Below are positions 1 to 60,000 of a DNA stretch of 60,000 nucleotides, piece by piece. The DNA comes from Botryllus schlosseri. Taxonomy: Eukaryota. The first letter of the stretch is position 1; every line of letters begins with the position of its first letter. The position numbers and the translations under genes were made by a program. Below the pieces are notes generated by a model. It had not been told where the DNA came from and did no database searches. It saw only the letters and a program-made list of their open reading frames with translations. The stretch covers positions 4,156,001 through 4,216,000 of the forward strand of contig CM119372.1 of assembly GCA_051294905.1 (NCBI GenBank), in the 5' to 3' direction.

Positions 1-639
1 ACATATATCATTTCGCCGAGCGGAGTAGTTTCCTTGCCCTGTTTTGGGAAAAAGTGATACATTTATAGTTGTGTGCACTCAGGCATGTAATGGATCAATC
101 ATTTCGCCGAGAATTATTTGTTGCATTTGTTTTGTACGGAGGCAAGCAGGCAACTTATGTTATCAGCAAGGACTGGACTGGGCACCTAGGTGAATTCAGA
201 CTCAAGTTAGATCTGCTCTAGCTTGACTTATATCAAATCTATAGTAACATAGCATTATGGATCTATAGTAAATCTATTGTAACATAGCATTTACGACTCT
301 AGTATAGCCATAACCACACCGCACTTACGGACCGAGCAGAAGTTGGCCTACAAATTCTCAGCCTACAAATTACCAAACGTTACCATCGGGTTAGTCACCA
401 CAAAGGCCATGGCAGCTACATTACAGCCACAAATATATTCGATAAATACTATCATTATGATCAGCTAAATATATTTATTTGATTGATCTCGACACGGAAT
501 AATCTATAACGCCCTGCAGTATGCGACATCACGGGCCCAACTCAATAAACAGAATTGCAAAATGTGGCCGCTATACTACTATCCTGGTTCGCATATAGGG
601 AATTACTTCCAGTCAGGATGCAATCCTTAAAGCGTGCCA

Positions 640-2308
640 CTTTTTTTTAACGTCATAAGCTTATATCATTCAATTGGACAAATCCTAGAAACACTTAATA
701 TTTGATCAAAAATCCTGGATGATGTCGAAATTAGAAGATGAATGTCCCCGTATATAGAGAATCCTCATACAATGGGGATGCAGGATGGATACAATCCTTG
801 GGATTCGCAACTTTTCAACGTTACAAGGTTAAATAACAGCACTAGACCAATACTAGAAACACTTTATGGTGGATGAAACGATCCCGGGCGATGTCCAAAT
901 TAAAAGATGAATACCCCCATATATAGAGAATCCTTCCAAAATAGGGATGCAGGATGGATACAATCCTTGAGATGCGCAACTTTTTAACGTCACATGGTTA
1001 TACAACAACACTAGGCCAATACTAGAAACACTTTATGGTGGATGATACGATCCCGGGCGATGTCCGAATTACAAGATGAATACCCCCATATATAGAGAAT
1101 CCTTCCAAAATAGGGATGCAGAATGGATACAATCCTTGAGACGCGCAACTTTTCAACGTTACAAAGTTGTACAACAGCACTAGACAAATGCTAGAAACAC
1201 TTTATGGTGGATGAAACGATCCCGGGCGATGTCCAAATTACAAGATGAATACCCCCATATATAGAGAATCCTTCCAAAATAGGGATGCAGGATGGATACA
1301 ATCCTTGAGACGCGCAACTTTTCAACGTTACAAAGTTGTACAACAGCACTAGACAAATGCTAGAAACACTTTATGGTGGATGAAACGATCCCGGGCGATG
1401 TCCAAATTACAAGATGAATACCCCGTATATAGGGAATCCTTCTAAAATAAGGATGCAGGATGAATACAATCCTTGAGACGCGCAACTTTTCAACGTTACA
1501 AGGTTATATAACAGCACTAAACAAATACTAGAAACACTTTACGGTGGATGATACGATCCCGGGCGATGTCCAAATTACAAGATGAATACCCCGTATATAG
1601 GGAATCCTTCTAAAATAAGGATGCAGGATGAATACAATCCTTGAGACGCGCAACTTTTCAACGTCACAAGGTTATACAACAACACTAAGCCAATACTAGA
1701 AACACTTTATGGTGGATGATACGATCCCGGGCGATGTCCGAATTACAAGATGAATACCCCCATATATAGAGAATCCTTCCAAAATAGGGATGCAGGATGG
1801 ATACAATCCTTGAGACGCGCAACTTTTCAACGTTACAAAGTTGTACAACAGCACTAGACAAATGCTAGAAACACTTTATGGTGGATGAAACGATCCCGGG
1901 CGATGTCCAAATTACAAGATGAATACCCCGTATATAGGGAATCCTTCTAAAATAAGGATGCAGGATGAATACAATCCTTGTGACGCGCAACTTTTCAACG
2001 TCACAAGGTTATACAACAACACTAGGCCAATACTAGAAACACTTTATGGTGGATGATTCGATCCCGGGCGATGTCCGAATTACAAGATGAATACCCCCAT
2101 ATATAGAGAATCCTTCCAAAATAGGTATGCAGGATGGATACAATCCTTGAGACGCGCAACTTTTCAACGTTACAAGGTTATATAACAGCACTAGACAAAT
2201 ACTAGAAACACTTTACGGTGGATGATACGATCCCGGGCGATGTCCAAATTACAAGATGAATACCCCGTATATAGGGAATCCTTCTAAAATAAGGATGCAG
2301 GATGAATG
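640..2308 (+). repeat. 168/169-bp tandem array, left arm (9 conserved units plus 1 diverged outer unit)
   Basis: The marker ATCCCGGGCGATGTCC recurs at 881, 1050, 1219, 1388, 1556, 1724, 1893, 2061 and 2230, with a diverged unit near 712. Confidence 0.95.
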
Positions 2309-3620
2309 AGAAGGATTCTCTATATATGGGGGTATTCATCTTGTAATTTGGACATCGCCCGGGATCGTATCACCCACCGTAAAGTGTTTCTAGTATTTGT
2401 CTAGTGCTGTTATATAACCTTGTAACGTTGAAAAGTTGCGCGTCTCAAGGATTGTATTCATCCTGCATCCTTATTTTAGAAGGATTTTCTATATACGGGG
2501 TATTCATCTTGTAATTTGGACATCGCCCGGGATCGTTTCATCCACCATAAAGTGTTTCTAGCATTTGTCTAGTGCTGTTGTACAACTTTGTAACGTTGAA
2601 AAGTTGCGCGTCTCAAGGATTGTATTCATCCTGCATCCTTATTTTAGAAGGATTTTCTATATACGGGGTATTCATCTTGTAATTTGGACATCGCCCAGGA
2701 TCGTTTCATCCACCATAAAGTGTTTCTAGTATTGGCCTAGTGTTGTTGTATAACCTTGTGACGTTGAAAAGTTGCGCGTCTCAAGGATTGTATTCATCCT
2801 GCATCCTTATTTTAGAAGGATTCTCTATATAGGGGGTATTCATCTTGTAATTTGGACATCGCCCGGGATCGTATCATCCACCTTATAGTGTTTCTAGTAT
2901 TGGTCTAGTGCTGTTATATAACCTTGTAATGTTAAGAAGTTGCGCGTCTCAAGGATTGTATCCACCCTGCATCCCTATTTTGGAAGGATTCTCTATATAT
3001 GGGGGTATTCATCTTGTAATTCGGACATCGCCCGGGATCGTATCATCCACCATAAAGTGTTTCTAGTATTGGCCTAGTGTTGTTGTATAACCTTGTGACG
3101 TTGAAAAGTTGCGCGTCTCAAGGATTGTATTCATCCTGCATCCTTATTTTAGAAGGATTCTCTATATAGGGGGTATTCATCTTGTAATTTGGACATCGCC
3201 CGGGATCGTATCATCCACCGTAAAGTGTTTCTAGTATTTGTCTAGTGCTGTTATATAACCTTGTAACGTTGAAAAGTTGCGCGTCTCAAGGATTGTATTC
3301 ATCCTGCATCCTTATTTTAGAAGGATTTTCTATATACGGGGTATTCATCTAGTAATTTGGACATCGCCCGGGATCGTTTCATCCACCATAAAGTGTTTCT
3401 AGCATTTGTCTAGTGCTGTTATTTAACCTTGTAACGTTGAAAAGTTGCGAATCCCAAGGATTGTATCCATCCTGCATCCCCATTGTATGAGGATTCTCTA
3501 TATACGGGGACATTCATCTTCTAATTTCGACATCATCCAGGATTTTTGATCAAATAATAAGTGTTTCTAGGATTTGTCCAATTGAACGATATAAGCTTAT
3601 GACGTTAAAAAAAAGTGGCT
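2309..3620 (-). repeat. 168/169-bp tandem array, right arm (7 conserved units plus 1 diverged unit), inverted
   Basis: GGACATCGCCCGGGAT (reverse complement of the left-arm marker; one copy reads CCCAGG) recurs every ~168 bp from ~2350 to ~3370, with a diverged unit near 3530. Confidence 0.95.
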
Positions 3621-4268
3621 CGCTTTAAGGATTGCATCCTGACTGGAAGTAATTCCCTATATGCGAACCAGGATAGTAGTATAGCGGTCACATTTTGCAA
3701 TTCTGTTTATTGAGTTGGGCCCGTGATGTGGCATACTGCAGGGCGTTATAGATTATTCCGTGTCGAGATCAATCAAATACATATATTTAGCTGATCATAA
3801 TGATAGTATTTATCGAATATATTTGTGGCTGTAATGTAGCTGCCATGGCCTTTGTGGTGACTAACCCGTTGGTAACGTTTGGTAATTTCTAGGCTGAGAA
3901 TTTGTAGGCCAACTTCTGCTCGGTCACTTACGGTACTATATATACAGGAGTCAGGACCTACGTCGATTTATATTATATATATAGTGGTGCCGACTGGTGC
4001 CATATGCAAATTGAAAAAGTTGTTGGCATGGATAATGAGTTGACCTATCCATAATGACAGACAATACGACAATTTATAATAAAATCATTGATCTTATTCA
4101 TGTATTTCTCAATTTATATTTTTATTGATTAATATTACAGTATGTCTGTATGTGTATAATTGGTAATATTGATGATATAGCATTTTGCATATTCATGTTT
4201 TTATCAGCGTATAGCTTAGGCTTTGCTTGTATTGTTCTCCCAGTACGCTTACTTTAAAAACTCTCACA

Positions 4269-7200
4269 ATGTCAGACAAAGCGGATAGGAAAGCCGAATT
4301 AGAGAGGAAAAAAGCCTATCTGGCGAAGATACGTGAAGATAAACTGAGGAAAAAGAAAGAGGTGCGATTTGTATATTTTCTCAATTTATAAGATTCAAGA
4401 ATAATTATATCAAAGTGATAGAGCTAGGTACCATATCGGTATTTTCCATGACTCACTGGCTAATTAAATTGAGGTATATTCACAAAAAATGGTATGGTAG
4501 GCTTATATCAAATCAATAGAAAAGCAACAAAAGACTGAACGTGAAACAACCGTTCTGAATATGCTACTTCATTTAATTAGTAATCTATATCGTCGGATAT
4601 ACCGGTAGCCTATAGATTTGTTCTTGTAGGAAAGTATGAAAATTCTTTATAAACTTGTTACGGTGATCAGTATCTCTTTGCCTAGTTTGTGTTTGCGTAA
4701 CCAGTGCCAAAGTGTTATCTTGACCATTCTTTAGGTTACCTACTGCGAATGTTCCAACATAATTTTCATCAGATTTGATACATTGCGAACATGCTATATT
4801 TTGCTCTGTGAACGTGTTCTATTTTTTTTCAAGTTTCATATTGCAACCATCCTTTCAGGCTGTAGCTGACTTGATGATCTCCCAATCCCTTTCCTACAGC
4901 CTGGTTCTGAATTAAATTATATAGACTTTGCTTTGTCATGTATACATGTATTTTCAATGCTCGTGGAACCGAATAAATTCACTCTCTCTCTCTCTCTCTC
5001 TCCTAACTGACTAACAATACCAATAAATATATTGAAATTCACCATCAGTATCAGTTTATTAACATTTTATCAACCATTTTTTACGCAAATTTACATCAGA
5101 CTCGTAAATATAAGTTACCATATTTTTCTTCTACCTATACATATAATGTTATAGTTGGAGCATCATTGGCTGTCCTGTTTACGTTTCTGTATTTTGTGTG
5201 GAAATTGTAATACTACAGTACAAAACGATCTTAATTTGATTTCTCACTTGCTTCTACATTAGAAATAGCAAATTTTAATCCATTATGATTGGTATGTATT
5301 ATAATGCATACAATGTATCATTTATGGATTAGAGATGGTATTTACAGTAGCCTACAACAAGAATCATTGAACAGAAGACTCAGATCAGCTAATAAGGTGA
5401 AACGAAGCTAATCGCACGCTTTTTATTGTAGCATGAAGAGGAAAAGAAGGCGGTGACTGTTGCGACGGATTTGGAAAAGAAAAGGATCGAAACAGAAAAT
5501 CTTCTAAGGGACATTGGTGTTGCGGATACCCCTGTCGGTAAGATTTTGGCTACAGATCTATAATTGCTTGGAAGGATCAGCATTTATGAGAGCGTAGGGC
5601 CAAATTCCAAATTAGAAAGAAATGCAACAAAATTATATACAAAATATACGGTTCTCCTGTAGCATTTTCAGGAAGACAAGAAATTACATTCGAATTAAAA
5701 TGAGAGAATGAACCATTTCACGAATTAGATTACCGGTAATGGCATTTCTCTCAATTAGTCCGAGTCTAACTAGTATCATTATGCAGAATAAAATGAAATA
5801 TAACGCAGCCATTGCTACTGTATAGTAGGTTAACTTAATGAAAAGATCGCCATGTTATCAGAGCGTGCTCAGGAAGAATTTTTCAATATGTCATCATTTC
5901 GATGTCACAATGTAACAGTGATTACACTGACTAATGAGTATGTTCCGGTGTGACCGTGCCACAAATACCCAAATTTCTAAATTGATGTGTAAATGGTGGT
6001 CTACGGACTTAACATTGAGTGGTTCAAATTACAATGTGACAGTATTTTTAGTAGGCCTAGGCTACACAGTGATGGTGTGACTTTAGCTGTCCTTGACGGT
6101 GATATTATCATATTTTAGTTCCATCCTCGAAAGTGTCTCCCTCAAAGTCTGCGGCCGCTGCGATTCCTGCTGCGGCTGATCCAGGAGGAAAAGCAAGGTA
6201 TGGTTCACTTTTATGTTATCTTCATAAACAATCAGTTCTTCGCCTTTTGTTTATTGGATAATAGCTTTATATATTTGTAATGATTTTAATATACTAAAAT
6301 AACATCCGATCAGGCACACGTCAAGAAGAAGCAAAATCTTCACCAGGTTAGGACTGAGTGAATTAACAGGATATCATACTCTTGATTCCATTAAGAATTA
6401 TCTTTTCTTGTTTGTTACCACTGTTAGATTGAAGTGAGTTGCAATGAAACTAACCCGCTGATACTAGATGTGAGATACGTAACTTTGAATGTGTTTGCGC
6501 AGCGCCGCTAGTGTGGATCGCTGGATATGCATAGAAAACGATATTACGATGTCTGAACAGGATGAATGCGATGATGGGTAAAAGATTGTAGTAGTCGGGC
6601 AAAGATTGCTTGGAAAATATATATTTTCCATGTTTTTTGCTTCTTCACTTACCATGCTATGTTGAAGTAACATGGTGTAGCGTTTAGAAAAGCTCGATGT
6701 ACTGGGGCTCTTCAAAAATAACTTTATTTTTCAAATTTTACTGGATACTTTATAAAATTGTTAGGTTACCTAAAAAAACGCTGCACACCAATTTTGGTTG
6801 TGTGGAAAAACGATGTAGGCCTGCAACAAATTTCTCTCAATTCCAACCAGTAGAAGCGAAGGTATTGAAGTACAAAAATTCTGGATTTGGAAAAATAGTA
6901 GGCTTACCTATTTACAGTGGCAATTGTTTCAGCGCTTCTTCGTTTTCCGATCGCAACAAGCCAGTGTTCCCCCATGGCACCAATAAGGGTTACAGGTGGG
7001 GATATTAGGGTTAAGCTTGGGGTAAGGAAAGATTTCCCCAAGATTCGCGTTGGGGGTGACGGATATTAGGGCTGAGTGAGAGTATCGTGTCCATCAACTG
7101 GGGTGAGTCACCCAAACCCTAATCTTAGGATACCCTTACCCCAACCTTAACCCTGATATCTTCCACCGCCAGAGTTGTAACCAAGTCAAAAGATTCCGAG

Positions 7201-10200
7201 TCACAAGTCAATCTCACTTTTATAGTTTTGACTCAAGTCAAGTCGAGTCATTTTCAATTCACCACCGAGTCGAGTCCGAATCCAAGTCATCGAGCAGAGG
7301 GTCGAGTCCGAGTCATGGTATTATGATTCGAGTCCAAGTCATTGTGTTGACTGCTCAGTTCCCAGCTAAAGTGTTGGTAAACCCACTTTTTATAAGTCTG
7401 TTGGTGATATCGAATGGTTCGCATTTCCTCACTTTTTAGCAGTTTCTGGTCTCAAATTAAATTACCAGTACCGATAGACGAAATGCCAATAAGGTGGTTA
7501 CTTTACTACTCTTCGAAATTACAATGAAATGTCTTTCTTGGCCGTCTGAGTCTCAAGTCATATGACTTGGTTCGAGTCATGCGCAATGACTTGAGTCCAA
7601 GTCGAGTCATTTTGGTATTTTTAGAAAATGACTGGAGTCAAGTCGAGTCATTGAAAAATCGTGACTTGAGTCGAGTCATGTCTCGAGTCATTACAACCCT
7701 GCCCACCGCAACCCTAATATCCATCCCTCCCAAGGTTAAAAACAATTTATATTAACGTGTTCATGGGAAAAATTGATTGGTGTCATGGGGAACACTGGCT
7801 TGCTGTGATCGTACAACAAAGAAGCGCCATTCTTTCATTACTTATTATATTTATTTTTGAACAGCCAGTTATACACAGTAGTCGAGCATTATAGTTGTAT
7901 TTTCGTTGTTGAAGATTGATACACATAATCTTGTGCTGCTCTTGTGAAAAATGGGACTCGGGTCATCCCAACACTGCCAATATTTTGGTATATAGCTGCG
8001 TGATGATAAGCTATTGATAAGCTTCTACTTTTTTGCAAACCTTGTTCTGATAACATTGGAATCGCGGACGTGTGGATTATTTGCAAATTGCGTTTCCCTT
8101 CTGCCTATCCCCGAGGCGCCAAAGCAGTTTGGATTGGGATCAAGAGCCAAGCCTTGTAGAACTTCAAGGGTACAATATGATATCATGGTACAGATGGCGG
8201 TGTTTTTTGTCCCACATTGCTCGTGTGTGCTTGATGGTTACGGGGTCTGCGCAGAATCTTGTCTATGATTGCAGTTCTTGGAGTGGAAATGAATTTATGT
8301 CATCTCACCTGGAGGTGCTCGAATTATTCCTACAGAAGTAGTATTAATAGTGTTTAAATTCTACGAAAGAGAATTACTTGAAGTGTTGACTTGAATGTAA
8401 TTAAGAAGTAGCTATTTCTATAAATATTTAATCATTTAAGCAGCGCAAGGAGGAATCTGTAATAGCTACTTGATTACCCAAGAAAAGTAGATCTGCTTCA
8501 TTGATAACCTGACTTCCTTTGGCATTGTATTGCTGAATCTATTGCGCAAGATATTCAATTTGTCAGAGTTGATTTTTTTTCAGCGACGATTTTGCAATAA
8601 ATGGTGACTATTTGAGTGAGCTCTTCCAATTATGTAAAATTATATGCCATCATTGTTTTTTGCCAGTGACTTGTTAACTTGAAATACGATATTTCCAGGT
8701 CGGCTATATCTTATCACATGCGATTTCAGATCTGCGGAACAGAAAATACTTGATCATAATAGTTTGCACAGAAAACGCACATTGTATTCCGTCATGTCAT
8801 GCATGATACTGTTGATGCGGGGCCTACGATAGGCCCCGGTTGATGCTTTTGTAAACCTAATCCTGTAGGTTGTAGCGAATGTAATAGAATTGGTCTTGGT
8901 GCATGCTGTTGATTGGGTCTGTTGTGCTGTGTTTAGTTGTTGGGATTCCTTCGAATATACTCCGATGTTCGTGCAGCCATGAGCTTTGATAGAGGTTTGG
9001 TATTGTCATTTGTCATTGTCACTAATTTGGTGTATTGGTGTGTTTGCCAAGCAGCACAGTAATGTCTTTGTCGTAGAAAAATCTTGAGACCTCCGTATCC
9101 ACGCAGGCCGCGCCGACAAGCAAAACTTGACTTGAGCAAAATAACAGTGACGTCGATAGCTCCCAAGGAGGTGGTGTCGTATGCCAAAGAAACTCAGACG
9201 CCGGTGCAGGAAACGCAGCAATCCGATGGTAGGCCACTTTTTTCGGAGATTTTAATTTTCGTGTTATTTCAACGTATCTTGTTAATAGATGAAGACGGAC
9301 AGGAGGAGGAGAAAATCCCCGTTATTGCTGATGAAGATGAAGAGGAGGATGACGCCAAAGAAGAGGAAGGTGAGATCATGTATGAGAGTTAGAACTAGGC
9401 ACAATGATTCGTGATGATTTTTACGAGTATTGAAATTATACGCTTCTTTCCACTAATAGTAAATTTATCAACGAGAATTATAGTTTCGGCACTATTTTAC
9501 GCAATCTGGGGAACATTAAACCTCGATTGGTTGTATCGCTGCATACAAAACCATTAGAGCTAGGCACATTGGTGAACTGAAGTCGTGATCAAACCACAGC
9601 GTTTTCACAATACGCAATGAAATAGGTATGGTCGGAAAAATACCGAATAATCTTTAATTTGATGTATAACTGGAGTTGCATTGTCTGTGGTCACGTAAAA
9701 GGTGCATATCTTAACTTTCCCCATTTTCCATAGTGTGTTGACGTCATACTCAGGGATATATGGGAATTGACATGAAATATATTTGAAAACAGGTATTTGA
9801 TTATGATGGAAAGCCTAAGCCTACCTGTTATCTCTTATTTGATTAGTATATTGATATTGAAATGAACCCGAATATTTCCGGCTAGTAGAGAATTGGAAAG
9901 AACACTTGTGTACCAACAATCGTTATCTCTTAGTTCAACGAGAGCTGAGCGAAGAGGAGAAGAGAACTATCGAAAACTCTGACGATTACATGTCATTCTT
10001 GAACCGCACGTCAAGGTTTATGGAGAGAGCCCTGGTGCACAAGTTTGACCTCTTTACCGAGTACAACTTGCAGCAAGACGAGGAGAGGTGTGGTAACACT
10101 GCGGGGTCATCATGTTGTGTTGTTTATTTCAATTATATTTTTTTAGCGAGGCGGATAAAGGCGCGAAATTGTCGTTGAATCGTGTTTTCTCTGACGAGAG

Positions 10201-13200
10201 ATGGTCGAAACATCGACTGGTGACATGCCTGGATTGGAGTGAGCAGGTATAGCTAGTACATTACCCCCATAGGTGGTGAAAAGTAATCAACTAAGAACAC
10301 TACAAATAGGTGCACTCTTCAGATGTATATTTAGTTACCATGATATAGGGTCAAAACATTTTTTTTGCGGATTCCGGGAGACTGATCAAATTGTTAGGTT
10401 GCCTAAAAATACGCTGCAAACCTCGATTCCAATTGGTAGGTGTAAATGCACTGGAGAGCAGGGCTTTGGAGCAGCCGTAAATTTAAACTGCTCCGGCTCC
10501 GGAGCTTTCTTCTATCATACATTGGCTCCGGCTCCAGCTCCGGAGCCGCATTATTACCACTGCTCCGGCTCCGGCTCTGAAATTATCGAATGGGCCTGTC
10601 TATAATTGAGGTGGCCAACCCGCGGGCCAAATTTGGCCCGCGAGAGAGTTTTGCGTGGCCCGCGAGAGGTAATTTCCTATTATATTATCGAAAATGAATT
10701 GCTCAGATTGTGAAATTGCAACGCCAACCAAATATTACAAGTATGGCTGCGACACTTGGGATGTTGATGACAAAAAAATCAGTTCCGGCGCATTGGCAGA
10801 TCCAGGGTCCAGTCACATTTTCAGTAAATCGTCGTACATTACAATAAACTAAAATAGTAGTGAAATTTTTCTTCACGTTCCGCGTGTTCAATTGTCACAC
10901 GATTTCTTGCTTGGTAGCCTACCCATTACTGAAAATGAAAAAAGTACCCGATTGAGTCCAACCGTATTCGCAATTACGGGAGAAAGTCTTTTCGCGTTTG
11001 CGCTCGCATAACGATCGTCGATGGTGAAATGTAGGCACAAAATGATTGTCGCATATTATCGGAGACCTTCGATATCGATGTGGTCAGACGCCGAATAGTC
11101 GTGTCCTTGCAAACTGAGCCTAGCGGGCGGTATACAGTAGACCCGCAATATACTCAAGTAATAATATTATTGACCTAGTTTGTTTATAAACTTTGAAAAT
11201 TTTACCCGCTTGGCGCGGCTAGTGGACCGCGCACTCGTTCGTGAATTGCATGTGCCCTTTTAGCCGAAAAGGTTGGCCATTCCTGGTCTATATAGAATAC
11301 TAATCTACCCATAGGTTAGTTATCTATAGTAAAGTAATCTAGAGTCTGTCAGCCGTCAGTAACATCCGATGTAGCAACGAAGACATAGGTGCCGTCGTGC
11401 CGGCTTGTGACGTCATAATAAATACTTGTCAATTGTCGATAACATCATAGTTGCACTAGAACGCACTTTACTCCGTGTCATTGCTGTGCACAGCATTAAA
11501 ATTCAGGCCTGCTGTTGAATTATGATAAATCAGCAGATGTGGTTGTTGCATATATAATAGCATCTTATGAAATACGTCGGAGCCGGAGCTACTCCTCAAA
11601 TAACGGGCTCCAGCTCCGGCTCCGGCTGAATTTTTGGTAGAGCTCCGGCTCCGGCTCCAGCTCCGGTGAAAATGCACGGCTCCGGGGCTCCGGCTCCGGC
11701 TCCAAAGCCCTGCTGGAGAGGAGAGAAAATTTTGAATTTATTATAAAAAATTTGAATTCTTTTCTTCCAAATTGTCCAAGTTGTCTAAAAGAAAGATGCT
11801 TAACAATTTTAACTCGCTTCCAACTGGTAGAAGCAAAGTTATTGCAGTTAGAAATTTTGGAATAGCAAAAATTGCCTCGACGGTGAGTAATCCCAGCATT
11901 GATAATGAAAAACTCAAATAACTTTGCCTCTACGAATTGGAATTGCGCCGAATTTGTTTTGCATCGTTTTAATAGACAATTAACCAAATTCATGGGTTGT
12001 CAGTAAAAATTTTTAATTTTTTTTTAAATTTTTTGTAGCAAATTACAAATTTTCAAACTCCTGTGCGTTCACATCTACCAGTCGGAATCGAGCCAAATTT
12101 GGTGTACAGCGTTTTTTTAGGCAAATCAACAAGTCAATCAGTGAATCCCCGGAATCTGGTAAAAAAAGTGTTGTTGAACAACCCGACTGACCGGTGTTCG
12201 GTCAATACCGAGAAAACCATTGCCGAGAAATGAGAATGGACACCACAGAGAATGGACGTTACCGAAAATAGACATTACCGATAATACAGTATATGCAATG
12301 CAGGCATATGTGTTGATTCTCAGATATAAATCTCGACAACGTCTGTCCAAGTAAGTTAGATTCTTGGCATTGGCCATTCTTGGTAATGTCCATAATGGTG
12401 TCTATTCTCGGTAATGGCACTCTATGTAATGTCCGTTCTCGGTAATGGTTTTCTCGGTATTGGTATGGAACCCTAATGACCACCTCTGGTTGCTCCAATA
12501 ACTGGTACGCTTCCGTCTCAACACTGATTTTTCCTACCAAAATTTGCAGTACCCAGAACTTTGTGTTGCATCCTATGGCTCGAACGAAGAAGCCCCATAC
12601 GAACCAGACGGCGTTGCGTTAGTGTGGAACAGTAAATATAAAACAACATCTCCCGAGTGAGTCTATTGCGTTGTTCTTTAAGTCTTGTATATGACTAACA
12701 GGTACCGGCTGTCTTTAGGTACATTTTTCATTGCCAGTCCGCGGTCACAGCTGCTTGTTTCGCAAAATTCCATCCCAATCTGATCGTAGGTGGGACGTAC
12801 AGCGGCCAGATCGTGCTGTGGGACAACAGAACGAAAAAACGCACGCCCGCGCAACGTAGCAAACTTTCTGCATCTGCCCATACGGTATGGGATTGTACTC
12901 TATTGAATTTTCGACCTTCATGTGTTGAATATCGAGCACTTTTCAGCATCCTGTGTTTTGTGTCGATGTGGTGGGAACGCCAAACGCTCATAATCTCATT
13001 TCCATTTCGAATGACGGAAAGCTGTGCGCGTGGAGCCTCGATATGCTCACCCAACCTCAAGTAAGTTACTGTTTTGTGGTGTTGGGACTGGCGCTGACCA
13101 ATATATTGGGCTAATCTATATATCGGGATGGTATGTGTCTCCTTAGAAATCAGAACAAACAACGGGCCCAGAAACTCTGCCATTGGTTTAATGGACGGGA

Positions 13201-16200
13201 GAGGTCGTTCACTCTTTCATTTGTGTCTCAGAGTTGTTGTTTAACAAAATACGCTGACCTAGTTTGTGACAACAGAAAGAGTTTGTGTATAATCTAAAAT
13301 AGTACTTTGAGTCGAAACCCCCTGTTTGCCTCTATTATTCGAAACTTCATGCCTGTGTCGACTTGTGTCGTCCTATTTGGTGATACGGTTGTTGATATTC
13401 AAAGTTCACTTGAAACATCTACCAGTTCCTGACGATTTCCCCTGACGCGTTTCAGTCGAAATTATTTGGGTTTATTTCAATATGCATACCATTATTCAAT
13501 TGTAAATCTCTATATCGGCTAACTCAAGGCGATCTTTTTTGAGTAGTCATGTGATGTCATCATTCGTACAACTGTTCCGACAAGAGAAAGGGTCTTCATT
13601 AGTGCTAGCTTTATGAGGACCAGGACCAGTTCTACAAATCCCTGACGAGGACCACAGGAATTTACTCGTCAGTTAATTCTCTCGTTTGTGAGACATAGGA
13701 AAGGTGCGAATGCGGGGATATTTTCCCTCAAGGGGTGTATTCTAATGTCTGCCACCTACACTAATCAGGTTCACGTTGTCTCGATAATTTAAGTAGAATT
13801 GAGTATATTTAGTGGCTTAAGATTGTAACCATAATAGGCGGTTCTATTGTCTTCATCAACTCGAGACACAATTTACACTGCGATATACAAGACACAGCGC
13901 TGTGCCGATTGCTATTCCACTCCTGTTTACTTAACGATTCATGTTTAGGATTCCATGGAACTGCAGCACAAGCAATCCAAACCAGTTGCAGTCACGTGCA
14001 TGGCATTCCAACCCAACAACGTCAATAACTTTTCCGTGGGTGCCGAAGACGGCTCGGTGTATTCCGCTTGCCGGCATGGAAGGTGACACTTTTCTATGCG
14101 TTCTCAGCTACTCTACTGTCAGACGGTCAAAGTAGTCGGGCTTGACACTCGGGTAATAGTACAAGTAAAGTAGAAGTAGCCATTTCCAAGTCGGCCTGTC
14201 CGACTCAAATTTGTAGAAGTAGAAAATGAAGTTGTAAAAGAAGTAGATAAAGTCGCATACTTTTAGCATCTAATCCGAGGTCACCATTTCTAGAATTGCA
14301 AGATTAGTTTTGCGACTAATGCAAAAAGACCACTCGCCAATCGGTGCAATTTTTTTGCAATATGTTCGGATACCGTGTTACAGACGCTATTTCGCTAGGG
14401 TTACGATATGTCCTATTTTAAGGGGAATGAATAGTCCTCTTTTTTCAATAAATGAACAGCGTCCTTGGAGGACGCTCAAATGTCCTCCTTTTTTGGAATT
14501 TGTCCTCTTCTTTTGGAAAAAGTGTTTAAATTCTTGCCGAAGTTGGACTCCGTCACACTGAACGCCAGGGTTGGCTAAAAACAAACGAAAAATACAGCCG
14601 AACGGCTATTTCGGGAGCGAGATCGGAAAAATCACCTTTTTTTCAAGTCAACCCAATACTATTACTCGAAAAAGTTTCCAAAACAGCCGTTTTCTCCTCC
14701 GGTATTATAGCTTTTCAAAGTTTTAAAAGTTGTCCTCTTGTTCGAATGTCAAAATATGGCGACCCTACATATCGCAAGTTGTTACGGCAAATTCAGTGTG
14801 CAAACAGTGGGCAAAAGTATGTAGTTTTAACTAAAAAGCTGTTCAGTAGAAGTGACCGTGTCCAAACAAAAAATTTTTAATCCAAATTTTGAAAAGTACG
14901 TGGTTTTGCCTAAAAACTAGTCGAACAGAAGTGGGCGTAATCTACTTGAGTCAGTAGGCAAAATCTAGTTGAGTATCCTGAAAAGTGGGAGTACTTCGTT
15001 ACAGACCAACTACTGCTCATCCTAACGACAGACCAACTACTGCTCATCCTAACGACCTTGACATTTTTAGTAAAACCGGAATCAGCGACGCCTTCGACGG
15101 TCATTACGGTCCTGTGACCGGGGTGGATTTCCATCGCGCCACGGGACAGTTGGACTTCTCTCATTTATTTTTAACCTCGTCGTTTGACTGGACGGTGAAA
15201 TTGTGGTCGCTGAAAGTAAGATGTCCCGGTTGTTTGGTCAACATCTTACATTGTTTAAAAATGTCTGTGTTTGTGTAGAACAACAGTAGAAAATGCCTGC
15301 ACTCGTTTGAAGATAATAACGACTACATAATGGACGTCGCGTGGTCGCCTACGCACCCTGCCATGTTTGCCAGCGCGAACGTGTCGGGTCGCATTGATTT
15401 GTGGAATCTGAATACTGATACAGAGGTATGGGGCTGACATTATTACACCAAGCAATGCGAAATGACGGTAATCTATTCTTATCTATGAAAGGTTCCTATG
15501 CTCTGATTTAATTTCAGATCGAATTTCTTGTTTTTCTGAAAATGCTACAGGAGAATTGGATAGTGCGAAACCGGCCAAGCTTGCTGTACAGAAATTTTCC
15601 ATTCCCGTGCTTATGGGAATGACTTTTATTTGATATGAACTGAAATTCAATATCGTGGTATTTCTTTCTAGCCTGGAATTCAATAATTTAATTGAATAAT
15701 TGAAATCCTTGTCTAATTACGCAAAAAGCTGTATAGCTGTAATTTTAACCCTAATTTACCTAACTGTGGGTATGGGTTGATCCTTATGTAAGAGCTCGAA
15801 CTTGTTTGCTACACAGCATGTTTTGTTCTGCAGATTCCGGCAGTTTCGGTGAATACTGATAGTGGCGCGGCCGTCAGCAGAATTAGATGGAACCCGGCTG
15901 GTACACAAATAGCCGCTGGCGACGATATGGGGACTGTGCACGTGTTCGACATTGGAGAGGTAAAGATTTGCCATAGACAATAAGCCAGTCTGTCGGATCG
16001 ACGTTCAGATTCTATGTCGTTCCTGTATCGAGGACATATATAACGGCTGACCAGTGACCAATGACCAGAGGTTGTTAACGTAATCAGTGTTGGTACTCAA
16101 GTAAAGGTAGAAGTAACGCCACTAAACTTGACTGAATTTCAAGTAGAAGTAGTCATATCCAAGACATCAAAACTACTTCAAATTGTAGTTGAAAACGAAA

Positions 16201-17250
16201 GTTATCAAAACAACTAAAGTAGGTAGTCTCAGAAGTAGATTTGGTTGAGAGGTCGCATAATTTAAGCAGTTAGTCATAGATGACAGGGCTGTAACCAAGT
16301 CACATGGTTCCGAGTCGCAAGTCAATCCCACTTTTGTTGTTTTGACTCGAGTAAAGTCCAAGTCCTCGAGCAGTGGTCCGAGTCATTCTGTTGGCTGTCC
16401 AATTTCGAGTTGAAATCTTGTCAAACCCACTTTTTGTAACTCTGCTTGGTGATATGGAATGTTTCGTATTCATCATATAATAGTTTTCCTCACATTAACA
16501 GTTTCTGGTCGCATTTTCTAGTACCATGTCAATAGACGAAATACCAATCGTGTGGTAACTTTACTATTCTTCGAAATTACAATAAAATGGCCTGTCTTGG
16601 CCGTCTGAGTCTCGATTCATATGACTTGGTCCGAGTCATGCGCAATGACTTGAGTACAAGTCGAGTCAAAACAGATATTGACTCAAGTCGGGTCGAGTCA
16701 TTGTCCGTATTTCAAGAAAATGACTAGAAACAATTCGAGTCACCAAAAAATTGCGACTCGAGTCATTACAACCCTGGTGAAGGGCTTATTTTGAAATTTC
16801 AGGAAGCATTTTCGTGACTGACAAAAATTGGCTAATGGCAGTATGGCACTACGGATAGGTGCAATATTTTAAATTATGTTCAATTGTTTGGTTCCCATGA
16901 TACATGGGTTAATTCACCCAATAGTTGTGACAATTTCACTCATTAAACTGATGTAAGCATATCCCTATACTAACTAAAAGCAAATAGTTTTGCAAAAAAT
17001 TGTGAAGTGGAAGTACTCTAAACAACCATTTGATAAGTGCTATAGGTAAAAGCTCAAGAACTTTACTTGACCACTTCTGCCAATGACTATGTCAGTACCA
17101 GATATATTTACACTATATAATTGTTTTTTTTTACAGCAAATTGCTTCTCCGCGTAGTGATGAGTGGTCTCGTTTTGTGCACACGCTCGCAGAAATTAAGA
17201 GTAATGAAGCGGACCAAGAGGAAGGTTCAGCACACAAGCAGAAATTCTAA
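4269..17250 (+). CDS. DYNC1I: Cytoplasmic dynein 1 intermediate chain (WD40), 15 coding exons, ~595 aa
   Basis: Exons: 4269-4361, 5432-5537, 6119-6197, 9107-9228, 9289-9369, 9934-10087, 10147-10246, 12550-12656, 12719-12884, 12947-13060, 13949-14082, 15071-15215, 15279-15425, 15834-15959, 17137-17250. All introns are GT-AG and the frame is continuous. Motifs: N-terminal [15 protein letters not shown] (p150/NudE-binding helix), LC8 site SYAKETQTP, roadblock region RELSEEEK...FMERAL, and WD40 repeats [29 protein letters not shown] and [12 protein letters not shown]. Confidence 0.96.
4840..5001 (+). repeat. Probable retroposon 3' tail (AATAAA followed by a (CT)n microsatellite)
   Basis: GAATAAATTCA is followed directly by (CT)~10 at 4982-5001. 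The left boundary is uncertain. Confidence 0.35.
6931..7827. mobile_element. Palindromic MITE with ~55-bp inverted ends, interrupted by a family-A MITE
   Basis: GCGCTTCTTCGTTTTCCGATCGCAACAAGCCAGTGTTCCCCCATGGCACC matches GGTGTCATGGGGAACACTGGCTTGCTGTGATCGTACAACAAAGAAGCGC in inverted orientation. Internal TAGGGTT/AACCCTA motifs are present. Confidence 0.65.
7170..7701 (+). mobile_element. hAT-type MITE, family A (GACTCGAGTC-rich)
   Basis: TIR CAGAGTTGTAA...TTACAACCCTG with an 8-bp near-TSD TCCACCGC/CCCACCGC. Homologous copies occur at ~16284-16776, 22507-23037, ~25666-26127, ~30708-31034 and ~33437-33977 (inverted). Confidence 0.85.
10459..11712. mobile_element. hAT-type MITE with (GGCTCC)n subterminal repeats
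   Basis: Perfect TIR CAGGGCTTTGGAGC...GCTCCAAAGCCCTG and perfect 8-bp TSD CTGGAGAG (10451-10458, 11713-11720). Confidence 0.92.
10606..11285. mobile_element. Charlie-like hAT MITE nested in 10459-11712
   Basis: Ends TTGAGGTGGCCAACC...GGTTGGCCATTCCTG, TSD GTCTATAA/GTCTATAT, and GGCCCGCG subterminal motifs. Confidence 0.75.
12195..12472. mobile_element. Small palindromic MITE (TACCGAGAA/TTCTCGGTA repeats)
   Basis: CAATACCGAGAAAACCATTGCCGAGAA is inverted against TTCTCGGTAATGGTTTTCTCGGTATTG. Confidence 0.6.
13190..13495 (+). mobile_element. Degenerate Penelope-like 3' end (GIY-YIG C-terminal remnant plus pLTR)
   Basis: CAACAGAAAGAGTTTGTGTATAATCTAAAATAGTAC matches the [12 protein letters not shown] end of the 28122-28557 ORF. 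It is followed by pLTR sequence with a decayed hammerhead (CTGACGC at 13442). Confidence 0.7.
14396..14767. mobile_element. hAT (Tip100-like) MITE
   Basis: TIR TAGGGTTACGATAT...ATATGGCGACCCTA with near-TSD TATTTCGC/CATATCGC. Homologous to 39913-40240. Confidence 0.75.
15001..15054 (+). repeat. Perfect 27-bp tandem duplication next to a splice acceptor
   Basis: ACAGACCAACTACTGCTCATCCTAACG occurs twice, ending 16 bp before the exon at 15071. Confidence 0.95.
16284..16776 (+). mobile_element. hAT-type MITE family A
   Basis: CAGGGCTGTAACCAAGTCA...GAGTCATTACAACCCTG; homologous to 7170-7701. Confidence 0.8.
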
Positions 17251-18580
17251 ATACTGCTACGTCCTCACTATGATACAAGCGAAACTGATCATGTTGTGTA
17301 TTGTCATGTGTGTGTAGGTTCAATATTTGGTGGCTTGCATTTATGTAATGCTTGCTGCTTGAATGTATGGAAGGCGAATGGTTGACAGCCGTAACTACTT
17401 CGACGCATGAATTTTCTGTTCCCTAAATATATATAATACGTTTAACAACTTGTATTGGCTCAGTTACAGTTGCATAGGGTTACCATATTTTGGTAATCTG
17501 AAAAGAGGACACTTTTAAAATTTCCGTAAGGTAGCCTAGTTGCAGGGTTTCAATAGTTCGTGTTCTTGATTGTACTGGATCGAGGTAGAATGATGCCTTG
17601 TGTGGTGTTGGACGACAGCAATATCTGTCACGAAGGTTTTGAGTGGGCATCCTAAGTTGTGTAAGAGAAGGCTGTGGCTCAGTCTGAAAGTTGTATCGTT
17701 TCTTATTTTCGAAGGAACTTGGCGTAGTAGTAAATTCAGGCCTCGGTGAGTTTTCGGCAGCAGCACATTCCGGATTGTCAGATGTTTATACGGGTTCCCC
17801 CTCCATCACTGTTCTTAGAGAAAAAATCAGGCAATAGATCCGGTTGAGGACGTATCAGTTAAATAATATTTTCATCATTTCAAAACTGCGATACAATGAA
17901 AACATAGGAAGGTGTCGAAACGACTTGGAGTAGCCATTAAGATCAGACACCCACCTTAGCGTAGGCGAAGTAAATAAGAGGCATGCACTGCACACTGAAT
18001 GAAAAGTAATGCAGAGAATATAAGACACAGCGACAAAATGAGGTGGCATGTGAACGAATGAAAAAGAGCAAAAAAAAACATCCGAAGAGATAAATTTCAA
18101 ACACTGCTCCATCGGTCTTTAGGCTGAGGTGGATGCTAGATTAAGAGACCTAATTTGGTCATTGCAGAGTCCTTCTGTCTCTTCATTACATCGTATTGTG
18201 TCCTGCGTATCGCGTTCTGCATGGTATGTCTTGAGCGGATAAAAATATTGGAACCGCCGATTATCGTGTTGAAATCTGACAATGATATGTATACTCGAGT
18301 CGTATTAGAATTGTCATATTTTGCGAGAAACCGAAAACCAGAATATAAACAGTATACGCATATTTTTGTCTAGTTTCAATATTCTGGTCCTAATCATTCA
18401 TCAATCACCCCAGCGTTTTTCGTTACGGTCGGGTGAATTTGATATGCAGCGGGGCTGTGTTTACTTTTTGTAGGTGTAGGGCAGATCCAACACAATAAAA
18501 ACAGTTTCGTATCTTTGTAAAATGCTGAAACGCAGCTGTGTGTTGCAGTCAACAAAGAGTTGATTAATAGAATTTTCAAA

Positions 18581-21500
18581 ATGGATCACGATGCTGTTGG
18601 TCGGGGAAAAATCGGACTTACCACGTTTACAACAAGTCCAATACCGCACAACAAGTGTGGCAGTGATGGACTGCCAGTTACTCCGAATTCCATCAAAGTT
18701 CTGGGAAGGTTTGAAAACTAATTATATTGCCTATGTGCATCATGTTATATGCTATCGTTCGTGTTATTCTAGATTAATATTGCTTGACCTGTAATCTAGT
18801 TCTGTGAAGAAACAGTCAACTGGAACTGGCGACTCAAACAAATTGTCTTGAATCGTTTTGTAACTAAACTGACTGAAGTCTTAATTCAGGCAGAAGCGAT
18901 AAATGTCTTATGAAGTCTCTACTTCTTAGTTGTGGTAACATACCATTTATACTATTGCTAACAAAATTATCTGTGCCTGTGTTGATGTCCTTATGTCCTA
19001 ATAATCATCATCTTAATTCATCTTAATTATTTACATCAATTCTTATTTTCCAGGGCTCAAAGGTTCAAGTCTTTCAGACACAAACATTTATGCAAATATC
19101 TGGATTTCTGCCGAGGAAAGCATGACCGTATGTTCTGTATTTCCGAATATCACGAAAACAGCATGCTGAAACTGATCCCAAAGCAAAGGTCCGCAATCCT
19201 CAGTGAATGGTATGTTTCAATGTTAATTGAACTATCATCAACACATCATTATTTTTTTTCATTCCTATATTTTCAGGTATCGTGTAATCACCAAAATTGC
19301 GTATGAAATATTAGATGCTTTGGTGTTTTTGGACTTCAATGATATTGTGCATCACAATCTACATCCCAGTAATATTCTGATTAATGCCGAGGTGAGGTTA
19401 TGTTTTAATATTCATAGTGGCCGGACTCATGATTTCTAGTCTTACTGCCTGCACTCAGTTCAAATCATCAAGCTTTAGGCCTGAGACTTCAGAGATGAAT
19501 GAAACATCTGATATAGAATTCAAAATGTTGACAATTTACGCGAGTCCTATCCACTTTTGCACTAGGGCATACATTTTTCTAAATTTTAAAGCAGTTCAAT
19601 GTTAGGTCAGAATATCATTATGTAGATGTGAGCTGCTTGAGGTTCATAGCTTTCGATCAATCTGGATTTCAGCTGGAAATGGTTCCACTTCCACCAACAA
19701 TTTAAAGATGTTCATAGTTTTTTATTCAAATTGTTTTCAAATAAGATTTGGTCATGACTAAATATTAATGGTTGCTAGACCAGAGTTGTGAAGTAGAATT
19801 TTCAGCTTTTCAAAATTAGGTTAGAAATAGAATGACGACAAACATTTTTTTTAGATTAGAGGATTAGAATCAGGCCTATAGCTATGTACAGTGTTTTTTG
19901 TGTTTCGAATTAGATGAGAATTAGAATTGCTGAATTCACGAAAACTGGGGCATTCAATAAAGTTCAGTTCATATGAAATCACAATTCTCTTAAACATGAG
20001 AATAGCAAATGTCTGTACAGCAAGCTTGACATGTTTTGCACTGTACAGTAGGGCTCTCCAAAAATGACTTTTTTTCTCAAATGGCACTGGCTACTTGATA
20101 AAATTGTTAGGTTACCTAATTTAAGCCTACACACAAAATTTGGTTGAATTCCAGCCAGTAACCGCTTTGCTACAGGAGAAGAAAGTTTCTATTTATTATA
20201 TAAAAATAAATATTAAAAAATTTGAAAATTTTCTGTTCACCCCATGAAAGTGTTAGGCTGTCTATAGAAACGATGCTGACCAAATTTGGTTCCATTCCAA
20301 CCGGTGGAAGCGGAGTTATTGCCGTCGAAAAATTTTGATTTGAATAAAATAGTATTTACGGTGACCGATTCTTTGTTTATATATTATAGCTGTGCTCACC
20401 GTAAATACTATGTTATTCAAATCCAAATTTTTCGACGGCAATAACTCCGCTTCCACCGGTTGGAATGGAACTAAATTTGGTCAACATCGTTTCTATAGAC
20501 AGCCTAACACTTTCATGGGGTGAACAGAAAATTTTCAAATTTTTTATTATTTATTTTTATATAATAAATAGAAACTTACTTCTGTAGCAAAGCGGTTACT
20601 GACTGGAATTGAACCAAATTTTGTGTGTAGGCTTAAATTAGGTAACCTAACAATTTTATCAAGTAGCCAAGTACGATTTGAGAAAAAAAGTCATTTTTGA
20701 AGAGCCCTACTGTACAGCTCCCCTGTAGTATTTCCAGGATCACCAGAAGTTAGATTAGAAACGCAGAAAAATTTTGCAAATTGGATTAGAATTAGAGTAA
20801 AAAAACATTTCACAAATTAGATTACTAGATTACTTGCATTATGCTATAATTATTTAGTTGTCCAAGTCCGCTTGCCTGTAATGGTACCATAAATTATCCT
20901 CAAAACATTTAGGATTCCGTACGACTATATGCGTATGGCCTCTACTACATGACTGGGTGTGGACAAGAGGTGTCTTTTCCAATTGGTTTCCCGGCATACC
21001 TTAGTCCCGAAGAGATTTTGCGAATCGGCGGACACTATCATCCAACTTGCCAATATGCATCGGGAAAAATTGATGTCTGGTCTCTTGGGATACTATGTCT
21101 AGAACTCTGCTTGGTAAGTAACTGGTATGATCGTAACATAGTGGTAAGAGCCCATGCCATCTCAGTAGGACTTCGTAAAATCGAGTGACTTATTGATTCA
21201 TTTATTCAAGTACCAATCATTATGGCATCGCATGTAGTGAGATTGTTGAAATGTCTGCTTTCTATGCGTCACACACCAGTGTTGGGATGACTCGAGTCGC
21301 CTTTTTCGTATGACTTGACTTGACTCGAGTCACTTTACTAAAATGACTTGACTTGACTTGACTCGGGGTATCAGAAAAGTGGATTGACTCGTGACTCGGA
21401 GCAAAATTCACGAGTCAATTTCAAGTCATCAAGTAATCGGTGTCGATAAATATCACTGTATCTTCCATATGTTCGAATTGCTCGCGAAACGCCTCCATTG

Positions 21501-24500
21501 TTCTCTCACAAATAAATTGACCGCAAACGAAGTGATCGAAGCTTACAGCTTACGTTGTCGAAAACTAGTATAGAGATTTAGCAAAATGATATAGTATAGA
21601 AATTTAACAAAATGACTATTTGTTCTCTCACAAATAAATTGACCGCAAACGAAGTGATCGAAGCTTACAGCTTACGTTGTCGAAAACTAGTATAGTAAAG
21701 AAATTAACAAAATGACTATTTCTGTTCTCTGTTCCAAACCTCTTGTTTTATTTAAATAGAATTATAATATAGTTTATATAGTCCTCAACCATTGGCCTAG
21801 GCTCGGATTGTATCATATCAATTTGTAAAGGGGTATGTATGGCATCTTATCCATTCGGTTTTGTATTCTCTATTTTGGCTGGTAACTATAAACTGATGCT
21901 ATGCAATTACTTACGTAGTTTAACAGTGCTACGAATATGTGAGCGATACAGCCCCTTCTTGCGTGTAAATTTAAGTCTATATCCGTTCATCGGTTCAGAA
22001 TCAATGACCACTCAATATGTATTTCAGAGATCTAGCAAAATTCAATGATGTAATTATGCCTCATATTCCGAAAAGGCAACTTTGACTTGAATTGTGACTT
22101 GACTTGACTTGACTCGACCTGACTCGAGTCACCTCCAAAAATCGAGTGACTTGACTTGACTCAAGTCACCTTCGAAAATCGATTGACTTGACTTGACTCG
22201 AGTCAAAATGTTCAATGACTCGAATTGACTCGTGACTCGAAGGTAGTGACTTGATCCCAACACTGTCACACACACGTAAAAATATATTGTTTGGCCCGAC
22301 AAAGAAAATATTGCATCTTTCATCAGAATTACTTTGATTTCATAATCGTAAGTCTTTCATGGCGATGCTGCAAGTCGATTAGCTTTTGGAAATTACACTT
22401 CCGTTAACACAACATGCAAACTGCATAATCTGGTGTTGAATGCAGTGTTGTCAAACAAGTCACAAGGTCCCTAGTCACAACTCAATTCTAGTTTTATAGT
22501 TTTAACCAGAGTTGTAACCAGGTCACAAGGCTCCGAGTCACAAGTCAATCTCACTTTATAGTTTTGACTCGAGTCAAGTTGAGTCATTTTCAATTCACCA
22601 CCGAGTCAAGTCCGAGTCAAGTCAGCGATCAGAGGGTCGAGTCTGAGTTATGGTATAATAACTCGAGTCCAAGTCATTGTGTTGACCGCTCAGTTTCCAG
22701 TTAAAATCTTGTTCACCCACTTTTTATAACTCTGATTGGTGATATCGAATGGTTCGCATTTATAACATACTAATTTTCCTCACTATTAGCAGTTTCTGGT
22801 TGCATTTTCAAGTATCAGCACCAATAAAAGAAATCCCAATAGTGTGGTTACTTCACTATTCTTCGAAATTACAATGAAATGTTGGTCTTGGCCGTCTGAG
22901 TCTCGAGTCATATGTCTTGGTTTAAGTTATGTGCAATCAATGACTCGAGTTGAGTCATTTCCGTATTTTGAGTAAATGACTCAAGTCAAGTCGAGTCTTC
23001 AGAAAATCGTGACTCGAGTCGAGTCATTGCAACCCTGGTTTTGACTCGAGTCAGTTTCAATCTACCATCGAGTCCAGTCCAAGTCGGGGTTTAAAGGTTA
23101 GAGTCCATATCACAGCGTTGAGACTCGAGTCCAAGTTGTTGTATTTACTGTTCAATCCTGTTCAACTGACTTTTTTACAACTGTTTGGGTGATATTTAAT
23201 TCCTTGCATTCATAATATAGTAATTTTCCTCAATTTACAGAGTTTTAGGCCTATTTTCAAAACAGGAGCACTGATAGACGAAATACCAATAATGTGGTAA
23301 CTTTACTATTCTTCGAAGTTTCAATGAAATGCCCGTCTTGGCAGTCCTAGTCTCAAGTCATATCAATTGGTCGACTGAGTCTTGAGTTTTTGGAACAAGT
23401 GAAATTACCTTGTTAGTGACCAGTGACCCCTCCTGAGCTATAAAGCACTGGTTTTCAAATGTATTATATCGGTTGTGTGTTTCAGGGTCGGCAAATTTTT
23501 GACGATGAAGATGTTGAGCGTACGTGCGAGGAATTGCTATGCTTGATTGGCTCCGATCGCACCAGCGTGACCAACTTATTAGAGTGTACAGGAGATGAGC
23601 AAATGAAGCTGATATACAATGCCATACCTGATCAGTTGAAATTGTTCATTGAAAGTTGCCTCGAGGTTGATGTGACAAAACGGTAACTATGTTATATGTT
23701 GGATACTGTGCTGGGTTAATGTAGTAATGGATGGTGATCTAAAATAATGCATTAAACATGAATGTTCTATTCGCCCAGATTATTCGAAATTTCATTCCGG
23801 GGACGTCATATTTTGTGATACGATTGTTGATATACAATATTCTTTCCAATTCTCTACTAGTTGCTGTTATTTACTACCTCTGACTAGTGTCAGCCGAAAA
23901 TATTCATTTTTTTTTTCAACATGAATATATCATTCAATTGTGTGTTGATATTTTCTCTGTAATAATATAGTCTACTGCAGTGTAAAATTTTATCATTAGA
24001 CCATCAGCCAAACAGCTGCTTGCCTTCGACCTGTTCTCAACAATAGAGCAGAAAAATATGAAGACCCACGGTGAGCGGTCCACGTTATTTACAAACGGGT
24101 GCGATTGTTCCGGCCTGGAATTACCCACTTCGAAGGACACAGCTGCGGCAAGACACATGGGTTAGCTCATTCGCTTATTCGTTGTGTCATTTTCGAAAAT
24201 GTACTGGACAGCATGAAATTTTTTACAGAACCAGTCCTGGAACTGGAATACCCCGAAATTTGGCACTTGTGGAAACTTGCCGGTGGCGATGTGTTCACAG
24301 AAGTCCGAAAAAGCAACACGGTCCATTCTGTCCCGCCTATTTTAGATTTACCCCTGTGAGTATCCGAGTGTTTTCACTTTTGGAGCTGTGCTGTTGTGTG
24401 TATGCTGTATATCTCCCAGTCTTGAAAACAAATTGCAATTTATGTGAAAGCTGTTCATATCTCTATAGGTACATTAGATGGGTAATTCTGTCTCTGCAAA

Positions 24501-27500
24501 ATGTTATCGACAGATTTCTCATCGTTGGGACTCGGGATAGGCCGTTGACACTTCCATTTTGTGCCTTGGGGTCGACTTTTATCAAAATACACCGACCTAG
24601 TTTGTGCCAGTTACATTATAGCCTAATCATCCACTGTCCCACTCCCGTTGCAAAGCACTATGACCCCCGCATCCACGAACATTAGTTTTTGGGATTTTAG
24701 CTCCACTATGGGGAGGAATAAATATAGCTGTGTTAGCGACTTCATTCTGGGCCAGCTTCAAGCAATTCGTAACATGCTTTCGGTGAATGGGATACTGCAG
24801 AGGAACGTAAAAAAAATTTTTATTATTTATTTTTTATAACTAATTCCTTACTAATGAATTCTACGATCATGTCATCATAATAACACGATCGCCAATATTA
24901 AATGTGGTGTGACGAATAAAAAAATTGAATTTCAAGACGTGGTCTTGATATATAGCCTCAAATATCAAATCAAATACTTGTGTCATGATTTTCGGTCCCT
25001 GCACCCTCCAAAGGACACACAATCTCACCGAGCGAGCCAAAAATAGCATGCTTTGCCATATCCTGATAATCGTTTGTGCTAGAAAGCTAGTTTTCGGCTT
25101 GAAAGCTGCAGAAGTGGTATCTCATTTACGTAGAACTTTGCCTTAAAAATGTACAGAAGAAAATTTACAATCAAATTACTGATTTTTTTATAGTAAAATT
25201 ATGCACTGAATGTGATGTCACATTGTGTGCTAGTTAGCGCCCTTCCAATGCCAGTCATATTTTCTTCCTGTCTACTTGTATGCGTAATCGTGGGGGCCTT
25301 TTTCAGATCTATGTCACGTTTCGGCGAAGTTATCAGCCTGGAATCTTCAGTCGCACATTTGTATGACTCGTCCACAATCGTTTTGACTTTAGATGCCTTG
25401 AAGCAACGTTTAGAGGTGAGACGCACGGGTTTTTAGTGGTCTTCGGATTGGTTTAAATTATTTTTCAGGATGTCACCCCAGAGTCCTATTATCCGCTTGT
25501 GGAAGTCATGGATGACGGAAAAGAGACAGAAGAAGTGGTCACGCCTATGAAGGTATGCGCCACTGATATATTTAGTGGGGGTATCTAGATGTACTAGCTG
25601 ATATTTAACTATCATTCGCTAAACCGGTAATTTTAACCTTTTGTTTTACATATCTTGCCCTTTTAGTATGGTTGCAACAAAGTCACAAGTCAATTTCTTT
25701 TTTATAGTCTTGACTCGAGTCAAGTCAAGTCATTTTCAATTCACCACCGAGTCAAGTCTGAGTCCAAGTCATTATTGTTCACTGTTCAGTTTTGAGTTCA
25801 ATGCGTTTCAACCCACTTTTTTCAACTCCGCTCGAGTGATATAGAATATTTCGCATTCATAATGTTGGAGGTTTCCTCAGTCCTAACAGCTTCTCTCCCT
25901 ATTTGCCAAGTACCAGGACTGATAGACGAAATACCAATAATTTGGTCACTTTACTATTCTTTGAAGTTACAATTAAATATCTGTCTTGGCCGTTCTAGTC
26001 AATGACTCGAGTACAAGTCGAATCAATACACAAATTGACTCGGGTCGAGTCATTTTACGCATTCGAAAAAATGAGTCGAGTCAATTTGAGTGGCCAAAAA
26101 ATCATGACTTGAGTCATTACAACCCTGCCTTTTAGTAAATATAGCTTTTAGTTATACAGACTCAATACTCAAATTGGTTCCATGCCGCAGATTTGATATA
26201 TTTCTTTTTGAAAAGTGCACCTCTGCCTGTGTTACGTGTACCGTCATCAATCATTTAGTGTTAGTCTCAGTGTGATGTGAATCCAGCTGTAATCTTCTGA
26301 TAGGTTTTCAAGTCCACATTAAGTGAAAATGCTCATCACTAGTCCTAGATTGAGAGAATCAATGGCTGTCATCTTGTCAAGGAACTGGATGTAGTTTAGG
26401 CTGTTGAAGCTGAATCCGGTTGTGTTTGGATAGATGCGAAGCTGTGCAAAGTTCTCTGACTATTTGACTTTGTAAGCTTTTTTCTGATGCTCCAGGATCC
26501 CACTTCCGCTTTACCTCTTGTTATCAAAGAAAACGACATCGAATATCAACTGGACCGGATTATATTGTACAAACGAATACTCCTGGTATGCGCGTCTACC
26601 GCTCCCATGATTTCATAGCCTATAACTTTACTGTTGCACTGCAGGGATATCCTCATTTGAAGGAGAAATTATGGAAAGAATCGAGAATTGATATACCTCC
26701 TCATTTAAGGGGTAAGGCCTGGGCGGCACTGCTTGACGTAACGGTGAGTAAGTTGGTTTTTTGATCTAAGTCAAATATTACTTACCTCTTTCTCTGCATA
26801 TAATATATAAATATAATATTATATATGTTGGTATTTACCTACTCAAACTCACTGTATTAAAATACGTTTTAATATCGATGTATGATCTCTTCACAATGTT
26901 AATCTTTATTGTTTCATACAAATATTTTGTCTGATCTAATATTATGGCAAATTTCCTTTCAGATTCGATTACTTAGCACTCGTTACAATTAGTGAAAATA
27001 TGTGCGATTGATGTTAAATTGACGATTACCCCTGACGAGTGTCAGCCGAAAATATTGGGTTGTTTCGGTATGAAAATAGTATTCAATTGGGTGTTGAAGT
27101 TCTGTACCCCCCCAGAAGCTCTTCGGATTGATTTTTACAAATATATTCTGTATATTTTTTATTTTTTCTACATTATTTCCTATACGCAATATTAAGTTGT
27201 TTTCTTAGCATATTTATTCCGAATCGTTTCTCTATGTGTATGTGTGTGAGTTTAATGTATAATGTGTATGCATAGGCGCCGAACGCTCATTTTCCTTAGG
27301 CATGCGAGTTCGATGACGTCACAAAGGAATGACGTCATGATCCGACGGAATTGATAATTAGGGATAATATAGCATCAATTCATGAGGGTTAAGTGCCTGC
27401 ATAAGTGCCGATTATGCAATATCTGCGTGTTAACAAACTTGCGCGTATGATAAGCTTGTCAACGAGTCCGGAAGTGCTGTCAATTAGCGAGTCCCTGATC

Positions 27501-30500
27501 GCTAGCGAACAATTAAATACGCCGCTTATCAACGCGTAATACGTAACCTCGGCGACGATTTGCGCAAGGCAAAATGTCTGAGTTGTTATGGCATCTGTTC
27601 TAAAATGGCACCGATTTCAGGTTGTTGAAACCTTTCCCGTCTTTTACAACTCAAGCCTTGACAGTTGACACACATCTTCTGATGGTTATGTTTAGGTATT
27701 AGCGGGATTCACTTACGCATGCACGGCGCACTCACAATCGCACATGTCTGCGGACATTCGATGTCATTCAGGTTAGCGATGTCGCTCTTTAATTACAATC
27801 GCTAACCAACAAACACCTAACGGCATTGTCACCAAGCCATCGAAAGATTGGAGCTAGCGCATGCTAGGCTCGAGAGATGGGAGCCAACGCATGCTCGGCT
27901 CTAGACGCGATAGTTAGCCAGCGATGATATCTTTCGTACCAGGCCTGTTGCAGATGCGATTGTACAATTAAATAGTATATTCATATTGAAATGAACCCGA
28001 ATATTTTCGGCTGACACTCGTCAGGGGTAATCGTCAGCAACTAGTAGAGAATTGGAAAGAACATTGTATATCAACAATCGTATCACAAAATATGACGTCA
28101 CCAGCATGAAAGAGAGAGCGTTCAATGTACTATTTTTAGGTGGTACACGAACTCCTTTTGTTGACAGAGTTTTGGTTGGTGTATTTTGATAAAAGTTGAT
28201 TCCAAGGCACACAAATGGAATTGTGAGCGACCTCGCCCTACGATTCGAAATCGGTCGTCTCGATAATTATTCGCACAAATCGGATTATCCAACAGATGTT
28301 TGCCGATGGCAGAATTAATGGCCTTTGATCGATCAGCATCAATCTCAAGTGGATGAGTTGAGGGTGAGCTTTTCACTGAGCGTGTTCTGATAAATCTGGG
28401 GACATGTTGGTTTATGCGGTCCTGCAGACGTCTTGACGTTCTTCCCACGTAGCCACAATCACAGTGGCACCTATATTCGTACACTACATTACTTTGTTGA
28501 AGTGCAGGAAGCATGTCTTTGCGTGTTGAAGGGAGCAGTTGTGTTGTTGTATAAATGTTGGTGACGTCATATTTTGTGATACGATTGTTGATATACAATG
28601 TTCTTTCCAATTCTCTACTAGTTGCTGACGATTACCCCTGACGAGTGTCAGCCGAAAATATTCGGATTCATTTCAATATGAATATACTATTTAATTGTAT
28701 ATTGAAGTTCTGTACCTCCAAGAAACTCTTCAGATGCGATTGTGTAGGCAAGCGATAATAGCGTGTGCGCCAATGCAGATGCGAATGTGCGGGCAGCGAT
28801 GGCACCGGGCCTACTGCTGATGTGATTGTTCATCATGCTCAAGCGAGTGAAACTAGGCTTGTGGTAGACGCGATAAAGCAGGCAAGCGTCCCAAGCGATG
28901 ATTGCCGAACGCACGGCAATCAATGACACAATTTCGCGATCATCTCAGCGGGAGATCGTGTCGCGTTACATTGTGCACAGACATATCTCGTTAATTGGCA
29001 ACGCGCTTGTAGCTAAGTGGCCGCGCGCAACGGGTTACCTCGCTCACATAAGCGGTAGCAGGTAATGTCGTAAACGGAAATACATTGCGATTCGTTCTAA
29101 ATAACACAATCAGGGATTATGCCGATTCATGCCGAACCGAATTCTAGGCATGCCGAACCGAATTCTAGGCATGCCGCATGCCTAAAAAAATGTCTAGGTA
29201 TGCCTGGCTTGCCTTGCATGCCCAGGTTCGGCGCCCATGTGTGTATGTAATGAGCTATAGCTTGCACCGCATACTCCTGGTCTTCTAGTCTACATTGCCA
29301 TTTTGTTATATATCTTTTTCCTTGTCTTCCGGTGTGACGAATAAAAACATATCCATCTATTTATCCATCTATCTATCTTTCAGGGCGATGTCAAGTCCGA
29401 ATATATCAAGCTAGACAAGGACACGCCTCTCGGTTCAGACCGACAGATTGCAGTTGATATTCCGCGATGCCATCAGTACGACCCTGTGTTGTCCTCTCCA
29501 ACGGCGCACGCTAAATTCAAACGCGTGTTGAAAGCGTGGTTAAAGTCTCATCAACACCTTTCTTACTGGCAAGGTAGGATGGACGCAGGGATGGTCAGTA
29601 GGGATGTTCAAAATTAACTTTTTTTTCCCAAAATTCTAGCGATTCACTTGTTACATCATCAGGTTGTCTAAAGAAAACGTTACACGCCAAATTTGGCTCA
29701 ATTCCAACCAATGGAAGCCGCCGCAGACCAATTTGAAATTCCGGCCATTTTGGGAAATAATAATATTTACGGTGGCAAATTCGTCACTACGACATGACGT
29801 GATATCGTGTTCCGTCTATGCCTATCTGGAAGTGATGCTTTTTCCGCTTGTTTCCATCTTGACAAGGTTCTGTGATATAGTTTGGATAACAGCCATTCAA
29901 TGAAGAATAAATATCACACTGATTACCTGAAAATTTTGGTAACAATCAATTATCAATTTCTCTCAAACGTAGGTGGTTACGTTGGTCAGACTACTTCCAC
30001 TTGACAGTTTTTGGCGCAAAACTATCTTTGTGTAGTAGAGTGTAGTTTAGCGATCATCCATCCATGAATGCATTACGTCCTGCGTGAATTACTCGTGAAT
30101 AGATAAGGTCTTACACCACGCACCACTTACACACCACTTACACGCAACTACTTGCATAACGTTGAATAAACTGTATTGTCTTGGATATTATATCTGACTC
30201 GAAGAACTCTACGCAAGGTTACAGGAATTACCGAAATGAAGTATTCAGACAGCTCTAACCTATGACATAAGGTTAGCTACAATTCTGATACAGATCAACC
30301 CAGAGACTGTGACATATTGCTCCACAATTCCTTTATTACCGCAGCATCATCTGTGAGTCAAATTACGATTACAACTGGATAAAATAGCCCATTTATTTTG
30401 GTAACAGTATATATTTTCAAAATTTGCAGCGATTTGTAGCATACGTTTAGCAGTAAATCGTATGCGGTGCCTTGTTCAGGGCTGGATTCGCTATGCGCGG

Positions 30501-33500
30501 CGTTCTTGCATTTGAACTTCAACGCGGAGCATCTGGCGTGGGCCTCCATGTCGCAGTTCATCGACAAGTATCTTCACGAGTTCTTCTTGAAGGACAATTC
30601 CGCCATTATTCAAGGTGAATATTTGGAAATTCGTGTATTTCCTCGATTTTCACAGTACCATAAGGTGCAAAACAGGTATTTGGCATTTTACGATTCAAAA
30701 TTTTGCTGTCAAGTCACAATGTTCCTAGTCACAAGTCAATCTCACTTATATAGTTTTGAATCGAGTCAAGTCGAGTCATTTTCAATTCACCACCGAGTCA
30801 AGCCCGCTAGAAGTGGGTAGAGTCTGAGTCTGAAATTACAATGAAACATCGGTCTTGGCCGTCTGAGTCTCGAGTCATATGACTTGGTTCGAGTCATCCG
30901 CAATGACTCGAGTCCAAGTCGAGCCAATACACAGATTGACTCGAGTCGAGTCATTTCCGTATTTTGAGAAATTTCTCGAGTCATCAGAAAATGGTGACTC
31001 GAGTCGAGTCATGACTCGAGTCATTACAACCATGCTCTACGACGTATAACACCGCAACAATAATTTCAGAATATCTGGCCGTCTTCCGTCACCTGATCGC
31101 GTTCCACGAACCGGACCTTTTCAACCATCTAGACGAGATCGGTTTCATACCCGAGCTCTACTCCATACCCTGGTTCCTCACCATGTTCACTCGTGAGTGG
31201 CAGACTTGGTTAATTACATAATTCTACATTAGACTAATTAGTGCAAAATGCCGATAATCCAATTACAATCTAATTTGTGAGATTTTTCTACACTCTCATT
31301 TTGATATTATTTCTGCTTTTTCTTGAAAACGCTACAGGTGAACTGTATAGTGCAAATCGAGCCAAGCTTGATCTACAGACATCTGCCGTTCTCATGCTCA
31401 CGAGTTCTGATTTGACATGCACTGAACTTGATTTCGTTCTAGTTTGGAATTATGTGAATTCAACAATTCTAATTACAATCTCATTTATACAAAACTTGCA
31501 ATAATTCTAATCTAATTTGTAATAGCTGACGATTTTCTGGTTGTACCAATCTGGCAAGCTGTACAAAGTACATTGTACACACATTGGTTGCGCCGCGTTC
31601 AATTCACAGTCAGCTCTGTGTTTCAGACGTGTTCCCGCTGCACAAGATCGTGCATTTGTGGGACACGCTGCTGCTGGGAAACTCGTCATTCCCGTTGTGC
31701 GTGGGCGTAGCCATCTTGAAGCAGCTCAAGTCGCAGCTCATGGAATTCGACTTCAACGAGTGCATCCTCATGTTTTCCGACTTGCCAGGTACGGATTTAC
31801 GGCGGCTTTACGCGAACATATCCCGTTGGTTACCATTGAAGTTGGCACTTGGTGGGACTTAATCATAGCCCTGACCTAACCCCTAACCCGAATACAGTAA
31901 CACATACATGCCAAGTGCCGTATATCACAATCCACACTCGTATTCAGTGAAACATTCGTTTTGGAATTTGTTGATAGTACAATAATGATGCATCTCTTTC
32001 ATAGTCATTACATTTTTAATGTCGAGTTCGCGAAGTATCATATATGGCAATTCACGCTGATATTTAATGAAGCATTTATTCTCGAATTAATTCATGCACT
32101 ATTGAGAGTTGCTTTCATACGAATAACAATATTAGTTATCGGTAGCGCGATTTTTTTTACCTAAAAAGAGGAATATTTTGACCTAAAAAATCAAAATTTT
32201 GACTTTTGTTGACCTAAACAAACTGAAATTTGACCAAATTTTTACCTGACTTTTGCAAATTAGGTGTTTTCCCGGATAATGTTGAAATTGTACCACTTAT
32301 CTTCATTTCTGGTTGGAACTGGCTGTCCTAACGAAGTAATTTGGCCTGAAAAGAACGTTTTTGGATTATAAACAGACAAATTTTTACATTTTCACAGTAT
32401 TTTATCGGAATCTGGCCCTATGAAGAATTCCAGTACTTACATCACGCATTATGGTAGAAATAATTAAAATTTGTTGTAGTACAACGAGAAATACTTTCCT
32501 ACATTCTTTGGTAGAAAGTGTCTGTCCTTACTAAGTAGCTTGTCAAGAATGGAGAACGAACGTTCAACAGCAGCAGTTGTTGGCTGACAACACTCAAGGT
32601 GTGCGTACCGTACAGTGCTGGTGACACAGCGTGTTGCTTCATTCTGGCAATGTTGTCTACATCACAATTTTCATCATGCGCTTCTTGATAAGAATAATGC
32701 AATGCCCAATAAGTCTTTCTTCAGTTAAGATATTGCGGTACGTTGACCATAACACCATGTCTACCTATTTGTTTTATCTGACCGTTTATGATTCACAATG
32801 AACAGACTATTAGCCGTTTACAACGGTAGGCCTATAAAGTAGGCTACAAGCTGTAAAATATCAAATGATAAGTTCACCGACAGTGCAAAATCTACGATAC
32901 AAACGAAATGCAGACGTCAAAGAAATTCTGACTTTGTAAACAATTTTGACAGATTTTGACCTATCGCTACAATTTTGACAAAATTTTGACAAATTTTGAC
33001 AAGGCAAAAAAATTCGCTCAAGTTATCAGTGTAACTTCTGCTGTATGAGTCGCGTCTGTGTCTTAACCTCAACCCCCACGGGCCCGACTAGCAGCAAACC
33101 CCTGGGGTTCACTTGAACCCCGGTTAAGAGCCACTGTAGTAGTATTTTTGCGTCCGTAACGAAAATGCACCCTGCGGCCTGCCTTGACAGTATTAATATC
33201 GAACTATTTCAGAAATCAACATCGACAACGTGGTTCAAATTTCGATAACGCTCTTCTGCGCCACCCCGAAGAGCGCCAGCTACCGCACGCACGCGAAAAG
33301 AAAGGCGGCCGACGGGAAGAAGAACGTCTCCTATTACAGCGAGGATTATAACACGGCTGCGCACGACGAACTGGTAGGTTTTCCAACGAACAGGCAGATT
33401 GTGGGACTTAAGTCACGTAATGGGTTGGGCGTAGCAGGATTGTAACGACTCGTGTTGTGATTTTTTTGGCGACTCGACTTGACTCGAGTCATTTTTTCAT

Positions 33501-36500
33501 ATGCGTAAAATGACTCGACTCAAGTCAACTTGAGTCATTGTACAATACTCGAACCAAGTCATATGTCTTGAGACTAGGGCGTCCAAGACGGACATTTCAT
33601 TGTAACTTCGGAGAATAGTAAAGTCACCACACGATTGGTATTTCGTCTATCAGTCCTGATACTTGGAAAATAGGGCCAGAAACTGTTAAGACTGAGGAAA
33701 ATTACTATGTTCGGGTGATATAGAATGGTTAGCATTCATAACGGAGTTGGAAAAAGTGAATTGCACCATATTGAACTGAAAACTGAATAGTGACCATATA
33801 ATGACTTGGATTCAGACTCGATTCAAAACACTGTGACTCGAAATCGACCCCCCTCCAGCTTGGACTCGGACTTGACTCGGTGGTGAATTGAAAATGACTC
33901 GACTTGACTCTAGTCGAAACTATAAAAGCGAGATTGACTTGTGACTCGGAACCTTGTGACTTGGTTGCAAACCTGGGGCATAGTTAGCTAGTCCGCCCAA
34001 CGTTTGAGCATGCGACACAATGTAAAGTGACAGTTGAGCGGTGACTTTATAATCACAAAGTGAACCCTAACAGCACCCTGCCCCCGCCCCAAACCAAAGT
34101 TGGACCCCTACAGTTAGAATGATAGCTACATTTTTTTACCGAATTAGATATAAATTAGAATTACTGACTTGGCAAAAACTTGGAAATTGAATTAAGTTCA
34201 GAATTAGAAAAATATACTCTTGAAATTCAAGCTCTCTTCATGCCAAATCATTGTACACCAAGCTTGGCTGGTTTCGCACTATACATTTTTCCTGAAGCAT
34301 CGTAAGGGAAACCAGAAATTCGATCAGAATTAAAATCGGAGCAGGGAAACATTTCACGAATTCGGTTTGCATTAGATCACCGACATTTTCTTCATTTAGT
34401 CCACTTAAACAACAGAAATTATCTAGTTCTCGAAGTCCGCATTTTCCGAAAAAGCACAAAATCGTGCAGAATTAAAATTATAACGTAGAAACATTTGACT
34501 AATTAGATTACCAGCATTTCGCTTAAATTAGTCTATTACTAGACAACTAGAATTATCTAATAGTCCAATTCTGCTTTCTTGCAGTCGATGAGCGAGGTGC
34601 CTCTACACGTTTTGCGAGAGGAGGTCAGTCCGAGGATATCGGCCGACGACATGATCCAACTCTGCGAGCTGAGGGGCCCGACGCAGTCCAAGACGCCGGC
34701 GAAAAGGTCGTCCAAAAAGGCGAAGCCCAAAATCACCATCATAGACGTCAGGTATCCGCAATGCCTTACTTTTAATTCGCAATTCTCGATGAGATATCGA
34801 GTAGAAATTTGCAGAGTTACATCTGCTTGGTGTTGATATTCTAGCTAGAATCTAGGTAGCATGTTAAGAACATTCCACTAAGCGGGCGGCATCATCCTTC
34901 ACTGCACGCATATTCAAAACAAGGCTAGTCATATTGCAACGTTAGTGCCGCTAGATGTCACTGTAGCGACTTAATCATCCTTCCGAACCGGACTTGGACA
35001 ATTAGATAATTATATCTTTCTAAATCAGCGGTTCCCAACCTTTTTGAATGTCGGAGCCGCATTTCAAACTTCAGAGTACGCACGGAGCCGCTTGGAAACA
35101 CTCGAGTAGGCTACTCATAACGAAAATTTGAAGGTATTTAGCCTACCTCTGGATCTTACCATCCAGTTAATTCAAAAGCAGGGACATAGACTTCTATAGA
35201 TTCTATATCGGTTATTTTAGCATCGATTAATGCAGATTGGCGAGTGCTACATACATTGAAATAAACTGAAAATGCATATCGTTACTACAACATATTATTA
35301 TGCCGTTATGTGATAGCTCTTCATACATTCCAGCACTTGATGCACGAATTTGCTGGGGATTATACGCTGAGTAATAATGGAATTATTGCAATTGATACTC
35401 GACTATGAGCCGTTATTTTGGTGCTAGTAAAATTGTGTCGACATTTACTCTTCACAGAGACGATATAGAAAGGTTTGTGACCAGCAGAACCCAAGATATG
35501 TCCTTATCTGACGGGTAGGCCTATTCATCCACGCGTCTGACGTCAGTCTGCAAGAATTCTCTTTCCCGGACGTTAGAAGCGGCCTTGGACGGCTTTAGAC
35601 CTAACTAATAACGCTCATTTTAGCATTCATATACAGAAATTTACTATAACTATTCATAGAAACGAACAACAACTGTAGTCTATTATATTTTTTTGGCATA
35701 TTGAGAAGTCAATAAGAGCCGCAAGAAGGCTACCTTGGAGCCGCGGTATTTCTTTGCTCCAATTCTAATTCTAATGTATTCTGGAAAAAACTGTAGTTAT
35801 AATTCTGATCTAGTCTAATTTGGTAAAATGTGTAGCTCTAATTGTAATCTAATTAGAAAAAAATCTGTCTTTATCATTCTAATCTAGTGTAATTATTGAT
35901 CTCATTAGTATAACAAGTCTAATTAGAATCGCTGAATTCAGGAAAACGACGAATTAGATTAGAACTAAAATTTGAGCAAGGAAACATTTGACGAATTAGA
36001 TTGGAATTAGCTTACCGGCATTTCGCTCTAATTTAGGGAAATTCGCCAACTAGAAATATCTAGCTGCCCAGGTGTGGTTTCAAGGCTTCCACGTTAGGAT
36101 TCCCGGAATATTCCCTCCATAATTCTCCACGCACATCCCAAAACCCGTCCATATGCCGCCGATCTTTTGCAAAATCTCAACGCGCGCCTGCCTTTCTACG
36201 AAGCGTGGCGCCGTCGATGCGCGTTGCCTGCATATGTTGGCGCCGCGCGCGCGTCGGACTTCGAAGAAATACTCTGGCGTGTTTTTGGCGTTCGTGCATG
36301 TGATTTTTATCGACTGTTTCTGGATGAGGTCAAGATATTCATTTCTATTTGCCTGCAATCTTACGCGAAAAGGGTGTGCATTCACACCCTTGTATCATCG
36401 GTGATATACGGGTGTAGATATACACCCGTGGCCTACGAAACCACAAATCACCCCGGACTTGCAGCACGGTATAAAACAAACACGACATTATAATCCAAAT

Positions 36501-39500
36501 GGTGCTTGCCCGTACGGACTAGGATATATAACTCCAATATAATCCTGAGTTAGGTTACGTTGTCGTGTCGTGTACCAATCTTTTGAGTGGGAACGCACAC
36601 TTTTTAGAGTATATTCTCCTCCGAGTGTGTATTATTGTGACGGTAATCGTGCAAAGTGCCGACAAGAATGCCGAATGTGATCGAATGCTGGTTTCAAGCT
36701 TTTGTCTTCTTGGTGAATAATACGCGCACCCCGAAACTGTTGAAATTATGACATTCGTATGATGTCTGACGATGCTGTTTACCGGTATTGCTCAAAACAT
36801 AATTATCCGTCGGTAAATATGTCGGTCAATCACTGAATTATTATCAATTTCGCCGTGATTCATTCGTGCGTCGCTAAGATATAAGTAGCGTACAACGTTT
36901 AAACTGAATTGCCGTCTTAATGCGGGGTTCGTCTCTTGTCTCGGAAGCCTTGGATAGAGGCAAATATTCGACTGAAGTGTGTGTTGCGGTGCTGTAGCAT
37001 GTCGCAATTTCGAGGACGACATCACAATATTTTTACACTGTAAATGCATGGGTGGAAAATAGGTGTATTTATCAGATTGCCTCCGTGGCGAAGGGTGTGA
37101 ACAGGTAAACATCACTTCCGGATACTAAACTCTGATTTCACCCCAATTTCAACGGACAAATATGAGTTAGATACACTAATACCGAGATAGGAAGTAGTCG
37201 GAAGCGAAGTACTACTTTTCCGATCTACTCAAGTACAGGCAATCACAACTTCTACTTCTCATTAAGTACTTGACTACTCTGACCAAACTGGTCTTTTGCT
37301 CCACGGCGAACGGTTGCGTGCAATGAAACGTCGAAGTATATGTGCAATATATACTATACATATTTTGCAATTGCTAGGATACAGTTTTCACCAGAGTCTC
37401 GCAACCCGCCTGTCCGGATACGTTTTAATAGCGCTGTCATCCGCACCGCCGCATCCATCCCCACCGCGTAAGATGAGATACGGCTCCGACTCCGCGGGGC
37501 GCAGCGGCCTGCCTTTTGCAGGCTCTTCGCGGCCCTGTCATTCATCCGGCCGTGTCAGAAACGCTCATCACGAAATGCAACATAATTTCCGTCCGCTTTC
37601 GAGGAAACGATCGCGCGCTGCGGATAATTAACTGCGCGAGTGAATCCGATATGTCATCCTTTGCCGGGGATGCGCTTTATTGCGTGTGATGTTTTATTGG
37701 CATTGCGGGCGTATTGCGATACCAACGTGTAATGCGCGCGTTCGAATTTCTACTAGGCCTGCGGAGATGCGTTATTCGCAATACTAAGGAAACAGGAACA
37801 CGCACTGACACCGCAAGTGGTTCCTAACCTTGAATTACCTGGCGAACACATACGCTAATTTGCAAGCCATCGGTTAACCCCGAATTCTCGCTATAGTCGC
37901 ATAAACAAGAATTTACCACGTTTCGAATCGCATACATCACTATGGAATACGTGGGCGCAAAATGAACTTTTCACCAACAACAGAGTCAAAGAACAATTCC
38001 ATTGTAGCATGATTTTCACGTAAACAACAATTATGAATATTAACGGCAAATCAGTGTCAATGTTGTCTACATCGCAATTTTTCATCATGCGTTTCTTGAT
38101 GTAGGAACCAATGCCCAGGCCCACGCAGTCTTGCTTCAGTTAGGATATTGCGTTGCGTTGAGCTCTTGAGCATAACACCATGTCAACATATGTGTGTTCA
38201 TTTGACCGTTTATGATTCACAATGAGCAGACGATTGGCCGTCTACAACGGTAGGCCTATGGAGGAGGCTACAAGCTGTAAAATGTCAAATGATAAGTTCA
38301 CCGACCCTGCAATGCATGTTTTGTATGCTGTGCCCTGTGAGGTTCAGGGACCTTCCGCAGTGAGAAATAAGTATCGTAACTACAATTCTCATTGATAAAT
38401 TAACGCTTAGTGACAAGGAGCGTATAATTTTAGTACAAGGCAATGGTCAGGCCTCATTCGTAATTGTGTACGATCGATCCTATTGCGACATTGTCCGGGC
38501 CGCGTGAGCTTAAGCCGTGCATGCGCGCGGCAATCATTTACATTTACTTACTGTAAATTTTTTTCAGGTCTGCGGATGAATTTCAGCGCGCCGCCATTCC
38601 CGGCAGCCTCAACGTTCCCTACCAGGCCGACGAGGGTTCGGCGATCTCCCAGATCGCGCAAACTATCGAGTCGCAAAAGCCGAGGCTGATCATCGTGGTC
38701 GGGAATCGTAACAGCCAAGACGACGCCAAGGTGCGAATTGTTGCAGGCTACCTCACTTAGCAAGGGCCGGGCTAGTTTGCGTGATTCGAGTCCGAATGAG
38801 TCCGAGTCTAGTATCAATTGTACCGGTTCGAGTGACGAAAATATAAGCCTAAACCTCAACAGTAAAATTTGATCAACGAAAACTATAGTTTCCATTCAAT
38901 AATGCATTTCGATCGCCGGAGACTCAAAACCTCGCCCAGGCGTCGTTCAACATCGAAAAGCATGTTGTTACGAATATTCATAGAATGACACTCCGGGGAT
39001 GTCGGAATCGACCCTCACATAGCGAGGGTCACGAAGCGCTACGAAATGTTGACGATCAGTACGAAATATTTTGGATTGCGCGCAATTGGCATCATACTCG
39101 TTGTGACCGCCAAAAAGATGTATATTTAAACTTTTCAAATCGTCATTGCTGTTATGACGTCATAAGTAGCGACACTCAATGCAGCGCTCGAAGTTATCCC
39201 ACATGGCATCCGACTCTGGCTCGGATAAACCACTCCTGCTCGGGTTAACGACCCAGCCGCGCTTGCAAAGTCAACTCCAAACCTGAACGCCACTATTGAA
39301 CAAAAATTGTCAACAAGGAAGCGATGATTCGATGTGCTTGTCGCGGCATGTAAATCTCTCTGCTAAAGGCGACGCATTTCTGGAAAGTGCTGCAGTTCTT
39401 TGCGACCATATCTATATGACATAGTATGGTTTTGTAGCTGTATAGCATTCCCGGACAGAAAAAAATTTTTTTCGATGTCTGATAAAACCGAAAAATTGCA

Positions 39501-42281
39501 CCTTCACTGTTAAACCCGTTATATTCAGCCTATATATTTTCAAAGGATATGGCGTCTAGCGTGACCAGCATTTCAAAACTTCGGAACACGTGTTCGGACA
39601 GCGTTGCAGTCATTGCTATGTTCCGTAGGGCTGTTCAAAAATAACCTTTTTTCCTGAATCTTGCTGGTTACTTGATTAAATCGTTAGGTTGCCTTAAAAA
39701 ACGATGCACACCTAATTTGAATTCATTCCAACCAATATTCGCGGATTTCGTAGAGTTTGAAAATTTTTTTCAACTTTTTCTGCCTACTCCATGAAATTGT
39801 TGCACTGTATTCAAAAACGATGCAAAACAAATTTGACTCAATTCGAAGCCGTAGAAGTGGAGTTATTTCAGGTTTTCTTTGATATTGTTCCGACATGAAA
39901 TACACTAGAAAGTAGGGTTACCATACGTCCTCTTTTAGAGGATTTGTCCTATTTTTTGACTTTTTTGAAAGTGTCCTCGGAGGACGCCCAAATATCCTAT
40001 TTATTATGATTTTGTCCTCTTTTTTGAGAATTTCGATTAAATATAGGGCAAAATTCGACTGAGATACAGTAAATCAGCACTGAAGCACTGAGTCGGAAGG
40101 AAAGTTGACCTATTTTCTTAGTCAACCGACGGCAAAGTGCAAAAAATTTACCATTTTTTCAGGATTTTCCTCCGGTATTGCAAGTCTGAAAATTTTTGAA
40201 AAAGTGCCCTTTTTCGGGCTTCCAAAATATGGTAGCCCTACTAGAAAGGCTGTATCTGGACAGTGGACATCCTACTACCATGTTGTGACGTCACGAATAT
40301 TGCCGATATTTGATTGCCTATACGGGTATTCCTTGAATAGTGTGATATAGGCCATGCTGTGTAGCTTGTACCGTTTTAATATGGGCAACGTTTACGACCG
40401 CGTACGTGACGCTGGTTCTTTTCGAGTGTTTGAATCGATATAGTGTTAACTGACACGTAGATCAGCACGGGCCGGAAATATTAAACTGTAGTCAGATTCC
40501 GGACTTTAGATGTATCTATATGTCGATCTAATACCCTTCACGCCCACGTCGACAGAGTCGCGTTTCAGGATCTGGTAACATCCTATCTCTGCTGAGTTTC
40601 CGCGCTGTGATTATTACGTGAACAGTGAACTCAATGCATATAGCACATATATTTGATAACATAGGTCGATATTATTATGGAGGTGTTGAGAACCATTTTC
40701 CAAAAAATATTATATATCCGGCAAGATGGCTGAATTGAAATCAAAATGAATTGTTGCTGAATTCTGCACACTCATTGAAATATAGGCTAACCCAAAAAGC
40801 AGGACGTGATAAAGAATTGCAGATCAGTCCAGCGGCAGTATATTGTAATGCTGGAAGCATAGTTTCTCTGTATGCTCACCCGGTAAACTTGTACCAATGC
40901 AAGTGTAAATCTGAGCAATTTCAATGAAAACACGCTCACTGGGGACAGATGAGGGTGGCGGGGTTAGATACCACCTTGCTACTTTGGTTAACGGTCTGTA
41001 CATTGAACTATTGTTCTTCCGCCGTGCAAGTGGGTCCTTTTTTGCCCTATTTAATAAGGGTTCTCTGGGGTATAGGTATAGTTCGTCATCAATACCGCTA
41101 TCACCTTCGGCACCGAGATGCATGGAATTACGCGTGAAATAGATGAGTCAGGAAAGGAAAGGACGTAGTTTATTTTTGCCCTTGATGTTTTTGCGGCATA
41201 TATACCGACTCATGATACACATACACGCGATCTGTGCATAGCACACCATGAGTGCATGATGTGCATATGCCGTTGGACAAGGAAGTGCAGATATAGCCAG
41301 ATATAAGTCATGCACTACCCCTCCATGCTATCCCAGTAATGCATGAGCACCTAGCATGGAAGTCATGGATACCAGCGTTACTAATCAGGTCTTTGGTCTG
41401 ACCCGGCCGGGGATCGAACCCACGACCTACCGATCAACAAGCCGGACGCTTCACCATTACGCTCGCTATCTTGTCGGCAATATGGCTTACTTCAAAGGTG
41501 ACGTCTTCAATTGGTGAAAAAACGTAAATTAATTTTCATGATCAATATTTTTGAAATTTTGTTGACATGCAATATCGGCAGCGAATATTCGACTCAGTAT
41601 CGAATCGCTCAGGTACTCGATTTCCGATTACGCGAGCCCTACGCCGTGAACTTGCCACTATGATTTCACCTCGGCGTGCAGTGAACGCCGCCGGCATTGC
41701 GGCGTGTCCGTCTTTGCGAAAATTCTCAGCGAACGCAACCTTTGAGCCGCATTTACAGCGTCTATCTGTTGTAAATCTAGCGTTTGATAATCACTGCGGA
41801 AATGATCAAGCCCGGTGCGCGTTCGCGCTTATTGAATGTGTCGATTTCGATGAGCTTGCAGTTTGACCACTAGAAAATATACATTATTTCCACATTGGAT
41901 AAGAATAAGAATTGCTGAAATCGTAAAATCTTGGATATTGAATGAAATTCTGAATCAGAAAGATGCACATCAAAAATCAAATTCAGCTCATATCAAATCA
42001 GAATTCACACCAATCTATACAGTTCTTGTGTGACATTTTCAGTAAACCAGATATTATATTTGAATTAAAATAGAAGTATAGAAACCTTTCACAAATTAGA
42101 TTGTAATAAAATTAATCTAATTAGACTAGATTTATCTAGTTGTCCAAGTCCCTGCTTCGGACTACTGTACGCTCTTTTTCAGTTCGCGGCAAGCCTGGTG
42201 CGTCACGGCTACAGAGGGGTGCTGGTCTTGCATCGCGGAATCGACGTGCTGAGAACCACCGGCCTGTTAACCATCCAGTGA
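18581..42281 (+). CDS. TBCK: TBC1 domain-containing kinase-like protein (pseudokinase + Rab-GAP TBC + rhodanese), 19 coding exons, ~888 aa
   Basis: Exons: 18581-18708, 19054-19209, 19277-19391, 20913-21113, 23486-23682, 24000-24160, 24229-24355, 25307-25415, 25469-25552, 26496-26585, 26645-26743, 29384-29573, 30480-30614, 31070-31192, 31627-31788, 33213-33373, 34585-34751, 38568-38730, 42183-42281 (2667 nt, open frame). Motifs: [35 protein letters not shown] fingers [11 protein letters not shown] and [30 protein letters not shown], rhodanese IIDVR...IPGSLNVP, and C-terminal [14 protein letters not shown] lies at ~42531. Confidence 0.96.
20049..20709. mobile_element. Almost fully palindromic hAT-type MITE family C (~320-bp arms)
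   Basis: TAGGGCTCTCCAAAAATGAC...GTCATTTTTGAAGAGCCCTA. The arms are complementary to a short centre at ~20365-20395, and the 8-bp TSD CTGTACAG is perfect. Partial copies occur at ~6704-6925, ~29598-29780 and ~39627-39890. Confidence 0.92.
21277..22265. mobile_element. hAT-type MITE with (GACTT)n subterminal repeats and an internal ~121-bp tandem duplication
   Basis: TIR CAGTGTTGGGAT...ATCCCAACACTG and perfect 8-bp TSD TCACACAC. The internal duplication starts at ~21499 and ~21620. Confidence 0.92.
22507..23037 (+). mobile_element. Family-A MITE inserted into an older family-A copy (~22443-23390)
   Basis: CAGAGTTGTAACC...GCAACCCTG with TSD GTTTTAAC/GTTTTGAC. The flanks continue the same family consensus. 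Confidence 0.85.
23770..23935 (+). mobile_element. Penelope-like pLTR relic with a decayed hammerhead
   Basis: GACGTCATATTTTGTGATACGATTGTTGATATACAAT...CTGACTAGTGTCAGCCGAAAATATTC matches 28560-28665. Confidence 0.8.
24500..24610 (+). pseudogene. GIY-YIG endonuclease remnant of the same Penelope-like family
   Basis: It translates DRFLIVG...[18 protein letters not shown], versus DRFRIVG...[18 protein letters not shown] in the 28122 ORF. Confidence 0.75.
25666..26127 (+). mobile_element. hAT-type MITE family A
   Basis: Homologous to 7170-7701; ends in TTACAACCCTG; CCTTTTAG flanks both sides. Confidence 0.75.
27025..27061 (+). ncRNA. Degenerate minimal hammerhead ribozyme (pLTR relic)
   Basis: ATTACCC-CTGACGA-GTGTCAGCC-GAAA-ATATT-GGGTT, lacking the C at the cleavage site. 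Confidence 0.6.
27991..28031 (-). ncRNA. Minimal type-I hammerhead ribozyme, intact copy
   Basis: The minus strand reads ATTACCC-CUGACGA-GUGUCAGCC-GAAA-AUAUUC-GGGUUCAU: core CUGANGA/GAAA/UH, stem I ACCC:GGGU, vestigial stem II, and palindromic stem III AAUAUU. Confidence 0.85.
28122..28557 (-). pseudogene. Penelope/Poseidon-type GIY-YIG endonuclease domain (uninterrupted 3' fragment of the ORF)
   Basis: [30 protein letters not shown]...SAIGKHL...[14 protein letters not shown] carries the VVY...YVG motif, the catalytic R and E, and the C/C/H/H residues typical of PLE endonucleases. The reverse transcriptase is absent. Confidence 0.88.
28631..28671 (+). ncRNA. Minimal hammerhead ribozyme, copy with a stem I mismatch
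   Basis: ATTACCCCTGACGAGTGTCAGCCGAAAATATTCGGATTCAT (GGAT replaces GGGT). Confidence 0.78.
32140..33012 (-). mobile_element. hAT-type MITE family E (TTTTGAC subterminal repeats)
   Basis: Reverse-complement homolog of 42783-43625. A further partial copy lies at ~38050-38310. Confidence 0.75.
33437..33977 (-). mobile_element. hAT-type MITE family A, inverted orientation
   Basis: CAGGATTGTAACGACTC...GACTTGGTTGCAAACCTG; flanks GGGCGTAG/GGGCATAG. Confidence 0.8.
34990..36072. mobile_element. Repeat family D (GGACTTGGACAACTAGAT ends, AATTAGAA-rich), with a nested Charlie-like relic from 35026
   Basis: Ends GGACTTGGACAATTAGAT...ATCTAGCTGCCCAGG. Related ends occur at ~20870, ~42152 and ~57581. CAGCGGTTCCCAACC (Charlie-type TIR) is at 35026. 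Confidence 0.55.
39913..40240. mobile_element. hAT (Tip100-like) MITE
   Basis: TIR TAGGGTTACCATA...TATGGTAGCCCTA with perfect 8-bp TSD CTAGAAAG. Confidence 0.92.
40824..41123 (-). pseudogene. hAT transposase C-terminal dimerisation domain remnant
   Basis: ELYLYPREP...[34 protein letters not shown]...EKLCFQHYN fits the hATC consensus YL.EP..DPL.WW...YP.L..A..YL..P.SS..SERVFS. Confidence 0.85.
41149..41466 (-). mobile_element. tRNA-derived SINE
   Basis: The minus strand reads GCGTAATGGTGAAGCG (A box)...GTGGGTTCGATCCCCGG (B box), then a body, then AATAAA and a (TTTCC)n tail. A second head fragment lies at ~57430-57482. Confidence 0.8.
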
Positions 42282-42782
42282 CCGGCTGCCTTCACGGAAA
42301 TTCAGCGACCGTTTTTTGAACCTTGTTTTGTTGCGTGCAATACTTCCAATTTTCGGAAGCAGCGACACTCGCTTGTTACCGCCAATCTAGGCTCAAGTTG
42401 AAAATTTTTCGATACTTAAGCGACAGTTGGTGATTGAGTTGCGATTTCGCGGACTTCTTCTGCACCATGCGTATCAATAAACTGGAGATGTTCGTGCTGT
42501 ACGTTTGAGATTCCTTTGTGACGAACCGTAATAAAAGCGTTTACAGAATTGAGATGAGTTCTGCGACATCGCGACGCTATTCAATCAACTCGCGGAGGTG
42601 GAGGATCTGAAACGGGGATCTTTGATGTTGTAGCCTCAGCGTGCTTGCTATTCCACTGTCAAATCGTGGACAGGTATCGCTGCTGCGCATTTACGGATAT
42701 ATTTTATATTAGGAGAGAAAATACATATTTGTCAACTTTTCAATAACATACGTAACAATGCAATTAGGCGAAATGTTACAAG

Positions 42783-43625
42783 TAGGGCGTTTTTTTTTGA
42801 CATGTCAAAATTTGTCAAAATTGAAGCGTTAGGTCAAAATTTGTCAAAATTTTTCATGAAGTCAAAAATTTTTTGACGTCTACATTTTGTTTGTATCGAA
42901 GATTTTGCACTGTCGGTGAACTTATAATTTGATATTTTACCGCTGTTAGCCTATTTGATAGGCCTACCATTGTAAACGGCTAATCGTCTGCTCATTGTGA
43001 ATCATAAACGGCCAAATATAACAAATAATAGGTAGACATGGTGTTATGGTCAACGTACCGCAATATCCTAACTGAAGAAAGACTTCTTGTGCATTGCATC
43101 ATTCTTATATTAAGAAGCGCATGATGGAAATTTGTGATGTAGACAACATTGTCAGAGTGAAGCAACACGGTGTGTCACCAGCACCAGCAGTGTACGCACA
43201 ACTTGAGTGTTGTCAGCCAACAACTGCTGCTGTTGAACGTCCTTGGCAAGCTTCTTAGTAAGGACATGCACTTTCTACCCAAGAATGTAGGAAAGTATCT
43301 CTCGTTGTACTACAAAATATTTTAATTATTTCTACCATAATACGTATTGTGACCACTGGAATTCTTCATAGGGCCAGATTTCGTTGAAATAGCCTATTGT
43401 TTTTTTTTTCATGTAAAAAGTTGCCAGTTTCTAAGCCAAACGCGCCTTTTCAGGCCAAACTACTTCGTTAGGACAGTCAGATCCAACCAGAAATAAAGAT
43501 AAGTGGTACAATTTTAACATTATGTGGGAAAACACCTAATTTGCATACGTTAGGTCAAAATTTGGTCAAAATTCAGTTTTTTTAGGTCAAAATTTTCTTT
43601 GTTTTAGGTTAAAAAAAACGCCCTA
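42783..43625 (+). mobile_element. hAT-type MITE family E
   Basis: TIR TAGGGCGTTTTTTTT...AAAAAAAACGCCCTA with TSD GTTACAAG/GTTATAAG. Confidence 0.88.
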
Positions 43626-46600
43626 GTTATAAGCAGATAGGTATAGACGAGAGGCTAGGATATACGGGTCATGGTTTTTAGGAATCATGATCCTGTTTCC
43701 ATCGGTAATGCTAAAATCCGGATCCAAAAATAATCCTGCTCAGTTCTGAGCGCGTTCGTTGGCCCCTTGATCGATATTTTCCAAATTGCGTCTCTATAAT
43801 GCATTGGAGTTTGCTATCAAGGATTCTTCGAATTGGTGGTACAATGCAAAAACTAGTCGGGTCCAACTTCACGCAGAACATTGATGTAAACAACCAATTC
43901 GACTGCAATGGTCATTTACACCAGACCGATGTTCTTCATTATGTTTCCGTAATTGACGACTTGTAGCACGGCCCACTTGGTCTTCTGCAACACACCGCGC
44001 TTACGCGGATCAGGTGGCCAGGACGAGCATAATTATATAGGCTATATCTTCAGGCCTCGGGTTGGGATTATGGAGTCGTCCTCACTCTCTGGAGTGAGCA
44101 TTCTCGTGTGACGTTGTAATTGTGTATGATAGAAAAGCTGGACAAAAAACCAGTCTGACCTTTCGCACCATACAAGTCACATTCTGGTTTAGTATGACGC
44201 TACCAGCAATCGTGCTGTCGGGAAAAGTTTTTGCCTTTGTTCTTTAACGGCTTTCAGTCCTTACTGTAGTTGCCCCACAGTAACACTATATGCCCCGACT
44301 CTGTTAAGAATGGGCTATACCTATCCTATATAAAGTGCTTATCTATGACCAGGTGTGATTGTTATGTCGAATCAAAAGTGCAGACTTTTCGCCTAAATAT
44401 AGCCGGTGCAGTCTACGCATTCAACATTGCAGATAAGCCTTCGAGTCCTGCATCTATAATATTGCCGACGCGTGTCACTGCATGCTAATCTATCGCATTC
44501 TCGGGCGCGTAACGTTCCCAAAGCCTGTCGTTAGCTGTCATCTTTCTATAAGGTTGTCATCGGCATGTGTTCGCACGCCAGTCGTTCGGAAAACGACGCC
44601 CCCATTTTGAATTTACGATGCCTACGCCACGCGCGCGGTCTCGACGACTTTCACACTCCGTATGATAGAATAACTGACGTAAGAGGAGCCAGTAGATACG
44701 TTGTGTGTCGCAATGACTTTACGATCAAATGAGTTTCATCATTGAAGCTTAATTTGATGGTGATGTAAAAGTTATTAGTCGGTTATCCGGTAAACAATTG
44801 TTTCGGTAGTCAATTGATTACTACGCTAGAAATTTCAGAAGCGGGATTGGGAAATAGATTGTTGTCTGTGTTGCATGCGTTAAGATTAAGATGTTGTCAC
44901 AGCAAAAATACGCAGTGTCGCGAGACGCAGATCTTAGCTGAGAAGTTACCAATGAGCACCCAAAACATTCCAGTTTTCAGTATTGATAAGTTATGGCAGT
45001 TTGAATTTACCGCACTGCGTCTGGATATAGTGGTATGAAGATGCGACCATTTACCAGGGATGTAAACGCTGTAGATTTGCCATAACATGAATTCGACTGG
45101 CCGAAAATACTGATATCCCAATCGTGTCAGAACTTCAAACTTCCTGAAGGGCACGACCGTCTGCAGCAATTCCTGTTTGAAAGCTGAGAAACGCCGTTTT
45201 TTGCAGGTACATAATTACACAGAACAGGACAAATAATTATTTGGAAACTGCCATCTGGTTGAGGAGCCAGCTATGCTCGGAATAACCCGTAAATTGCGGT
45301 AAGTTTCATGATCAGAGGTGGATGGGTAAGCTCTTAGTAACATGACGGAACCCTTTCTCTGAAATACTAGTATATATTTCATTACGAGAGAAAGTGTACA
45401 CTCCATAACTGAATCCCTTGCTTCTAATAATGCTATATTTATATTTATTAGTGATATATATATTCTGTGTTCTAATTTCGGTAACGTGTGAATTCGCGGT
45501 AATCTCTGAGATATCCATATGCAGGAATTCCGTTGTTGGTTGCCAGTGGTTCATACTGAAAACCCGGTGCCGCGGCGCCGAATATTACACACAGCGTTGA
45601 CAGCGGGTCACATCTCCTTGATCAAATACTAAATATACAGTAGTTTAGTTATATATATATGTTGCAAAAGTGCCACCTTCATCAATGATTTGATTTTTTA
45701 AATTCGCTATGATATTCCGGTAACGTGGTTGGTTAGATGATCTGCTAAGTTGATGCATTCTCGGGCAGTACAAAATGGTCGACTGCGCGTTACGTTGGAT
45801 TCGTCGTTTTCGAAGGGATTAATGATCTGCGTTCGGTTACAGTGGATGCTCTTCGGCGCACCTGATATTTATATTTCAAATAATATTCGAGAAATGTAAA
45901 TTGGAGGTAGGCTATGCCCTGACAGTTCAAAGTCTGTGACTGACAATTCTTGAGGCTAGAATGAAGTATTGAGGGTAGGCGGATGTAATAGACACTGCGT
46001 TGTTTCCTGCTAAGAATTTTACCACAATTGACTTCTGCTGCTTTCGAAGAATTAATGTGGATGTCTCTGTATTATTATGTCTCTTGCTACAGGCTTACAA
46101 GTTAGTTGCGAATTGAAAAGTGTCAAATTTGTTTAAATTACAAAGCGAGGTGCGTTGGTTGGACAATAAAGTTAGGCATCAATAGCTTGCTAGTAGAATC
46201 GGTTGAGGTTTCTCGTCATTTCGCGTTAATAAGCCACAGCTATGTCGCGATTCACTGGAATATTCGTACCAGTTTCCGAGCAGAAACGTCAATTTCAATT
46301 AAACACTATCTAACTGAACAACCGCGGATGAAACTGATCGCTTTGGATGCGATATAAATACTAGACCGCGCTAATAAGTCAAGGCGAAAAGCTACAAATT
46401 AGCAAGGAATGGACGTCAAGCTCTGCGAGTTTCGGGCAATAGAAGTGAAGTTATGAGCATTAAGGTAATTAACTGAATACAGAGAGACAGAAATAGAAAT
46501 TGACAGTACGGTATGAAATCGTACAGGTTAACGATACAATTACTTGGTGCAAAGAAGTTATATATGAATCGCGACGTTGTAAATATCTTGCGTAAATTAT

Positions 46601-47666
46601 GTACAGAATCACTGATTGCTGTAGCTGTCTAGTGTCCGTTGATAACTTGAAACGCGCAATTTTGTATCGACAAAGGCACGCATCTATGATAACGTATAGA
46701 TGAAATTATGGACTAGAAAATTTAACTTATGATAACATCTGCTCAAGTGCTCATTAATCAGCATGCATTATGTCAAAAATGCTGCTAAAACTGCAAGCAA
46801 CTGACAGTGACGCGGTGTAACAGTTCAAATGAGTTGTCCCCAGTTATCTATCACATATCCTGAAACGTCATAAAAAGCAGTCCCAAAGCTTCCGTGACTG
46901 AGCGAAACTCCTCTGATTCCACACGCTACGTTGCGCCACACCGGATGACGTTTAAGCGCTGCTAAATTAAGAAAAACATATGGTGAAAAAATAGACTGTT
47001 CCGTTTTCAACGCGTCTGCACACCCAGCTCTAAATTTGCAGCTCGCGCCGAACCTAAAACATCGCGGGCTCATCTGCGTCGCGAGGAAGTCAGGAGTCTA
47101 TGATATAACAAGTGGAGCACTAGGTTAAATTTATATAGCTTATCGAGAAATTATAAGCTACAGGGTGGCGTTTTAATGAGATTTTTATTACTGTCATGAG
47201 TGGTGTCACCGGCTAAATTGCTTTTTAATGTCTTCACGAAGATGCTAAGTCCTAGCATCGTAATTTTAATGTCCGGTAATGACTCAATACAAAACGAATT
47301 GCATGGCATTTGAATACCTACGCGCGTCAATCGAATGGAACCGTTTTATTACGCCCGGTTTGTTTCTGTTATCCAAACATGAGTCTCTGGAGCACAAATT
47401 GTCATTGGTTTTCCAGTTCATCATGTTTTGATTAGCTCAAACCTGTAATACTGACAACATCTTTGATGACGTTGATCTTGATTGATTGTGAAAATGTCGG
47501 AAGTATAATGATATGATATTCCGTTGACGGATTTTCTGTGTGTCGTTTGGCGACTATACAAGCCTCCAAGACGCGTGAATTAGTTCATGCAAAGTTTAAT
47601 AGATGGATGCTTAGTGAAACCGCGCATTGCAAATGTTGCTCTTATTCATAGGATTAACGTTTGATT

Positions 47667-50600
47667 ATGACCGAATCGACTGACACCCCTCGCGCATATC
47701 TGGGGACCACCTTCCCGCCAAATTTGACTTCGGACCAATCGTACAGAACATACGAGGCCGCCGCGGAAACAGTCGTCTACCAACCGAGTGTGATGCCGCC
47801 AGCGGTTCAGGCTCCATATTACTACCAATATTCCTATCAGTCTCCATCTGTTCCAGGTAAGAAGTTGGCAGTTTCGAATTTCATCTTAGCAGCGGACTCT
47901 GGTGCGGCGAAACGCAAAATGTGCTCTTGCCCTCGGTCTGATCTTGAGTGGAAATCAGTGTGACGCCACGTGGTACATGCCGTCAAAATTGCTAGCGAAC
48001 ACTATTGCTGAGCCCCACTTTTCAGTTTGTTTTCTAGCGACGTATTTTTGCCAACTGTCCGTGTATTGAACCTACAATTAAAACGCGTGTCGAGATATAA
48101 CTGATGTCACGTCCGCTTTTTATACCCTTCGGTTGAGGGCTCTTTATAGTGATCTCTTCTATAAAGTGTTGCTGATGTAGGCTCCGTATTTCCATGCCTG
48201 GGACGTCCTATTTGGTGATACGAGTTTCTCCGAACTACATATTATCACCTAAACTGCGTTCGAAGCGTATTACTAAAACGTACACTCGGCTATGCGGCAG
48301 CTACCAACCAGTGACCTTGAAACGTATGATTTGACGGTAAAATAAAACAAACCTATATCCCAAAGATGATTTAAGACGTTACGTGGTAGCTCTCCACAGG
48401 ACATCGACTTCCTTAATCCGCCGCCATTTTAGACATTTGCCTATCTGAAATTTCCGTACGGTATCTATAGATATAGCTATAGCTAAGCACATATGTTCGA
48501 TGCTCAATAGCAAGAAAATGATCAGAGTACGTGGTATTTGCATGGTGGCCGGCTTGGAAGAAGATTATTTCGTAAATTCAATCGTTTATAAATGTTTCAT
48601 CATAGGATTGCGATACCAGTGAAAGACAGAACGGTGCGGAAACAAGAGATGGCTGTTTCTCAAACACAAAAACGCACTAAAGCAGTGGTTCTCAACCGGG
48701 GGTCCGCGAAACCTCTGAAGTTGTAAAATGAATGATAACCTAATTTTCACTTTTTTATCAATTAAAGAAATGCATGAGACAGTTTCGCCTAATAATTGCG
48801 AAAACTTTAGGACTCACATCAATGAAATGGTCGTCTGATGTGAAATATCCGACTTTGCAAACTCATTTCAATTGTCAAATTACCAATAGTCTGCCAATGC
48901 AATCATATTCCTGCTTAGAGTTGTTTTATTGGGGTTTGTGGGAAAATTAATTGTTGGAGATAGCATGGTCAAACAGCGTGTCTTCGAAACGTTTGCAAAA
49001 CATTTTAGATTTAGAGTTGTCAGTCTCAGTAAATAAATAAGTAATCGATTGAATTACAAATTCCAGAATTTTTTTCCCAATGTCCCAATCCATTTTCTCC
49101 CGCGATATAACCACTGAATAACTTCAAGATGCTAGTTAGAAATGACTAGGCTGGACGTGATATTTCATTAAAAATACACACCAAAGGCTGTCGTCGGAAG
49201 CGTTTCGCGTTAATATCTTTGTGAAAATGGATTTTTTGCACTCGTTAATATCAAATCGAATACGCGTGTTTCCAAGATAATAAATACAGCTGTGGAGTTC
49301 GCTTCGAAATAATATAAGTCTACCCATGGGGTGACATTTTCAAGAAAAGTCATTTTGTAATATCACTAGCCTACAACTAATAGTTGCACGAGACAGATGA
49401 CGGTTGCACGATAATTGAGCTAATTTTGAACGGAAACTTGAGGGGGTCCGTGAAGACAAAAAGGTCGAGACCACTGCACTAAAGTACTATGAAGTGAAAG
49501 AGGCATACGTACGAAATTACACGAATTTCATTTCGCATAAACATTTGAGAATAGATTCGTTGGTATGCGTGCGTATAGCTAATATGCCCGTACTTATAGA
49601 ATATCATTTCACAAGATGTAAAACTGCAACCACGAAGTCACTTTCTTGTGTTGAAATCAATCTCTCAAGCTCCGCCCGTCCTTTTCGCTTTTTCAAATTC
49701 GCATAGCCAAGACATGAATCCTGTAAGTTATTGCTTACAAATCATTTCTCAATTTTCAAGAACCTAGGCAGCCCGCACACATTCCGCACCGCAGAGATTC
49801 CGCACCACCCTGAATATTCCACATGCATGTGTCTGTATATCTGTAAATATGCGGTTGTATCAATTGTGTACCATCTAAAAATAGTATATTAAGCTGAAGC
49901 GCTCTCTTCGCCCCGATGATTCGAAATTTCATGATTGTGACGTCACATTTTGTGATACGATTGTTGTTTCTAATTCTCTACTAGTAGCTGACGATTACCC
50001 CTGACGAGTTAGGGTTCATTTCAATATAAATATGCTCTTCGGTTATATATATGTAATTCATGGATCATGTTGGCTTATTTAATGTGAAGTCCATGTCACT
50101 AAGGCTAAACGTTGTATACTTATTTATTAGATTCGAATTCCCTATAATATATAATGTAATAGAATTTTACTATTACTAAAAACAAATTGTGATATTACAG
50201 GAACGCTGGGCAGCCCGGTCACCTCATACTTTCCCCACCACCCCGAATACGGAACATACCACCATGGCATGGACTGGAATCACGTCCCAGTACACGAACA
50301 AAACGGCGACCGTGACTTGGACGCCGTCGCTGCCGAAGAACACAACGTTGCCTCCGTACCTCAAGACTCTATCGTACTACCGGTGGTAGATAAACCCGAC
50401 TATCTCCACGATCAAGAGATCGCGCGGTCCAAAGACAGTACGTACGATGTGCGCTACAGAGATTCGGCCGTGGCTTGTAAATTGAGCTCTCTGAAACAAG
50501 AAAAAACGTCGGACATAGACTCTCACGAAGACCCGGACAAATTTTCGTCGCCGGAACGAGTTCAAGTGCACGGTCAGCACAATCCCGCCCCGGTCACGGA

Positions 50601-53600
50601 GACTACGTGGTCGGCGCAACCGGGTTTCCATGATCACGGCCTGCCCATTCGAAATCCGCACGAACTTTCCCCGACTGTCACTCATTCTACAAATGTCGGT
50701 AAGTTTTACGCTTCGAATCGTCAAAAAGCAAGCATATCTGATCTGAAGTGACTCTTTTTGGTACAGATCTTTATTATACATTTTAGTAATATTTACGTAC
50801 CGGTAACGAATTCTTTGCAAACATATCATATGACAAGGAACATTGTTTTTTGATCACGGCATAACACTGTATGTCGTGACACATAACCAGCAAGTACTAT
50901 GGTCAATTGGTCAAATATAGGGCTGGGCGCAATGCTTCGATTACTCGAAACTCAACCGAGTATTCACTCGAATAATTCGAGTCGAGTAGCGAGAAATGAT
51001 TTATCAAGTACTGAATATATATTCTACTTGACAATAATTTATCAGCGGGAATTACTGTGTTCGATGCCATAGCAAGGAAAACCCGCAAAACGGTCGCCAA
51101 GTAACGCTGGCGTAAATGGTTCAATTCATTTATGTATTTACTTGACCTCAATGTATCTTCATATATAATTGTACTGTATGTAGTATGCGTATGCGCAGCC
51201 ACCTTGAATATTGGCGCCTGACCCACCTTCAAACATAATTTGTTTTATCGAAAGAGAATGGTGAGGTGGTTGTGGCGACTATTTTGTGAATTTAAACTGT
51301 CTGTCAAATCTGGTGATATCACTCAGCTTTGCATTTTGTGACTTGATCCCCCATTGAAAATTTGACAACAAAGTCGCATGTTGCAGTGTGGCTAGTAACA
51401 TATAAATTCGGAGTTAATCCCAAATACACAGGTTGGCTGGGCGGTTACATTGTTTGTGACTTTTCATCCACTTTTTAGCATTGGAAGGAAGCCAATCCGA
51501 GGATCTCATGCATCGGGAATTATCGGCCACCAACTCACATGTAAGACTTCAATCCTGTTTGCACATTGTGTAAAATCAACCTAGGGCGTAAATCCAAGGT
51601 TTTCCCGATGAAAATGTCCCATAGCAGTTAATCATATTGATTAGACTTCCATATAATGTAGTTCAATCTACACGATTATATAATTACTAATGTCCAAATT
51701 TGATGGCCCTGGATGCGATTGACTGTTATATACTTGATAACATTATTATATTGTCGTGCTTGATATGTACATCACGATCTAGTTTGTGCGAGGAAGCTGC
51801 ATGATGACAATATAGAAATTATTTGTACTGACCAACAATGATGTGCGTTTAATTATTCACTGTTGGAAGTTGTGCATTACACGGTTACATCATGCATTAA
51901 ATAAATTACCAATCTTGTTTACGCATTTGTTACCGCTCATTTGTGACTCCCAATAGAAGTTACTGAAATTTGGGATTGATTTTTCCATTCGACCGATGAT
52001 CGGCTACAAAATGGCGAACAGACTCAAGCCGTTTTAATGACAGGATGACGCGTCATAGTAATCAAGAATTTGCCTTTGTTTTTTAACGAAAGACAGCATG
52101 CTTACTCCTCTATCCAACCGTCCCTTGGCTGTATTCAAACATCAAAACTAGCTGTATTCGTTGCAGGCGATGTGTGTTCTGATATCCCCCACCATATGTT
52201 CAACTGAAGTCGCATCTAATGGGTGCTATCTAGCCGACGTGCGATTGTCACTTTCACTATGTTGACAGCCCTATATATCACACATTGTGGTAACTAAATT
52301 TAGGAGCTATTACAGTGCACGTTGTATCGCGTGTCAATTTGCACATCAATCAAGACGGATCAAGTTTTCTATGGCATGAAACAGATTTTGTATTTCTCTT
52401 TGCCTAAGATCGATACTGAGGACGTGTATTCTGCGTCTCAGACTGTTTAGTTACATATATCACACTGAGATCCTTCTTATTTGTAACAATATCCATCGCG
52501 TGGGATGTTTCTTTCCTCTGCTAGAATCGGATAGCGTATAACGTAGGGTGTAGTTCTGTATTGCAAATAACGAGCGGGCCCCATTGTATTCTTGTTTGCT
52601 TTTCAGTTGTCGCACAAGTTGGCATGGAAGCGTCATGGTTTCATACCTTCTTATGTTCTTATCGCAGGCCAGGTTTGGAGGCAGTCTGGAGCTTTCGCCA
52701 AGAACAACGCCACAAATACCAGCCGCGAATTTTGGCTTCCCTCACCCGTTACCAGTTAATTCCTATTCCTACCCGAACTACCAATCCAACGACTACATCC
52801 GGTACGGGTACGCCCCCTCTCTGCAGCAGACTTACGGCTCATACTCGGAAGGATATTACGAAACCACAAGAGCCGACGCCGATGCGAAACTGCGCATGTC
52901 TGTTCAGCACAAAACCAAACCAGGTATATATGTATGGAAACTTGTGCCAGTCGCACAACTTCCTCCATACGTGTCTAGCGAGACATTCTAGGAATTCGAG
53001 TCGCCTCTACATGAGGCTGTAGAAAGTGTGCATCAAAGATAACGGGTGATTAGAATTTTACCGAAAGTCCTATATTCACACCCACCTACAGTGTATAAAT
53101 CTAGGAGATGTTATTCCTATCTGTGCACTTACCAGCTCCCTATTAGCTACAAATCTTGCGCAAGGGCCTGGCTGACAATCCATTTTGTCTGTAGTGAAGA
53201 TCTATCAGCCGCTGGATATCGCAATATCCACGGCAGCGTAATCTCACATATTACCAGCTAGTAGTCCGAAAGCAGTAGCAGAAGCGGTGGCGACGCGGGT
53301 GACACTGTATATTGTGACGTAATAACTGAGGCGACGTATGCGGTTTTTCACATCGCTTGCGGCCTTTCCAATAACCTTCGATTTTGTTATACTATAGAAA
53401 TTAAACAAAATCGGTCGTTGCCGTTCCATGTTTAATTTCTATAGTTATACGCTTGTATTCCCTGCATATCGGGTAAAGCCAATGAAATAGAGGATTCAGT
53501 GACAATTTATGGTAGGTAACTAGATATTCAGTACACATAGCGCTTGCTCTTAATCTAAACCACAACACCCTAAATAATCAATTATTATATGAAATCTATG

Positions 53601-56600
53601 ATAAAAAAGAATTGGTTTGCGATATACCAATGGTATGCACTGTGACACACGGCATTAACCGGTAGTCCCGCTATTACTTTGTCCAATGCGACGATGTCCG
53701 ATAGTCTGATTTCGGGCGATTGGATTATATTCCTGTATTGCAGTGGTTCTCAACCTGTGATACGCAAATTCATACCAGGTGGTGCGCGGTAAAGGCATTT
53801 CTTTCAAGTAAAATTACAGTTTTCACCAAGCGCTGACGAATTTTTTCTGATCAATACCTCGTGCATCATTCGACACAGGTGCACCCCGCACAGATCAGCT
53901 TACAGACAATAAACAATTGCAACTATCACAATAATTTTGTCTTGTTCGTGTGTGTTGGGTGGATTATAGCTCATGGACCGTATTTGTTTTAAAATCTCCC
54001 AAGCTGACTTATTTTTTAATCCGCCCATGTTTATAATCATGTATACATTTTGAGTAAAGTTGAGGTTTTCGTTAATTTGGAGGTGAGCAACAAAATCACA
54101 GAACCTCGAGGTGGTTGAGAACCACTGCTATATTTCTATTACAAAGTAAACGCTGAAAATATGGCTTGACAATGGGCAGAGACAGTGCATAATGAATTGT
54201 AAAATTGTATGTGACGTCTACACGAAAACAGCGACACAATGCGATGTGCTTGTCGCTGTTTCCGGTGATTTAGCAAGAGTTGATGTATTCTATCTAAATT
54301 CGACACGGAACGAGCCAAAACTAGGATAACCGGGTCTGTTATTAGACACTGTGACACTTTCTATTCCTTCCGCGGCTTTGAATACGCATTGCGGAACAAT
54401 AGCTCAATGTGAATGATACCTGTCGCGCGTGCGTCACAGCTTATTTTATCGCCATATGCTGAATATATGATGATTCCATTGTTTTTGCATCAGGCGACGG
54501 GATAAATAGTAGGAAATGACTTCCGCCACAACGGCTATCGAATTAGAGAAACGTGCTGGGCGCAAACTGTTGATATCGACGTGCATCCGAGAGTTCAAAA
54601 GGCCGTGGTGTCACTCGGCAATTGCCTTCACTTCAGAATTGGTGAATTTTGAAGTCGAAAGCATTGTAGATATACACCGGATTTTAATATCTATATCGAT
54701 CGTAACCGGGCAGTTATTTTTTTTACAAAGAAGAAAAGATTCAGAGTCACGGCTGCGAGCTAAAAGCACACTCTTACACAATCCATCACGTCGCCAAAAC
54801 ACCTCATGTAGGCCTATTCGTTAGTTGGTACCTAAACGGGTTGGTGACGCACTATACGCAAGGATGCGATGTGGGAAATACGCAAATGGGATCCGAAGCA
54901 GGACGGGATATGCATTTCCTATTTTCAAGCCCGGTTTAGGAATATTTTGATATGCATAAAAACTGTCAGCAAAGGATATCTATCTGCGAGTCGCGAAGTC
55001 GTGACTGTGTATTGTGTATAGGTTCATAGAGCTGTGTGTGCGTGCTGTATGTGTCTGTATTTTTGGAATTCGTTTTTCCAATTTCCACCTCTGAAATCTA
55101 GGACTTTTAGTGTAATTTCTGCAAATTGACTTCTCATTGAAACGGCCATGTTTCATTTGGCGTTTTCTAACATTAAATATGCGTATCACTAATCTAATGA
55201 TGCCACGCGATCGCAATAGTCCATTCTCAAAAGTCAGTGACGAAGTAAGCTTTTACTTTTTCAAGCGTGCTCGATTTGTTTTCTCAGCATTAACTTTCAC
55301 TAAAGATCAAATCTAGGACTAATACACTTCCCATCGTACTTGAGCAATTTTCGAATCCATATTACATACCAATAGTGCAGTATAAATTTTGCCATGTAAA
55401 AAGTGACTTTATTTTCCATTCGAATCGCCGCAGTTGTTCTAATCACGTGCTGTAGTATCGAAGCCAAAGACTTCAGTAGCTAAATTTGTTACACTATGGT
55501 TCATAAATAAATTTGGTCTGTTTAAACACGTTATAAAGTTTCAGATATAAGCATCTTTTAGATTTTAAAGTTGTCACATATTAATGATATTATTATTTAC
55601 TAACTAAAGTACAGGGCCCGTTGGCACTAATAGACTTTAAGCTATGGACGTTTACTTACATCATGATTACTTTTCGCTTTTGTAATTTAAGAATTGATCT
55701 CCATGGCTCGCACTGTCAATTGATGCTTTCACGTGCGTAGAATCAGCGATCAGTTTTTCACTTCCGGCCGATAGATGGCGCTTGATGGACGCACTTCGAT
55801 GCGACTTGAATCACGCTTACTATTTGCAGTATCAGCTCAGCCAGACTCCACCGCGCAAACGAAACCTCACAAGAAGATCAGAACGTCTTTCACCAAGGAC
55901 CAGGTACAGCAGTTGGAAGACGATTTTCTCCGTAATAACTACCTGACGCGGCTTCGGAGATATGAGCTCGCCATGAAGCTGAATTTATCGGAGAGACAGG
56001 TATGCGACAGAGTTGCACGACTACAAAATTTTCAGATCTGTGTTAGTGCTACGAAATAGTCATGGTTCAGAAATACAAAATTACTTTAGATGGTGTGTAA
56101 GCTTGATACTGGGATCGAATCACTGAGTCAGAGTTGGACAGCTAGACAGTTTTCAGCTATTCCAATTTAGATTATAGGATAAGAGTTATGGCTAAAAAGA
56201 AACTAGAATCGCTGAATTCGCAAAAACTTGGAAATTGAATTCGGTTGCGGATTAGAACGAAATACGACTAAATTAAAGCTCAGTTCATATGAAATCAAAT
56301 CAGTGTTCATTATCACAAGCACGAGGATGGCGAACGGCCGGTCTGTACACCAAGCTTGGCTCATTTCGTACTGTAGATCAGCTAACCCAGGGGTTGGCAA
56401 ACCACGGCCCGCAACGACGTTCTGTACGGCCCGCGAGAGTCAAAAGAAAAATATTGATCAATGCGTACTGAAATCGAATTAATGCAGAGACTTGAATAAA
56501 CTTTTTCTTACTATATTTCACCATGATCATCCAAAGGCAGTGGTTGTCAAACTGAGGGCGAGGCCCCGTTGGGGGCATGAAAACATCTGAATGGGGGGCG

Positions 56601-59337
56601 CGAAGCTGAGCTCGACTGAAATTCATTTCGCGCTTCGCGCGATTTACATACAACTAATAATTATTGTTCTGTATTTAGTCTGAATTTCATATTTAAAAAT
56701 CTCACATCCACAATCGTAACCTTCCATGACATCAAACTATATCCGTTAGGTTTGCCAGCATCCTGGTTGCGTTTTGTGAATTGTGATATGACGATAAGAA
56801 CGGGGAACGCGAAATCTTTTACCATCATAAAGGGGGGGGGGGGGGGGGGGGGTGGCGTGTCTTAAAAAGTTCGAGAACCACTATTCTAAGGTAAATACTT
56901 GCTCTATTACTTGTTATGTTCAATTTTTGGCGCGACAGCCCGATCTCAAGGCCCACGCAGTTTGAAAGGTTTCAACTGCTAAACATCACAGAAATCCTAA
57001 ACGAGATTGACATAATTCGGATCACGGGCGTGATTTCAGATTGGCCACTCTAGTTTTCATTATTTCAGTGATGTGCTTATAAAACCGAATATCGCGTGTC
57101 TTCGTTCTCTGTATGCGTAGAATTAGGGTATTTATATTTTATATACAATTTTAACAAATTGGTTTTTGAGGTCGACCAACCTATGAAATCACGCCACTGT
57201 TTCTGACGCGTGTACAATATCAATAAAGCAATGTTTGGTTTGTTTTAAATAAGCGTTATCTCCATGTCATCACTATATAATAAAATACCAATATTGCGTT
57301 TTGGTGTATAATACGAATTTTATAGGTGCGGCCTGCGAATGGATTCAGATGTTGAATGCGGCCCGCGAGCTCAAAAGTTTGCCCACCCCTGAGCTAACCT
57401 GTGGCAGTTTCTGGAAAACCAGAAATGACATCGAACCCACGACCTACTGATCAAGAGGCCGGACGCTTCACCATTACGCTATCTTAGAGTATAGAAACTT
57501 TTCAAAACTTGAATTGGAAATAGGTTACCGGCATTTCTAAGCAGTTTAATTAGAGAACGGGAATTATCTAGTTGTCCAAGTGTTACATGCGGGCCAGCGG
57601 CTTCATGTCGCACAGTATCACGCTTTTTGGAGACAATGTGTATGCGATCGGAATCGCACTCAGCGCGTTTCTATTTCTGTTCAGATTAAAGTCTGGTTTC
57701 AAAATCGTAGAATGAAATGGAAGAGACAGAGCGTTGTGGCCCACCACAGTCACGGCAGCCAAGACAAAGTCAGCCCGATGTCGAATTCGCGCTCAGTCGA
57801 GTCTCTATCAGCGGACGAGAGCAACCCCGTCATCTATCAGCAGTCGCTTCTCACAAAACCGGACTACGCGAACGGTTACACCACGCGGCACGACTGCAGG
57901 CCGGTGACTTACAAAACTACGAACCAGTCGGCGTCTACCATGGCCGACTCTTGCTTCCTGCGAAAGCACGAAGACAGCGCCTTCCTTCCGAATTTGCAGG
58001 AAATCGGAACCGGAGTTGCGGTTATATCCTCCGCGAATCATTCCGATACAGCGGTCACGTATCCGGACAGCGAGACTACCAACGCGACGCTTTCAGTGGC
58101 CGGATCTCGTCAGGATATGGCGTCTATGGTCGGGCTGTCGCGCGCTGACATTAGGCAGGACTATCTATCTATTGTAAAGGTAAGTCTCCTATACACTACT
58201 TCATATGCGTTGCTGAAATGTAGCCTATAGAGTAGGACTGGTCACAATGATTCTAGTACTTGGATCTGAAGTGTAATTTTAATGATCCAAGTCGAGTAGT
58301 AATTCTTTGGAGTACCGATACTGAAGTTATACGCTCCCCGTCACTAGCAGTTAAATTCATAAACGAAAACTATAATTTCGATAGTATTTTCCACTGTGGA
58401 AGCCTCGAAAGATTGATTGGGCGTATCACAACATACGGAACATGTAGTATAAAGCTACGCATTTTGGTGGAAATAACATATTCTGTGAAGTTGTAATCAG
58501 CCCACGGCATTGTCGCAGCAAAGTGTAATGAGATACAGGCTTGGTCGAAGAAATACCAAATTACCTTTAATCTGATATAGGACCGTCATTATATTCTTTA
58601 CAGTCGCTCAACAGGTACATATTGGACTTTCCGCATGACGATTCAGAACGGAATCAACCCTGATCTCGAGATACTCGTCTTGCGTTAATAGTCGGTTACG
58701 CGCTCACCAAATATGTGCTTGAGATATAGCATTATGTGACAAATGTGTATTACGGTACACTCTTTGAACAGGCGATGGGGGAATTTCACAATTTGTGTCT
58801 TTTCCGTGGAAATTATAGGTCTTAGTTACAGCGTATTCGGATGATAAAGGAAAATCTTTAGTGAATACCACCCGGGCATTTGTCGCTTGCCCTTCTATGT
58901 TTTCTTTTTTTACTTTTCATAGTGTAGGCTACATGCCTCCTATTTACATCGCCTAGGCCCAGATGGGTGTCTGATTTCAAAGACTACTCCAAGTCGTTTC
59001 GACATGTTCCTATCTTTTTATCGTATCGCGATCTTGTGGCGTATCGATATGATGAAATTGTTAATAAACTGCACTGAGCTGAACGGAGACGGTATGATTT
59101 TTTCAGGCAAACCACGCAAGAAGCAACGCACAAAGCACTAAAAGTCACGAGGACGCCACTCAATTGCTATACGCCAGCGAAGAATCAGAGCGCGCGAGAA
59201 ACGGAGCCACGTCGTCCGCCAGACCCGCGAACGTTGACTTGAACGACATCAAGCCACCGAATTTGCAGGCGGTCACGGAGAACAGTTCCCAAATGAATAT
59301 TATCCCGGGTATTAATGAACTGGACAATCAAAGGTGA
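47667..59337 (+). CDS. MEOX: Mox/Meox-family ANTP-class homeobox protein
   Basis: The homeodomain KKIRTSFTKDQVQQLEDDFLRNNYLTRLRRYELAMKLNLSERQ|IKVWFQNRRMKWKR carries the Mox signature NYLTRLRRYE and is split by a phase-0 intron (56000-57684). Exons: 47667-47856, 50201-50698, (52607-52617?), 52668-52923, 55830-55999, 57685-58179, then 59107-59337 or 58604-58663. The homeobox exons are certain; the N- and C-terminal exons are less so. Confidence 0.88.
48683..49476. mobile_element. Charlie-like hAT MITE
   Basis: TIR CAGTGGTTCTCAACC...GGTCGAGACCACTG with perfect 8-bp TSD CACTAAAG. Confidence 0.9.
49864..50036 (+). mobile_element. Penelope-like 3' end/pLTR relic with an internally deleted hammerhead
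   Basis: TTGTGTACCATCTAAAAATAGTA (end of the ORF) followed by pLTR sequence. CTGACGAG joins directly to TTAGGGTTCAT, so GAAA and stem III are lost. Confidence 0.75.
53741..54127. mobile_element. Charlie-like hAT MITE
   Basis: Perfect TIR CAGTGGTTCTCAACC...GGTTGAGAACCACTG with decayed TSD CTGTATTG/CTATATTT. Confidence 0.8.
56388..57391. mobile_element. Charlie-like hAT MITE in the homeobox intron, with a nested MITE at 56538-56883
   Basis: Outer TIR CAGGGGTTGGCAAAC...GTTTGCCCACCCCTG with TSD AGCTAACC. Inner element CAGTGGTTGTCAAAC...GTTCGAGAACCACTA with TSD TCCAAAGG/TTCTAAGG. Confidence 0.88.
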
Positions 59338-60000
59338 AACTCGCCTCAAGTCCGCTATCTGACGGTTGGGATACGTTAGCGTTAACTGCCGAATGACGTG
59401 CTGTTGAGTACTACGGTGAAAAAGCAATATCGTACCAGAGTATTTGTAAAGGGCCAATAGCCCAATGTATTTGCACTACACCCGAGCATTACACTCGCTC
59501 AAAAAGCCAAATTATAAGAACTAATAAATCATTATTCGCGTTTATAACGCAGTGTCGTTACGCAAAAGATATCTCACTCGCCTACGACAGCAATAGTACG
59601 ACTTGTCTATATATTTTTACAACCAAATCAGTCTTGACGTAAACGACACGAAAGATGAAATACGAACTGTTCGCGAAAAATAAAATTTAACTATTCCATT
59701 TTCACACAAATCGCAGCGTAATTGCTACATTAATTGCGGCATTTTCAATCCACGGCATTGCTAGAAAGTGCAATAATATAGGCATGCTGGTCGAAAAAAT
59801 ACCATCAGGCGATATATTCTTTGTGGTAGCATAAATGGATACATATTAAACTTTCCACATCTTTAGTAGTGTTATGATGTTACAAAGCGTGATACTCGTA
59901 ACGACTCGAAGCCTTATACTCAATTCAGAATGGAATCGCACAGGCACTTGTGAAATAAGTTACTTCAAGGAAGTAATGAAATATCTAATTGATTACATGG

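What the first reader, a model, noticed from the sequence alone, without database searches (positions are those of the whole stretch)
322..3933. 3.6-kb spacer-less Foldback palindrome built from a 168/169-bp satellite
Seen: the left arm (~1.98 kb) and right arm (~1.62 kb) meet with no loop at ~2308. Each arm has a ~300-bp unique outer domain plus an inner tandem array (10 versus 8 units). The perfect 9-bp TSD shows it moved as one unit. Established: long modular TIRs with 9-bp TSDs characterise Foldback/MULE elements, which promote rearrangements. Inference: this is a non-autonomous carrier that spreads a satellite with an unusually long unit close to nucleosome-repeat length. It could form cruciforms or >1.5 kb of dsRNA only ~340 bp upstream of the dynein start codon.
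Basis: partly seen in the sequence, partly recalled or inferred. Interest (0 to 1): 0.75.

Follow-up and report, generated by a model that had tools for sequence, protein, structure and literature searches.

The report
Gene-less foldback transposon beside dynein gene
This is a real, probably recent 3.6-kb jumping-DNA insertion in a sea-squirt-like genome, made of two mirror-image arms filled with 168-base repeats and no gene: a tidy new example of a known kind of transposon, sitting just upstream of a dynein gene.

Summary
The element spans 331-3924 between perfect 9-bp direct repeats. One copy alone also allows a 7-bp reading, but three contigs from two public runs stop at exactly 3924, and the ends are multicopy. 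It is therefore a transposon family with a 9-bp target duplication. It is not loop-less: the centre has a 23-nt asymmetric loop on a 10-bp perfect stem, and the arms pair at about 96%. The 'unique' outer domain is about 180 bp plus a decayed unit. Units are mosaics with arm-private variants, which argues against an assembly artefact. Best reading: a non-autonomous, centre-deleted Mutator/Foldback (Rehavkus/Tetris-like) element moved in trans. No transposase is present, so the superfamily is inferred. Unit length is ordinary for such elements, and no 10-bp nucleosome signal was found. One RNA run showed no reads over the outer arm. The central junction, the empty site and free satellite arrays remain untested. 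New member of a known kind; interest 0.27.

The parts
322..330 (+). Left target-site duplication, 9 bp (CACTTACGG)
   Evidence: boundary supported by contig ends
331..513 (+). Left terminal domain, about 180 bp, not derived from the unit. Begins ACCGAG and holds an 11-bp direct repeat at 346 and 361 (candidate transposase-binding motif, inferred)
   Evidence: 204 of 300 shuffles reach its score against the unit
514..685 (+). Decayed outermost unit (104 identities in 176 columns against an inner unit); mirrored in the right arm
686..853 (+). Diverged boundary unit L1 (140-142 of 169 identical to inner units; 3 differences from its partner R1)
854..2307 (+). Left inner array: 8 full 168/169-bp mosaic units and a 105-nt truncated unit
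2286..2308 (.). Central 23-nt asymmetric loop: 22 nt of ordinary left-arm unit plus one G (2308) that matches neither side's continuation
2309..3401 (-). Right inner array: an 84-nt truncated unit and 6 full units
3402..3569 (-). Diverged boundary unit R1
3570..3924 (-). Right decayed unit and terminal domain, 98% identical to the left; multicopy in public runs
3925..3933 (+). Right target-site duplication, 9 bp
4269..4361 (+). First coding exon of the neighbouring cytoplasmic dynein 1 intermediate chain gene (context, not part of the element). A pyrimidine-rich 3' splice-like site ends at 4243, 25 nt before the ATG
   Evidence: RNA depth

Best explanation
A non-autonomous cut-and-paste DNA transposon of foldback build, most likely of the Mutator superfamily in the wide sense (Rehavkus/Tetris-like), reduced to its two terminal arms. 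Steps. (1) SHOWN: it inserted as one unit with a 9-bp duplication, and its end occurs many times in the species with a fixed terminus at 3924. (2) INFERRED: a transposase encoded elsewhere binds the 180-bp terminal domain and perhaps the tandem units, cuts with a 9-bp stagger and moves the element. (3) SHOWN in pattern, INFERRED in mechanism: the arrays turn over by unequal exchange and slippage, which keeps inner units alike and mosaic while edge units decay. (4) INFERRED: the middle, with any transposase gene, was lost by a deletion with both breakpoints inside the arrays and one untemplated base, either in gap repair after excision or by breakage at the hairpin tip. The 23-nt asymmetry makes the remnant stable enough to persist. 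It is selfish DNA with no shown role for the dynein gene.
For: TSD and termini. Of the 8 X1 and 8 X15 pieces listed (3785 more pieces were not shown), three reach the terminus and all three stop at 3924: X1 record 1 (21 differences, runs on 10 letters), X1 record 2 (173 nt, depth 140 against about 10 for host sequence) and X15 record 14 (300 nt, 7 differences). Summed contig depth over the outer domain is 29 times (X1) and 6 times (X5) the host level (not a copy number). No ORF above 71 codons in any of six frames. Divergence gradient from decayed unit to L1/R1 to inner units. Four-gamete test: 83 of 190 column pairs incompatible, 10 of 69 within 30 nt and 73 of 121 farther apart; 4 of 21 recurring variants are private to one arm. 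Precedents: Tetris, Rehavkus, Tm1; Muta1 subterminal repeats raise binding and excision; asymmetric central deletions stabilise palindromes.
Against: No transposase and no autonomous partner was seen: no genome is held, there is no second copy in the window, and no look-alike among earlier notes. A second TSD was not read, so 9 bp rests on this copy plus contig ends. The terminus begins with A, whereas most arthropod MULE ends are G/C-rich in the first three bases (PMC13359780). The 11-bp terminal motif is not repeated in the units within 3 mismatches, so units as binding sites are unsupported here. Foldback build also arises in other superfamilies. The central junction was not checked with reads.
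Confidence: 0.78

Rival explanations
1. A foldback derivative of another superfamily, such as P/Galileo type with a 7-bp TSD and termini at 330/3925.
For: One copy alone allows the 7-bp reading. Galileo has long internally repeated TIRs, about 210-bp units, 7-bp TSDs and two-TIR-only copies (PMC3573991).
Against: The three listed contigs that reach the end stop at 3924, not 3925. If base 3925 belonged to the element, the shared multicopy contig should include it.
Confidence: 0.08
2. The element is real, but the spacer-less centre is an assembly or library artefact: a longer middle was collapsed, or a fold-back chimera was assembled.
For: No reads were laid across the centre, and the best run holds only 0.55 of the sampled words of 1-4600. 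Palindromes are hard to amplify and sequence (PMC8701086).
Against: A fold-back chimera would give mirror-identical arms. These differ in unit number and order, carry arm-private variants and 62 mismatches, and have different unique flanks. The species is very polymorphic (host alleles differ by up to 12 of 160 bases), which can explain the low word share.
Confidence: 0.07
3. The element is the founder or carrier of a true satellite: the 168/169-bp unit has escaped into long free arrays in some individuals.
For: Unit-to-outer depth ratio is 33 in X1 and 26 in X15, against about 8-9 units per end in this copy. Diverged unit variants occur in X5 contigs. Precedents exist in Tetris and Rehavkus.
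Against: The ratio is 4.7 in X5. The tool states that summed contig depth is no copy number, and fragmented variant contigs inflate it most over arrays. Longer arrays inside other copies would give the same signal. This is compatible with the best explanation and is an add-on to it.
Confidence: 0.2
4. A domesticated or functional regulatory element of the dynein gene (promoter, nucleosome-phasing array or dsRNA source).
For: It lies 344 bp upstream of the ATG. The splice-like site at 4243 suggests an upstream exon or trans-splicing; putative Ciona outrons average 438 bp (PMC4691747), so the promoter could lie near the insertion point.
Against: A perfect TSD and 98% arm identity suggest a recent insertion. 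No periodicity signal. No RNA depth over 3502-4149 in one run. MULEs tend to insert near genes anyway (PMC6446971).
Confidence: 0.04
5. A member of the gene-less Polinton/Maverick-ended palindrome family that earlier notes describe in this genome.
For: Unchecked notes report hundreds of such palindromes in the same genome.
Against: Those notes give 6-bp TSDs, an (AGT)2 end motif and 6-kb arms. This element has a 9-bp TSD, ACCGAG ends and tandem arrays, and shares no indexed words with them.
Confidence: 0.01

Closest known systems
Tetris foldback transposon of Drosophila virilis (PMC4079207; parts 1-2 of 6 and passages read)
   Same: Non-autonomous; TIRs up to 1735 bp with a flanking domain and a variable number of long tandem units; 8-10 bp TSDs; no ORF; placed in Mutator by TSD length only.
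   Different: Tetris has about 220-bp AT-rich units, an inner domain and a middle domain. This copy has 168/169-bp units at 39% GC and neither inner nor middle domain. Free arrays are shown for Tetris and not here. No sequence comparison was possible.
Rehavkus (MULE-related group; PMC6446971 and PMC12581902, passages read)
   Same: 9-bp TSD; inverted termini made of a TIR plus 2-50 subterminal tandem repeats. Unchecked notes report Rehavkus-like elements with satellite arms in this same genome.
   Different: Rehavkus is defined by a PHD-bearing transposase, which this copy lacks. The paper lists arthropod and annelid hosts only. No shared sequence with the noted elements was found.
Tm1 (Phantom-type MULE) and Muta1 (PMC3169594, PMC5499845, passages read)
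   Same: Composite TIRs with asymmetric repeat numbers, 8-9 bp TSDs, non-autonomous derivatives.
   Different: Muta1 has a 145-bp TIR with 12-bp units and a palindromic terminal motif; both families have a known transposase.
Galileo (P superfamily; PMC3573991, passages read)
   Same: Long TIRs with about 210-bp tandem units that change independently in each arm; two-TIR-only deletion derivatives.
   Different: 7-bp TSD and P-type transposase; the boundary evidence here favours 9 bp.

Membership tests
Foldback elements (structural class) | Long terminal inverted repeats | tested here: met
   Arms of 1977 and 1616 bp; outer 350 bp 98% identical
Foldback elements (structural class) | Modular arms with a variable number of internal tandem repeats | tested here: met
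   9 full plus partial against 7 full plus partial units
Foldback elements (structural class) | Target-site duplication and dispersed copies with the same end | tested here: met
   9-bp TSD; multicopy end that stops at 3924. A second TSD was not read.
Foldback elements (structural class) | Middle domain of variable size, often non-coding | tested here: inconclusive
   Absent in this copy, 23-nt loop only; middles of other copies not seen
Mutator/MULE superfamily | TSD of 8-11 bp | tested here: met
   9 bp; range from PMC6446971
Mutator/MULE superfamily | TIR longer than 100 bp | tested here: met
   criterion from PMC5499845
Mutator/MULE superfamily | G/C-rich first three terminal bases (a tendency, not a rule) | tested here: inconclusive
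   Ends begin A-C-C; tendency from PMC13359780
Mutator/MULE superfamily | MULE-type DDE transposase in an autonomous partner with the same ends | not testable with these tools
   No ORF above 71 codons; no genome held
Rehavkus | 9-bp TSD with subterminal tandem repeats | tested here: met
   features
Rehavkus | Transposase with a PHD finger | not testable with these tools
P/Galileo | 7-bp TSD | tested here: not met
   The 7-bp reading needs terminus 3925; three contigs stop at 3924
Satellite DNA in the strict sense | Long free head-to-tail arrays outside the transposon | tested here: inconclusive
   Unit-to-outer depth ratios 33, 4.7 and 26; not copy numbers

The most novel reading that the evidence does not exclude
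A satellite caught at birth in a chordate. A low-copy Rehavkus-like family loses its middle by hairpin-tip breakage and still transposes as a pure palindrome. Its 168/169-bp unit has expanded several-fold in some individuals of the species (X1-like) but not others (X5-like), and one polymorphic copy lies in or beside the promoter or outron of the dynein intermediate chain gene. This would give a within-species system to test transposon-to-satellite conversion and the effect of a 3.6-kb hairpin on an essential gene.
Probability: 0.15. Interest if true: 0.55.

Novelty: new member of a known kind. Interest (0 to 1): 0.27.

Why it matters
As it stands it is a well-preserved example of a known kind of element, in a group where few Mutator-like elements are described (PMC6446971 found one chordate sequence, from Ciona savignyi). 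Its anatomy records array turnover clearly: a decayed edge unit, a diverged boundary unit, mosaic inner units and a centre-deleted hairpin. It matters more only if free arrays or an empty allele are found, which would make satellite birth or a promoter effect testable within one species.

Tried and rejected
Whole-genome search: no genome is held. Other copies in the window: none by BLAST or by the terminal 16-mer with 3 mismatches. Rfam: 4 miRNA-precursor hits on the central hairpin, all far below their gathering scores, rejected as hairpin look-alikes. X15 (organism B) holds a 300-nt end at 7 differences but has no depth over the host exon. I read this as low-level DNA in which only repeats assembled, not as horizontal transfer. 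Sub-period inside the unit: top lag 0.36, below the 95th percentile of shuffles (0.38). Terminal domain as an old unit: not significant. Earlier-note look-ups by sequence and by words found nothing. Literature: searches listed no paper describing this or another ascidian foldback family. The library is partial and Repbase was not available; I recall, without having seen it here, that a foldback element was reported in Ciona by Simmen and Bird in 2000. Supplements were not read; the Rehavkus details in the supplements of PMC6446971 and PMC12581902 may bear on terminal motifs.

Full report
WHAT IS THERE. The window holds an inverted repeat with termini at 331 and 3924, flanked by CACTTACGG at 322-330 and 3925-3933. 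Two random 9-mers of this window match with probability about 9e-6. The outer 350 bp of the arms differ at 7 positions. Tandem Repeats Finder gives 9.7 copies of period 169 on the left and 7.3 copies of period 168 on the right. Splitting at a shared anchor gives 9 full units plus 105 nt, and 7 full units plus 84 nt. No reading frame exceeds 71 codons from stop to stop. There is no second copy in the window.

The centre has no unique spacer but it does have a loop. Base 2285 pairs with 2309, leaving 23 nt unpaired; the perfect stem is 10 bp, with mismatches at stem positions 11, 19 and 24. The loop is 22 nt of ordinary unit plus one G that fits neither side's continuation. The arms pair at best with 1552 matches and 62 mismatches, two unit-sized gaps and no perfect run above 149 bp. 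The outer domain is not all unique. About 514-685 aligns to an inner unit with 104 identities in 176 columns, and 0 of 300 shuffles reach the score; 331-513 shows no such likeness (204 of 300 shuffles reach it).

TSD LENGTH. Because the duplication starts with C and ends with G, this copy can be read as a 9-bp TSD with ends at 331/3924 or a 7-bp TSD with ends at 330/3925. The two readings point to different superfamilies. I laid four public runs on 3340-5740. Of the 24 pieces listed (3785 not shown), three reach the terminus and all stop at 3924. X1 record 2 is a 173-nt contig at depth 140 that begins at that base. X1 record 1 is a diverged relative with 21 differences in 181 nt that runs on for 10 more letters. 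X15 record 14 is 300 nt with 7 differences. An assembly-graph contig of a repeat ends where copies stop sharing sequence (established behaviour, my inference here), so 3925 is flank and the TSD is 9 bp. No second TSD was read.

FAMILY. Summed contig depth over the outer domain is 29 times the host level in X1 and 6 times in X5. The tool warns that this is no copy number, so I take it only as 'multicopy, modest'. A diverged end and diverged unit variants (X5 joints back to 3342 with other letters between) point to older subfamilies. The unit-to-outer ratio is 33 in X1, 26 in X15 and 4.7 in X5, against about 8-9 units per end in this copy. This may reflect longer or free arrays in some individuals, or fragmentation of variant contigs; I cannot tell which.

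ARRAY HISTORY. Inner units differ by about 11 positions on average, alike within and between arms (11.2, 10.3, 11.2), but the closest pairs are within arms (1 difference, against 3 between arms). Of 21 recurring minor variants, 17 occur in both arms and 4 in one arm only. Among 20 informative columns, 83 of 190 pairs fail the four-gamete test: 10 of 69 pairs within 30 nt and 73 of 121 farther apart (computed on the 14 full inner units, leaving out L1, R1 and the two partial units). The units are therefore mosaics of older blocks, as repeated unequal exchange would give. The gradient from decayed unit to boundary unit (L1 and R1 differ by 3 from each other and by 24-33 from full inner units) to inner units is the usual edge effect. 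The arm-private variants and different unit order argue against a fold-back read artefact, although I did not lay reads across the centre.

HOST AND NEIGHBOUR. The gene downstream is a cytoplasmic dynein 1 intermediate chain (Pfam Dynein_IC2, E 3e-11). A 597-aa protein at 98% identity over the searched part begins with the peptide encoded from ATG 4269. The named relatives are from Styela clava (82%) and Phallusia mammillata (81%), so the host is probably an ascidian (inference). A pyrimidine-rich AG ends at 4243, 25 nt before the ATG, which suggests an upstream exon or trans-splicing. About half of Ciona genes are trans-spliced and putative outrons average 438 bp with a peak near 100 bp (PMC4691747, passages). 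The distance to the start codon therefore does not fix the distance to the promoter. In RNA run X23 (about 6% read, 204 reads laid) exon 1 has depth 5-6, 3502-4149 has none, and one unit bin has about 1. This gives no support for read-through dsRNA, but a single library that may lose hairpins and small RNAs cannot exclude it.

MECHANISM. The most likely story is a non-autonomous Mutator/Foldback element moved in trans. MULEs have long TIRs and 8-10 bp TSDs, and in Muta1 more subterminal repeats give more binding and excision (PMC5499845, passages). Whether these 168-bp units bind transposase is untested; the 11-bp motif repeated at 346 and 361 is not found in them within 3 mismatches. Both arrays end mid-unit at different phases with one extra base, which fits a deletion repaired by end joining. 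In mouse cells most rearrangements of a long palindrome are small central deletions that break symmetry and raise stability about 25-fold (review PMC8701086, passages). In yeast, breaks at Alu inverted repeats drop about 80% at a 9-bp spacer (PMC8053094, passages). The 23-nt loop is thus what a survivable palindrome should look like, and it weakens the cruciform claim without excluding hairpins in single-stranded DNA.

COMPARISON. Tetris has the same plan with about 220-bp units and 8-10 bp TSDs, and seeded satellite arrays (PMC4079207, parts 1-2 of 6 and passages). Rehavkus elements carry 2-50 repeats in their termini, and one unit grew to an 80.5-kb array (PMC12581902 and its preprint, passages); their TSD is 9 bp (PMC6446971, passages). 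Tm1 has composite TIRs and 9-bp TSDs with a Phantom-type enzyme (PMC3169594, passages). Galileo shows that the build also arises in the P superfamily (PMC3573991, passages). A 168-bp unit is within this range, and 6 of 6 tests for 10-11 bp periodicity were negative. It works like a Tetris/Rehavkus element and meets the structural definition of a foldback; membership of MULE or Rehavkus rests on TSD and build only. Unchecked notes from this scan report several Rehavkus-like elements with satellite arms and PHD-DDE-protease transposases in the same genome. They are candidates for the helper, but sequence look-ups found no overlap with this element, so they are leads only.

VERDICT. A real, well-preserved, centre-deleted foldback transposon: new member of a known kind, interest 0.27. 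The boldest reading that is not excluded is a satellite expanding in some individuals together with a polymorphic insertion at the dynein promoter (probability 0.15, interest 0.55).

Noticed in passing
window 20041-20717: A second, unrelated palindromic element of 677 bp, 93% self-complementary, with a 31-nt centre; it looks like a MITE. No clear TSD was found at the outermost boundary.
   Followed up: partly
window 5608-5740 and 4636-4959: Two very high-copy repeat fragments in dynein introns (summed depth up to 80,000 in X5). The loose ends before 5645 resemble the sequence just left of the palindrome at 20041.
   Followed up: no
window 7169-7702, 16284-16778, 22443-23371, 25681-26128, 30710-31035, 33434-33976: A family of about 500-bp dispersed repeats, 66-92% alike, at least six copies in both orientations.
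   Followed up: no
window 4223-4243: A pyrimidine-rich 3' splice-like site 25 nt before the dynein ATG; RNA depth rises in this bin. It may be a trans-splice acceptor or mark an upstream non-coding exon.
   Followed up: partly
window 4015-5632: Host alleles in public runs differ strongly, up to 26 differences in 294 nt, and X1 shows at least three haplotype contigs over 4015-4193.
   Followed up: no
window 40827-41147 (-): Remnant of a hAT transposase C-terminal dimerisation region (Pfam PF05699, E 3.7e-07).
   Followed up: no
window 31530-31862 (+) and 57550-58230 (+): An exon of a Rab-GAP TBC-domain gene (E 8e-05, below the curated cut-off) and the last exon of a homeobox gene (E 1.7e-05).
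   Followed up: no
window 28122-28631 (-): A 169-aa frame with no Pfam hit. By eye it resembles the GIY-YIG end of a Penelope-like element (recalled, not tested); it lies between inverted 145-bp repeats at 27963-28107 and 28555-28699.
   Followed up: no
window 32209-32991 and 42803-43590: An 800-bp repeat pair in inverted orientation, 86% identical, 10 kb apart.
   Followed up: no

Follow-up and report, generated by a model that had tools for sequence, protein, structure and literature searches.

We describe a Penelope-like element (PLE) insertion whose pLTRs carry a putative hammerhead ribozyme of unusual build, namely type I with a one-pair helix II, a 6- to 7-bp pseudoknot that joins loop II to the leader, and a stem III that is short and palindromic, an architecture shown by covariation across related loci. 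The insertion lies in an intron within a 60,000-nt stretch of Botryllus schlosseri DNA (here called the window; all positions count from its first nucleotide). Judged from its sequence, the insertion itself appears ordinary; that its unusual feature is the pseudoknot variant of the pLTR hammerhead is well supported. We consider quite probable the full reading, in which a 5'-truncated copy of an endonuclease-positive (EN+) PLE was retrotransposed into the site by way of two nicks, bringing with it a pseudoknotted type I hammerhead that is part of the pLTR and is here most likely inert. Coordinates are collected in Table 1.

Table 1. Features of the insertion and of the intron that holds it
Feature	Position	Strand	Details
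Hammerhead, intact copy	27995..28038	-	Leader 28038-28032; stem I 5' strand 28028-28025; core 28024-28018; G10.1 28017; loop II 28016-28010; C11.1 28009; GAAA 28008-28005; palindrome to U16.1 28000; C17 27999; stem I 3' strand 27998-27995
Hammerhead, host-strand copy	28624..28667	+	Leader 28624-28630; core 28638-28644; loop II 28646-28652; C17 28663
Left target-site duplication (TSD)	27951..27963		Repeat identity; uninterrupted form seen as 780-nt skip in two runs
3' pLTR without tail, stopping after codon 7 of the next ORF	27964..28107	- (element sense)	
Rest of 3' UTR, stop codon to arm	28108..28121	-	Upstream of 28111 unlike most family copies
C-terminal GIY-YIG endonuclease fragment	28122..28556	-	144 codons plus stop; two-Cys two-His motif
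Inverted 5'-truncated pLTR (element 5' end)	28555..28698	+	
First 18 codons of element ORF (pLTR end plus tail)	28678..28731	+	Aligned to N-termini of P0004, P0114 and P0072
Tail	28699..28730	+	32 nt, possibly 1-2 nt longer into the TSD
Right TSD	28731..28743		Repeat identity
Inferred GT-AG intron, phase 0, of kinase-TBC-rhodanese gene	26744..29383	+	Exon-like frames, splice sites
Host repeat holding the nested element	27273..29237		About 1.2 kb without the element; depth, terminal repeats
Older pLTR-plus-tail relic, same family and same intron	27020..27128	+	C17 lost

An earlier note on this DNA had marked one hammerhead motif in each arm of the insert, and both were found as written, with the cut correctly predicted after AUAUUC, at 27999/27998 (-) and 28663/28664 (+). 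The left copy has the CUGANGA core, GAAA, NUH, and a 4-bp stem I; the right copy, on the host strand, has one stem I mismatch, an A at 28666 that breaks one pair (C-A). The label of a minimal hammerhead of the published PLE type did not hold, as there is no extra nucleotide after A9 and no multi-pair helix II, and a covarying pseudoknot is present instead. Helix II is a single G10.1-C11.1 pair around a 7-nt loop, with G10.1 directly after A9, and loop II is complementary to a 7-nt segment lying 7 nt upstream of the core, 5' of stem I. A search of 27500-29200 against Rfam gave no match at E values up to 10. An upstream CUGACGA-like copy was considered as the catalytic core and rejected, having neither stem I nor the 10.1-11.1 pair. 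Elsewhere in the window (10191-10215), CUGACGA is followed by G, seven bases, C, and GAAA; this stretch is unrelated to the Penelope family, has no clear stem I, and is decayed or a chance likeness.

Related loci (n = 21) were collected by protein similarity alone. The motif was present in 16, and six or seven of the seven leader-loop positions pair in 15 of these 16. Leader and loop read GCUGACG/UGUCAGC in the window, UCUGACG/UGUCAGA in L001, UGACGCG/UGCGUCA in L002, UCUAGCG/AGCUAGA in L003, and UCCGACG/UGUCGGA in the L005 group, and the endonucleases (ENs) of these loci and the window are 49 to 60% mutually identical. Covariation was scored on an alignment (A2) of 12 rows, comprising the 2 window copies and 10 of the 20 element-linked locus hits and representing about five independent families. 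Left out were near-duplicates (L006, L007, L018, L019+, and both copies of L020), L004 (motif split by an insertion), L012 (core mutated), and L010+ and L013+ (decayed, with a loop mismatch and 6 of 7 pairs); pattern hits L005- and L007- were taken as chance. Across A2, 97.9% of the cells of the leader-loop helix pair, with double changes at five of the seven pairs; the covariation score was reached by none of 500 shuffles, registers slid along the sequence paired at most 40.6%, and G10.1 and C11.1 were invariant (12/12 rows). Within single families the shuffle P value for leader-loop pairing was 0.004 to 0.067, and among viral matches to the same core pattern none of 32 (21 distinct) had six Watson-Crick pairs. 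The stem III palindromes vary as whole units, AAUAUU in the window and AAGCUU or AACGUU in relatives, which bears out the short palindromic stem III proposed earlier and fits the dimer model. The L004 family and L001 use a U3-A8 core pair. L004 (758-1320) is itself a related element in which an insertion, with its duplicated target inside the core, splits the hammerhead.

Nearest-neighbour folding, which is unable to draw pseudoknots, favours two local hairpins hiding both catalytic boxes and gives stem I a probability of 0.08 in the intact copy. The core-masking hairpin is possible in 81.7% of A2 cells and was rejected as a conserved switch, having no double changes and a score reached by 416 of 500 shuffles. 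The A-U-only palindrome duplex is nearly neutral (-0.2 kcal/mol). Activity would be expected in a tandem master transcript, where the pseudoknot would pre-organise the enzyme half and the palindrome would bring two pLTR copies together, probably assisted by protein, for a cut 14 nt upstream of the AUG. One fragmented transcriptome sequencing run, an insensitive test, showed no pile-up of read starts or ends; in RNA run X24 the strands were about equal over the pLTR, and 98% of reads continued into other sequence.

The place of the predicted cut suggests another use for the motif, that it mainly makes or marks the 5' end from which the element ORF is translated, and does not chiefly serve to release a unit-length template. 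From the cut to the AUG there are 14 nt here and 3 to 52 nt in related loci, and type I hammerheads with a 0- to 2-bp helix II precede ORFs of fungal RNA viruses, where a translation role has been proposed (PMC13725137). We regard this use as possible but rather unlikely as the main one: the distance from cut to AUG is not conserved, and a part in translation is compatible with our main explanation and not exclusive of it. A further alternative is that the helix of leader and loop II acts as an off switch or a protein-binding fold: with all seven loop bases paired, G10.1-C11.1 would be blocked and the ribozyme would stay inactive until an element protein or a ribosome remodels it. Its energy (-9.6 kcal/mol against a one-pair stem), the negligible probability of G10.1-C11.1 in folding, and a PAc hammerhead that cut only with protein and was dispensable for insertion in vitro (PMC11167929) would suit such a switch. 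We nevertheless judge it improbable, given the invariance of G10.1 and C11.1 in all rows, the high activity of a solved PK hammerhead that has this one pair as well as a pseudoknot of 6 bp (Zhan 2024; PMC11300833; PDB 8YDC), and the 20- to over 100-fold loss of activity when the pseudoknot of a tested one-pair-stem II hammerhead was disrupted (Perreault 2011; PMC3088659).

Around the insertion, exon-like frames on the + strand resemble first kinase, then TBC, then rhodanese models, each match of a single exon staying under the curated cut-off; four of eight candidate frames match these families. From this domain order we take the gene to be TBCK, and the placement of the insert in a TBCK intron, proposed earlier, stands in the form of an intron of a kinase-TBC-rhodanese gene with GT-AG sites. 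Searches of solved structures did not return TBCK itself. In X24, exon depth was about 1 or less, and none of the 15 joints listed, out of 1208, was a splice joint. In run X9, which carries the same species label, exon-spanning contigs over 26501-26724 differ at 15 to 19 of 225 positions, which suggests very high polymorphism or a divergent population. Other exon-like frames in the window resemble a WD40 protein (9930-13064) and a homeobox C-terminal exon (57550-58230). The former presumably belong to a dynein intermediate chain.

That the insert places a self-cleaving motif on both strands of the intron, as the earlier note put it, is formally true, but only the + copy stands in the pre-mRNA, with its C-A mismatch in stem I and with predicted pairing to the other arm (mean probability, 0.97). 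The insert has an MFE of -375 kcal/mol, and its arms give a 144-bp duplex. Cutting of host RNA by the host-strand hammerhead is predicted to be unlikely because of this mismatch and of burial in the arm-to-arm duplex. The window also contains seven older fragments of the family (9844-9923, 13197-13507, 23790-23948, 24508-24610, 27020-27128, 48190-48223, and 49866-50050), at about 72 to 95% identity and about one per 9 kb; in none of the five that overlap the hammerhead is the motif intact, all having core changes or deletions, which fits neutral decay after insertion. It is very unlikely that a working self-cleaving RNA in TBCK pre-mRNA affects the host gene: the + copy keeps all core positions, and another sense copy whose enzyme half is intact (the relic at 27032) lies 1.6 kb upstream in the same intron and might assist it, but stem I is mismatched at 28666, the complement of the motif is transcribed first and forms the 144-bp duplex, and older copies decay freely.

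The element was identified from its 144-aa EN fragment, on which the Pfam GIY-YIG match is weak (E = 0.068, under the cut-off). Longer homologues are 51 to 57% identical to the fragment (5/5 among the matches listed); one of them, P0004 (826 aa), has reverse transcriptase (RT) and EN with an RVT_1 match and is 53% identical. A search of protein cluster representatives with the fragment returned 2434 proteins at E values up to 0.001, the best 97% identical. P0156 (374 aa), a member of that 97%-identity cluster, matches the fragment at 95% identity, and RT motifs precede its EN (RVT_1 profile match, E = 1.2e-5, under the cut-off), so the Penelope family has RT-bearing copies, as had been expected. 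None of the eight protein clusters looked up carried a name. The full-length homologues carry a DKG motif, and the EN fragment has two Cys between the VYEY and YVG motifs plus two His, all kept in the protein alignment (A1). EN+ PLEs are defined by a C-terminal GIY-YIG with CCHH, and a CX2-5CxxC linker finger serves as a clade criterion (PMC8557442, the source of our clade criteria; ENs were compared by eye with the supplementary EN alignment of Craig 2021). The linker finger of Neptune and Nematis was absent in all six proteins checked, P0156 included. Presence of CCHH and absence of the linker point to an EN+ PLE of Penelope/Poseidon type. Further EN+ PLE features present are a pLTR overlapping the ORF start, a tail (optional in such elements, at 30 to 40 nt), an inverted 5' copy, and a TSD, whose length varies among them; RT and EN in one ORF are seen in P0156 and full-length homologues and not in the truncated window copy. 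The Penelope-like identity first proposed is therefore upheld by the homologues, the CCHH motif, and the RT-bearing relative, and the window copy is evidently a 5'-truncated member of a very abundant EN+ PLE family. Viral contigs searched with the protein alignment gave 81 candidates, none confirmed. On one contig of a bacterial metagenome-assembled genome (L018-L020), an 830-bp inverted-pLTR Penelope unit is amplified within a 3.6-kb tandem repeat; this contig is probably animal DNA binned into a bacterial genome.

The insert between the TSD copies spans 27964-28730 (767 bp). The two 13-bp copies, CAGATGCGATTGT, are identical (13/13), and no third copy of the 13-mer exists in the window; by chance, a given position would match with a probability of 1.5e-8. 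The right TSD's first 1 to 2 nt read on as the element's own ORF and many family copies stop at 28731-28732, so the true target duplication is 11 to 13 bp. The inverted arms differ at 2 of 144 positions (27996/28666 and 28104/28558) and are separated by a 447-nt spacer, and the tail follows the right arm only. These measures agree with the anatomy given in the earlier note (13-bp TSD, 767-bp insert, arms of about 140 bp, and tail of about 30 bp), and the arm alignment with its one-sided tail confirms an inverted pLTR. The minus-strand frame is uninterrupted from the arm junction to a TGA at 28122; of the "uninterrupted GIY-YIG fragment" the openness thus stood, but three codons found in P0156, the closest RT-bearing relative, are missing. 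Loose ends fall at 28111 in all four runs; together with relics in the window, they mark the point upstream of which the 3' UTR departs from most family copies. Scarcely credible is an origin of the hairpin shape by post-insertion recombination, fold-back repair, or faulty assembly: none of the listed contig pieces spans either insertion junction, but a perfect TSD encloses the whole unit, the tail is confined to one arm, and the same layout with opposed motifs occurs in 4 of the 21 related loci (L010, L013, L019, and L020) and in published PLEs.

Retrotransposition through two nicks, our preferred origin, is suggested by the element ends. From the AUG at 28678, the right arm and tail give 18 codons aligning with N-termini of full-length homologues, and the left arm ends after codon 7; both ends of the insert are thus element 3' ends, one after codon 7 and the other after codon 18. 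Related loci end near codons 7 to 10 (L008, L010 inverted, L012, and L019+) or after L-F codons near position 18 (L001, L004, L005, L007, L011, and L013+), and L019 has a tail on its inverted copy and none on its direct copy, as in the window. Public contigs and reads of the family stop at 28731-28732, with unrelated flanks beyond. A Poseidon protein nicks and extends both strands in vitro, and its reverse transcription starts at two internal sites bounding the tail (Frangieh et al.; PMC11167929), which the two end classes fit. By analogy with that element, we infer that an RT-GIY-YIG protein would nick both target strands 11 to 13 nt apart; reverse transcription of a read-through pLTR-ORF transcript would then be primed at both nicks, from the two internal start sites, to give one cDNA of about 590 nt and another of about 176 nt, joined head to head, probably via 3 to 4 nt of microhomology. 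Through the paired end points, conserved at about codons 7 and 18, a model of two start sites drawn from one lizard element comes to cover several further families.

The host repeat ends in imperfect inverted repeats of 12 bp, is flanked by 8-bp sequences that agree at 6 of 8 positions, and is high in copy by depth. By its termini and flanks we take it to be a non-autonomous, hAT-like element. A joint skipping 780 nt was present in two of four runs and confirms the TSD reading; it was rejected as proof of polymorphism, since its flanks are high-copy repeat and its depth (171 in X1) is about 15 times single copy. Of the claim of a young insertion, youth is retained and polymorphism is not, the empty-site joint being attributable to host-repeat paralogues: near-identical arms, a perfect TSD, and an open frame suggest that the insertion is fairly recent. 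Over the pLTR bin, three runs gave summed contig depths of 1.83 million, 3.86 million, and 115 thousand, compared with some 4 to 135 over exons, values that put family copies on the order of 10^4 to 10^5, although summed depth is no copy number. Two other repeats were seen in the window: an array of a unit of about 168 bp at 330-3925, arranged as one large inverted repeat with its centre near 2308 (1620 bp, 94%), and an abundant repeat, dispersed and about 500 bp long, in which a short GAGTC/GACTC-type unit recurs (7169-7702, 16284-16778, 22452-23372, 25681-26128, 30702-31035, and 33434-33976).

PLE hammerheads are only weakly active in vitro, which has been linked to missing tertiary contacts. 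A covarying pseudoknot in a PLE lineage implies selection on the fold that organises the active site; it predicts that constructs need the 5' leader, and compensatory mutants allow a direct test. More speculatively, a widespread Penelope/Poseidon lineage may carry an undescribed hammerhead in which helix II, a single pair, is locked by a pseudoknot with a bare 5' leader and is combined with a dimer-only palindromic stem III. Such a pre-folded, fast enzyme half would be gated only by palindrome pairing or element protein, would make its cut shortly before the ORF begins, and might act in trans. If this tentative view is right, the motif would contrast with the sluggish, tertiary-free minimal PLE hammerheads, some 10^4 to 10^5 dispersed copies could permit action in trans, and the pseudoknot would offer a clean mutational handle on what PLE hammerheads do.

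Beside known EN+ PLEs (Penelope/Poseidon; PMC3846280, PMC8557442, and PMC11167929), the insertion anatomy shows no substantive difference; the window copy has no direct upstream pLTR and no RT, owing to truncation, and its EN Cys spacing is C-x-C. The anatomy (inverted pLTR, tail, TSD, and opposed hammerheads) is already published: Arkhipova et al. (2013; PMC3846280) described an inverted pLTR, a 31-bp tail extending the ORF start, and 8- to 10-bp TSDs, and Cervera and De la Pena (2014; PMC4209133) reported hammerhead pairs on opposite strands 100 to 700 bp apart. The minimal PLE hammerheads of the latter share with the window motif the type I form, short stem I, conserved G10.1-C11.1, short palindromic stem III, opposite-strand pairs at such distances, and the U3-A8 core variant (here in relatives L001 and L004). 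They differ in that A9 is followed by an additional nucleotide in their consensus and helix II has several pairs, whereas the window motif has no such nucleotide and a single pair (12/12 rows); no one-pair helix II was present in the rows compared of their supplementary alignment, and the searchable supplement file does not use the word "pseudoknot". According to two reviews, tertiary interactions are absent, or usually absent, from PLE hammerheads (PMC7761336 and PMC6155905). A one-pair helix II falls outside the published minimal descriptor and Rfam, and such elements may be under-counted as hammerhead carriers.

The 2017 study of Lunse et al. is said to mention leader-loop II pseudoknots as a general hammerhead feature. 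The short-stem-III PLE hammerheads of Lunse, Weinberg, and Breaker, as cited in PMC6765202, share the PLE association, the short palindromic stem III, and the dimer model. No description of a leader-loop II pseudoknot in PLE hammerheads was found in the passages searched, which included PMC6765202, PMC10085705, PMC13725137, and bioRxiv 10.64898/2026.07.22.740005 and did not extend to Lunse 2017 and Arkhipova 2017. Pseudoknots of loop II with the stem I side are established elsewhere; the PLE variant may be new. Its nearest likeness is the PK hammerhead (PMC11300833), in which helix II is likewise the G10.1-C11.1 pair, loop II enters a 6-bp pseudoknot on the stem I side, and a terminal G-A or G-U closes one helix end. 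In that crystal loop II pairs with the loop of a 5-bp helix IV, with an A-minor triplex, whereas in the window motif its partner is a bare 5' leader, around which no conserved enclosing stem was seen by eye in A2, and stem III is a bare palindrome requiring a second copy.
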